NCBI GenBank assembly: GCA_977017575.1
Contig: CDRNVI010000184.1
Location: 114,796 to 178,795 of the forward strand
Direction: 5' to 3'
From: Paramoeba atlantica
Taxonomy: Eukaryota; Protista; Discosea
Length of the DNA stretch: 64,000 nt
The position numbers and the translations under genes were made by a program. The notes under the pieces were generated by a model. It made no database searches. It was not told the origin of the DNA and saw only the letters and a program-made list of their open reading frames with translations. Each line of letters opens with the position of its first letter. The first letter of the stretch is position 1. Of the stretch, positions 1 through 64,000 are shown piece after piece.

Positions 1-3000
1 CAATGTCTATTTGTATTATTTTCATTTTTAGAAAATTGTTATTCAGTTTTTGATGTTTAAAAGTTCATTTCCAAACAAGTTACAAATAAAATTGAATATT
101 TTACTCAATTTTACAATTTATTTGATTTATTTACAAAAAAAAAAATATATTTCCCTTTGTTTTTGATTATTTCCCAATCACTTTTTTCAATGTATAATTC
201 AATATTTGTATTATTTTCATTTTTTAGAAAATTGTTATTTAGTTTTTGATGTTTAAAAGTTCATTTCCAGACAAGTTACAAATAAAATTGTACTTTTTAC
301 ACAATTTTACAATTTATTTGATTTATTTACAAAAAAAAAAACATATTTCCCTTTGTTTTTGATTATTTTCCAACCACTTTTTTCAATGTTTATTTGTATT
401 ATTTTCTATTTTCATTTTTTCTCAATTGTTATTTAGTTTTTGATGTTTAAAAGTTCATTTCCAAACAAGTTACAAATAAAATTGTACTTTTTACACAATT
501 TTACAATTTATTTGACTTATTTACAAAAAAAAAAACATATTTCCCTTTGTTTTTGATCATTTCCCAACCACTTTTTTCAATGTCTATTTGTATTATTTTC
601 ATTTTTAGAAAATTGTTATTCAGTTTTTGATGTTTAAAAGTTCATTTCCAAACAAGTTACAAATAAAATTGAATATTTTACTCAATTTTACAATTTATTT
701 GATTTATTTACAAAAAAAAAAATATATTTCCCTTTGTTTTTGATTATTTCCCAATCACTTTTTTCAATGTATAATTCAATATTTGTATTATTTTCATTTT
801 TTAGAAAATTGTTATTTAGTTTTTGATGTTTAAAAGTTCATTTCCAGACAAGTTACAAATAAAATTGTACTTTTTACACAATTTTACAATTTATTTGATT
901 TATTTACAAAAAAAAAAACATATTTCCCTTTGTTTTTGATTATTTTCCAACCACTTTTTTCAATGTTTATTTGTATTATTTTCTATTTTCATTTTTTCTC
1001 AATTGTTATTTAGTTTTTGATGTTTAAAAGTTCATTTCCAAACAAGTTACAAATAAAATTGTACTTTTTACACAATTTTACAATTTATTTGACTTATTTA
1101 CAAAAAAAAAAACATATTTCCCTTTGTTTTTGATCATTTCCCAACCACTTTTTTCAATGTCTATTTGTATTATTTTCATTTTTAGAAAATTGTTATTCAG
1201 TTTTTGATGTTTAAAAGTTCATTTCCAAACAAGTTACAAATAAAATTGAATATTTTACTCAATTTTACAATTTATTTGATTTATTTACAAAAAAAAAAAT
1301 ATATTTCCCTTTGTTTTTGATTATTTCCCAATCACTTTTTTCAATGTATAATTCAATATTTGTATTATTTTCATTTTTTAGAAAATTGTTATTTAGTTTT
1401 TGATGTTTAAAAGTTCATTTCCAGACAAGTTACAAATAAAATTGTACTTTTTACACAATTTTACAATTTATTTGATTTATTTACAAAAAAAAAAACATAT
1501 TTCCCTTTGTTTTTGATTATTTTCCAACCACTTTTTTCAATGTTTATTTGTATTATTTTCTATTTTCATTTTTTCTCAATTGTTATTTAGTTTTTGATGT
1601 TTAAAAGTTCATTTCCAAACAAGTTACAAATAAAATTGTACTTTTTACACAATTTTACAATTTATTTGACTTATTTACAAAAAAAAAAACATATTTCCCT
1701 TTGTTTTTGATCATTTCCCAACCACTTTTTTCAATGTCTATTTGTATTATTTTCATTTTTAGAAAATTGTTATTCAGTTTTTGATGTTTAAAAGTTCATT
1801 TCCAAACAAGTTACAAATAAAATTGAATATTTTACTCAATTTTACAATTTATTTGATTTATTTACAAAAAAAAAAATATATTTCCCTTTGTTTTTGATTA
1901 TTTCCCAATCACTTTTTTCAATGTATAATTCAATATTTGTATTATTTTCATTTTTTAGAAAATTGTTATTTAGTTTTTGATGTTTAAAAGTTCATTTCCA
2001 GACAAGTTACAAATAAAATTGTACTTTTTACACAATTTTACAATTTATTTGATTTATTTACAAAAAAAAAAACATATTTCCCTTTGTTTTTGATTATTTT
2101 CCAACCACTTTTTTCAATGTTTATTTGTATTATTTTCTATTTTCATTTTTTCTCAATTGTTATTTAGTTTTTGATGTTTAAAAGTTCATTTCCAAACAAG
2201 TTACAAATAAAATTGTACTTTTTACACAATTTTACAATTTATTTGACTTATTTACAAAAAAAAAAACATATTTCCCTTTGTTTTTGATCATTTCCCAACC
2301 ACTTTTTTCAATGTCTATTTGTATTATTTTCATTTTTAGAAAATTGTTATTCAGTTTTTGATGTTTAAAAGTTCATTTCCAAACAAGTTACAAATAAAAT
2401 TGAATATTTTACTCAATTTTACAATTTATTTGATTTATTTACAAAAAAAAAAATATATTTCCCTTTGTTTTTGATTATTTCCCAATCACTTTTTTCAATG
2501 TATAATTCAATATTTGTATTATTTTCATTTTTTAGAAAATTGTTATTTAGTTTTTGATGTTTAAAAGTTCATTTCCAGACAAGTTACAAATAAAATTGTA
2601 CTTTTTACACAATTTTACAATTTATTTGATTTATTTACAAAAAAAAAAACATATTTCCCTTTGTTTTTGATTATTTTCCAACCACTTTTTTCAATGTTTA
2701 TTTGTATTATTTTCTATTTTCATTTTTTCTCAATTGTTATTTAGTTTTTGATGTTTAAAAGTTCATTTCCAAACAAGTTACAAATAAAATTGTACTTTTT
2801 ACACAATTTTACAATTTATTTGACTTATTTACAAAAAAAAAAACATATTTCCCTTTGTTTTTGATCATTTCCCAACCACTTTTTTCAATGTCTATTTGTA
2901 TTATTTTCATTTTTAGAAAATTGTTATTCAGTTTTTGATGTTTAAAAGTTCATTTCCAAACAAGTTACAAATAAAATTGAATATTTTACTCAATTTTACA

Positions 3001-4175
3001 ATTTATTTGATTTATTTACAAAAAAAAAAATATATTTCCCTTTGTTTTTGATTATTTCCCAATCACTTTTTTCAATGTATAATTCAATATTTGTATTATT
3101 TTCATTTTTTAGAAAATTGTTATTTAGTTTTTGATGTTTAAAAGTTCATTTCCAGACAAGTTACAAATAAAATTGTACTTTTTACACAATTTTACAATTT
3201 ATTTGATTTATTTACAAAAAAAAAAACATATTTCCCTTTGTTTTTGATTATTTTCCAACCACTTTTTTCAATGTTTATTTGTATTATTTTCTATTTTCAT
3301 TTTTTCTCAATTGTTATTTAGTTTTTGATGTTTAAAAGTTCATTTCCAAACAAGTTACAAATAAAATTGTACTTTTTACACAATTTTACAATTTATTTGA
3401 CTTATTTACAAAAAAAAAAACATATTTCCCTTTGTTTTTGATCATTTCCCAACCACTTTTTTCAATGTCTATTTGTATTATTTTCATTTTTAGAAAATTG
3501 TTATTCAGTTTTTGATGTTTAAAAGTTCATTTCCAAACAAGTTACAAATAAAATTGAATATTTTACTCAATTTTACAATTTATTTGATTTATTTACAAAA
3601 AAAAAAATATATTTCCCTTTGTTTTTGATTATTTCCCAATCACTTTTTTCAATGTATAATTCAATATTTGTATTATTTTCATTTTTTAGAAAATTGTTAT
3701 TTAGTTTTTGATGTTTAAAAGTTCATTTCCAGACAAGTTACAAATAAAATTGTACTTTTTACACAATTTTACAATTTATTTGATTTATTTACAAAAAAAA
3801 AAACATATTTCCCTTTGTTTTTGATTATTTTCCAACCACTTTTTTCAATGTTTATTTGTATTATTTTCTATTTTCATTTTTTCTCAATTGTTATTTAGTT
3901 TTTGATGTTTAAAAGTTCATTTCCAAACAAGTTACAAATAAAATTGTACTTTTTACACAATTTTACAATTTATTTGACTTATTTACAAAAAAAAAAACAT
4001 ATTTCCCTTTGTTTTTGATCATTTCCCAACCACTTTTTTCAATGTCTATTTGTATTATTTTCATTTTTAGAAAATTGTTATTCAGTTTTTGATGTTTAAA
4101 AGTTTATTTCCAAACAAGTTACAAATAAAATTGAATATTTTACTCAATTTTACAATTTATTTGACTTATTTATAA
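1..4175. repeat. Satellite array 1: 577-bp higher-order repeat made of three ~190-bp monomers (187+196+194), about 7.2 copies visible, open at the window start
   Basis: CAATGTCTATTTG recurs at 1, 578, 1155, 1732 ... 4040 (exact 577 spacing); monomer starts at 1, 188, 384. Confidence 0.97.
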
Positions 4176-4344
4176 AAAAAACTAAAAAACTAAAAAACTG
4201 AAAAACTGAAAAACTGAAAAACTGAAAAATTGGAAAATTGGAAAATTGGAAAATTGGAAAATTGGAAAATTAGAAAATTAGAAAATTGGAAAATTGGAAA
4301 ATTGGAAAATTGGAAAATTGGAAAATTGAAAAATTGAAAAATTA
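4176..4344 (+). repeat. 8-bp microsatellite (GGAAAATT and variants) terminating array 1
   Basis: Ordered run AAAAAACT > GAAAAACT > GGAAAATT > AGAAAATT > GAAAAATT. Confidence 0.95.
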
Positions 4345-4500
4345 AAAGAATTGAACTTGAGACTTCAAAAATGAAAAATTGAAGAAAAGAACAACTAAAC
4401 TATCATACTCATCTTTAAAAAAACAAAAAAATAAGAAAGTTAATGAGATTAATTTAAATTTTTTTTTATTTTTTCTCTTTTAACATCATTTCTTTTGTAT
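4345..4500 (+). repeat. Conserved satellite anchor, copy 1 (paralog at 42138-42300)
   Basis: AAAAGAATTGAACTTGA..CTTCAAAAATGAAAAATTGAAGAAAAG.ACAACTAAACTATCATACTCATCT is shared with 42138 onward. Confidence 0.9.
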
Positions 4501-4634
4501 TAATCTTTTATATTTCTTCTTCAAAATAAAATCTAAAACTAATATCTTTTTCACTACTTTTTAAATTAAAAACTTTTCAAAATATTATTTTATCATATAA
4601 AAGAGTTTTTTATTCAAACTTTAAATCTTAATTA

Positions 4635-4849
4635 AGTTTAAAAAAATATTCAAATATGAAATATTATAAATATATATAACATCTTTATTTAAATTCTTGT
4701 TGAATTCAATTCAATTGATTAAAGTTCATTATCATTAATATTCTTATTACTACATTTTCTTTTCTTCACTTTTCCACTTCTTGATTTTCCCAGTTTTCAA
4801 TTGTACTTCTTTAAACTATTGAAACCTTAGAAGTAAAATAAAATCTACC
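4635..4849 (+). repeat. 5' LTR, AT-eroded, start boundary blurred
   Basis: Colinear with 9863-10070; followed by TTGGT at 4850 (PBS-like). Confidence 0.75.
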
Positions 4850-7800
4850 TTGGTAATGCTTCAATTTGAATAACCAATAGAAGAAGCATTTGATCTTGAG
4901 AAATTGCTTAGAGGAAACTCCAAGCAGAACAATTGGTGAAGGCAATTCATTTCCTGGTTGTGCAAAATGAAGAGTTGGTGTGAATAAAGAAGGAGTTTTT
5001 AAAGATGAAAGAACCAAATTACAAATCTTAGAAACAACATTGGAAATTGGTAATTAAAGATGTGAATTTCCAAAACCCAGTCCAAGCTTCTCAATTTTGC
5101 ATCTAAAAAAAGAGTATTAAACAAGATATTTGACCAAACATACTTGAGTTCAGAAAACAAATCAAGTTTGCAAGGGCAATTGAAAGTCATTAGGCCAAAA
5201 GTTGGATGGATTACCTTTGAATTTGTTGTGTACCCTTAATAGATTCTTTGGTGAGAAAGTTGTCCTTATGGAACAGCAGAAGTTTGATCTTTTTTGAGTA
5301 CCTGATAAAAAAGTTACTAATCAAGAATTTCAGGTGGTAACTACAGAATATTTGCACCTGTTCTTGAAGATAAGAGAAACTCCCTTTCAGGAAATCTATG
5401 TGAAGGAAGCAATGTGAGAATTCAAAAATCCAATCTTCCAAGGTCTAAATAAAGTGTCTGTTAGGGGGGGAACAGATGAGTATTAAAGAACCAAAGAAAA
5501 ATTGAAGAGGAGTGAACCAATAACCTGTTTTCTTTCATCCCTGGATGAGCACTGTGGATAGATATGGTGATGCTGCAGCAAAGAAATATAAACATATGAG
5601 TCTTGTTAATTGGAACAAAAGAGTTCCAAGAAAGAGAGGATGTGGGGATTTCAGTTGGAAAATACTTTACTTGTGAACTCCTTGGATGTGGGATATTAAC
5701 TCTTGAAGAACTTAAAGAAAAAGCAAATGGTTTGTCAATTCTTTTAAAAGTAAAAAGGAATTTACTCAAAATACTTGGCAACAAGACAAGATGGTGGTCA
5801 AGATGAGTGAAAATGGCTTCACAATCCATATTGGCAACCTAGTAAGAGACTTGAATCCTAAAATATACCAAATAAATAATAAACTGTTCAACATACCTTG
5901 CATGGTCAATGATATTTACTACACAAGCACTTTGTGATTCTAGGGCTTGCAGGATAGATGTTGTGGCAAGAACATTCCTGAATAAAGCAATTCCCAAACT
6001 TTAGAGACCATTACAAAGGAAATTACATTTCCTTAGCTGACAAATCATCAATAATGCCAACTGAAGAAGTTCACTCCTTCCCAATCCCAGAGAGATTGGA
6101 GAATTAAAAATAACTACACAAACAAGATTGGATCCTAGATCAATTTTAGCAGTTGAGGTCAAACAGAAAAAAAAAGCTCTACAACTGAGATTTGATTATG
6201 TGAGACAATATATCTACACTACTTGAATTGAGATTATGAATGTTGGAAATACCTCATTCTCACTTGAAAAAGGGTCTACATGTTGTAAAACACATTAATG
6301 TTACAGAAAAGAATGCAGAACAAACCATTGCAAAACCTCTTGATAAAAGACCAGTAAAACTTCACCAAAAGAAGTCAGATGAAAGAATGTATAAAGATAA
6401 ATTGGTCACTCCAGAACTACAGCCTCAAGAGGACTGCCATGGAATGGCAAAACACATGTGCAATCAAGGAGGTTGGGGATTCTCAGAAGAAATAGCATCA
6501 ATGTTCTTTAGCAAATATCCTGTTGAGAGATGGTCAGAAAAATCTGGAAGAAGATGAAAAGATGATTCCAGAGGAATATGAGGAGTTCACAAAGAAAACT
6601 GACCTCACTCTTAGTGATCTCAATCTTGATCAAATGATTCAACTCTGTAAACTCTTTGAAAAATACAAAGAAATGTGGGACATACTTAGCAATGCTCCAA
6701 TCATGCATACAGATGCAACAGAGTTCAAAATTGAACTTAAAGATGAAACTCAAAAGCCTTTTAGATGAGCTTATTATACAAAGGAGACAGTCAAAAGGAC
6801 AATTGAAGAGAATCAAATCCAAGAAATGGCCAAGAGAAGAGTCATCCAATCATCAAATTCACCATGTTAGTGGCAAAAAAGCAAATGAAAAAGTCTGATT
6901 CTGTATGGATTACAGAGAATTAAATGAAAGGACTAAGAAATGGAGTTATCTAATACCAAAAAAATTAATGATGTGTTGTCATACCTGGGTGAATCTTCAT
7001 TCTTTTCAACATTGGATATGACTGCAGCATTTTAGTCAATCCCAATCCAAGAGGAAGACAAGGGAAAAATGGCTTTTGTTCACAATTCAGGCTGTGGGAA
7101 TGGAATTCAATGCCATTTGGATTAACAAATGCTCTGGCAACACAGCAACATTTTATAGATACAATACTTGCTGGCTTGCAATGATATATATCTGTATTAA
7201 TTATGTTGATGACATAGTTATCTTCTCAAAAACCTTTGAGAAACATATTCAATCACTAGTAGAGAAAGTGCTGGATAGATTAAAGGAAAATAAGTTGCAA
7301 ATTAACCTGAGTAAAGTGGTGAAAGATCTTTCACATTACTTGGATATACAGCAACAAAGGATGGAATTTTGGCTAATGACAAGAAAGTCAAGGCCATAAA
7401 ACATTTTCCACAACCAACCAATCAAAAGGAATTACAATCACTCTTAGGATTGGTTAGTTGGTGTAGGAGATTCATCCACAATTGTTCTCAAAAAACATAT
7501 CACCTTCGAGAATTATTGCTACAACCATTATTTGAATGGGTTAAGAAGGCAGATAATGAATTTCAGGAAATGAAGGAAACAATTGCAAGAATACCAATGC
7601 CAAATTTCAGAAAAACATTCTATATTCATGTGGACACATCAAAAAATGGTTATGATTCAATACTGATACAACACCCTGATGATCCTCTTGATAAACCAGC
7701 ACCAAAAAGGTCAGAAATACCAAAAAAGCACAAAATAGTCGCTTTCACAAGTCTGGCTTTGCCAAAACACAATAAAAATATACAAATTCTGAACAAAAAT

Positions 7801-9852
7801 GTTATGAGGCTTACTGGGCAATTAACAAGTTTAAGGAATTCATTATGGGAAGAGATGTGGTGATTTTTAGTGAGCACCAGAGTCAACAGTCAAACTGTGC
7901 AACTCCACAGTAAGCAAACAAGAAGCAAACTTATCTGTGGGTGGCTGCTGGAAATAGCAGCAGTTGCAAGTCAAATTCTACACCAACCTGGGAAAACACT
8001 GGTTATTCCTGATACACTCAGTTGAGCACATCATGTATCCTATCAAGAGGAAGATGCTCAAACTCCAATTAAGAAATCCTGGAGAGACTGGGAGTTAAAA
8101 ATGTGGAAAACAAAACAACATTTTAACAAACAAAAAATGGCAATATTGAAGCTCTGTTCTCTCTCAAAAACCTGTCATAGGGTAGATGAGTCCACCAGAG
8201 ATGGAAAGGAGTTATTGGCTAAAATGGGTCAGTGCACAGAAAGCATGGGTCAGCTTGGTGGCCAATCTGCTCAAGGAAGGAGCAGGGGACTCTCTCAAGG
8301 ATGACTATCTGGGATAGCTGTTGGGTCAGCTTCATGTAAGACACTGGGCAGTGTGATGGGTTAGCTTCAGACAATTCCCAGCAAGACTGAGTGTAATGAC
8401 ATTTCTGACTCTGGAAGTGAGGATGAATTTAGGTCAAGTACACAACCAGGTGAACCTACCAGAGTTCATACAGTGCCTGAAATACAACCTCTTATAAATA
8501 AGGAGCCAGAAGGAGCAAAACTGTCAGATACTGGTGCTGGCCACACTGGATCTGAGAATCAGAATGATTCAGAAAAACAATGGATCATAAAGGACCAAGA
8601 ACAATACTGGAGCAATATGAAGGATCAATTTTGTCAAAGAATGAGAAATTTGATCTTAATTAGAGAATACCTGAGTTTTGTAAAGACATTCAGAAATTAT
8701 TGGAAACAAGGTGACATTATTGTCTCAATAATACATATACCCATATCTTATCAATTGTGGATGCCTTCACAGGGTACTTTTCATTATTTCCACTGAAAGC
8801 TGTCATCACAAAAGAGATGGCACAATGCCTCTTGAAATATGTTACAATCCATTCAATGCCACCGGAAATAGTGACTGATGGAGGGGCCCAGAAAGAACTC
8901 TTTGTGGAATTGACACAAATCTGAGGAACACACCATGCAAAGGTCTCCCTCTATAACCACAAAGGAAATGGCAAAGTGGAAACAATTCATTCACCTGTTA
9001 AAAACATGATGAGGGCTTTATGTCCAGAAATATCAAAGGGACTGTGGGATTTGCTCCTTCCAATTGGTGGAATTTGCTTACAATACCCAAGTTCATTCTG
9101 TAACAAAACAAAAACCTTTCATGTTACAATTTAGTCGAATACCAACATATCCAATCAATGTTACACTGGGAACATCAAACCCAAAATTGGTTACTTCAGA
9201 TGAATATGTGGCTAATGTGAGGAATAAGATGTTAGAAATCTTTCAACTGGTAAATGAAAAATGAAGAGATTCCAAGGAACAAAGAGTTGATGACTATAAT
9301 GCTCATCAAAGAACTCAAATTCTATCGGTTGGAGACTGAGTCCTTCTTCTAAATCATGAAAAAAGGAAGAAATTTAACCAAAAATTCAATCCAAGGACAC
9401 AAGGTGATGTCCATATGATAACTGAGGTTGTTTCAGCTCAAATATATCGATTAAGGAATCTCAAAACAAGATGGATTCTTCCACAACCTGTTCATGGAAG
9501 TGAATTAATATGAAAGGGTTGAGATTGAAAAGGAACAAAACCTGATAAAGGAGAAAGAACTCCCACCAGGAGATGGATGAAGAAGTCTGAGATATAGAAT
9601 TATCTCAGAAAGAGAATTTGATGGTTATCAACAATATTGTATGGAAATCCAACCACCTACTGGAAGAAAATGACATAAGTGGTGGGAGAAAGAACACCTG
9701 GGAGGTACAAAAGAGTTGAAAGATTACCTCAAGGCAAAGAAGCCTCAAAAAGGTTATTGGTGGGCAGACTGATCAATAATGGGTGGATTTTCCCTGTAAG
9801 AACTTTGAATTTTGTTCAGAACTGACAAAGCTGCGCTCAAAACTCTGCTTGC

Positions 9853-10070
9853 AAGGGGGGGGTGTAAATAATTAAATATCCAAATATGAAATATTATAAA
9901 TATATATAACACCTTTATTTGAATCCTTGTTAAATTCAGTTCAACTGATTGCAGTTCATTGTTGTCAACATCCTGTCACTGTGTTTTCTCCTCTCTACTC
10001 TCTCACTTGTTGATTTCCCAGTTTCTCAACTGTGCTTCTTTGAAACCTCAGAAATAAAACAAAATCTACA
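9853..10070 (+). repeat. Polypurine tract (9853-9862) and 3' LTR (9863-10070, TG...CA)
   Basis: AAGGGGGGGG then TGTAAATA; ends AAAATCTACA, where homology to the 5' LTR stops. Confidence 0.85.
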
Positions 10071-10830
10071 AAGGATTGCTTCATCCAAGAAAGCTTCACA
10101 ACAAAAAAAAAACAAGATGTCACATAAAAACAAAAAGAAAAAAGGAAATGGAAATGGATATATAAAAATAAAAAATAATATCGACAAAAGAGTGAGCCAG
10201 GCTGAGAAAAAAATAATCATAACAACAATAAATAACAACAATAATAAAATAACAAAATAACAACAACAATATTCCAAACAAAGTACACTATTGGGGAGAA
10301 TCAAACAAAACAACAACAGCAACATTCACAACAGACTCTTTGCCAACAAACACTTTCAGGGTGAAATCATTCCAAACAGTTTTAAATAATATATGTGACA
10401 CAACCAAAAAACCTAGAATAAAGAAAGAAACAACAATCCATAAAAATAACCCAAACAGTAATTCTCTCTCAAAGATAAGTTGAGGATCCAAACTTTTAAA
10501 CAACTCTCCCAACAACATCTCAACCAACCAACAAAAGAAAACCAAATAATAATAAAAGCAAACATAACAAAAAAAACCTTTTTTGAAGAAAAAAAAAAAT
10601 AGGTCACACAAGTTCCAACAAACACAAGCAAGAAAAAACAGTCCAAAAAACTCACATCAGTAATTATTCAATCCCTCACCTCACTCTTGTTCCCTTTTGG
10701 AGGGGGATATCTTTTTTTTTGAATTTCATTCAAGAAAACAAAAAAAACTTAACTCTCAGATTCTCCATCAACCCTCTGGCTCTCTGGTAACAAAAAAGAG
10801 AAGTAATCCATCAAAGAAAAGAAGAAATAA
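10071..10830 (-). repeat. Segmental duplicate, inverted copy of ~31600-32455
   Basis: For example, 10071 AAGGATTGCTTCATCCAAGAAAGCTTCACAAC matches the reverse complement of 32425-32455; 10350-10450 matches 32040-32170. Confidence 0.85.
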
Positions 10831-11274
10831 GAAAAAGAAAGCACAAAAAAACAGGAAAAGGAAAAAGAAAAAAAGAAAAAAAGAAAGAAAACAAAAAAAG
10901 AAAGAAAAAAAAAGAAAGAAAAAAAAGAAAGAAAAAGAAAGAAAAAAAAGAAAGAAAAAGAAACCACAACTTGAAGCAACATATTTAACCCAATCATGAT
11001 CATAGTGACCTATGAAAGAAGAGAAAAAAAGAGAAAAGAAAAAAGAGAAAGGAAAAGAAACAAAAAGAGAGAAAAAAAAGGGAAGAAAAAAAAGGGAGAA
11101 AAGAAGGGAGAAAAAAAGAGAAGTAAGGAAAAAAGAAAAGAGATGATGGCAAGAACAAAAACAGAAAACTAGAGTGGGGAAGGTGCAACACTCTTTTTTT
11201 AGCCACAAAAAAAAGATTTTGGGGTTTCACAATTTTTTTTACCCTTTGTTTTTTTTGTTTTTTTTGTTTCCTTT

Positions 11275-11350
11275 CAATCCTTTTTGCATCTCCCAAGTCT
11301 TGGTCATGTTTCACAAAGACACTATCACACTCATCATCAAGACAAAAAAA
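11275..11350 (-). pseudogene. Short fragment of the PB1-like gene
   Basis: Reverse complement reads GATGATGAGTGTGATAGTGTCTTTGTGAAACATGACCAAGACTTGGGAGATGC, homologous to 30062-30110. Confidence 0.75.
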
Positions 11351-11593
11351 AACACTCAAACAGAAGGGATTGAAGAAAATTGGAACAAAAAGATGAAGAA
11401 AAATGAAAAAATTCAATATGTGGGAATTGAACCCGTCAGGTAAATAGATGGTTCTTGCCCTTCTCCTTACTCTCCTAGGTTCGAAAAAGAAGTCTTTCAA
11501 TCCTCCTCCAAAGAAGAGAAGACAAAAATAGAAGACATTATTTGAAAAATAACAAACCAAAGTCACCAGGGTTACCAAAATGAACCTAGGATT

Positions 11594-11643
11594 TTCATAC
11601 TCTCTGGGTGCTAATTTGAAAATTCATACCCAAAGAGTATAAG
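11594..11643. repeat. ~50-bp palindrome family, copy P1
   Basis: TTCATACTCTCTGGGTGC-TAATTTGAAAATTC-ATACCCAAAGAGTATAA. Confidence 0.85.
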
Positions 11644-12759
11644 TTTTCTTCCTTGAGGTCATTTGAGCATTGCTTGGATCACCACTGATAGAGAAAGAAC
11701 CAAAATAACACTTCTTCATCCATTCAAGAATGAAAGTTCTTTTTATGGTTATCCAATAAGTTGATTGTTTCAACAAAAAAAAAGATCAAAAGAGATGAGT
11801 TCTCTGGTCAAAAAAAATGAGAAAAAGGAGGCAAAAAGAAAAGATCAGAAGAGTAAGATAAAGGAAATAGGGGAAATAAAATGGAAACAAACAAAAAAAA
11901 ATCTAATGATAAAGAAAAAAGAAAAAAGAACCCTAGTAAGCTGATAGTCTCACAGCTTAACCATTTCAGTCAGGTCCCATTTCTCTCAAAGCTCTTCTTT
12001 CTCAAAAGACAAAGGAATGCCAAATCAAAGGTTCCCAACATTGAACTGGGGTGAGTCATAAAATAATTGAAGAAATAATTGAAATTCTCAAGGGTCCACC
12101 AGGTTTAATCCTCTTATAACATCAAAGAGAAAAGGGTTGTTTGAACAAATCAAAAGAACTTTTTAACTTGTTTATAACACTCTTTACAATCTTTTCAATT
12201 TGTTTTGCCTTTCTTGATCTTGAATGTTAATCACAAATAAATTATTAAAAGCCAAGTACAAAGTGGAGACATTATACAAAGAGGAAAGCAATTATCCCTT
12301 TTAAAAGAAAAGAAAAGAAAAAAAGTTAGTTTTTTTGATTAAAAAAAACAAAAAACAAAAAAAAACATCATCATCACAACAAAACACCAAAACCCCTCCC
12401 TCCACCACAGGTATTCAACAAAACCAAATAACCATAACCCAAATATCCACCCAAGAAACAACCACCTATAAACAACTGCCAACAAATAACAAATAACAAA
12501 CAACAAAACAACAAACAACAATTCCCCCCCCACAAACAATGCACAATACTCCAGGAACAACAAAACACAAAATAAAGAAGCTCCCTTCATTCAAAAGGAA
12601 AGTCAATGAATTTTAAAAAAAACAAAGGGGAAAAAAAGGAGGGAAGGAAGGAAGAGGAAAAAGAGAAAGGAGGAAAAGAGGGGGGAAAACAAAAGAGATA
12701 AAAAAGAAAAAGGGAAAGTAAAAAAGGGAGAAAAAGGAGAAAGATAAGAAAGAAACAAG

Positions 12760-12930
12760 AGGAAGAGAAGGAAAAACCTCTGATTGAAAGCAAATCAAGC
12801 AAGGGAAAAAAGAACCTTGGATGTGTGGTCTCAAGTCTCTCAGCAAGAATTGTATCATAAGAAGAAAAAGAGTTGTTTGAACAAATCAAAAAAACTTTTA
12901 ATTTGTTCATAAAACTCAAAAATTGTTACC
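12760..12930 (-). pseudogene. Inverted fragment of the sequence downstream of the LRR gene (shorter copy at ~12130-12185)
   Basis: Reverse complement matches 21690-21760 and 21870-21900. Confidence 0.7.
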
Positions 12931-13239
12931 TAACTAACAGAAAAAGAAAAAAAAAAAAGAAAATGAAAAGAAAGAAAAAGAAAAGAGAAAAAAAAAGAAA
13001 AAAGAAAGAGGAAAAGGAGAAAAAAGAAAGAAAAAGAAAAAGAGAAAAAGAAAAGAGGGAGAAAAAAAAGGAGAAAAAAAAGGAGAAAAAAAAAGAAAAA
13101 AGAAAAAAGAAAAGAAAAAGAAAAAGAAAAAAAAGAAAAAGAGAAAGAGAAAAAGAAAAGAAGAAAAAGAAAAAAAGAAAAAGAACCAACAAAAAGATAG
13201 AGACTTTTGTGGTGTGTGCAGGGGAGGGGGGGAGGTTGT

Positions 13240-13650
13240 GTGTTACTCTCAAGAACATCAATATGATCTGCCAGTTTCTCATCACACTCTTCCTGAGCAT
13301 TTCAATCTTCTTCTCTCTCTTCTTCTGTTGTTCCTTTGAGGCTTTTCTTGGAGTTCTCAGAAACTGAATCAACATCATCAGTATTCTTCTCATCACCCAC
13401 TTTCTCTTCATCATCATCCACTCGATTTTCGATCTCCTGATGACTCTTCACTGCTGTCACCATCTTGTTTGCTCTTTTTTGGGAGGAGAAATAAAGCATC
13501 TTCTCCAAGTCTTGGTCACGTTTCACAAAGACAACACATCACACTCATCATTGAGATAGAACACTTGAGAACTACAGTCAAAAGTTCCATACACATCCTG
13601 GATGTTCCTTCAGAGGCTTTGAAAATCTTTGAGCTTGAACAAAACAATCC
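13240..13650 (-). pseudogene. PB1-like/coiled-coil gene, copy A (partial, many indels)
   Basis: Reverse complement encodes pieces such as SHQEIENRVDDDEEKVG and YLNDEC.VVFVKRDQDL; homologous to 29893-30852 and 48927-49956. Confidence 0.85.
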
Positions 13651-14315
13651 CACAAACAAACAAAAAACAAAATCACCGAAAAGACACCACCACAAAAAAC
13701 AAAACTTAGACTGGAAAAAAAGAAGGGTGGTTTTGGGGAGGGGTGGTTCAATTCCCACAAAATTTTCCTTTTTTTTTTGACTTTTTTTTTGTTCAGTGAA
13801 AGCATTGATTGGGGTTTGGTTTGGGCGGGTTTGGTTTTTTTTTCGAAGTGAGGGGTTGGTTGTGGAGAGTTGTCTTCGAAAAATGAGAAACACTCAATGC
13901 AAGATGAATCTCCTTTCTGTGTCTCAAATATGTGTAAAACTTGGGATGCGCATCTTGTTGTTCTGGATTCTGAGCAAATTCGTGTGTGATGAAAAAGAAG
14001 AGGATCAAGTTGAGTGATTCTCAGGCAGCAATTTTGAGCGATCCTCAATGCAATTGGATTATTATTATTTGGCTTTGCCCCAACGCACCAATAGACACTT
14101 CACTGAACTGAGCCAACTTTTTCCAAAAAACACAGGTTTCTTCATCCCCCTCCTTGACTTGACCCAACACACACACACACACACAAAAAAACTCAAAACA
14201 AAACACAAAAAACACAAAAAATAAAAACCAATCAAAAACAATCAAAAACAACCAAACCAAAACAAAACAAAGTAATCCCTTCTTGTATGATTGATCGATA
14301 AATACAACTACTACT

Positions 14316-14783
14316 ATGGCTTCTGTGGTTCAATTTTCTGATGAATGTATCCTCTCTATTGCTCGGTCTGTCAAATCTGGGAAGTCAAAAGGGGTGTATC
14401 TTCTTGATCAATGACATGGAAAATGTCGAACTGAATTATTATGATTTATCAAAAAGTGGGGATGTGGTGGATGGATGAACAGAAAATGGACTGAATTCAC
14501 AACTCATCTCCCAAGAGACAAATGTGCATATGAATTGACTCACATCAAAAATACATCTCTCCTTCTGATCACACGTGAAAGGAGTAAATTAGTATTTGTG
14601 ATGTGGGCACCATACAAGAGCTAAAATCAAAAGAAAAGATGGTTGTTTTTTTTACTACAAATGGAATTGTTGGAAAGATTGGAGAAGGTGGAATTTCTTG
14701 TTAACTTCAGGGTGGTTCAGTTGCATCTGTTGATTATGATGAAAGTTTTGGAACATGCATTGGCACAATCTACAATGAAGTGA
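14316..14783 (+). pseudogene. ADF/cofilin pseudogene, frameshifted and CpG-decayed copy of 47874-48326
   Basis: Colinear from ATGGCTTCTGTGGTTCAA to AAGTGA; several 1-2 nt insertions; 10 of the 11 CpGs of the intact copy are mutated. Confidence 0.95.
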
Positions 14784-14912
14784 GAAAAAAGAAAGAGGAA
14801 ATAACCCCTAATAAAAATTTAGTTCACTAAAAGTGTGCAAAAAGTTGCTGTTTTTTTAGTTTTTCTTTGTTGTTTGCCTCACATTTCATTGGTATTTTTT
14901 TGTTGGTATTTT

Positions 14913-14962
14913 ATCATTCTCTCTGGGTACTAATTTGAAAATTTGTACCCAGAGAATATGAA
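14913..14962. repeat. ~50-bp palindrome family, copy P2
   Basis: TCATTCTCTCTGGGTAC-TAATTTGAAAATTT-GTACCCAGAGAATATGAA. Confidence 0.85.
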
Positions 14963-15038
14963 TTTTACTCAAACTAAGAAACCAAATTAGACCATTGATG
15001 TCTCCTTCAAAAAGAAAAAAGAGAATGTTTTTTTGGTA

Positions 15039-15078
15039 CTGGGATTGGGATGCTTTCAACTGGGTATGACATACTTTC
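15039..15078 (-). pseudogene. 5S rRNA 5' remnant
   Basis: GGGATTGGGATGCTTTCAACTGGGTATGAC matches GGGATCGGGTGCTTTCAACTGGGTATGAC of the intact 5S genes. Confidence 0.75.
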
Positions 15079-15326
15079 CTTTCCTTTTTTCTTTTTTAAG
15101 AAGTGAAAAAAATGAGAAGAAATCAACAAAGAAGAAAACCACAAAATCAAAACCAATTGAGACTCTTTAAGGCAAACCTCCAGAATTCCAGCAAAAAGGG
15201 AAAACCAAAAGAAATCGTGGTTCCACTTGCATTTTTGTTTTTTGGGGAGGGAAAGTGTTTTTTTCGGGGTCTGTTGTAAAAATGACAAAGCATTAACCCA
15301 ATAATGGCAATACATAAATAAATTGA

Positions 15327-15714
15327 AAGAATTTTTTAAAAGTGGACACTTATTTTCCAGGGCCCCTTTGAATGATCCCTCTCTTTGGTTAGTTTTTCGA
15401 AGAATGAAGTCTCGAAAACATTTTTTTTCAAAGGATTATGTTTCGAAACCATTTTTTTTCAAAGAATCATGTTTCGAAAGGTGATTCTTGGAAAAAAATG
15501 ATTTTGAAACATGATTCTTCGAAAAAAAATGGTTTCGAAACATAATTCTTTGAAAAAAAATGTTTTCGAGACTTGATTCTTTGAAAAAAAATTTTCAAGA
15601 CTTGATTTTTTGAAAAAAAATGATTTCGAAACTTCATTCTTCGAAAAACTAACCAAAGAGAGGGACCATTCAAAGGGGCCCTGGAAAATAAGCGTCCACT
15701 TTAAAAAAAATTCT
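15327..15714. mobile_element. Foldback-type palindromic element with long terminal inverted repeats and internal ~29-bp subrepeats
   Basis: Left arm AAAGTGGACACTTATTTTCCAGGGCCCCTTTGAATGATCCCTCTCTTTGGTTAGTTTTTCGAAGAATGAAG is the near-exact reverse complement of 15628-15703; TTCGAAAC..GATTCTT.GAAAAAAAATG units repeat inside. Confidence 0.85.
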
Positions 15715-15716
15715 TG

Positions 15717-15974
15717 CACTACAGGGAAAACGCCCCAAAGATGTTTCAAATATGGTGTCGACAGCCCCTATTCTTTGGACAATTTATTTGATTTGGGAGG
15801 AAAACCCGTTTTCCTCCATTTTTGAAAGAAAAATCCAGTTCAGTTTGAAAAAATTCAAACGGAAAGAAGAGAGCAAAATCACAGGTTTCAGAAATCAAAT
15901 AAATTGTCCAAAGAATAGGGGCTGTCGACACCAAGGGCTATTTGAAACATCTTTGGGGCATTTTCCCCATAGTG
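15717..15974. mobile_element. Non-autonomous CACTA-type (En/Spm-like) MITE, 258 bp
   Basis: TIRs of ~75-80 bp begin CACTACAGGGAAAACG and CACTATGGGGAAAATG (both derivable from CACTACGGGGAAAACG by CpG decay). No clean TSD (TTG/TAT). Confidence 0.7.
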
Positions 15975-18029
15975 TATATTGCATGATGAAAAAAAGAGAA
16001 AAAAGGGAATGAAAGAAAAAACAAAAAACAAAAACAAGAGAAAAAGAGAGAGAAAGAGAAAAAGAAGGGGAAAAGAGAAAAAAACATGATACTAAAATAT
16101 CAAAGAAATAAAGGGAAAAGAAAAAAGAAAAAGAAAACCAACCTCTATTAACACTTTTCTTTCTGGCAAACAAACTCTAGTTTCTAGGATACCACCATAT
16201 TCTTGGGTTCTCTTTTGGGTTGTCTTGTCTGGATTGGCTTGAATTGTCCTGAACAACCAACCAACAACCCAACAACCGACTGACAACCAACAACAAGCTC
16301 TCAAAAAACACTTCTCTTGGCTCTTTTGAAACAATCAATAACATCCAGCAATAACAATAGCAACAACAATCAAAACAATCACATTTATACCAAAATAAAA
16401 CCTGAACACTACACAGTGAAGAAACGAAACACCAAAAGTTTACAACTCAAAACTCTAAGAAGAAGGTTTGTAAGTGAAGAAGAAAACAAAATAAAAACAA
16501 AATACAAAAACACAAAAACAAACAATTAAACTACTTGACAAAAACACCAAAACAACAAAATAACAAAATAAAGAGGGGAAAAAAAGAAACCTGTGGTGAT
16601 GTAACAAGAGTGGCAAACTCCCTCTCCTTGTGAATTGTTGGGTGGGAATAGACTCCACTTCTGAGTTCAAGCAAAATTCACGGTACCTCTTAATATATTA
16701 ATTAATTCATCATCGCCAAGAAGAAGGAGGTTAAAAGAAGTCAAAAAATAGTCATATTCTCCAAATTTCTTGCCAAACTTAACCCCCTTCTTTCTCTTCT
16801 TTCCGCAATGGAGTGGAGCACGAAACAAAACGGAGGTCTCTGAACATGCAGCCAGATTATTTTAATATCTCATCAGGGACCATCTCGAGAGGTTAGAGAA
16901 AGAAAAGAAAAAAAAATTAGTATTCACAATTTTTGAAGAACACCATCAAAAGGGAGAAAAAGAAAAAGAAGAAAAAGAAAAGTAGAAAGAAAAGAATAAA
17001 AGAATAAAAAAGAGTAAAGAGAAAAAAAGAAATCTTGAATGGTCTTTTCCACATTTCCCCTGAAAAGAGTTTATCAATAGAAAGAAAAAAAGAAAAGGAA
17101 AAAGAAAGAGGGAAAGAGGGAAAGAGAAAAGAAAACCCACTCAAAAAACAACAAAAATGAAACAAGGGGAAAAGAAAAAAAAAAAACACAGCAAACACAA
17201 TGATAAATTGGCCACAAAAGAAAAGAATGTTAACATTGTGTGCGCAAAACCACCATCAAAAAAAGTTCTTCTTTTTTCTCATGTTCAATGAAAAAAGCAA
17301 CACACAACAAGATTCACCAATATCTCTCACCAATGTAATAGTGATCCATCAACAAAGATTCTTTTGTTCTGAATCAAAGAGCATAACCAAAGGTCAAAAA
17401 CAACTCTCGATTTAGTCTCTCACCACAATCTAAAAAAGAAAGAAAAGAAATAAGAAAAGAAAAGAAAGAAAGTAAGAAGAAGAAAATTAGAGAAATATAA
17501 GAAAAAAACAAACACCCCACGATTTTTGAAGATTTTGCTGAATTCTTTGTACCCCACACAAAAGAGAGAGAGAGAGAGAGTTGGCGATTTTGTTTTTTGA
17601 ACAAAAGGTCCCTGAAGAACATTTCTTCTTTTTTGGAGAGAAAAAAAAAAAAGAGAGAAAAAAAAAGGACTGAGAGAAGAAAGAGGAACCAAAAAACAGC
17701 GGCCAAATGATGAACCCCTATTTCGGGTCCGAAAACCTCTATCTTCTTTTTTTCTCCTGTCTTTTCCTCTTTTCTTTTCCCTCTTTTCCCTCTTTTCCCT
17801 CTTTTCCCTCTTTTTCTTTCTTCTTTTTTTTGTCCCTGAGTACATTTTCTTCTTTTTTGGATGTTTTTTTTTTAAGGTTCAGACACCAGGTGCCATTTAT
17901 TAGAGTTAAAAAAACCATCTCTAGGATGGAAAAGAGGGGGGAAGAAAGGGGGGAGGGAGGGAAGATAAATTAAGAGTTAGATCCAAAGATCTCTTCAGCA
18001 TGGGATGCATTGGAGTTTCTTTACCAACT

Positions 18030-18779
18030 TTAGTTCTCACTAAGGGGTCTGCGTTTGATTGTTCGCCTTCTAAAACCAGGGAGTGAATTCGGTTTGGAGG
18101 TTTCTATGAAGTTAATTACATTCCTTCGAAAATCTTCCTCGATAAAGCTCCTCACCAGATTGCTCTCTTGGGACTGATGGAACCATCCTTGGATATCTTT
18201 AGTAATTATTACAGGGAGAATTAGAGCATTCTCAAGAGCAGTTTGGGCCGGAAACAAAACATGGGGGGTTGTCACCATGTTTCCTTGGAATTTCCTTACA
18301 AAATTCCCTGGAGGGATGGGGAAAGTCCAGTCACGGGTGAGGGGGGAATTGATCCAGTTCCATAGGGTTGAATTCAAAATAATCCACTCTTCACTGGTTT
18401 CTGCAACATGTTGTGATCTTGGATCCCAATGATGGTCATTCACAGCACATGTTCCATCCTCTTTAGACCAACTTGCAGCAGTTGCAATTGCATCAGCTCG
18501 CTTGTTAAGATCTCGGGGTACATGGATGAATTCTATCTTGTCAAAGCACATTGCTAACTTACAGATTTCACAAAGTAGTTCATTCAAGGCATAGTTTTTG
18601 ATGGCATGGGTTTTGGGTGCAGCCTTGGTGAGAATCATACAATCCCCGACAACTTCAATCTCATTTGTCATTGATCTGGCACATTGCATTCCTTTCAGAC
18701 AGCCTGTAAATTCACCAATATTGTTGGACCCAAGAGGGATGTCTTTTTTGGATGTTCCAAATTTTTGGATCCAGCGTCT
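18030..18779 (-). pseudogene. 5'-truncated RNase HI-like (RVT_3-type) open frame, retroelement-derived or host
   Basis: LGSNNIGEFTGCLKG...VVGDCMIL...IEFIHVPRDLNKRADAIA matches the TNNxAEY / GDS / HVPRxxNxxAD motifs; the first catalytic Asp segment is absent. Confidence 0.7.
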
Positions 18780-19436
18780 TTTCTCTCTTTTTTTTTTTTC
18801 TCTCTCTGTTTTTTCGCTACTTTCCCCCCTTCTCTCTTTCTCTCTTTCTCTCTTTCTCTCTTTCTCTCTTTCTCTCTTTCTCTTTTTTACTTTTCCCTTC
18901 CTTTCCTTTCCTTTCCTTTCCTTTCTGTGGGGTGGTTGGTTTCCTTTTCTTTTCTTTTCTTTTCTCTTTTTTTTTTCTCTTTTTTTTTTCTCTTTTTTTT
19001 TTCTCTTTTCTTTTTCTTTTTCTTTTTCTTTTTCTTTAATCTTTTTTTTTAATTCTTTCTTTTTTAAAAAGAAAAAACCTTTGAAATAATACTTTTTTTC
19101 TTTTATTCCCTTTCCTTTTTCTCTCTTTCTTTTCTCTTTCCTTTTCTTCTTCTTCTCTCTTTCTCATTCTCTCATTCCTCATTTTCTCCTTCTCTTCTCT
19201 CTCTTTCTCTCTTCTCTCTCTTTCTCTCCTCTCCTCTTTCTCTCTCTCTTTCTCTTTCTCTTTCTCTTCTGCTTTCTCTTCCGCTTTCTCTTCCACTTTC
19301 TCTTCCACTTTCTCTTCCACTTTCTCTTCCACTTTCTCTTTCTCTCTCTCTCTTCTCTCTTCTCTCTCTTCTCTCTCTTCTCTCTTCTCTCTTCTCTCTT
19401 CTCTCTTCTCTCTTTCTCTTCTATTTGTTAAAAAAG

Positions 19437-21348
19437 GCTTTTGGTGGACAACTATCTCAGTGGGACAATCCCAACCGAAATTGGAGTTCTTTCTTCTCTT
19501 TATTTGTTTCTTTTTCTTTTTTTTCTTTTTTTTCTTTTTTTTCTTTTTTCTTTTTTCTTTTTCTTTTTCTTTTTCTTTTTCTTTTTCTTTTTCTTTTTCT
19601 TTTTCTTTTTCTTTTTCTTTCTTTTCTCTTTTCTCTTTTTTCTTTTCTTTTAACTTTTAACTTTTTCTTTCTTCTTTCTCTCCCCTTTTCTCTCTCTTCC
19701 CTCCTTTTCTCTCTCCCTCCCTTCCTTTTCTCTCTCTCTCCCCTTTTCTCTCCCTCTCTCCCTCTCTCTCTTCTCTCTCTTCTCTTTCTAGAGATCTTTC
19801 TGACAATACTTTGAGAGGGACTGTTCCATCAAAAATTGAAAATCTTCATCATGTCCAAATCATGTTTTTTTATTTTTTATTTTTTATTTTTTATTTTTTA
19901 TTTTTTATTTTTTATTTTTTATTTTTTATTTTTTATTTTTTATTTTTTATTTTTTATTTTTTATTTTTTATTTTTTATTTTTTATTTTTTATTTTTTATT
20001 TTTATTTTTATTTTTATTTATTTTTATTTTTATTTTTATTTTTCTTTTTATTTTATTTTTTTTCTTTCTTTTATTATTCTTTTAATAATTTTATCATTTT
20101 CTCTCTTTTCTTTCTTTTTCTTTTCTTTCTTTTCCTTTCCTTTCTTTTTCTCTTCTCTTCTCTTCTCTTCTTCTCTTCTCTTCTTCTCTTTTCTTTTCTT
20201 TTCTTCTCTTCTCTTTTCTTTTCTTTTTTCTCTTTTCTTTTCTTTTCTTCTCTTCTCTTCTCTTTTCTTTCTTTCTTTTCCAAAAGGTTTTTAGGAGTCA
20301 ATCGACTGAAAGGAGAAAAAATCTTGGACAAAATTTCAAAACTTCATTCTTTAACTGATTTGTAATTTTTTCTTTTTTTTTTTTTTTCTTTTTTTTTTCT
20401 TTTTCTTTTTTTCTTTTTCTTTTTTTCTTTTTCTTTTTTTCTTTTTTTCTTTTTTTCTTTTTATCTTTTTTCTTTTTTCTTTTTTCTTTTTCTTTCTTTT
20501 TTTTCTTTCTTTTTTCTTTTTTCTTTTTTCTTTTTTCTTTATTTCTTTCTTTCTTTCTTTCTTTCTTTCTTTCCCATTTTTCTTTCATTTTCTTTCTTTC
20601 TTTCATTTCTTTTCATTTCTTTCATTTTTATTGAAATTATTTTTGATTTTATCAGATCACTGGGAGGGAATTTCTTTTCAGGGACAATGCCTGTTGAATT
20701 TGCACAACTCTTTGATCTCCTTCAAATGTTTTTCTTTTCTTTTTCTTTTTTTTTTTTCTTTCTTTCTTTCTTTCTTTCTTTCTTTTTTTTTCTTTTTTTT
20801 CTTCGGATTATTTTTTGAATAAATTATTCTGTTCTGATGATTTTTTTCTTTTCTTTCTTTCTCTCACTTTTCTCTCTCACTTTTCTCTCTCTTTCTTTTT
20901 CTTTTCTCTCTCTCTCTCTCTCTCTCTCCTCTCTCCTCTCTCCCTCTCCTTTTCATAATATTATTAGACATTGTTTCTAATAACTTCACAGGGTCTTTGC
21001 CTACTGAATTTGGACAACTTTCATTTGACTTGGATGTTTTTTTATTTTTATTTATTTTTATTTATTTTATTTATTTTATTTATTTTATTTATTTTATTTA
21101 TTTTATTTATTTTATTTATTTTATTATTTTTTTATTATTTTTATTATTTTTATTATTTTATTATTTTTATTCTTTTTTTATTCTTTTTTTATTCTTTTTT
21201 TATTCTTTTTCTTTTTCTTTTTTTCCTTTTTAACTCTTATTTCTTTTCTTTCCCTCTTCTTTCTTTCTCTTTGTAGGTATTTCAGTAAGAATTCATTCAC
21301 AAGACCACTTCCAACTGAAATAGGACAACTTACGAATCTTGTTCAAAT
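19437..21348 (+). pseudogene. Plant-type LRR gene, copy 1, one repeat per exon (exons 19437-19505, 19792-19863, 20287-20361, 20656-20727, ~20968-21035, 21277-21348)
   Basis: AG/GT-bounded 69-75 nt exons: LVDNYLSGTIPTEIGVLSSL, DLSDNTLRGTVPSKIENL, LGVNRLKGEKILDKISKL, LGGNFFSGTMPVEFAQL, FSKNSFTRPLPTEIGQLTNL. Exon 5 is frameshifted. Confidence 0.85.
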
Positions 21349-21812
21349 GTATTTTTTTCTTTTTTTCTTTTTTTCTTTTTTTTTTTTTTTCTTTTTTTTT
21401 TTCCTTTTTCCTTTTTCCATTTTCTTTTTCTTTTTCTTTTTCGTTCTCTTTTTCTTTCCACCAATCCAAGATCAAAAACCTTTATTTTGTTGGGTGTTTT
21501 GTGGTGATGTGTTTTTTTCTTTTCTTTGTTTTCTTTGTTTTTCTTTGTTTTTCTTTGTTTTTCTTTGTTTTTTTTTGAATTGGAAAACTAATTTTTCTTT
21601 CTTTTCTTTTTTCTTTTTCTGTTAGATGATAATATAATCAAAAATCAAGAAAAACAGAACAATTGAAGGGATTTTTGTGGTGATGTTTTGGAGTTTTATG
21701 AACAAATTAAAGAGTTCTTTTGATTTGTTCAAACAACTCTTTTTTCTTCTTTGATATTTTTAAGCTATTTGACCCCTCAAGACTGAATGTCCCAGAAGAT
21801 GATCCAATTCTC

Positions 21813-21847
<35 letters not shown>

Positions 21848-22044
21848 TCGGGGAGTTAGGGAATCAAGGAGACTTGAGATCCCACCAAACAAGGTTCTTT
21901 TTTTTATTCTTTTTTTTCTTCTTTTTTCTTTGTTTTTTTCTTTTTTTTTTCCTTTGTTTTTCTCCTTTTCCTTTGTTTTTTCTTTTTTCCTCTTTTCTTT
22001 CTTTTTCCTTTTCTCTTTTTTTTCTTTGTTCCTTTTCTCTTGTT

Positions 22045-22600
22045 TAATCTCCATTTCCCTCTTTCTTTCTTTGATACAACAAAGGCTGGAGATACCACTG
22101 TTGGTGAAGTCTCCTCTTCTACTGTGAATCCTAACTCCTCCTGTTTCTTTACATACTTCTTGAGTACTTTCTCCAGCCTCCTTCTCGCATTATTATCCCC
22201 TTGATTATCCTTGGTTTTGGTCTCTTCCCCTTTTGAAGTAGAGTTTCTTGAGCCAACTCCAAACTTCCTTTGTTCTCTTCTTCCTCTGAACTTATTGGGC
22301 CAATTCAACATTCAAATAGATTGTTGGCTGCTTCATGAACTGTCCAAAAAGTGGCTTGACAAAAGGTCTCAAATCCAGACCCTCAGCATCCCCCCGAGGA
22401 TCTCGGTGACCCCCCTCATCAGGAGTGAGCAACATTGTCAATTCATGGAAATTTTCGGCCTTCTGGCCAGCTGAGCTGATTGGCATTACGAATTTCTCTG
22501 GTCTGCTCTTGGGTTCATATTTCTTTGTCACTTTCTTTGGAATCTCCTTGAACCTCATTCAATGACATCCACCTCACCTCTGAGATCCTTGAATTTCCTA
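22045..22600 (-). mobile_element. Retrotransposon pol fragment ending at the RT N-terminal motif
   Basis: QEELGFTVEEETSPTVVSPAFVVSKKERGKWRL resembles the GxI..SP..SP.F.V.KK...KWR motif; it is truncated immediately after. Confidence 0.6.
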
Positions 22601-23849
22601 AAGTTGGTGTTAGAGAATTGTTTTCTTCTGTTCTGTTGATAGGATCAAAGATTTCTCCTAAATCAAATTTCACTTTCTCATCCTTTCCATTCTCATATGT
22701 GTCTCTCTTCTATTTCCTTCTCAAGTCCGGCTGTGCTTACACGAATTTGACCATGGCGAGACATGATGAGGCATGAGAGTGCTTTTTATGTGCGGAAAGT
22801 GCTCAGTCTTTCGATGCAAGGATATCTTTTGAGATATTGCATTCCTTCTAATGATGTGTGCGCTTTTTGTCCATTTTGCCCCCTCATCCACTTCTTGTCT
22901 TGCCTCTTTGCTTTCTTTTCCTCTGGTTTAAAGATATGTCAGATCATGCAAGATGAATTTGTGGATGCAGGATCGAAAATTCAGATGGCCAAACTGAAGT
23001 GATTGATTATCTTTGCGACAATACCAAATGTACCTCTCTGATCTATTACAGTGTTGGAGTGAAACCTGCCTCCAACACATTAGTGGTGCTTTCCAGAGCT
23101 TTTAGAGCTTTCCTGAGCTTCTCTGAGCTTCCCTGAGTTTCTTTGAGCCTTCCCAGAGCTTCTCTGGATGCCTTTGTGTCATGGGTTTTGGCCTTCCTGA
23201 TGAGCCAGGAGCTTCACAGACAGCCTGTGCACCAGTTTGGTGTTTTAGCCAAAATCACAAGTTTTTTAGTGCTCTTTTTATTTGCTTTCATGTTTTGTTT
23301 TCACACTGTTTTCTCTGATTTCATTTTGGCTTGGTCTTGTGTGTTGGTTGGGGTCATTCCTATAAAGGTTTTGGTCCAGAGTTTAGTTTCTTTCCTTTTT
23401 CTCTCCTTTTTCCTGTGTCTTCATCGTGAGTGTGGTTCCCCCCACAACAGTCCAAAGAGTGTAAAGTCTTTTGTGGTGCAAATATATGTGTGGTTCGCTT
23501 CTGCTCAAATTCAGAGAAGAAGTGCTCTCATCGAAGCATGTACTTGTGTGTGGTGATAGATCTAAAAGCTTGTGGCAATATTTCGAAAGTGCCCAAAGAG
23601 AATTTTTCTTCAGAAGAGGAAGTCACTCAAAAGAGAGTTGATGAGGTTGAGAGAGAGACAAAGGTTATGACTCAGCTCGTTACCAAGATTATGAACATGA
23701 TTTTGTTTGTGGTCATGACCATTATTATGACTGTGGGGTGACGGATATAAAGATCATTAGAGTGATCGGAATTATCATGGGGAATGGACTGAAATTATGA
23801 CTTTGGTAATGTTTAATGATTGTAGGAGAGACCAGGGTGTAAAGGAATG

Positions 23850-25000
23850 GAGATTGGGATAGGAATAGCACCTGGGGTTCCAGGTGTTTCAAAGTTTGGG
23901 TTGTGAGGGGATGTGTTTGGAAAGGACGAAGAGAGTGGCAATGATGAAAAGGGGGTGTTGAAAGTGATACAATGATGATGTTTGAGGAGTCTATTTTGAT
24001 TTGTATGGACACTCTGATGTAGTTGATAACATGTTAGAATGAGCTTTGGTGAACCTGGGTATTTGGGGATAAAACCAAAATCGTTTTGTTTATTCTCCCC
24101 AGAGGAAAAGAAATACATTTTTAATGGTAATCAGGATGTTTTCTTCTTTTCTTTTGATGTATCAAATCTCTTCTCACTCATTTGTTATTCTAGACCTAAT
24201 GAGTTTGGTAACACCAACAATCTATCAATGGGTGAAGAGAAATGGCGAATGACAAAGCACATTGGCTTGTATTTGGCTCGACCTTTTCTCTGGTCATATC
24301 ACTACAAGCCCCTCTGGGGATTCAAGATTCAGTCATGAGAAGGATAACAACGCTTTTTTATTGAAACTATGCAAGAGGGACCATGAGGAGGTTGACTTTT
24401 GTTCAGTATTTTACATTGATGATTTTGTCTATACAGCTATCGATGAGGAAGAGTTTATTGTGGGGATAGCAAAGTGTTGCATTTTTGAGAGATGATTGGA
24501 TCTATTTCGTACATTGGGTTAACAACAGGATTGTGTTTCTCTTTTTTGAGGAGATGTTATTGTGGTTTGCTGTCAAGAAGTTAGAGGTCACTACAGAAGT
24601 TATTTTTTCTGATCTGGTTTCTGTTTTGATACATTCCTGTATTCCCTGGAGTCCTCACTGGAATATTCAATGCTTTTCAGAGGTTCTAACAATATTAAGA
24701 GGTTTATTTATTTTTACTGATTCTCAAAATTTGTTTGGCAGATATGGTATATTGTATGGTGAAGTCATCGAATTTTCCTGAGAAACTCTGTCATCGCAGA
24801 GATATGTGGAATTGTATGTTCTTAAGAAAACAATTGGTTTTGGCTGGAATTTGTTTGGATCTGTTTTTCACTCTGCAAGCAAACTCCCCCTGTTTGGAGT
24901 AAGTGATGGTATTTGTTTTGGTATGGCTGATTTTTCTTGCAGAGCTGGCTCTTGAGAAGTTTGGGGACACAGTGCTTTCTAAAAGCACAACAGAAGGATT
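23850..25000 (+). mobile_element. Degenerate, internally deleted RT-RNase H remnant (gypsy-like)
   Basis: EEKWRM at 24234, WLDLFSG at ~24273, FYIDDF at ~24409, LDLFRTLG, FTDSQNL at ~24712, ADFSCR at ~24930. Motif spacings are shorter than normal. Confidence 0.6.
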
Positions 25001-27301
25001 CTGGCCCAATTCAGTGCATATGGAAGATATATTTTTCGAGGATACACAAAAGTTTTACAGGTCACCAAAACCATGTTCACAACATAACTTGAAGTATTTT
25101 TCCACATTCTGACAATGACCAAGGGCTGTTGATCATCTCTGGCATCCCTGACCCCTTCAGATCAATGAACTTTGGCAGGCAAAGTGGATTTCAACTTTCC
25201 AGTTCTGACCACAAGAGCCTCATCAGGATATTTGGATAGATGTTTATGACTGATGTTGATATCTATATGGCAGAATGTGAGGGTTAGTACTTTCCTTAAG
25301 ATTTAATATAATGATATTTTTTTCAACAGTTTTGGTGTCATTTATAATGTACCATGCGATAGCAGAAAAAATATTTGGGTAAGGATTGGATTCTCTTGTG
25401 GACTGATTGACCCTTAAATGAAGAGTTGGGATCTTTTATTGGCATACTTGGCATGATTTAAGTCAACTGGATCTCAGTTTATGAATGATTGGAATTATCC
25501 AAATGAAGTTTTACAAGCTCTTGAACTTGGAAGGAATGAAACTCAATGAATTATTCATAAGTGGTGTTGAATTCCCTGAGGAAACCATCTCCAGGCACAA
25601 GGGCTTCATCCAGCAGCTCTCTGAAAGAGATCAAAGATGGTGTGTGGCTCCCCACCTTTGAGCATCTACCTTTCCTTTGTGTGGCTTTTGTTCCTTCTTG
25701 CTTCCCTCTTTGTCCCTTTCCTTCCCCTTTTTGTCTTGCTTTGGATCTCTCTTTGTTCTCTCCTCCATCTCTTGTGCTGGTTTGGATTTCTTCCTTTCTT
25801 GTCTCTTTGTTTCTATTTTCTTCCCATTCTTTTTGTCTGTTTTGGATTTTTGGATTTTGTTTTTGGATTTTGTTTTTGGATTTGAGTATGGTTTTTTGTT
25901 GTTTGGCTGTGTTGTTTTGTTGACTGTCTCTTTTTGGAATAAACGCTCAGGGGTGTTACTTGAGTACTTTCAAGCACATAAAAAAACAAAAAGAGAGGAG
26001 GTGGAGATGTGACAGAGGCCAAGAAGTTTTATTTAGAAAGACAGTAGAAAAGTTGAACAATCAGAAAAAACCAACAAATAAAAGATATTTGCAATGTCAG
26101 CTCCTTGAAACCAAACATTCTCTCTTTTAATTTTCTTTATTTTTTTGTCTTTTTTTTTTGTCTTTTTTTTTTGTCTTTTTATTTGTCTTTTTTTCTTTGT
26201 CTTTTTTTCTTTGTCTTTTTTTCTTTGTCTTTTTTCTCTTTTTTTTCCCAATGACAAATCCTTGAATTAGAAAGAGAAAAAGAAAAGAGTGAAATAAAAA
26301 GAGAAGTAAAAGAGAAAAAAGAAAAAAAGAGAAAAAAAGAAAAATAAAAAATAAAAGAAAAAGAGAAAAAATAGAAAAAAAGGGGAAAAAAAAGCAAAAA
26401 AAAAGTGAAAAAGAAAAAAAAGAGAAATAAAAGAGAAATAAAAGAGAAAAGAGAAAAGAGAAAAAAAAGAGAAAAAAAAGGGGGAAAAAAAAAGAGAAAA
26501 GAGAAAAAGGGAAAAAAAGAAAAAAAGAGGGAAAAATAAAAGAGAAAAATAAAAGAGAAAAATAAAAAGAAATAAAGAGAAAAAGAGAAAAAAGAGAAAA
26601 AAAGAAAAAAAAGAGAGAAAAAGAGAAATAAAAGAGAAATAGAAATGAAAATAGAAAGAGAGAAAAAGAGAGAAAAGAAAGAAAAAAAAAGAAAAAAAAA
26701 GAAAAAAAAGAAATGAAAAAAGAATTGAAAAAATGTATGTATTGATTGTCTCCCCACCACATCTCTTTGTTTCTCTTTGTTTCTCTTTTTTTTTTTCTTT
26801 ATTTCTCTTTTATTTCTTTATTTCTCTTTCTTTTCTTTTTCTCTTTTTCTCTTCTTTTTTTCTCTTTTTATTTCTCTTTTCTCTTTTCTCTTTTTATTTC
26901 TCTTTTCTCTTTTCTCTTTCTCTTTCTCATTCTTTTCTTTTTTTTTCTTTCTTTTGTTCTCTTTTGGTTTTTTTTTTCAGTTTTTCTTCCCATTCAAGAA
27001 CCATAAATCTCCCTCTTTATTTTTTTTCTCCTTTCTCCTTTCTCCTTTTTCTTTTTTTTTTCTCTTTCTTTTCTCTTTTTTTCTTTCTTTTCATATCATT
27101 TCTCCCTCTCTTCACCTTTTTCTATTTTCCCCCCTTTTTCTTCCTTTGTTTTTCCTCTCATTCTTTCTTTTCTTTCTTTTCTTTTTCTGAATGTTTCAGG
27201 TTTTTGGATCCAACAGTCAGCCTTTTTTCCTCCTCTAACTCTTTCTTCTCATCTTTGGATGGATTTTCTCTGATGAGAATTTTGTTTTGATGAAAGGGTT
27301 C

Positions 27302-27319
27302 TTTTCATACTCTCTAGGA
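27302..27319 (+). repeat. Half-site of the palindrome family (P3)
   Basis: TTTTCATACTCTCTAGGA, identical to 31001-31018. Confidence 0.6.
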
Positions 27320-27482
27320 TATTGAATTGCCAAAATAGAACACCTATAAAGTCGATACAACCATCACCATCTATATATGTGATGAGATACTTCTGAAAGG
27401 ACAAAGAATGTGGAGGAGAGAAAAGCTTTTATTCTTTTTTTTTTGTCTCTCAAAAAGAGGAAAGAGAATAGCTATTTAGCCA

Positions 27483-28892
27483 ATGTTTGAAAAAAGGCAG
27501 TTTATCGTCGAGGGTGTTTTTGATGTCAAGACCCAGGATTTTTGAGGTCGAGGGCCGCTTGTAGCACGAGACCACAGAATCCTGGTCGAGACTGATCAGA
27601 AACACTCAAGACATGATAAACCTTTTCAAACATTGGCTATAACGTTTTATTGAATTTTGAGGCTGGGAAAAATGAGAGCAATAAATATGGTGTATTTCGA
27701 TTGGTTTGAGTTTGTTTTGGGACGATTGTGTGACAACAATTGAAAGAAAAAGCCTTGTGGGCATTTTTTCATTTTCTTGCGAGAGATGAACCCTGCACAA
27801 AGAGTGGAAAACCCACTGATTGTGTCCCTCCAAGCAAAGGAATGGAACCACTTTGAATTTGACTCCACACACCATTCTGTTCGGATGGTGTTGAATGGCC
27901 CGCATGTGACTCGAAAGGCATTCCTGACTGTTGCAAGTCGTTTCGAGGATTTCTTGACACGTTTTTATAAAAAAAACGAGGAAGAACACCGAGATTATGT
28001 GATAAATGAGGCATTGTTGGTTGAGTTTTACCAAAAATATTTGTTTGTCCTTTCTCATCGAAATGGCGACTGTGTTTACGGATTGTCCTCATTCTTTCCA
28101 GTGATTTCGCTCATGAAACGCTATGTTTTGTGTAAATATGCAATTGATTTCGGTGAGACTCGGCAGTTAAATTGAATCCTAAAGGGAGAAACAGCTGGTT
28201 ATCAGCCAAATAAGAAGAATGTTTTTACCTTGGAGGAGATAAAACAATATTTGTCTTGAGGGATAATGAATGGGGAAGATCTACAAGACTCTCTGTTGGC
28301 TCTTTTTGCTTTCTTTGGATTAGCCAGAAGTGTTGAAGTTATTAACATTTCTCGTGATGAAGTGAAGTTAAAGAAAAATGGGAGTGTATGCTTCACCATG
28401 GAACGGTGCACAAAATCGAAATCTTTGAGGAAAACCAAAGTGGTCATCCCTGTGCTTGATGGGTTTATTCCTTCTGAAGCATTGGAGGATCACCTGGAGA
28501 ACCTCCCCCCTGGTACTTGCCTTTGGTGAAAGTGGAACAAGAACTGAGAGAACTTTGCAGCTCAGCACTTAGGAAAAAACTATCTTGCGAAATTGGCAAA
28601 GAAAATAGCATGTTTTCTCGAGAAGCCTGAAGAAAATTATGCATCGCACAGTTTTCGTCGGTTGGGAGCCACTGCCATGGTGGAAGGAGGAGGCACCACA
28701 GACCAATTGATGGTGTCTGGTGGGTGGACAAGCGAGCAGGTTGCTCATGGATATTATGAAGATTCTGAACGAGCCGCAGGTGAACGTGCCAACCGGATCG
28801 TTGAATCCGAGCAAGCTGAAACTGCACAACCACCAACAGAAACCCCTCCTGTGACAGTAACTGTGACGTTCCAGCCAAATGGTGGACAATGA
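27483..28892 (+). mobile_element. Crypton-like tyrosine recombinase frame (470 codons) with 7 in-frame TGA and no frameshift
   Basis: Single frame from ATG 27483. Catalytic motifs GLARSVE, SHSFRRLGAT and GGWTSEQVAHGYYEDS. TGA at 27543, 27651, 27741, 28173, 28257, 28527, 28545. Confidence 0.85.
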
Positions 28893-29892
28893 GTTCAAGC
28901 CACCTTGGGTGAAAATTGAAAGTAATTTTGTGATGATTTTTGAATTTTTTTTTCATATAAATGATTTTTGGATTCAATTATGTTCTTTTTTATTGATTTT
29001 TTCAATTATCTTGTTGGAATGAATTTTTTTTCAATTATCTTTGTTTATTTGAAGGGAACAACGCTCCTTAAATGGTGCTTTTCTCTCATTGTTCTCATTT
29101 TTCCAGTCTCAAAATTCAATAAAAGAAAGAAAAAGAAAAGGAAAGAGGGAAGAGAAAGAAAGGGGAAAAAAAAGAAAAAAAAAGAAAAAAAAAAAAAGAA
29201 AAAGAAAGAAAAAGAAAGAAAAAGAAAAAGAGAAGAAAAAAGAGAAAAAGAAAGAGAAAGAAAAAGAGAAAGAAAAGAGAGAAGAGAAGAGAGAAAGAAA
29301 AGAGAGAAAGAAAGAAAAGAGAGAAGAGAAGAAGAGAAAACTTTTTTTGAGGACAACCAGCAAAAGAGAAGACCAAAAATACATTAATGGGGAATGTACA
29401 CAACCACCTCTTTCTCATCTGTCCCCTCTTCCTTCCTCCCTCCCTCCCCCCTTCTCCTAACCACTTCCTGAATGCATGGGCCATTTCTCTCTCTCTTCTC
29501 TCTCTTTTCTTCTCTCTCTTCTCTCCTCTCTTTCTCTCTCTTCTCTCTTCTCTCTCTTCTCTCTCTCCTCTTTCTCATTCCTCTTCTCTCCAAACGCAAA
29601 ACAAAAAAAAAATTGGGTTTCACTGAAAAAAAAAACCCACCCAGAATCGAACCCGGTGGGTTCTCTTTTTTTTTTGTTGTTCTTTTTTCGGTGTGTGTTG
29701 GTTGTTCTTTCGGTGATTTCTTTTTTGTTTGTTTGTGTGATTGGTGTTCCTTCTCGCCACATCCCCCTCTCATTCCCTCATGAACGACAACAAACACAAT
29801 CAACCACCCCACCCCTCAGGCAGGTTTTGTTTTTAATTTAAAACATTTCTTTTTTCTGGATAACTTGAAACAGAAAAAACAACAACAACACA

Positions 29893-30852
29893 ATGATGAG
29901 AGTTCAGTTGATGTCGATTGTCGAAGGAGAAGGAGAGTGGGAAGTTCGAAACACTGAGAATGGAGAAGTGTGTTCGATTCAAGCTCAAGATTTTCAAAGT
30001 CTGCGAAGGAAGATCCAGGATGTGTACGGAACTTCAACTGCGGTTCGAGTGTTCTATCTCAATGATGAGTGTGATGTTGTCTTTGTGAAACGTGATCGAG
30101 ACTTGGAAGACACTTTGTTTGTCCTCCCAAAAAAGAACAAGACAACAAGAGTGGTGGAGAGTCAAGTCAAAGAAGAAATCGAAAATGAGATCCAAGAGGT
30201 TGAAAATTGAGTGAATGATGATGAAGAGAAAGTGGGGGATGAGATTTCTGAGAACCCTCAGAAAAGACTCAAGGAACAACAGAAGAGAGAGGAGAAGATT
30301 GAAATGCTCAGTAAACGTGATGAGAAACTGGCAGATCAGATCGATGTTCTTGAAGAAAAGATTGTGGCTCTCCAACGAAGAAAGGAACAGTTGACTGAAA
30401 ACAAAACTCAAGTTCGAGAGAATCTTGTTGATTTGAAAAGTCAAGAGGATGACATTGTTGACAACAAACAAGAGAAAGAGGGGATTGAAGAAATCCAATT
30501 GTCTGAGGAAGAAGAGGAAGAGGAGGAAGAGAGAGATTATGGTAAACCAAGATCATTTGGGCAATCGAGAAAGCTTGAAAACCAATGACGAAACATCGAA
30601 AGAAGACTTTGTAATCTTGAAGCGAAAGAAAAGAAGTCAAAAAAGATGATGGAAACAGAAATTATTCTCAAGAAGCATTTGGAAGAAATCACAGAGAGGT
30701 TGGTGACTGAACCAAAAGAAGAAGAAGAGAAAGACAAAATGTTTATAAATAAGAGAAAAGGAAAAGATGGTTGTCAGAGATACTTTTCTCGCTCATATGG
30801 CTCAAAAAAGAAGTTTTTCAATTCTCCTCCAAAGGAGAGAAGACGGAAATAA
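29893..30852 (+). pseudogene. PB1-like domain + acidic coiled-coil gene, copy B (two premature TGA, same frame)
   Basis: RVFYLNDECDVVFVKRDRDLEDTLF resembles the PB1 OPCA motif. ORFs 29893, 30211 and 30646 are in frame. The TGA at 30208 is CGA in the paralogs. Confidence 0.7.
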
Positions 30853-31000
30853 TAAATAACAAAATTTCATTCAATTGTTTTTATCAAGAAAAAGTTTATT
30901 TCTATTCTTTTTCTTCTTTCTTTTCTTCTTGTTCCTCTTTTTATTCACTCTCCTCTTCTTTTCTCTGTTAGTTTTTCATCTTTTCTTTTTACGAGGTAAG

Positions 31001-31018
31001 TTTTCATACTCTCTAGGA
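31001..31018 (+). repeat. Half-site of the palindrome family (P4)
   Basis: TTTTCATACTCTCTAGGA. Confidence 0.6.
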
Positions 31019-31454
31019 AAGAAAAGAGAAAAGAAAAACAAAAAAAAAACAAAGGTAAAAAAAGAACTCCAATTTTTTTGGGGCTAAAAAAATTCCCAGT
31101 TTTTTTGTTTTCTGTTTTGTTCTCTCCTCTCCTCTTTTTCTCTCTCTTTTTTCTCCCTTTCCCCCCCTTTCTCTATTTTCCTCTTGTTTTTCTTTTCTTT
31201 CTTTTTCCCTTTTCTCTTTTTCTCTCTTTCATAGGTATGCTGTCATTATTGGGTTCATATGTTATTTTTGAAAAAAGTCAAGTTGAGGTTTTGCAGTTTC
31301 TTTTTTCTTTCTTTCTTTCTTTTTCTTTCTTTTTTCTTTCTTTTTTCTTTTCCTGTTTTGTGTTTTCTTTTTTTTATATTTTTTTCTTTTTCTCTAAGTG
31401 AGGTGCTTTATCTTTTTTTTTTTTCTTTAGGGGAGATTTTTTGAGATTCTCTCT

Positions 31455-31569
31455 TTTAATTCAGCAGAAGAAAATTCAACAGAAGAAAATTCAGCAGAAG
31501 AAAATTCAGCAAAAGAAAATTCATATTCTCTGTGTTCGAATTTTCAAATTAGTACCCAGAGAGAATGAA
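31455..31569. repeat. 15-bp tandem repeat (AAAATTCAGCAGAAG x4) running into palindrome copy P5 (31520-31569, reverse orientation)
   Basis: TTCATATTCTCTGTGTTC-GAATTTTCAAATTA-GTACCCAGAGAGAATGAA. Confidence 0.8.
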
Positions 31570-32731
31570 ATAAAAAGATCAATTCAAGGGGTGATGGGTG
31601 GTGGGTTACTTCTCTCCTTTTGTACCAGAGAACCAGAGGGTTAATTCAGAAAATCCAAGAGTTAGATTTTTCCTTTGGTTCCTCACTTTCTTTCCTTTTT
31701 CTCTTTTCTAGATCACTTATAATATATTACAAGGAGTTTTGCCACTGTTTTTTACATTCTTGAATGAAATTCAAAAAAAAAAGACACTCCCTTCCTTCAG
31801 TGAGAGATTGAATTGTGAGTTTTTTGGACTGTTTTTCTTGCTTATGTTTGTTGGGAGGTATGTGACATATTCTTTTTTCTTAAAAAGGTTTTGTTTTCGT
31901 TATTTTTTTTTTATGTTTGGTTTTTATTTGTGTTTTGTATTGTTTTTTATTTTTTTATTTTTTCTTTTGTTGGTTGGTTGGGATGAGTTTGTTGTTTGTT
32001 TGTTAGGAGAATTAATTAAAAACTGAGAGAATTCTGGGTTGTTTTTATGGATTGTTGTTTTTTTCTTTATTATAGGTTTTTTTGGTTGTTGGTTGTTTGG
32101 TTTGGTGTGTAAAGAACATATTATTTAAAACTGTTTAGAACGATTTCACTCCTGAAGTGTTTGTTGGAAAAGAGTTTGTTTGGAGTATTGCTGTGGTGCT
32201 GTTGTTTTGTTTGATTCTTGTGTCTATTAATTATTGTAGTTATTGTTGGGGATGTTATTATTGTAGTTGTTGTTATTGATTATTGGTTATTATTCTTGTT
32301 ATTTATTGTTGTCATGATTATATCAGTTGGTCTGCTCTTAGAGATATTATTTTTTATTTTTGTTTCCATTTTCTTTTTCTTTTTTTCTTTTTCTTTTTTT
32401 ATGTGGTGTCTTGTTTTTTTTTTGTTGTGAAACTTTCTTAAATGAAGCAGGCCTTTTTTTATGCCTGGAAAGCATTGTTAGACTCAACCAAGCTTCAGAG
32501 TTCAAATGAAAAGGTCTCTTGCATGAAAACAACATCTCAAGGGAAAAAAATGAGAGGAATTGGTGCAATTGTTAAATTGTTGGAAATTGAGAAATACCTT
32601 TAATCATTTGGTTGTGTTGAGCTTGGGGCAAGAAAATTCCTTATTATCAAAGGGTGGTAAAGAACCAGGAAAGGGGGCTAACATAAGACTTATTGGGTTC
32701 TTTGGGAGAAAGTTTCTTGGCTTTGTCCTTC

Positions 32732-34715
32732 TTGGGTTGTCACCTGAAGTGTTTTGAAAGAATGTTTGTTTGTTTGGGATTTGAACCTGAGGGGTTGTCT
32801 TCATAAAACCATCTTGAGTCTTCTTGTGATTGATCTGTTTGAGGCTTGAAAGTAGTACAACTCAACTTTTTTTGGTTTTCACTGGTTGAAATTCTGTTTT
32901 TTTTTGGCTTTCTTGAAATGTATTCACTTTCAGCATCAATGATTCAGCAGTATCAGGAGAGAACAAGACTGGGGGAGCAGATGCAACCACTAAATGGTTA
33001 CAAGAGGGAGAAAAGGGGGGTGGAGCAGAACAAGAAGCTACTTAGGGATCTTGAGAGTGGAAGTGACAGTAGCAAATTAGAGAAAGATGAGGGTTTGGGT
33101 GAAGGGGCAAGATCTCCAAATTTTCCTTCTGTGGATCAAATGCTTGAGAGTTGGTTGTTGAAAAGAGATGGAATTGAGCATCAGTTAGATGAATTAACAA
33201 ATTTAATCCTGACTGATGAGGCTTTCACTGAGGAGTTTGACAAACTTGAGAGGAATTTGAAATGATTAAAGTTGAGTATTTCAAGGCATGTGAGGAGCAG
33301 CAGAACTTTGGGGAGCAAGAACAGAAGAAGGTCAGGGGCTACCAAATTAAAAGAGGAGGGCAACTACATCAAACCAAGGAGGAAAGATTTTGTAACTCAT
33401 TATGGGAGAGATTTGCAACCCCTTCCAAGTGAGAATACTGTACCAAACCATCAGTGGGATTGATTGGTAACAGATGTGAGGTTTCTTCATCCAAGTCCAG
33501 AGGATTCAACAAGGGTTGGTGGAACTTGTGGTTCAAATTAACAGAGTTCATTGGCTGGTGCTGAAGTTAAAAGTGCTGAGAGGTCAATGACAATTGATGA
33601 TTTAAATTCACAGGTTTGAAGAATAACTTTGGATGAGTCTACAAGAGGGACAGAGTTAAAAACACTGAAAAAAGTGGACAACATGCCAAAGTTGAACATA
33701 AAATGGGATCTAAAAGCCTGTGATGTGTTGGTGTTTCTGAGAGATTTTCAAGCAGCAATGGGTAATCAAGTGCCAGATGATTCTTTATGGATGCAGTATT
33801 TGAGATCAGCAGTGGAAGGTCCAATGAAACCACAATTGCAAAGATTAAGGAATATTTCTTATCAAGAGTTGCTTCTGTTTGTATTAGAAGGAAATACCTT
33901 GGACTCAAGCTGGAAGAGTAAGGTTCAAAAAGAAATGCAGATGGTAAGACAGATGGAGAATGAGAAAATTATTGATTTTGCAGAGAGGTTGGTGATGTAT
34001 CTTGATTACTTGAAAATAGATTTGGATTCAGTTGAAGTGAAGATGAAGTTGAATGAACCTGTTTTAAAAGTTTATTGAATTCTGTGGGAGGAGCAATTTG
34101 GAGAAGAATTTGTTGAGAATGAATGTGTTATGTGGAATGTTGTGACAAAGTGGGTGCAGAATGCAGAAGGATGGCATTGATATTTGGTGGTGAAGGACCA
34201 ACTGAAACCTTATCAGGATTGGCCATCATCTGCTGTGTGTTTTAAATGTGGAGAAAAGGAACATATAAGAAGAGATTGTTCACAGAGAGAAGAAGAAGAA
34301 GAGGATAGTGGGAATTTCTTTATGGTTGATGGGAAGAAGTATCTTTTTCACTGGAGATGTCAGTGTTGTGGAGGCAACTATCATGAGACAAAAGACTGTT
34401 TGGAGCTGAAGGATCATTATATCCCTGGTTGAGTGTTAAGTTGTTTATTGTTTTGTTGGTTATGAAGTGTTTCTCAGTTGAGAAAACACTTGAAGGGTAT
34501 TGGGTTGTTACCTGAAGGTTTGTTTGTTTGGAATTTGAACCTGAGGGGTTGTTTTATTTTGAATGTCTTTATTTGTAAGTGTTTGTTGAATATTCTTATT
34601 CTTGAAGAAAGACATATTTTCTTTTTTAATTTTCCTTTTCATAAAAGAGCATTAAACCATCTTGAGTCTTCTTGTGATTGATTTGTTTGAGGCTTGAAAG
34701 TAGTACAACTCAACT
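32732..34715 (+). mobile_element. Gag-only retroelement between LTR-like direct repeats (32732-32867 and 34500-34715)
   Basis: One frame 32918-34432 with retrotransposon-gag-like text and zinc knuckles CFKCGEKEHIRRDC and CQCCGGNYHETKDC; internal stops are 5 TGA and 1 TAA. The repeats share GAACCTGAGGGG...GAGGCTTGAAAGTAGTACAACTCAACT. Confidence 0.75.
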
Positions 34716-35489
34716 GTCTTGGAGGGAGTTAAGAAAGTAAAAGAGGGATGGATTGATTTTGTTAAATTTGTCAAAGAAAAAAGAAGGTACAGCAACAAAT
34801 TGAAGAGGAATTTAATAGTGAAAAGGAGCTTTGGGGGGAGGAGTGAGGAGTTACTGAGTGACTACATGGAGAAGAGTTTTTCTGGGTTCAATATACATCC
34901 AAAATGAATGGAGAAGATATTATTAAAGAAGGAATTGTGAAGGGTTATATTTAAGTTGTTTCTTTAAGTTTTGAAGACTGTGGATCAAACTGTAAGGGGT
35001 TACAGTGATTAGGAAGATAGTTGAAGAAGTGAAGATTAATAGTAAATATTGAAAAATCTGCAAACTCTCCAACTTCTAAGATGAGAAATTGAGGAGTTTT
35101 ATGGTGTTTAATAAGATGAATGTTTACTTTGGGCTTAAAGAAGGGGTATTTTCATGAAAAATTGTTAAGAAAGGCAGCAAGGTGAGTTGAAGCAGTGTTG
35201 ATCAACACAAAATCAGAAAAAAAGAAATATAATTTGAGGTATGAGGTTCTATTGTTTGGTTTCACTCTCTCCACTTTACTCAAATAATTAAAAGTAACTT
35301 AGTTTTGCTTGTTTTTACACTTTTTACAAACACTTTCCTTTAATCAATTTATCTTATTATCTTTGTTTTTAAGTAAGAAATTTGAATTTAAAAAGATTGA
35401 TTTTGAGATTATTTCTTTTTTTTTTTTTTTTTTTTTATTCTTTTTTCTCTATTTTTTCTTTTTTATTTTTTTCTCTTTTTTCATTTTTC

Positions 35490-38400
35490 ATTTTTTCATT
35501 TTTGATTATTTTCCAATCACTTTTTTCAATGTATAAATCAATATTTGTATTATTTTCATTTTTTCTCAATTGTTATTTAGTTTTTGATGTTTAAAATTTA
35601 GTTACCAGACAAGTTACAAATAAAATTGTACTTTTTACATAATTTTACAATCTATTTGACTTATTTACAAAAAAAAAAATATATTTCCCTTTGTTTTTGA
35701 TTATTTCCCAACCACTTTTTCAATGTCTATTTGTATTATTTTCATTTTTAGAAAATTGTTATTCAATTTTTGATGTTTAAAAGTTCATTTCCAGACAAGT
35801 TACAAATAAAATTGTATTTTTTACATAATTTTACAATCTATTTGATTTATTTACAAAAAAAAAAACATATTTCCCTTTGTTTTTGATTATTTTCCAATCA
35901 CTTTTTTCAATGTATAAATCAATATTTGTATTATTTTCATTTTTTCTCAATTGTTATTTAGTTTTTGATGTTTAAAATTTAGTTACCAGACAAGTTACAA
36001 ATAAAATTGTACTTTTTACATAATTTTACAATCTATTTGACTTATTTACAAAAAAAAAAATATATTTCCCTTTGTTTTTGATTATTTCCCAACCACTTTT
36101 TCAATGTCTATTTGTATTATTTTCATTTTTAGAAAATTGTTATTCAATTTTTGATGTTTAAAAGTTCATTTCCAGACAAGTTACAAATAAAATTGTATTT
36201 TTTACATAATTTTACAATCTATTTGATTTATTTACAAAAAAAAAAACATATTTCCCTTTGTTTTTGATTATTTTCCAATCACTTTTTTCAATGTATAAAT
36301 CAATATTTGTATTATTTTCATTTTTTCTCAATTGTTATTTAGTTTTTGATGTTTAAAATTTAGTTACCAGACAAGTTACAAATAAAATTGTACTTTTTAC
36401 ATAATTTTACAATCTATTTGACTTATTTACAAAAAAAAAAATATATTTCCCTTTGTTTTTGATTATTTCCCAACCACTTTTTCAATGTCTATTTGTATTA
36501 TTTTCATTTTTAGAAAATTGTTATTCAATTTTTGATGTTTAAAAGTTCATTTCCAGACAAGTTACAAATAAAATTGTATTTTTTACATAATTTTACAATC
36601 TATTTGATTTATTTACAAAAAAAAAAACATATTTCCCTTTGTTTTTGATTATTTTCCAATCACTTTTTTCAATGTATAAATCAATATTTGTATTATTTTC
36701 ATTTTTTCTCAATTGTTATTTAGTTTTTGATGTTTAAAATTTAGTTACCAGACAAGTTACAAATAAAATTGTACTTTTTACATAATTTTACAATCTATTT
36801 GACTTATTTACAAAAAAAAAAATATATTTCCCTTTGTTTTTGATTATTTCCCAACCACTTTTTCAATGTCTATTTGTATTATTTTCATTTTTAGAAAATT
36901 GTTATTCAATTTTTGATGTTTAAAAGTTCATTTCCAGACAAGTTACAAATAAAATTGTATTTTTTACATAATTTTACAATCTATTTGATTTATTTACAAA
37001 AAAAAAAACATATTTCCCTTTGTTTTTGATTATTTTCCAATCACTTTTTTCAATGTATAAATCAATATTTGTATTATTTTCATTTTTTCTCAATTGTTAT
37101 TTAGTTTTTGATGTTTAAAATTTAGTTACCAGACAAGTTACAAATAAAATTGTACTTTTTACATAATTTTACAATCTATTTGACTTATTTACAAAAAAAA
37201 AAATATATTTCCCTTTGTTTTTGATTATTTCCCAACCACTTTTTCAATGTCTATTTGTATTATTTTCATTTTTAGAAAATTGTTATTCAATTTTTGATGT
37301 TTAAAAGTTCATTTCCAGACAAGTTACAAATAAAATTGTATTTTTTACATAATTTTACAATCTATTTGATTTATTTACAAAAAAAAAAACATATTTCCCT
37401 TTGTTTTTGATTATTTTCCAATCACTTTTTTCAATGTATAAATCAATATTTGTATTATTTTCATTTTTTCTCAATTGTTATTTAGTTTTTGATGTTTAAA
37501 ATTTAGTTACCAGACAAGTTACAAATAAAATTGTACTTTTTACATAATTTTACAATCTATTTGACTTATTTACAAAAAAAAAAATATATTTCCCTTTGTT
37601 TTTGATTATTTCCCAACCACTTTTTCAATGTCTATTTGTATTATTTTCATTTTTAGAAAATTGTTATTCAATTTTTGATGTTTAAAAGTTCATTTCCAGA
37701 CAAGTTACAAATAAAATTGTATTTTTTACATAATTTTACAATCTATTTGATTTATTTACAAAAAAAAAAACATATTTCCCTTTGTTTTTGATTATTTTCC
37801 AATCACTTTTTTCAATGTATAAATCAATATTTGTATTATTTTCATTTTTTCTCAATTGTTATTTAGTTTTTGATGTTTAAAATTTAGTTACCAGACAAGT
37901 TACAAATAAAATTGTACTTTTTACATAATTTTACAATCTATTTGACTTATTTACAAAAAAAAAAATATATTTCCCTTTGTTTTTGATTATTTCCCAACCA
38001 CTTTTTCAATGTCTATTTGTATTATTTTCATTTTTAGAAAATTGTTATTCAATTTTTGATGTTTAAAAGTTCATTTCCAGACAAGTTACAAATAAAATTG
38101 TATTTTTTACATAATTTTACAATCTATTTGATTTATTTACAAAAAAAAAAACATATTTCCCTTTGTTTTTGATTATTTTCCAATCACTTTTTTCAATGTA
38201 TAAATCAATATTTGTATTATTTTCATTTTTTCTCAATTGTTATTTAGTTTTTGATGTTTAAAATTTAGTTACCAGACAAGTTACAAATAAAATTGTACTT
38301 TTTACATAATTTTACAATCTATTTGACTTATTTACAAAAAAAAAAATATATTTCCCTTTGTTTTTGATTATTTCCCAACCACTTTTTCAATGTCTATTTG

Positions 38401-41400
38401 TATTATTTTCATTTTTAGAAAATTGTTATTCAATTTTTGATGTTTAAAAGTTCATTTCCAGACAAGTTACAAATAAAATTGTATTTTTTACATAATTTTA
38501 CAATCTATTTGATTTATTTACAAAAAAAAAAACATATTTCCCTTTGTTTTTGATTATTTTCCAATCACTTTTTTCAATGTATAAATCAATATTTGTATTA
38601 TTTTCATTTTTTCTCAATTGTTATTTAGTTTTTGATGTTTAAAATTTAGTTACCAGACAAGTTACAAATAAAATTGTACTTTTTACATAATTTTACAATC
38701 TATTTGACTTATTTACAAAAAAAAAAATATATTTCCCTTTGTTTTTGATTATTTCCCAACCACTTTTTCAATGTCTATTTGTATTATTTTCATTTTTAGA
38801 AAATTGTTATTCAATTTTTGATGTTTAAAAGTTCATTTCCAGACAAGTTACAAATAAAATTGTATTTTTTACATAATTTTACAATCTATTTGATTTATTT
38901 ACAAAAAAAAAAACATATTTCCCTTTGTTTTTGATTATTTTCCAATCACTTTTTTCAATGTATAAATCAATATTTGTATTATTTTCATTTTTTCTCAATT
39001 GTTATTTAGTTTTTGATGTTTAAAATTTAGTTACCAGACAAGTTACAAATAAAATTGTACTTTTTACATAATTTTACAATCTATTTGACTTATTTACAAA
39101 AAAAAAAATATATTTCCCTTTGTTTTTGATTATTTCCCAACCACTTTTTCAATGTCTATTTGTATTATTTTCATTTTTAGAAAATTGTTATTCAATTTTT
39201 GATGTTTAAAAGTTCATTTCCAGACAAGTTACAAATAAAATTGTATTTTTTACATAATTTTACAATCTATTTGATTTATTTACAAAAAAAAAAACATATT
39301 TCCCTTTGTTTTTGATTATTTTCCAATCACTTTTTTCAATGTATAAATCAATATTTGTATTATTTTCATTTTTTCTCAATTGTTATTTAGTTTTTGATGT
39401 TTAAAATTTAGTTACCAGACAAGTTACAAATAAAATTGTACTTTTTACATAATTTTACAATCTATTTGACTTATTTACAAAAAAAAAAATATATTTCCCT
39501 TTGTTTTTGATTATTTCCCAACCACTTTTTCAATGTCTATTTGTATTATTTTCATTTTTAGAAAATTGTTATTCAATTTTTGATGTTTAAAAGTTCATTT
39601 CCAGACAAGTTACAAATAAAATTGTATTTTTTACATAATTTTACAATCTATTTGATTTATTTACAAAAAAAAAAACATATTTCCCTTTGTTTTTGATTAT
39701 TTTCCAATCACTTTTTTCAATGTATAAATCAATATTTGTATTATTTTCATTTTTTCTCAATTGTTATTTAGTTTTTGATGTTTAAAATTTAGTTACCAGA
39801 CAAGTTACAAATAAAATTGTACTTTTTACATAATTTTACAATCTATTTGACTTATTTACAAAAAAAAAAATATATTTCCCTTTGTTTTTGATTATTTCCC
39901 AACCACTTTTTCAATGTCTATTTGTATTATTTTCATTTTTAGAAAATTGTTATTCAATTTTTGATGTTTAAAAGTTCATTTCCAGACAAGTTACAAATAA
40001 AATTGTATTTTTTACATAATTTTACAATCTATTTGATTTATTTACAAAAAAAAAAACATATTTCCCTTTGTTTTTGATTATTTTCCAATCACTTTTTTCA
40101 ATGTATAAATCAATATTTGTATTATTTTCATTTTTTCTCAATTGTTATTTAGTTTTTGATGTTTAAAATTTAGTTACCAGACAAGTTACAAATAAAATTG
40201 TACTTTTTACATAATTTTACAATCTATTTGACTTATTTACAAAAAAAAAAATATATTTCCCTTTGTTTTTGATTATTTCCCAACCACTTTTTCAATGTCT
40301 ATTTGTATTATTTTCATTTTTAGAAAATTGTTATTCAATTTTTGATGTTTAAAAGTTCATTTCCAGACAAGTTACAAATAAAATTGTATTTTTTACATAA
40401 TTTTACAATCTATTTGATTTATTTACAAAAAAAAAAACATATTTCCCTTTGTTTTTGATTATTTTCCAATCACTTTTTTCAATGTATAAATCAATATTTA
40501 TATTATTTTCATTTTTTCTCAATTGTTATTTAGTTTTTGATGTTTAAAATTTAGTTACCAGACAAGTTACAAATAAAATTGTACTTTTTACATAATTTTA
40601 CAATCTATTTGACTTATTTACAAAAAAAAAAATATATTTCCCTTTGTTTTTGATTATTTCCCAACCACTTTTTCAATGTCTATTTGTATTATTTTCATTT
40701 TTAGAAAATTGTTATTCAATTTTTGATGTTTAAAAGTTCATTTCCAGACAAGTTACAAATAAAATTGTATTTTTTACATAATTTTACAATCTATTTGATT
40801 TATTTACAAAAAAAAAAACATATTTCCCTTTGTTTTTGATTATTTTCCAATCACTTTTTTCAATGTATAAATCAATATTTGTATTATTTTCATTTTTTCT
40901 CAATTGTTATTTAGTTTTTGATGTTTAAAATTTAGTTACCAGACAAGTTACAAATAAAATTGTACTTTTTACATAATTTTACAATCTATTTGACTTATTT
41001 ACAAAAAAAAAAATATATTTCCCTTTGTTTTTGATTATTTCCCAACCACTTTTTCAATGTCTATTTGTATTATTTTCATTTTTAGAAAATTGTTATTCAA
41101 TTTTTGATGTTTAAAAGTTCATTTCCAGACAAGTTACAAATAAAATTGTATTTTTTACATAATTTTACAATCTATTTGATTTATTTACAAAAAAAAAAAC
41201 ATATTTCCCTTTGTTTTTGATTATTTTCCAATCACTTTTTTCAATGTATAAATCAATATTTGTATTATTTTCATTTTTTCTCAATTGTTATTTAGTTTTT
41301 GATGTTTAAAATTTAGTTACCAGACAAGTTACAAATAAAATTGTACTTTTTACATAATTTTACAATCTATTTGACTTATTTACAAAAAAAAAAATATATT

Positions 41401-41955
41401 TCCCTTTGTTTTTGATTATTTCCCAACCACTTTTTCAATGTCTATTTGTATTATTTTCATTTTTAGAAAATTGTTATTCAATTTTTGATGTTTAAAAGTT
41501 CATTTCCAGACAAGTTACAAATAAAATTGTATTTTTTACATAATTTTACAATCTATTTGATTTATTTACAAAAAAAAAAACATATTTCCCTTTGTTTTTG
41601 ATTATTTTCCAATCACTTTTTTCAATGTATAAATCAATATTTATATTATTTTCATTTTTTCTCAATTGTTATTTAGTTTTTGATGTTTAAAATTTAGTTA
41701 CCAGACAAGTTACAAATAAAATTGTACTTTTTACATAATTTTACAATCTATTTGACTTATTTACAAAAAAAAAAATATATTTCCCTTTGTTTTTGATTAT
41801 TTCCCAACCACTTTTTCAATGTCTATTTGTATTATTTTCATTTTTAGAAAATTGTTATTCAATTTTTGATGTTTAAAAGTTCATTTCCAGACAAGTTACA
41901 AATAAAATTGTATTTTTTACATAATTTTACAATCTATTAAATCTATTTACAAAAA
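35490..41955. repeat. Satellite array 2: 381-bp higher-order dimer (194+187), about 17 copies, same family and orientation as array 1
   Basis: CAATGTATAAATC at 35527, 35908, 36289 ...; CAATGTCTAT at 35721. Confidence 0.97.
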
Positions 41956-41959
41956 AAAA

Positions 41960-42137
41960 TTAGAAAATTGAAAAATTGAAAAACTGGAAAACTGGAAAAT
42001 TGGAAAATTGGAAAATTGGAAAATTGGAAAATTGGAAAATTGGAAAATTGGAAAATTGGAAAATTGGAAAATTGGAAAATTGGAAAATTGGAAAATTGGA
42101 AAATTGGAAAATTGGAAAATTGGAAAATTGGAAAATT
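41960..42137 (+). repeat. 8-bp microsatellite (GGAAAATT)n terminating array 2
   Basis: Direct reading; about 20 units. Confidence 0.95.
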
Positions 42138-42300
42138 AAAAGAATTGAACTTGAAACCTCAAAAATGAAAAATTGAAGAAAAGGACAACTAAACTATCAT
42201 ACTCATCTCTAAAAAAACAAAAAAACAAGCTAGTTAATGGAATCAGTTTAATTTTTTATTTTTCTTTTTTACAATTATTTCTTTTGTATTAATTTTTTAG
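42138..42300 (+). repeat. Conserved satellite anchor, copy 2
   Basis: Homologous to 4345-4500. Confidence 0.9.
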
Positions 42301-42829
42301 AGTTTTTTTCAAAGAAAACAATAAATCATTGCAAATATTAAATTTTTAAAGAATTTGTAATATTATTGATAAGGTGAGGGAGTTTCAAAAAGAAAAAAAT
42401 AAAAATAAGAAGAAAAAGATTGTTAAATATAGTTCTTTTTTTTAAATATTCATCCCAATCAAGATTCATTTCTCTCAAAGCTTTTCTTTTTCAGAATAAA
42501 GAAATATCAATTAAAAATTTCCAACATTGGAGTCACTAGAGAGTTAATTGTTGTAGAAGTGTCAAGAAGATTTTCTATCCATTGTATAAAGAAGAAAAGC
42601 ATTAAGAGGGATGGGTTTGAGAGTAATTTTAGTGGTAAAGTAGAAAGTTGAAATAGAATCAGTGAGGAAAAGAAAAATGTAAAGAAAATGAAAAGGAAGA
42701 AAAAGTTTCTTAAGATCTCATACAAAGAGCACAAAGGAATTGAGCAACTCAATGTATTTCAAGAACCAACTTTAGAGGAAAGAAAAATCTTTGATAGAAC
42801 ACAACAAAAGGTTTTTTTTTAATTGCAAT

Positions 42830-44215
42830 GTTTTTAGTAATATTGCTCAATGGAAGGTTCAACTTGTTCTTCAAGGATATTATATGAAAGAAGGAAATCC
42901 ATTATTATAACAAGATATTTTTTCCCTGCACCCACCTTGAAAGTATCTGAATGCTTATTGCTCTTGTTACACAAAAAAAAATGCTTATCTGAATAAAGAA
43001 AAATGGAAAAACTTGTTTTCACTCATTTACCTCTTTTCTACACTAGAACAAAATCAATGGAAATTCTCTTGGAAAAGATGGTAATGTTGTTGTACTTCAT
43101 AAAGCCTCAAATGCTGGAAGAATATGGAACATCTATTTTGACAAGTATCTCAAATTGATTGATTATATTCCTTCTCCAAACAAATCTGCTCTATATACCA
43201 TCACACCAATAGATCAATTATTGCTCTTTGGGTCACAATAACATCTTTATTACTGGTCCTAACAACAACCACACCACAAAGACTCTTGCATAGCTTCACA
43301 AAGAATTCCAAGTTAAAACTTTCAAGCAAGTTTCTTACACATTCAGTATCTCCTTCCAAATCTGCAAAGATGAATCTTACTTCCTCTCCCAAACTGCTAT
43401 AATTAAAAACCTCTTGAACTCTCTTGGTTTGTCAACACACCAGGAACACAGAATACCCACACTTTCTTTGGATATCAACCTCATAAAGGACATTATACTA
43501 GAAATACTACTGAACTTGAGGATATGAAGAACATCCCTTATCAATCCACCATTATTGGCAAACACTTCTATACATTTTGCAATGGCCACACATCCCAATA
43601 TTCTCTACTCTGTGATCTCTCTCTCTCAATACACCTCAAACCCAGAGAAGTCTCACTGGAAACACCTGAAACAAGTGGTCAAATATTTGAAGGGAACAAA
43701 ATGGATGGGATTGCTCTACAAACTGAAAACATCTGACATCACTCTCAATGTTCACTCAGAGGCCTCCTACAACTTGGATCTCAACACTGGAAAATCATCC
43801 CTTGGCTATTGTATGAAACTGAACATGATTGTTGCTGGGCATATATGGCATTCCTCTCTCTCCAAAACCGTTCCCAAAGAGCACTCAACATACTGAGATT
43901 ATATTGCTGGATCAAAATGTTTGAATAGCACCAGAGATGATGGGCCTCATTCCTTCTTGAACACACTGATGACAACTACACTTGACCCATTCCCTTTCAC
44001 ACACAGACAATGAAGCACAAATAACAAATCCCCAGACTACAAAAGGAAGCTGACATATCCTTCCCCACCACTACTTTGATCTCCACTATGCACATAATAC
44101 AAAGGTCATTTCTTTTGAATCTACTTCTTACTAACAAACTGTACACACATCCTGACCAAAGCATTAAATGGACAACCCTTTCTGAAAACATAGAAGTTCA
44201 CTCTCAGTCTCAGAT
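42830..44215 (+). mobile_element. Ty1/copia RT-RNase H relic
   Basis: WKVQLVLQGY, ESI*MLIAL, VVVLHKA...GRIWN, PNILYSVISLSQY...HWKHLKQVVKYLKGT, GKSSLGY, HILTKAL at ~44140. Confidence 0.85.
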
Positions 44216-44469
44216 CTGCCCATTTAGCCTGCATACTCAATATCCTCTCTCTCTCTCTCTTCCTCACATATTCGACTATTCTCATTCCTGGAGGGTTTTT
44301 TGCACTGTGCTCACATTCCAGTTTTCCCTCATCCAAGGGCTTTCCATGTTTTGTGGTTTTTCCCTTGTCCTTTTACTTTACAACTTCTACAATATGATTC
44401 TCAATTCTCTGCATACAACATCCATTTTGAAACCCATTGCACAACATAACTCAAATCAAACCAAACCCA

Positions 44470-46150
44470 TATGAGGCTGGAGGGAATACTTCTACCCAAG
44501 GCCACCTGTTGATTTGAAGTGCATAGAGGCATTGTCCCAGCTCTCTCAAGAGTATTCAAATCCGAAAAAAAAACCCACAGACCACACAATATTTTGAGAC
44601 TAGATTGCACAAGAATCATGAAATACAATGTCAAAAAGTAATCCACAAGCCAGGAAGACAAATAGCAATTCCTCTGATGCGCTCAGCTGACACAAAATAT
44701 CACATATGATACAAAGAAAACCAGAGCAGTTAACAGAGACATTCACTTTTGCTGCCAAATACAAGATATTCTTGACAAACAAAATGATCTTATGGCAAAA
44801 ACCAACCAAAAAAAGAGGAACAAGACAAAAGCATCCCAGATGTTCAAATGTTTAACACCCTCTTAAAATCAATTCACACACTTGAGAGGGAGACCAATTC
44901 CCAAATCAGTTGAATTACCAAGCCTTTTGCTCAAGCATAGCAAGATGATATCCCTTCTGCACTAAAATAATTGACTATCATCTGTGTGGAATTCTTCCTC
45001 TAAAGAAACAACCAAAAAATGCTTCAAACAAAAACCCACAAATTCTGGATAGACCCAGCAGGAATCCTCAGAAAAGTGGCTGAAATGTAACCCTAAAGAG
45101 AAAGAGGGTTGCCTCCAGCAGTCCTACCTCAATCACTTTTGGGGTGAAATACTAAATGGTGGTCACAGAAAGTTTGAGAAGCGCTTTGGATCAAGCAGTC
45201 TCTGACTCATCATTCTGTTTTTCCTAAATCATATACCCATACATTTACTCCTTTTGCCAAAACTGTTTGGAATGTCAAGACAACAACAAAAAAAACAAAA
45301 AAAGGAATGAGAGGAGCAAGACTCAAACCTCTTCTTTACTCCATATCCTCCTAGGCCACTGCCTGCACCCCCTGGACCAAAATACCATCATACAAGGATT
45401 CACTTTTGCCTGTAATTGTGACAATTTTGATGGATCCATCCAAATCTACCCAATCTCCCAGCCACAGAAATGCAAAAACAATTGCAGAAATTGCTTTATG
45501 CAATACACACCTGCATCAACTCTATGCCTATCAAGATTATAACCCTGACAATGGCTTTGAATTCTCAAACCAGCTTCACAGCTGATTTGGCAAATCAAGG
45601 TCATTTAAGCATATATATATATCCATCCATGATCATTGAAGATGATTGGGATCTCCTAATTCCTCTTCACTTCATTCTTCATTCACTTTGGTAGACATCC
45701 ATCAATGGTATTGGATACAACAGAGGCATATTGACAAGAAATAGCAGTCACCACTTCTGCTGATCATTTCAATCTAGAACAACAGAACATGTGCCACAAA
45801 AATATTATGCACCTAAAGGAATTAAAAGTAAAGATATATGAGATCTCTGTTAATTATGAAGAAGGACAAATACAAAACCAACCCCTCCTGCATGTGTCCT
45901 TGAATTGAATAAGATGGATGATTTTAACCACAGAGATGATTACAATTACAAAGTGAAAGAGATTCATGAACACCACATTGATGAGGATGGAACACTTTAA
46001 TAGAAGGACTACTGTGTTGGAAAAGCTATCAGACACCATCTCTGCTCCTGATTTAATCAAACATTATCGCAAGAATCACCCTCATGAGTCTCCTTCACCA
46101 AGGGCAAATCTGAAAAAGAAATTTGTCCAGCCTCTTCTTCTGCAGGTTTA
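44470..46150 (+). mobile_element. Degenerate gypsy-like fragment (RNase H end, integrase, chromodomain-like tail)
   Basis: IMKYNVK...HKPGRQ...DALS* at ~44620-44690; DDWDLLIPL at ~45640; APDLIKHYRKNHP at ~46045. Confidence 0.55.
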
Positions 46151-47873
46151 TTTTGAACCAAAAAAAAAATCAGGTTTACCTCAAAGGAAAAAGGAAAAAA
46201 GAAAGAATAAAGAAAGAATAAAGAAAGAATAAAGAAAAAAAGGAAAAGACAGAAGAAAAAGAAAAAGTAAAGAAAAGAAAAAAAGAAAAAGAAGATAACA
46301 TTTTGATTCCAGTTTTATCTTTTTGCTCCTTTGTTTTTCTCTTTGCTCTGCAATCTCCATCATCTTCCCTGATCATTTGCCCAAAAATGAGATTCTTTTA
46401 CAAACATCTCACAATCTCAAAAACTTTGGATGTTGCAAAACAAAACACCCCAATAAATTACTAACACTTAACCCTGAACAATATAGCAAGATCACCTGTG
46501 TTATAAGATGAACTTGAGTGTGAGAAGAGAGATGAGAAAAAAAAAAATAGAACAAAAAAAAAAGAAAAGAGGATATCAACAACAACAAAAAAAAACAGAC
46601 TAAAAAAACACAATCAACTAAAAATAAAAATAAAAATAAAAAAAAGTTAACAAACCATATGAAAAAGTGATCAAAGTGGTTCTCTTTGGATACTTAGCCA
46701 GACAGCCCTACAATATAACTCTTTAACTCTCTTAGACTTGGCTATAGAGACCCAAGAAACACGTCAAACAAGAATTCCAACTCTTTTTTTTCTCTTAGAT
46801 CTGATAAAGAAATCGCCTCAACATTTTGAGATGTGCAAAAATAGATTGGTTGTAGTGGTCAATTCATGGAATGTAAAACCTGAAGAGAAAAGAATATTGG
46901 TATTAGAATTCTTTTAAAAGATAGAAAAAAAATAAGAAAAGAAAAAAAGTAAAGAAAAAAAAGGAGAAAGGGAGAAAGGAGAGACAAAGGAAAAATGAAG
47001 AATTCAAAAATCCCAAACACCAAAGTCAAAGAAAAAAAAGAGAAAAAAAGAAGAAAGAGAGAAAGAAAGAAAAAAACAAAGTGAAAAAGAGAAGAAAAAG
47101 ATTAAAAAAAAGGAGGGAAACTAAAAGGAGAAAAACCAACCAATCCCCAACCCCAATCCCAAAAGCTGAAAACAACAAACATCACATCACATCACACACC
47201 ACACTCACAAAATATAACCACATGACAAAACATGACAAACAAAAAGATTTAAAAAAGAAAAGAAAAGAAAAAAATAACCTTTTGTCTTTTTGGTGTGGAT
47301 AACCCAATTGCCCCCCACGCCATTCCCAATTCGCTCAATTTCAAACCCCTCTTGCCTCTCTCTCGAAAAAGGAAAAAAGAAACAAGTTGGTTGTTTTCTT
47401 TTTTTTCTCTCTTTTTTTTCTTTGATCACTCTTTTTTGAAAATCTGTTTTCTTTTTTTCTTTTAACTTCAAGGTCGGTGTTCTTTCTTCCTTTTCTCCCT
47501 CTTGCCTCTCTTGTTTTGTATCAGGGAACAAGAAGGGAAAACAAAAAAAAAACAAAAAAAAAAATTAGCGCACTTTTAGCAAACTAAATCTGTGTTGTCG
47601 AAAGAAAAGGTTTGAAAAAACAAAGCAGCAAGAAGAGACAATGTGAAAAAGGATCTCTTTTATTAAAAATTAAAGTAAATAATTTTCATGGAATTCAAAA
47701 AAGAAGAAGAGGAAAGAGAAGAGAGGAGTCATTTTTTTGTCTCCTCTTTCATAAATCAACTTTTGAAACAGACACACCCCTCCTCCACTCCCTCCACCCA
47801 AGAAAGGAGAGAGGAGAGAGAGGAAGAGAGAGAGAGAGAGAGAGGGAAGGGGGAATCTCCTCATTTCTGTTTT

Positions 47874-48326
47874 TCACTTCACTGTAGATTGCGCCAATGC
47901 ATGTTCCAAAACTTCATCATAATCAACAGATGCAACCGAACCACCCTGAAGTCGACAAGAAATCCCACCTTCTCCAATCTTTCCAACAATTCCATTTGCA
48001 GAAAAAGAAACAACCATCTTTTCTTTGATTTTAGCTCTGTCAGGTGCCCACATCACAAACACTAACTTACTCCTTTTGACATGATCAGAAGGAGAGATGT
48101 ATTTGATGTGAGTCAATCCATATGCACATTTGTCTCTTGGGAGATGAGTCGTGAATTCAGCCCATTCTGTTCGCCCATCCACCACATCCTCACTTTTCGA
48201 TAAATCATGATAATCAGTTTGACATTTTCCATCATCGATCAAGAAGATACATCCTTTTGATTTTCCGGATTTGACGGAGCGAGCAATAGAGATACATTCA
48301 TCAGAAAATTGAACCACGGAAGCCAT
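47874..48326 (-). CDS. ADF/cofilin-family actin-binding protein (150 aa, intronless)
   Basis: MASVVQFSDEC...W.EF...LP.DKC.Y...RSKLVFVMWAPDRAKIKEKM is an ADF-H signature; open frame, CpGs retained. Confidence 0.9.
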   Translation of the reverse strand: MASVVQFSDECISIARSVKSGKSKGCIFLIDDGKCQTDYHDLSKSEDVVDGRTEWAEFTTHLPRDKCAYGLTHIKYISPSDHVKRSKLVFVMWAPDRAKIKEKMVVSFSANGIVGKIGEGGISCRLQGGSVASVDYDEVLEHALAQSTVK

Positions 48327-48926
48327 AGTAGTAGTATTTGTCAATCAATCACAATCACACAAGAAGGGGCACTGTTTTTTTTGTTTTGTTTTTGTGTTTT
48401 GGTTTTGTGTTTTTTGTTTTGTTTTTTTTGTTTTGTTTTTTTTGTTTTGTTTTTTTTGTTTTGTTTTTTTTGTTTTTGTGTTTTTTGGTGTGTTGGGTCG
48501 AGGAGGGGACAAAGAAACCTGTTCTTGGAAAAAGTTGGCTCAGTTCAGTGAAGTATCCATTGGGTGTGGTTTCTCATTTTTCAAAGACAACCACTCCCAA
48601 CCTCTTTTTTCGTTGTTTTGAAAAAGTTTTGTCCAAGTCCGCCCAACACCTTCACTGAATAAAAAAAAATAAAAAATAAAAAAAAAAAAAGGAAAATTTT
48701 GTGGGAATTGAACCTCCCACCCTGCGTTTTGTTGCTTTCGGTGATTTTGTTTTTTGTTTTTTTTGTGGTTTGTGGGGTTGGTGTTCCTTCTCACCATCAC
48801 CCCCTCTTCCTCTTATCCCCTTCCATGAACGACAACAAACGCAACCACTTCTTCTCTCAGGTTTTGTTTTTAATTCAAAACATTTCTTTTTCTGGATAAC
48901 TTGAAACAGAAAAACAACAATCCAAC

Positions 48927-49956
48927 ATGGTGATGAGAGTTCAGTTGATGTCGTCGATCGTTGTTTGATCAAAAAACCTCGAGAAGGAAGAAGAAGAACA
49001 GCAGTGGGAAGTTCGAAACACTGAGAATGGAGAAGTGTGTTCTATTCAAGCTCAAGACTTTCGAAGTCTGCGAAGGAAGATCCAGGATGTGTACGGAACT
49101 TCGACTGCTGCAGTTCGAGTGTTCTATCTCAATGATGAGTGTGATGTTGTCTTTGTGAAACGTAATCAAGACTTGGAAGACGCTTTGTTTGTTCTCCCCA
49201 AAAAGGACAACAAGATGGTGACAGCAGTGAAGAGTCATCAGGAGATTGAAAATCGAGTGGATGATGATGATGATGAAGAGAAAGCGAGTGATGAGAGTAC
49301 TGATGATGATTCAGTTTCTGAGAACCCTCAGAAAAGACTCAAGGAACAACAGAAGAGAGAAGAAGATTGAAATGCTCAGTAAGCGTGACGAGAAACTGGC
49401 AGATCAGATTGATGTTCTTGAAGAAAAGATTGTGGCTCTTCAACGAAGAAAGGAACAGTTGACTGAAAACAAAACCCAAGTTCGAGAGAATCTTGTTGAT
49501 TTGAAAAGTCAAGAGAAAAGTGAAGTTGTTGTTGCTATCAAACAAGAGGAGGAGAATATTGAAGAAGCTGAATTGTCTGATGAGACAGTCCAAGAGGAAG
49601 AGGAAGAGGAAGAGGAAGAGGAAAAAGAAGATTGTGGTAAACCAAGATCGTTTGGACAATTGAGAAAACTTCAGAATCAACAACGGAACATCGAAAGAAG
49701 ACTTTGTAATCTTGAAGCGAAAGAAAAGAAGTCAAAAAAGATGATGGAAACAGAAATTATTCTCAAGAGGCGTTTGGAAGAAATCACAGAGAGGTTGGCC
49801 CTGACTGAAGTGGAAGAACAATCAGAAGAACAGAAGGATGAGAAGTTTTTTATGAATAAGAGAAAAGGAAAAGATGGTCATTGTAAACATTCCCGTTACT
49901 CTCATGGTTCTCCCAAAAAGAATTATTCTCCCCCAAAGGAAAAAAGATGGAAATAG
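48927..49956 (+). pseudogene. PB1-like/coiled-coil gene, copy C (TGA at 48966 and a 2-nt frameshift at ~49365; the frameshift could be an assembly error)
   Basis: Colinear with copy B; ORFs 49035 and 49246 overlap in different frames. Confidence 0.7.
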
Positions 49957-50211
49957 AAAGGAGATCTTCAAAATCATCCTTTCAAAATAAAATCTCTCTT
50001 TTTGAATATCCCACTTTTTTGGTTTATTTATTTATTCTTTTCTCTCACATTGTTGGGGTGCATCTTGTTAAACAACAAACAACACACACACTCTCCCTTT
50101 TTTCCTTCTTTTCTCTGTTTAGTCTCCCAATAACTCTCACTTTTTCTTCCTTAAAAATCATAATTTAGATGAAAGGGGATGTTGGCCACTGTGGAGGGAT
50201 ATCTTCTTGTA

Positions 50212-50260
50212 ATACTCTCTGAGTTGCTAATTTGTGAAAATTCGTAACTCGGAGAGTAAT
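50212..50260. repeat. ~50-bp palindrome family, variant P6
   Basis: TACTCTCTGAGTTGC-TAATTTGTGAAAATTC-GTAACTCGGAGAGTA; both arms are changed in a matched way. Confidence 0.75.
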
Positions 50261-50594
50261 AATAATAATTCTATGCCTTCAAAACTCTTTTTTGCTTTTT
50301 TTGTGGAACATCTTTTGGGGGGAAATGATCAAGAAAAGAGGGAACCAAAAATAACAAAACACACCCTCCTTATTTTGAATATTTTCTCTCGAATATTTGT
50401 GTGGAGGCACACCACAATCTGCAAATAGAATAACAAGAAAAAGACTGAACCAGAATCAAATTTGTGTTTTCCTCGGACCTGTTTTTCAACAAAAAGAAAA
50501 TTAAAAAAAAAGGGAAAGAAAAAAAGAAAAAGAAAAAAAAAAAAAAGAAAAAAAGGGAAAGAAAAAGAAAGAAAAAGAAAAAGAGAAAAAGAGA

Positions 50595-50714
50595 AGGTCT
50601 TCAGCACTCGGGATTCGAATGTGGTCACCCACCATTCTACTAACCGAGCCCACAGCTGCTTAACTTCCGAGTTCTGATGGGATCGGGTGCTTTCAACTGG
50701 GTATGACCGAAGAC
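50595..50714 (-). rRNA. rrn5: 5S ribosomal RNA gene
   Basis: GTCTTCGGTCATACC...CCGATCCCATCAGAACTCGGAAGTTAAGC...GGTTAGTA...GGGTGACC...GTGCTGAAGACCT, 120 nt, followed by a T-rich terminator. Confidence 0.97.
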
Positions 50715-51255
50715 ACTTTCCCTTCTTTTTTTTCTCCTTTTTATCAATCCAATTACTCAAAATTAACAAAAAAGAAAAGAGAAAAAGAAAGAAGAGAAAA
50801 GAAAGAAGAGAAAAAAGAAAAAGAGAGAAAAGAAAGAAGAGAGAAAAGAAAAGAGAGGAAAAGAAGAGAAAAGAAAAAACCTCAATTTTGTTTGTGGACA
50901 AAGGTTTGTCGAAAAGAATTTCTTTGTGATCTCTCTTCTTGTTTTAACTCTCTTTTCTCAGAATAAAAAACTTGTTTTAGGGGCGGGACTGAAAGGAAAA
51001 ACATAAAACGGAAAACAAAAAACAAATCAAGGAAAAAGAGAGTGATGGTCTTGAAGAAGAAAGAAAGAACAAGAAAGAAGTAAAAAAGGAAAAGAAAAGG
51101 ATGTGAAAAAAAAAAACAGAAAGAAAGAGATCACAACCACCAAAAGAAAAGAGAAGAGTGACCGAGAAGAAGAGAAAAAGAGAGAAAGAGAAAAAACCAC
51201 AAACACCCACAAGAAAAAAAAAAAAAAAAAAAAAGGGAAATGGACCTCTATTTCA

Positions 51256-51440
51256 GGTCCAACTGGTTTTTTTCGGAGAGGAGGGAGAGGAAGAGGGGAA
51301 GAAGGTTCCGGGGAGAGAGAGAGAGAGAGAGAGAGAGTGTGTGTTCCCAGGGGGGAGGTTTCGGAGAGGAGGGAGAGGAAGGGGAAGAAGGTTCTGGGGA
51401 GAGAGAGAGAGAGTGTGTGTTCCCAGGGGGGAGGTTCTTG
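51256..51440. repeat. Tandem ~77-bp purine/G-rich duplication
   Basis: TTTCGGAGAGGAGGGAGAGGAAG.GGGAAGAAGGTTC.GGGGAGAGAG...GTGTGTGTTCCCAGGGGGGAGG occurs twice. Confidence 0.8.
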
Positions 51441-51637
51441 GATGGGGGGGGGGGGGGAGAGAGAATGGGAGAGGAGGAGGGCAACACCACAACCCCCCAT
51501 GCAGAGTCTCTTGTTTTTTTTTTTTTTTTTTGCTTCTCTTCTTTCTCTTTCTCTTCTGATTTCTCTTTCTCTTTCTCTCTCTCTTCTCTCTTCTCTCTTC
51601 TCTTTCTCTTCTCTCTTTCTATTATTTGTTAAAAAAG

Positions 51638-53246
51638 GCTTTTGGCAGACAACTGTCTTAGGTGGGACCAACCGAAATTGGAGTTCTTTCTTCTCTTGTT
51701 TTATTTGTTTCTTTTTCTTTTTTTTTTTCTTTTTTTTTTCTTTTTTTTTTCTTTTTTTTTTCTTTTTTTTTTCTTTTTCTTTCTTTTCTTTTTCTTTTTC
51801 TTTCTTTTCTTTTAACTTTTCTCTCTCTTTTTTCTTTTTCTTTTAACTTTTCCTTTCTTCTCTCTTCTCTCTCCCCTTTTCTCTCCCTCTCTCCCTCTCT
51901 CTCTTCTCTCTCTTCTCTTTCTAGAGATCTTTCTGACAGAGGGACTGTTCCATCAGAAATTGAAAATCTTCGTCATGCCTAATTATGTTTTTTTTTATTT
52001 TTATTTTTATTTTTATTTTTATTTTTATTTTTTATTTTATTTTTATTTTTGATTTTGATTTTGATTTTATTTTTATTTTTATTTTATTTTATGATTTTAT
52101 TATTTTATTATTTTATTATTTTATTTTTTTTCTTTTTTTTATTATTCTTTTAATAATTTTATCATTTTCTTTTCTTTCTTTTTTCTTTTCCTTTTCTTTC
52201 TTTTCCTTTCCTTTCTTTTTCTCTTCTCTTCTCTTCTCTTCTCTTCTCTTCTTCTCTTCTCTTCTCTTTTCTTTTCTTCTCTTCTCTTCTCTTTTCTTCT
52301 CTTTTCTTCTCTTCTCTTTTCTTTCTTTCTTTTTTAGGAGTCAATTGACTGAAAGGAGAAAAAATCTTGGACAAAATTTCAAAACTTCGTTCTTTAACTG
52401 ACTTGTAATTTTTTCTTTTTTCTTTTTTTTTCTTTTTCTTTTTCTTTTTCTTTTTCTTTTTCTTTTCTTTTTCTTTTTCTTTTCTTTTTCTTTTTTTCTT
52501 TTTTATTTTTTTTCTTTTTCTTTTTTATCTTTTTTCTTTTTTTCTTTTTCTTTCTTTTTTTTATCTTTTCATTTCTTTCATTTTTATTGAAATTATTTTT
52601 GATTTTATCAGATCACTGGAAGGGAATTTCTTTTCAGGGGCAATGCCTGTTGAATTTGCACAACTCTCTCATCTTCTTCAAAAGTTTTTTTTTTTCTTTT
52701 TTTTCTTTTTTCTTTTTTTTTTTCTTTCTTTTTTTCTTTTTTTCTTTTTTTTCTTTTTTTTCTTTTTTTTTCTGATTATTTTTTGAATAAATTATTCTTC
52801 TGATGATTTTTTTTCTTTCTTTCTCTCTCTTTTCTCTCTCACTTTTCTCTCTCTCTTTCTCTCTTTCTTCTCTCTCTCTCTTTCATAATATTATTAGAGA
52901 CATTGTTTCTAATAACTTCACGGGGACTTTGCCAACTGAATTTGGACAACTCTCCAATTTGACTTGGATGTTTTTTATTTTTTTTTATTTTTTTAATTTA
53001 TTTTATTTATTTATTTTATTATTATTTTTTATTATTTTATTATTTTTATTATTTTTTTTTTCTTTTTTTTCTTTTTTTTCTTTTTTCCTTTTTAACTCTT
53101 ATTTCTTTTCTTTCCCTCTTATTTCTTTCTTTCTTTCTTTCTTTCTTTCTTTTTTCTTTCTTTCTTCTTTCTTTCTTTTCTCTTTGTAGGTATTTCAGTA
53201 AGAATTCATTCACAGGACCACTCAACTCACGAATCTTGTTCAAATG
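51638..53246 (+). pseudogene. Plant-type LRR gene, copy 2 (lesions in exons 1, 2, 3 and 6; exon 5 intact); homology to copy 1 continues to ~53845
   Basis: Exon-by-exon paralog of 19437-21348; exon 3 has AAT CGA > AAT TGA; exon 6 has a 16-nt deletion. Confidence 0.85.
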
Positions 53247-53766
53247 TATTTTTTTCCTTTTTTCTTTTTCTTTTTTCTTTTTTTCTTTTTTTTTTTTCTT
53301 TTTTTTTTCTTTTTTTTCTTTTTTCTTTTTTCTTTTTTTTTTTTTCCTTTTTCCTTTTTTGATTTTCTTTTTCTTTTTCGTTCTCTTTTTCTTTCCACCA
53401 CCAACCCAAGATCAAAAACCTTTATTTTGTTGGGTGTTTTGTGATGATGTGTTTTTTTTCTTTTCTTTGTTTTTCTTTGTTTTTCTTTGTTTTTCTTTGT
53501 TTTTCTTTGTTTTTCTTTGTTTTTTTAATTGGAAAACTAATTTTTCTTTCTTTTCTTTTTTCTTTTTCTGTTAGATGATAATATAATCAAAAATCAAGAA
53601 AGACAGAACAATTAAAAGGATTTTTGTGGTGATGTTTTGGAGTTTTATGAACAAATTAAAGTTCTTTTGATTTGCTCAAACAACTCTTTTTTCTTCTTTG
53701 ATATTTTTCAGCGATTTGGGACCCTCAAAGAATTGAAATGTCCCAGAAGATGATCCAATTCTCACT

Positions 53767-53797
<31 letters not shown>

Positions 53798-53915
53798 GAG
53801 TTGGGGAGTTAGGGAGTCAGGGAGACTTGAGATCCCACCAGACAAGTTCTTTTTTTTCTTCTTTTTTTTCTTTTTTTTTCTTTTTTTTTCTTTTTTTTTC
53901 TTTTTTTCTCTTTTT

Positions 53916-53947
<32 letters not shown>

Positions 53948-54231
53948 CTTTTTTTTTCTTTTTTTTTCTTTTTTTCTTTTTTTCTTTTTTTTTTTTGAAA
54001 AATTATGAACCCTAAAATCTTTTTTTTTGTGCTAAAATAATTTTTTCCCCTGCCAGGGAGGAAAGAGCGAAAGGAGAGGGAAGAAAAGAGGAAAGAGAAA
54101 AAAGAAAAAAGCGAGATGAAAAAAAGAATTAAATTAAAAAAAAAAAAGTAAAAAAAAAAAGGGAAAGAGGAAGAAGGAGAGAAGGAGACAAGGAGGAGAG
54201 AAGGAGGGAAGAGGAGAGGGGAAGAGGGAAA

Positions 54232-54340
54232 GGAAGGTTGGGAAGGTTGGGAAAGGAGGGGAAGGTTAGGAAGGTTGGGGAAGTTTAGGAAGGTTGGGGA
54301 AGGTTGGGATGCTTGGGAAAGGTTGGGAAGAGGTGGGATC
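54232..54340 (+). repeat. G-rich minisatellite (GGGAAGGTT-like), potential G-quadruplex
   Basis: Repeated GGGAAGGTTGGG / GGGGAAGGTTAGG units. Confidence 0.7.
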
Positions 54341-56025
54341 ATGTTCTCTTTTTTTTCTTGAGGTTTATTCTTTTTTCTTTCTTTTTTTTTTTTTTTTTTT
54401 TTCTTTTTATTTTTCTTTTCTTTTTTTCTTCTTTTTCTTTTTCTTTTCTTTCTTTTTTTTCTTTCTTTTTCTTTCTTTTTTTTCTTTTTCTTTTTCTTTT
54501 TCTTTTTCTTTTTTTCTTTCTTTTTTTTTTTTTCTTTTCTTTCTTTTTTTTCTTTTTTTTCTTTTTTTTTTTTTTTCTTTTCTTTCTTTTTTTTCTTTTT
54601 TTTCTTTTTTCTTTTTTTCTTTTTTTCTTTCTTTTTTTTCTTTTTCTTTTTCTTTTTCTCTTTCTCTTTTCTTTTCTTTTTCTTTCTTTTCTTTCTTTTT
54701 TTTTTTCTTTTTTTTCTTTTTTTTTTCTTTTTTTTTTGTTTTTTTTTGTTTTTTTTCTTTTCCTTTTTGTTTTTTTTCTTTTTCTTTTTGTTTTTTTTCT
54801 TTTTGTTTTTTTCTTTTTTTTTTCTTTTTTTTTCTTTTCTTTTCTTTTCTTTTTTTCTTTTTTTCTTTTTCTTTTTCTTTTTGTTTTTGTTTTGTTTTGT
54901 TTTTTTTTTTATCTTTTCCTCTTTATCTTTCCTCTTTTTAATCTTTTCCCCTCTCTTCTCTTTTTCTCTCTTTCTTTCTTTCTCTTTCTTTTCTCCTTAA
55001 CACAGGAAAGTTGTTTAATTGAAGAGAGTGTAATTCACGTATTAAAAAAATGTTCCTTTTTTCTTCATTGATTTTTTTCTTTTTTTCTTTTGTTTTTTTT
55101 CTTTTTTTTCTTTGTTTTTTTTCTTTTGTTTTTTCTTTTTTCTTTTTTTCTTTTGTTTTGTGTTTTTCCTTTTTTTTTTCTTTTCTTTCATCTTTTGTTT
55201 TTGTCTTTTTTATCTTTTCTCTTTCCTCTTTTTAATCTTCTCCCCCTTCTCTTTTCTCTTCTTTCCCCTCTTTCTCTTTCTCTTTTCTTTTCTTTCCTTC
55301 TCTTTCTTTCCTTTTAAGACAGTGAAGTCGTTGAAATAGAAAAGAGTGAAATCACGTATCAAAAGAGATCCTTTTTCTTCACAGTTTTTTCTTTTCTTTT
55401 TTTTTTCTTTTTTTTTTCTTTTTTTTTTCTTTTTTTTTTTTTTCTTTTTTCTTTTTTTTCTTTTTTCTTTTTTTTTTCTTTTTTTTTCTTTTTGTTTGTT
55501 TTGTTTGTTTTGTTTTGTTTTGTTTTGTTTATTGTTCTCTTCTTTTCTTTTCTTTTTTTTTGTTTTTTTTGTTTTTTTATTTTATTTTTTTCCTTTGTTT
55601 TCTTTTCTTTTTTTTTGTTTTTTTTTGTTTTTTTTTGTTTTTTTCCCTTTTCCTCCTCTTTCTCCTTTCTTTTCTTGATCAAAGCGAAAATAAAAAGAAA
55701 ATTGTTGGTTCTCTCTTTTTTCTTTTTCTCTTTTCCCTCTTCCTTCCCCCTTTCCTTTTTTTTCCTTTCCTTTTTTCTTTTTCTTTTTTCTTTCTTTTTT
55801 TCTTTTTTCTTCTCTTTGTTTCTTTTATCTTTTCTTTTTTTCTTCTCTTTTTTTCTCTTTTTTTTTTCTTTTTTCTTTCTTGTTTCTTTTTTTCTTTTCT
55901 TTTTCTTTTCTTTTTCTTTTTTTTCTTTTTTTTTTCTTTTTTTTTCTTTTTTTTTCTTTTTTTTTCTTTTTTTTTCCTTTTTTTTCCTTTTTTTTTCTTT
56001 TTTTTTTCTTTTTTTTCTTTTTTTT

Positions 56026-56057
<32 letters not shown>

Positions 56058-56350
56058 CTTTGTTTTTGTTTTTTTGTTTTCTTTTTCTTTTTTTTTTCCT
56101 TTTCCCTTTCCTTTCCCTTTTCTTTCTTTTTTTTTCTTTTGACTCTTTCTTTTCTCTTTCCCTCTCCTTTTCCCCTTTATTTTGTTTTTCCTTTTCCTTT
56201 TTTCTTCTTTTTCTTTTTTTTTTTTTTATTTTTCCTTTTGTTTTTTTGTTTTGTTTTTATTTATTTTTTCTTGTTTTTCTTTTTTATTTGTTTATTTTTT
56301 TATTTGTTTTTTCTTTTTTCTTTTTTTTCCTTCTCTCTTACTTTTTCCCC
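54340..56350 (+). repeat. ~2 kb T/C low-complexity tract with short non-repetitive islands
   Basis: Direct reading. Confidence 0.9.
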
Positions 56351-56907
56351 CCTCTTCCTGAGGAGTAGTGTGTGTGTAACATGTACCTTTAATCTTTTTA
56401 TTGAAGCCAAAAAGACTACAATATTTGTGTACAAAACAAATATTGCAGCCTCTTTGGGGATTTTCAAGCATGTATGCAGCAGCGAGAGTGTGGTGGGGGG
56501 AAATTCAAAAAGAGGAGGCGTTTTTAACAAAAAGAGATCACCAGATTGATCTGATTTCATTATTTTTCAGGAGATGGTCCCAGAGGAGAGAAAAAACAAC
56601 AAAAAGCAAAGAGAAAAGAGAGGATGAAGTTGACAAGAGAAAAAAATGGTAGTCGAGGTGGGGATTCTGTCTGGTGGGTTAATGAAACTGTGTGATGTTC
56701 TTTTGCTAACTTGACAGGGGCAAAGGGATTGGATTGTTTGTGTGTGTGAGAGATCTCCTCTCCTTTTGTTGAGATTGTTGTGAGAGTTCCAAAAGAGTTC
56801 CAAAAGAGAGAGAAAAAAAAAATTATTTTAATAATAATAATAAATATTTTTCAACCAATAATTTATTTATTTTATACAAAAGGAAAGAGAAAGTATTCAA
56901 CAAAATT

Positions 56908-57298
56908 TTAATCAACTTCCTCGATCTTGGGTTCAGCAGAAGAACCAGATCCTCCTGCATTTCCACCAGAACCAGAGAAACCTCCAGAACCAGAATCACC
57001 ACCAGGGAATCCACCAGCTCCACCAGGGAATCCACCAGGCATACCTCCTCCTGGCATACCACTGGGCATACCACCAGGCACACCACCCTCACCACCAGCT
57101 CCTTGGTAGATCTTGGAGAAGATTGGCATCACCTTCTCTTCCAATTCCTTCCTCCTGTGTTCAAACTCAGCAACAAAGAGTAAGCATAGTTCTCAAGTCC
57201 ATTCTTCGCTTCAACCTTCTTACGAGCTTCCTCATCTTCATCCTTAAACTGTTCAGCATCCTTCACCATTCAATCAATATCAGCTTGAGACAATTGAC
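56908..57298 (-). pseudogene. hsp70: Cytosolic Hsp70 3' fragment (premature TGA, internal lid deletion, intact EEVD tail)
   Basis: [39 protein letters not shown], then a jump to [27 protein letters not shown]...PKIEEVD-TAA. Confidence 0.92.
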
Positions 57299-57434
57299 TC
57301 CTGCGAGTTCTTCAACTCCTTCAAGTTCTTCAATTCTCTCAAGTTCCTCAGCTCCTTTCCAGTTCTTCAACTCCTTCAAGTTTTTCAACTCCTTTTCAAG
57401 TTCTTCAGGTTCTTCAACTTCATCTCGGTTTGTG

Positions 57435-60300
57435 ATGAGAGATGAATCTCACCGATATCTACTTGATGGCCTTTCACCTGTTCGTGGAAATGGGAAAGAC
57501 GAGGCGCCCTCTTATGAAGACCTCCAGAACAGTTTTCTTCAACTCTGAGAAGAGAGACAGCTGATGAACAAGGACTTGAGTGGCATGAGAAGACAAATCT
57601 CTCAACTCAGCTCGATGTTGATGGATCGACCCTTACCCATCTCAAGACTCTGGAACGTATACAAAGGCTCAAAGAGATAATCTGAGAGAACTGGTAAAAG
57701 AAACGAATTTTTCGGACCCCACTGAAGTGAACGATTTTTGTTATGTGGCGAGAGAAAAGCTGAACTCAAAAGTCTCGCCAAATGTGGCACCTCTTGGGAG
57801 GGATCTGAAGTTATTTATCAAACTGCCTAACTCAATTAGTTGGAAGATGGTGAGCGAGTCCCAAGATCCACTTGTTTTGCTTGAGGCTTTGCGGAAAATG
57901 TTTGGACAAACTGAAGAGGAGATGACAGACTCGTCCAGGTACCAAAATTTTCGAATGCCTAATTCGAAAATGAGCAAGTTCCAGCAGTACGCGACCCATT
58001 TTCTCGATCAAAATTTGAAGAAGAACAAAATTTCTCGAAGGGATGCGCGTGATAGAGATATTATTGACGAATTTGCTGAGAAATTTGAACAAGGGTCTGT
58101 ATTCAAGGCGAAGTTTAAGGATTTGGGAAGAAAACTTAATTGGGAGGATACAGTGAAGAGATTTCTTGTCGATCTGAAGTTCACTCTGGAGTGCTCGACG
58201 CCAGAACCTCGATTAGCAAAGATTGGAGTTCAGGATACGGCAGAGTATCAAAAGATTGCAGACCAAACTGATCGAAAGAGAAAGAGGGAAGAACCTTTTT
58301 GTTTCATTTGTGGTGGAGCTCATCTTCTCCGACTTTGTCGCTTGATGGAGGGATTGCGGTCTGAATCCGCAGCTTCTTTCAGGACTCAAGGGAAGATGAG
58401 ATGTCCACTTTGCGGCTTTACAGACCATGGAAGTCGCCAGTGTTTCTGGTTGAACACTGCGAAATTCATAAGGGTTCGCAATTGTCAAATGCCATTTTCG
58501 GTAAGGACCCCCTGGAGGAGAGCAATGGAACAATATTCCAAAGCAATCCAAAAGGAGTACCCTGAGACAATGGATTATCAAAAATGGCTACACGGGGAGA
58601 CCAGAACCCCCATGAAAACTGACTCCCAAAGACGGAAAGAACCTCAAAAGAAGTTCTGGAAACTAATTGAAAGAGCTTCCGAACTTTTTGATGCAATGGA
58701 AGGTGGAACACTAACACCTGAAGAGGGCACAAAAATACTGGCAAGGTTTGACTTCTTTACAATTTGACAAATCTGAAAAATACTAAGAGATCTTGGAAAC
58801 AGGATACAAATCACACTTTGGTTAATCTGACTGACAAAGAATTTGTTATATTTGACAAGAAGATCTTGACGAGAGAAGTATTTCCGAAACTGAGTCAAAT
58901 AAATAACAATTTGTTAACCATACACCCCTTTTACTGTTGATCAAAAATGCATACATGATTCTGGTGCTGGAATTGATGTGGTGTCTGAAAAGCCCATTAA
59001 AAACATTGTACCAAGAATGAGAAGACCATATCAAGGCGGCAAGGTCACTATGGCAAGGGAGGAAGTTCTCCTTGAAATCAACATTGCTGCTGGGGAAAGG
59101 AGGAGACACTGGGTTCACAGTCTTAAATGAGCTCTCTTCCAGCATTATTTTTGGAACTCCATTTCTTTCAAAGATTGGAGCTGTCCTTGACTTTGACAAA
59201 GGAAAAATCGAATTCCGAAAATTGTTGCATGGGCAAACATTGACTTTCCCTTTTTGCAGAAAAATAAAGACAATTCTCAAATTTCCGCGGTTCTTCCAGA
59301 ACCTGTGGGGAAATTGGTGAATTGAAAACAGTTGAATGGATAACTTTAGAGCCCATGGAACAATCAGAAGAGACCCTCCAGTTGGAACCTGGGAAAGGAC
59401 GTCTGAAGTCTTCAATACAAAATCCTGAGTGAGAATGATTCTGGAGAACCGAAAAAATATCGTGTTCAGATCACCACTGCAGCAGGAAAAATAAGATATG
59501 AATGGTTTTTACATGAACAATTAAAAGACTCTGAACTTCTGAAAGATTACCTCTTAGAAAAAGAGAATGCAAGGAGAGAAATTCATAAAATCCTCCGCGA
59601 GACCCATTCTCCTGAGAGAATTCAGAAAAAGACGAAAATTAACACAATCCACAAATTCAAACCTTGGACAAGAAAATAAGGGATTTGACACCCAAATTAT
59701 CCAAGAAAGAATATACAATGGATATAATCAATATCTTGTTGTTGGCCCTACTGGCAGAGGAAGAATTCAAAAACGTTGGATGTACGAAGAAGATGTGAAA
59801 GATTCACATGGGAATGAATTAGAAAATTACCTCGAAATGAAGGGATAAAGAGACTAATCTTCCGGAACTGCGAAAGGAGATCGAATTTTTTTTTCTACTT
59901 TCACGCCTGAGGGTTTTTTGCGCCGTGTTTGTCCTGGTTTTCCCTCGAACCAAGGGCTTTCCACTCGTGTGGTTTTTCCCTTGCTATCTTTGCTATTTTG
60001 CTATTTTGCTATCCTTGACAGTCAGACTCGAACAAACAATTCAAGAAGAGTTTGCCAAGTGAGGACACTTGATTTTTCAAAAAGGGGGGAGAGGTGTAAA
60101 TACGGAAATCCTTTGCAGCTTCGAAAACAAAACTCTTTCGATTCTCTTGGTCAAACCAGAAACGTGCAAACAAGGAACCGAACGGAAACGAACACAAAAT
60201 ATCCTAATAAGATATTGTTGTTGGGCATTTGTCTCTTCATTCAGACCCAAAAATTGAACAAAAACCTCCAAGAGAATCATTTCCTTAAGCATATATTCAG
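57435..60300 (+). mobile_element. Non-autonomous gypsy derivative: gag (2 zinc knuckles) - protease - [RT/RH/IN core absent] - two chromodomain-like repeats - PPT - 3' LTR (LTR end uncertain)
   Basis: CFICGGAHLLRLC and CPLCGFTDHGSRQC; DSGAGIDVV at ~58960; IFGTPFL...AVLDF; chromo-like YKILSE...YRVQ...EW...LKDY and IIQERIYNGYNQYLV...RWMYEED...LENY; AAAAAGGGGGAGAGG then TGTAAATA at 60095, the same LTR start as the 9863 LTR. Confidence 0.82.
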
Positions 60301-61748
60301 GATCTTCTTTATCTCAACTACCCAGTTGTATCTGGACCACCCAGTAATTGTATGAAGACCTTCTTCCAAGAACCCCCCCCCCCCAAAGCAGTATTGCCTG
60401 CCTCATCCCAGTTATCCTGTTGCCAGTGAACCAATGATGAGGAAGACTTCTATGTTGAGCAGCCACTGCCACAACTTCAACTCAACCAACCTCCTTTTTC
60501 CACTAAACTTTGAGTCAAGAAAGTAATCTTGGTAGATCCACATCACACATTGTGTATTATTCAATCTCACTGCTGTCTAAAATCATCAGCCTTGTTCACA
60601 TTTTTTTCTCAACCCATCACTCGCCGCACAAAGGATTAAGAAACAGAAAATTTCTTTTAAAAAGAAATTTATTGTTGTTTACCAACTAAATTCAACTTTT
60701 GGCGAAAACAGCAATAAAAAGAAATCAAAGAGCAGAAAAGAAAAAAAAGGAGAGAAACAAGAAAAGAAAAAAAAGGAAAACAGGGGGAAAAAAAGAAAAA
60801 AAAAGAAGGAAAAAGGGTAAAAAAAAAAGAAACCAAAGGAAAAAGAGATTCAAACACAAAGTTCCTTTCTCCAAGAAAGTTTCCTCTCTTTCTCTTCTCT
60901 TTCCTCTCTTCCTCTCTTTCTTCTCTTTCTTCTCTTTCTTCTCTTCCCTCCCTTTCCTCTCTCTCTCTCTCTTTCTTCTCTTTCTTCTTTCTCTCTTCTC
61001 TCTCTTCTGTCACCTGTGCTGCTCACCAAAAAAAAGAAACAAAAAAAGCGGTTGAACCGCTGATTTAGATCCCTTAATTTTTCAGGACATCGAAAACCGT
61101 GGAAGATGCTTTTTGTAAACTCAATAAACTGCTTTTTGGTTTTTTTTTTTTTCGTTTCTCTCTCTTTCTTGTTTCTCCCTTTTTTTCCCCCTTTCCCCAC
61201 TCTTTTCTCTTCTCAAGTTGTCCCCTCCTTTTTTTTCTCTCATTCTCCTTTTTCCAAAACAATTCATGCTGTTGTTCCCTGTCTCAGGTTGTGGCACCTT
61301 TCTTTTCAGGGGATCCGTCTCGGTGGGTGTGTTGTGTGATCTTGGGGTTGTGGTGATCTGCGCCAGCTCAAACCAAGAGGTCTTTTTTTTTTCATTTTTT
61401 TTTATTTTTTTCATTTTTTTCATTTTTTCCTTCTTTCCTTTTTTTTCTTATTTTTTCCCTTTTTTTCTTTTTTTTTTCCTTCTTTTTTTTCTTTTTTTTT
61501 TCCTTTTTCCTTTTTCCTTTTTTTTCCTTTTTCTCTTTGAAAAACAAAAGAGAGAGAAAAGAAAAGGGAATTTGGAAGGAAAAGAAGAAGAAGATAAAAA
61601 AAGAGAGAGGGAGAGAAAAAAAGAGAGAAAGAGTGAAAGAAAGAAAAAAAAGAGAGTAGAGAAAGAAAAAGAGAAAAGTGAAGAAAAAAAAGAGAAAAAG
61701 GTGAGAAAAAGAAAAAAGAGAAAGGGTGAGAGGAGAAAGAAAAAAAAA

Positions 61749-61821
61749 AGCACCAGGAGGGACTCGAACCCACAACCACCAGCTCAGAAGGCCGATGCGC
61801 TACCAATTGCGCCACTAGTGC
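61749..61821 (-). tRNA. trnR: tRNA-Arg(UCU), with atypical features
   Basis: GCACTAG-TG-GCGC AATTGGTA GCGC-A-TCGGC CTTCTGA GCTGG-TGGTT-GTGGG TTCGAGT CCCTC-CTGGTGC, followed by an oligo-T terminator. Confidence 0.85.
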
Positions 61822-61996
61822 ATTTCTGAAAAATATTTTCCATTTTTTTTGTGTCCTTCTCTCTCTCTTCTCTCGGAGTCTCAAGAGGAGGGAGGTTTGT
61901 TGGTTGTGATTCTTTTGTTCCAATGGGGATTGGGAAGATTTCATCTGGAAAAAAGAGAGATAATGGTTTTTTTTTTGTTTTTTCTTTTGGATTTGT

Positions 61997-62046
61997 TTCA
62001 TACTCTCTGGATGCTAATTTGAAAATTCGGACCCAGAGAGTATGAA
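61997..62046. repeat. ~50-bp palindrome family, copy P7
   Basis: TTCATACTCTCTGGATGC-TAATTTGAAAATTC-GGACCCAGAGAGTATGAA. Confidence 0.85.
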
Positions 62047-62351
62047 TATATGATCACAAAAATATACCCAATCACAAAAGGGATGAAAAACAAAATGAAC
62101 CCTGTGGGGAAGGAAAAAAAACAAATTTTTGAGAAAAGGAGAATGAGGGAGGAAGGGGGGGGGAAAAAATAGAGCTTTAATTATGGAGGAGCAAGAAAAT
62201 GAAAAAAAAAAAAGGAAAGAAAAAAAGAAGAAAAAAGAAAAAAAAAAGATCCAGGAACCATCAAGACAGAGAAAAAGAAGGTTGGTGGGGAAGAAAATTG
62301 AGAAAAGAAAAAAAGAAAAAAGAAAAGAAAAAAAGAAAGAAAAAAAGGAGA

Positions 62352-62471
62352 AGGTCTTCAGCACTCGGGATTCGAATGTGGTCACCCACCATTCTACTAA
62401 CCGAGCCCACAGCTGCTTAACTTCCGAGTTCTGATGGGATCGGGTGCTTTCAACTGGGTATGACCGAAGAC
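62352..62471 (-). rRNA. rrn5: 5S ribosomal RNA gene, identical to 50595-50714
   Basis: Same 120-nt sequence; T-rich terminator. Confidence 0.97.
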
Positions 62472-62571
62472 ACTTTCTCTTCTTTTTTTTCTTCTTTTAA
62501 CAAAATGATAAATTTTGAATCATCCCCTTTTTTTCTGGAAAAGAAGATAACCTCCTCACCTCCCTCTCCCT

Positions 62572-62660
62572 CTCTGTTCTCCCTGTTCTCCCTGTTCTCC
62601 CTGTTCTCCCTGTTCTCCCTGTTCTCCCTGTTCTCCCTGTTCTCCCTGTTCTCCCTGTCC
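62572..62660. repeat. 9-bp microsatellite (CTGTTCTCC)n between polyubiquitin and 5S
   Basis: About 9 tandem units. Confidence 0.9.
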
Positions 62661-62757
62661 TTTCTCCTCTCTTTCTCTCTCAGCAATTCTCAAAAAAAAA
62701 CTGATTCATTTTTTCCAATAAATAAGTCGTTAAATAAATAGATATCTTTTATTTCTT

Positions 62758-63558
<801 letters not shown>

Positions 63559-64000
63559 TTATCCAAATTAAGAAAATAGGAAATGGACCAAAAATATAAA
63601 GAAAAAAAAATAAGCTTTATTTTTTTAGCGTTCCAAAACACATCCTTTTTTTTGTTGGTTTTTTTTTTTGTGAAGTGTGGAAGAAAAAGAGAGAGAGAGA
63701 GAGAAAGAGGAGAAGAGTGAACAAAAACAACACACAAAAGAGGAGAAGCGAGAAGGAGAAGAAAGAGAAAAACATTCTTTTTGGTGTCTTATCTCCCAAT
63801 GAGGATTCACGTGCATCTGTGTTTTCCATTTTTGAACCTTTTTCTTCAAAAAAAGAAGGTTTTTCTTTTGTTTCTTTTTTCTTCTTTTTTGTTTTTTGTT
63901 CCTTTTTTGTTCCTTTTTTGTTTTTTGTTTCCTTTTTTTTATTATTTTATCTTTTTGTTTTGTTTTTTGTTTTTCTTTTGGCTTTGAGGGGGTGGTTAAT

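Follow-up and report, generated by a model that had tools for sequence, protein, structure and literature searches.

Structure of the region beside the satellite arrays

The window (the whole stretch of 64,000 nucleotides of Paramoeba atlantica DNA that was analysed) contains two satellite arrays. Array 1 (1-4176, plus strand) consists of ~190-bp monomers with a G+C content of 19.8% and without any CpG. It is built of ~7 identical 577-bp units of three monomers each, and these units carry no private variants. Its right end is formed by an 8-bp microsatellite, AAAATTGG and variants of it (4177-4360, plus strand), which is followed by flank A (4361-4579, plus strand; 219 bp, 17% G+C), the fixed right anchor of the satellite cassette. 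Array 2 (35499-41959, plus strand) comprises 17 copies of a 381-bp two-monomer unit that are 99% alike. To the right of array 2 lies flank A' (42156-42325, plus strand), a paralog of positions 4362-4537 with 83-86% identity. Expansion, contraction and homogenisation were evident in both arrays, and array length differed greatly among copies of the duplicated block described below. Both arrays look recently expanded or homogenised. We found no LTR pair adjoining array 2, and neither of the flanks of array 2 had relatives among the loci compared.

The interval 4574-4849 consists of the left piece of an old repeat (R1-left; 4580-4641, plus strand) and the 5' LTR of a degenerate Ty3/gypsy element (4642-4849, plus strand; the start is uncertain by ~5 bp); it forms the edge of a dead Ty3/gypsy insertion that faces the satellite. 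The internal part of the element (4850-9862, plus strand) contains many stop codons and matches RVT_1 and the RNase H profiles RT_RNaseH and RT_RNaseH_2. A polypurine tract (9854-9862, plus strand) stands directly before the 3' LTR (9863-10070, plus strand; 31% G+C), which has TGT...ACA ends, lies in direct orientation with the 5' LTR and is the less eroded partner of the two. The far half of the old repeat begins at the end of the 3' LTR (R1-right; 10070-10460, plus strand). On the minus strand, an uninterrupted paralog (R2; 32030-32547) has both pieces of the old repeat joined directly; it is an 'empty site' that contains no gypsy element and polarises the changes in R1. A target-site duplication was not recognisable when positions 4634-4650 were compared with 32478-32500, and the left junction lacks ~22 bp of the old repeat together with the initial bases of the 5' LTR.

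Elsewhere in the window, an intact 219-codon frame with an RNase H-like motif, of a type known from retroelement-derived genes, is located at 18030-18689 (minus strand). Rfam matches were restricted to 5S rRNA and one tRNA. Two 5S rRNA genes (50596-50714 and 62353-62471, minus strand) lie inside duplicated flanks (50543-50741 and 62303-62498) that differ by 9 transitions and 0 transversions, and a tRNA-Arg (TCT) gene is found at 61749-61821 (minus strand). Beside the latter, a polyubiquitin frame (62758-63480, minus strand) comprises three units, which are 16-24 transitions and 5-7 transversions apart; the last unit terminates in ...LVLRL, without the usual RGG.

The interval 4574-4849 occurs at least nine times in the 45.7-Mb assembly, on seven contigs and with 96-100% identity. 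In every copy the 3' LTR is 5.2 kb off, and the entire 5-kb interior of the element was duplicated along with the interval, as was the uninterrupted paralog, which lies 27-72 kb further on. The repeated block is at least 30 kb long. We counted the copies as seven lineages, which are mutually 96-99% alike.

Contig C184 carries two copies of the block in inverted orientation (47457-47753, minus strand, and 119369-119665, plus strand), as does contig C167 (91145, minus strand, and 150738, plus strand). These inverted pairs are 99.9% identical, lie 60-72 kb apart and are either large palindromes or fold-back artefacts of the assembly. Further, the tubulin genes of this genome, which are intronless, were found in near-identical pairs, suggesting that two haplotypes are present. 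On contigs C141 (L003, 1-845) and C144 (L006, reverse strand, 1-511), a CpG-free transposon-like sequence truncates the array and leaves remnants of 1.35 and 3.4 monomers, respectively. We considered these short arrays as a natural experiment and abandoned the idea: the transposon merely cuts the arrays, and private events were too few (in the near zone, 0 for C141 and 0 for C184a).

One-directional loss of G and C in repeats

A sequence-only reading of the window had noted by eye that 16 of 19 substitutions between R1-left and its paralog were directional and that the 5' LTR differed from the 3' LTR in the same manner. Both observations were confirmed. When 4574-4641 was aligned with the reverse complement of 32478-32547 (66 aligned bases, 19 substitutions), 16 transitions had A or T in the satellite-side copy, one was in the reverse direction and two substitutions were of other kinds (binomial p=2.7e-4). 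R1-left has lost 16 of 24 G and C relative to R2, and the losses occurred on both strands (G, 11 of 14; C, 5 of 10). Between the 5' LTR (4639-4849) and the 3' LTR (9869-10069), we counted 35 substitutions, namely 25 transitions with A or T in the 5' LTR, 6 in the reverse direction and 4 transversions (binomial p=8.8e-4); again, both strands were affected (G, 9 of 19; C, 16 of 41). The 20-mer that the reading had quoted was found in the 3' LTR, at 9935-9954. In the edge 4574-4849 as a whole, 40-67% of G and C are gone through C:G>T:A transitions. The reading had also described a piece next to array 2 as AT-shifted relative to 11976-12045, and this piece (42460-42540, plus strand) indeed differs from its G+C-richer paralog (11970-12050, plus strand) by 20 substitutions, 14 of which are transitions to A or T on the array side, with 2 in the reverse direction (binomial p=4.2e-3).

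The far half of the old repeat served as an internal control. R1-right (10070-10460), which today is 5.7 kb from array 1, differs from R2 (32030-32456) by 57 substitutions, and its transitions are symmetric (15:16, p=1). The asymmetry differs between the near and the far half (Fisher's test, p=0.0015). The two halves were adjacent before the insertion of the gypsy element and the near half alone is eroded, indicating that most of the erosion postdates the insertion. Further, the AT-shifted 5' LTR is common to all block copies; thus, the erosion of the 5' LTR predates the duplications and is an inherited state rather than a peculiarity of this locus.

The eroded bases are not assembly (consensus) errors. 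The variable sites 4452, 4497, 4598, 4742, 4839 and 4855 reappear in contigs of four public runs, which counters the objection that the bases were misassembled; these runs belong to one study and possibly include the assembled sample, and they are therefore only partly independent. The contigs of the public runs differ from the window by A>G and T>C at 32-52 places per run and by C>T and G>A at 6-17.

We then aligned the seven lineages over window positions 3364-11359 and polarised the changes by majority, the satellite being excluded from the counts. The 3' LTR and the element on contig C193 were tried as outgroups and rejected as noisy; the outgroups also decay, and the majority rule over the seven lineages was adopted for this reason. 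Among 163 polarised changes that arose after duplication, 136 were G/C>A/T transitions and none were G/C>A/T transversions; the remainder comprised 18 A/T>G/C transitions and 9 other changes. Close to the array, several calls of A/T>G/C come from 4:3 or 5:2 splits, and there the paralog identifies G/C as the ancestral state. The bases from -3 to +3 had no effect on the polarised changes except for G at +1 (rate 0.375 compared with 0.04-0.07; 16 cytosines in the alignment are still within CpG). The rates at CpA, CpC and CpT were 0.042, 0.068 and 0.057, respectively. The statement of the sequence-only reading that many of the changes fall outside CpG thus agrees with the polarised data, in which context plays no part other than at CpG.

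Decay of this kind was also seen in elements that no satellite adjoins. Contigs C193 and C194 harbor related elements, 96.6% alike, which are separate insertions without an adjoining satellite. These two elements differ by 201 transitions and 9 transversions. There were 77 transitions at CpG, corresponding to 0.77 per CpG cytosine compared with 0.03-0.065 elsewhere, and CpG was ~15 times hotter than other sites. Within the LTR pairs of C193 and C194, nearly all differences are transitions, and these are roughly balanced or oppositely skewed. The transition-to-transversion ratio of the decay is ~17-22. In contrast, the ratio is 1.1-2.6 in short or older repeats in the window, where misalignment of low-complexity sequence inflates transversions in some pairs, and ~3.3 in the polyubiquitin repeats. 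The extreme transition bias is therefore a property of long, young repeats. We concluded that one-way, transition-only decay occurs genome-wide in long repeats.

Dependence of the decay on distance from the arrays

Plotting the polarised rate against distance from the arrays, a check suggested together with the sequence-only reading, revealed that the rate falls with distance in both time slices distinguished below and in a left flank, a result at the level of the locus. Distances were measured from position 4360. The rates of C>T change per G/C site were 0.195 and 0.18 at 0-0.5 kb, 0.085 and 0.083 at 0.5-1.5 kb, 0.052 and 0.055 at 1.5-3.5 kb, 0.02 and 0.039 at 3.5-5.7 kb, and 0.055 at 5.7-7 kb. 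The logistic slope was -0.89 per log10 distance, which was reached in 0 of 2000 permutations, and -0.98 when the first 503 bp were omitted (1 of 2000 permutations). The first 0.5 kb, which contains only 17 post-duplication events, differed from the remainder (Fisher's test, p=5e-6). Up to 0.5 kb from the array, decay was thus ~4 times as fast as at a distance of a few kb, before duplication as well as after it, and the array side forms the steep end of the genome-wide decay. This ~4-fold ratio matches the older 25:6 ratio of the LTR pair; the one gradient was therefore active in two distinct time slices.

On the left side of the array, the independent flank present in C141 and C144, in which the transposon lies beside the array remnant, showed 12 differences between these two copies, all of which were transitions. 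Their rates per G/C site were 0.16 at 0-100 bp, 0.08 at 100-250 bp and 0.03 at 250-511 bp (p=0.02-0.04). The gradient is described here for one ancestral locus (seven lineages), one left flank (two copies) and one short case beside array 2.

We also compared the element in the window with its relative on C193. The counts of transitions with A or T in the window and in the reverse direction were, in successive segments up to ~7800, 43:16 (5' LTR), 60:28, 55:37, 39:21, 49:37 and 55:30, and past 7800 they were 46:53, 53:48, 45:43 and 24:22 (3' LTR). In the well-aligned part, the ratio was 143:88 (p=4e-4) against 168:166. The A/T excess over the C193 relative therefore fades from the 5' end of the element, and none is left by ~7800. 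The control elements on C193 and C194 have no such 5'-to-3' trend, and the gradient is thus not a property of the gypsy element. Further, at each of the three array flanks in the window, G+C content increases away from the array. CpG is absent within ~8-10 kb of both arrays, and the observed/expected ratio is 0.2-0.6 further out. The gradient is the new part of these results, as a position- and composition-dependent form of repeat-associated C>T decay.

Candidate causes of the gradient and comparison with known systems

The sequence-only reading had compared the erosion with leakage of fungal RIP, and had offered dense non-CpG methylation as another source. We therefore analyzed dinucleotide composition and candidate genes. 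Values on the RIP side are above 0.89 for TpA/ApT and below 1.03 for (CpA+TpG)/(ApC+GpT); the observed values of 0.5-0.8 and 1.2-1.7, respectively, are both on the non-RIP side. TpA was depleted and no preference for CpA was seen. The near-exclusive C:G>T:A change in repeats that characterises RIP was nevertheless found (136 of the 163 polarised changes, and 201 transitions compared with 9 transversions between C193 and C194). The CpG observed/expected ratio was 0.25 for the whole window and 0-0.07 within ~8-10 kb of the arrays, and the ratios of TpG and CpA near the arrays were 1.1-1.8. Thus, CpG depletion, an excess of TpG and CpA, and hypermutable CpG, all of which are expected from deamination of 5mC, were present together.

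In contrast, a DNA cytosine-5 methyltransferase, which 5mC deamination also calls for, was not detected. Profile searches of the 45.7-Mb assembly with PF00145 and TIGR00675 returned no candidate, including none of the RID/DIM-2 type; tubulin genes were recovered from the same assembly as full open frames, and absence from an assembly is not equal to proof. Dense non-CpG methylation, as it had been proposed, therefore lacks a detectable enzyme and is not supported. A profile search of the genome for APOBEC_N (PF08210) gave no match. The genome contains three CDA-fold genes and two genes of TET/JBP-type dioxygenases, the latter as two near-identical copies each (C3:218187-218660, C30:803409-803882, C39:574702-575160 and C40:275206-275664). 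The open frames of the TET/JBP genes, with 893 and ~1044-1048 codons, are comparable in size with kinetoplastid JBP1 and JBP2. Profiles of chitin synthase 1, radial spoke and paraflagellar rod proteins had no match in the genome. AID/APOBEC editing is marked by strand-specific G>A changes, TC, CC or WRC motifs, confinement to the element and a corresponding gene, none of which was observed. We thus discarded APOBEC-type editing of cDNA: both strands are changed, a motif is lacking, flanks outside the element are the worst affected and no APOBEC_N match was obtained.

To what does the rate respond? Local G+C content (50 bp on each side) predicted it better than distance did (log-likelihood -485.3 compared with -489.2), and when these two were fitted jointly, both were significant (distance, p=0.011). 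Regional G+C (250-2000 bp on each side) absorbed the distance effect (distance, p=0.08-0.45). Given distance, G+C was still significant (p=0.0002-0.006 for windows of 50-2000 bp; 0.001-0.006 at 250-2000 bp), and at sites more than 1.5 kb off, the rate decreased from 0.077 to 0.026 with rising local G+C. Because surrounding G+C absorbs the effect of distance, the array seems to act as an 80% AT block rather than through a specific agent that it releases. The earlier proposal that the process spreads from the arrays therefore holds in part: there is a gradient with distance, but decay occurs throughout the genome, and the distance term is absorbed by surrounding G+C. The further proposal, that this process had made the satellite AT-rich, found no support; monomer types do not differ by transitions alone, and the array units are free of private mutations.

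We give about an even chance to a melting model, in which deamination is faster in easily opened AT-rich DNA and the gradient is seeded by the 80% AT satellite. In the human genome, deamination requires strand separation, such that G+C within 1.5-2 kb modulates CpG decay, and CpG is ~15 times hotter than other sites (PMC2265638). Under the melting model, cytosine or a modified cytosine in silent repeats would be deaminated, either by hydrolysis or by an enzyme. The ease of duplex opening would limit the rate of this decay, and cytosines in AT-rich surroundings would go faster. The 80% AT satellite cassette would represent a permanent soft spot; as the flank turned AT-rich, the next cytosines would be lost sooner, and this self-reinforcing erosion front would creep outward over 1-3 kb. 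The arrays would accordingly seed the gradient by their composition and would emit no specific agent.

Several points weigh against the melting model. The present G+C content is the product of past erosion and could be no more than a marker of some lasting regional cause, for instance chromatin; a stable domain of chromatin that the array nucleates would yield the same correlation between G+C and rate. Distance was significant beside 50-bp local G+C, and all seven lineages describe one ancestral locus. Further, melting alone explains neither the near-absence of transversions nor the ordinary ratios (1.1-3.3) of the short, older and ubiquitin repeats, and a factor linked to repeats or to silencing must therefore exist.

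We consider a second explanation possible on present evidence but on balance doubtful: a silent chromatin state, or a cytosine modification, may nucleate on the cassette, spread over a few kb and recruit a methylating or deaminating enzyme. Functionally, this would correspond to the DIM-5/HP1/DIM-2 branch of RIP in Neurospora, where the linker adjoining repeats, among them a 4-copy tandem array, is the target of mutation mediated by DIM-2 (10.1101/115501). The anchoring of the gradient at the cassette on both sides fits this explanation, as does the fact that R1-left, at ~60 bp too short and too diverged for recognition as a repeat, is nevertheless the most eroded piece. CpG is missing within ~8-10 kb of both arrays and is only partly depleted beyond, its ~15-fold hotter rate is like that of 5mC, and two TET/JBP-type dioxygenase genes are present. 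However, neither of the two profile searches found a C5-methyltransferase, even though all tubulin genes were full-frame in the same assembly, there was no APOBEC_N match, and distance has no further effect in models that include regional G+C. A related and, in our judgement, unlikely possibility is an enzyme-driven repeat defence, guided by chromatin or homology, that would deaminate any cytosine, nucleate on the satellite and spread over a few kb as an independent analogue of RIP.

The remaining explanations are weaker. Stalling or break repair at the array borders could expose the flank as single-stranded DNA for instance by resection over kilobases, and in single strands cytosine deaminates much faster. 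The kb scale of the gradient, its anchoring at the array and the evident expansion, contraction and homogenisation of the arrays are in line with this idea. Resection, however, predicts strand-coordinated changes in the right flank, where both strands are changed about equally, and the decay is also present in elements away from arrays; we thus regard exposure of single strands as quite improbable. It is very improbable that there is no rate gradient and that the pattern results from deeper coalescence on the array side (through less gene conversion or an older duplication), a chimeric LTR pair or assembly errors. A/T>G/C calls are also commoner near the array and some site patterns misfit a single tree, as expected in that case, but most of these calls are the mis-polarised 4:3 or 5:2 splits. 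Moreover, the LTR pair and the comparison of R1 with R2 show their asymmetries within one copy, independently of coalescence among copies, deeper coalescence would not give one-directional changes, and the variable sites recur in four public runs.

Canonical fungal-type RIP, a premeiotic, RID-dependent and duplication-sensing process that would spill from the array into the flank, is almost certainly not the cause. Long, young repeats do show C:G>T:A transitions only, and mutation of neighbouring genes with a fall-off of ~1 kb is said to occur beside RIP-affected repeats in Leptosphaeria. Both dinucleotide indices, together with TpA depletion and the lack of a CpA preference, nevertheless contradict RIP, and a RID/DIM-2 homologue was not found in the profile searches; with these two defining features contradicted, we rejected canonical RIP, and with it the RIP-like leakage that had been proposed for this locus. 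Further, array units are perfectly identical and carry no private mutations, and the organism does not look fungal, given the absent chitin synthase 1 match and the genes of JBP1/JBP2 size. RIP-like signatures have been reported to be restricted to ascomycetes (PMC12543289).

Fungal RIP and methylated genomes provide well-known examples of one-way C>T decay in repeats; here it occurs in a protist in which neither class of enzyme was found, and the locus is of interest mainly because the enzymes responsible for this decay elsewhere seem to be missing from the organism. Our results add a spatial rule, according to which the rate rises ~4-fold beside an AT-rich satellite and tracks surrounding G+C. 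This provides a testable account of how AT-rich heterochromatic islands may grow outward. In addition, old LTR pairs near arrays will give misleading insertion ages, and both LTR-divergence dating and the clustering of repeat families in this genome must allow for decay that is position-dependent and one-directional.

In Leptosphaeria maculans, RIP reportedly leaks into genes beside AT-rich repeat blocks and builds AT-rich compartments. Similarly, one-way C>T decay in Paramoeba spills from repeat blocks to their neighbours; unlike in L. maculans, this locus has negative RIP indices, and its CpG/TpG/CpA pattern resembles methyl-CpG decay. LTR retrotransposons of vertebrates undergo APOBEC editing, which leaves clustered C>T or G>A changes (PMC4866542). 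The Paramoeba locus resembles these cases in that an LTR element has accumulated C>T and G>A changes. It differs in that both strands are changed, TC and CC motifs are not involved and sequence outside the element is hardest hit; further, the changes continue once the element has integrated, and the search for APOBEC_N gave no gene. In Neurospora, single-copy DNA adjoining repeats is the main target of mutation by the DIM-5/HP1/DIM-2 branch (10.1101/115501). In both systems, the changes are exclusively C>T and G>A, and non-repeat sequence that adjoins repeats or tandem arrays is mutated. Unlike in Neurospora, there is no CpA bias, no homologue of DIM-2 or RID was found and the organism is not a fungus.

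The closest parallel to the composition dependence comes from mammalian genomes, in which Fryxell and Moon (in 2005) reportedly found that deamination of methyl-CpG depends on surrounding G+C. The same dependence was documented by Elango et al. (2008; PMC2265638). In contrast to mammals, no DNA methyltransferase gene was detectable here, non-CpG cytosines hold nearly all current changes, transversions are almost absent and the effect is seen in long repeats rather than in ordinary sequence. The composition effect spans ~1.5-2 kb in mammals, and the Paramoeba gradient fades by ~3.5 kb. As in mammalian methyl-CpG decay, however, C>T loss is faster in AT-rich surroundings, and the excess at CpG is ~15-fold in both.
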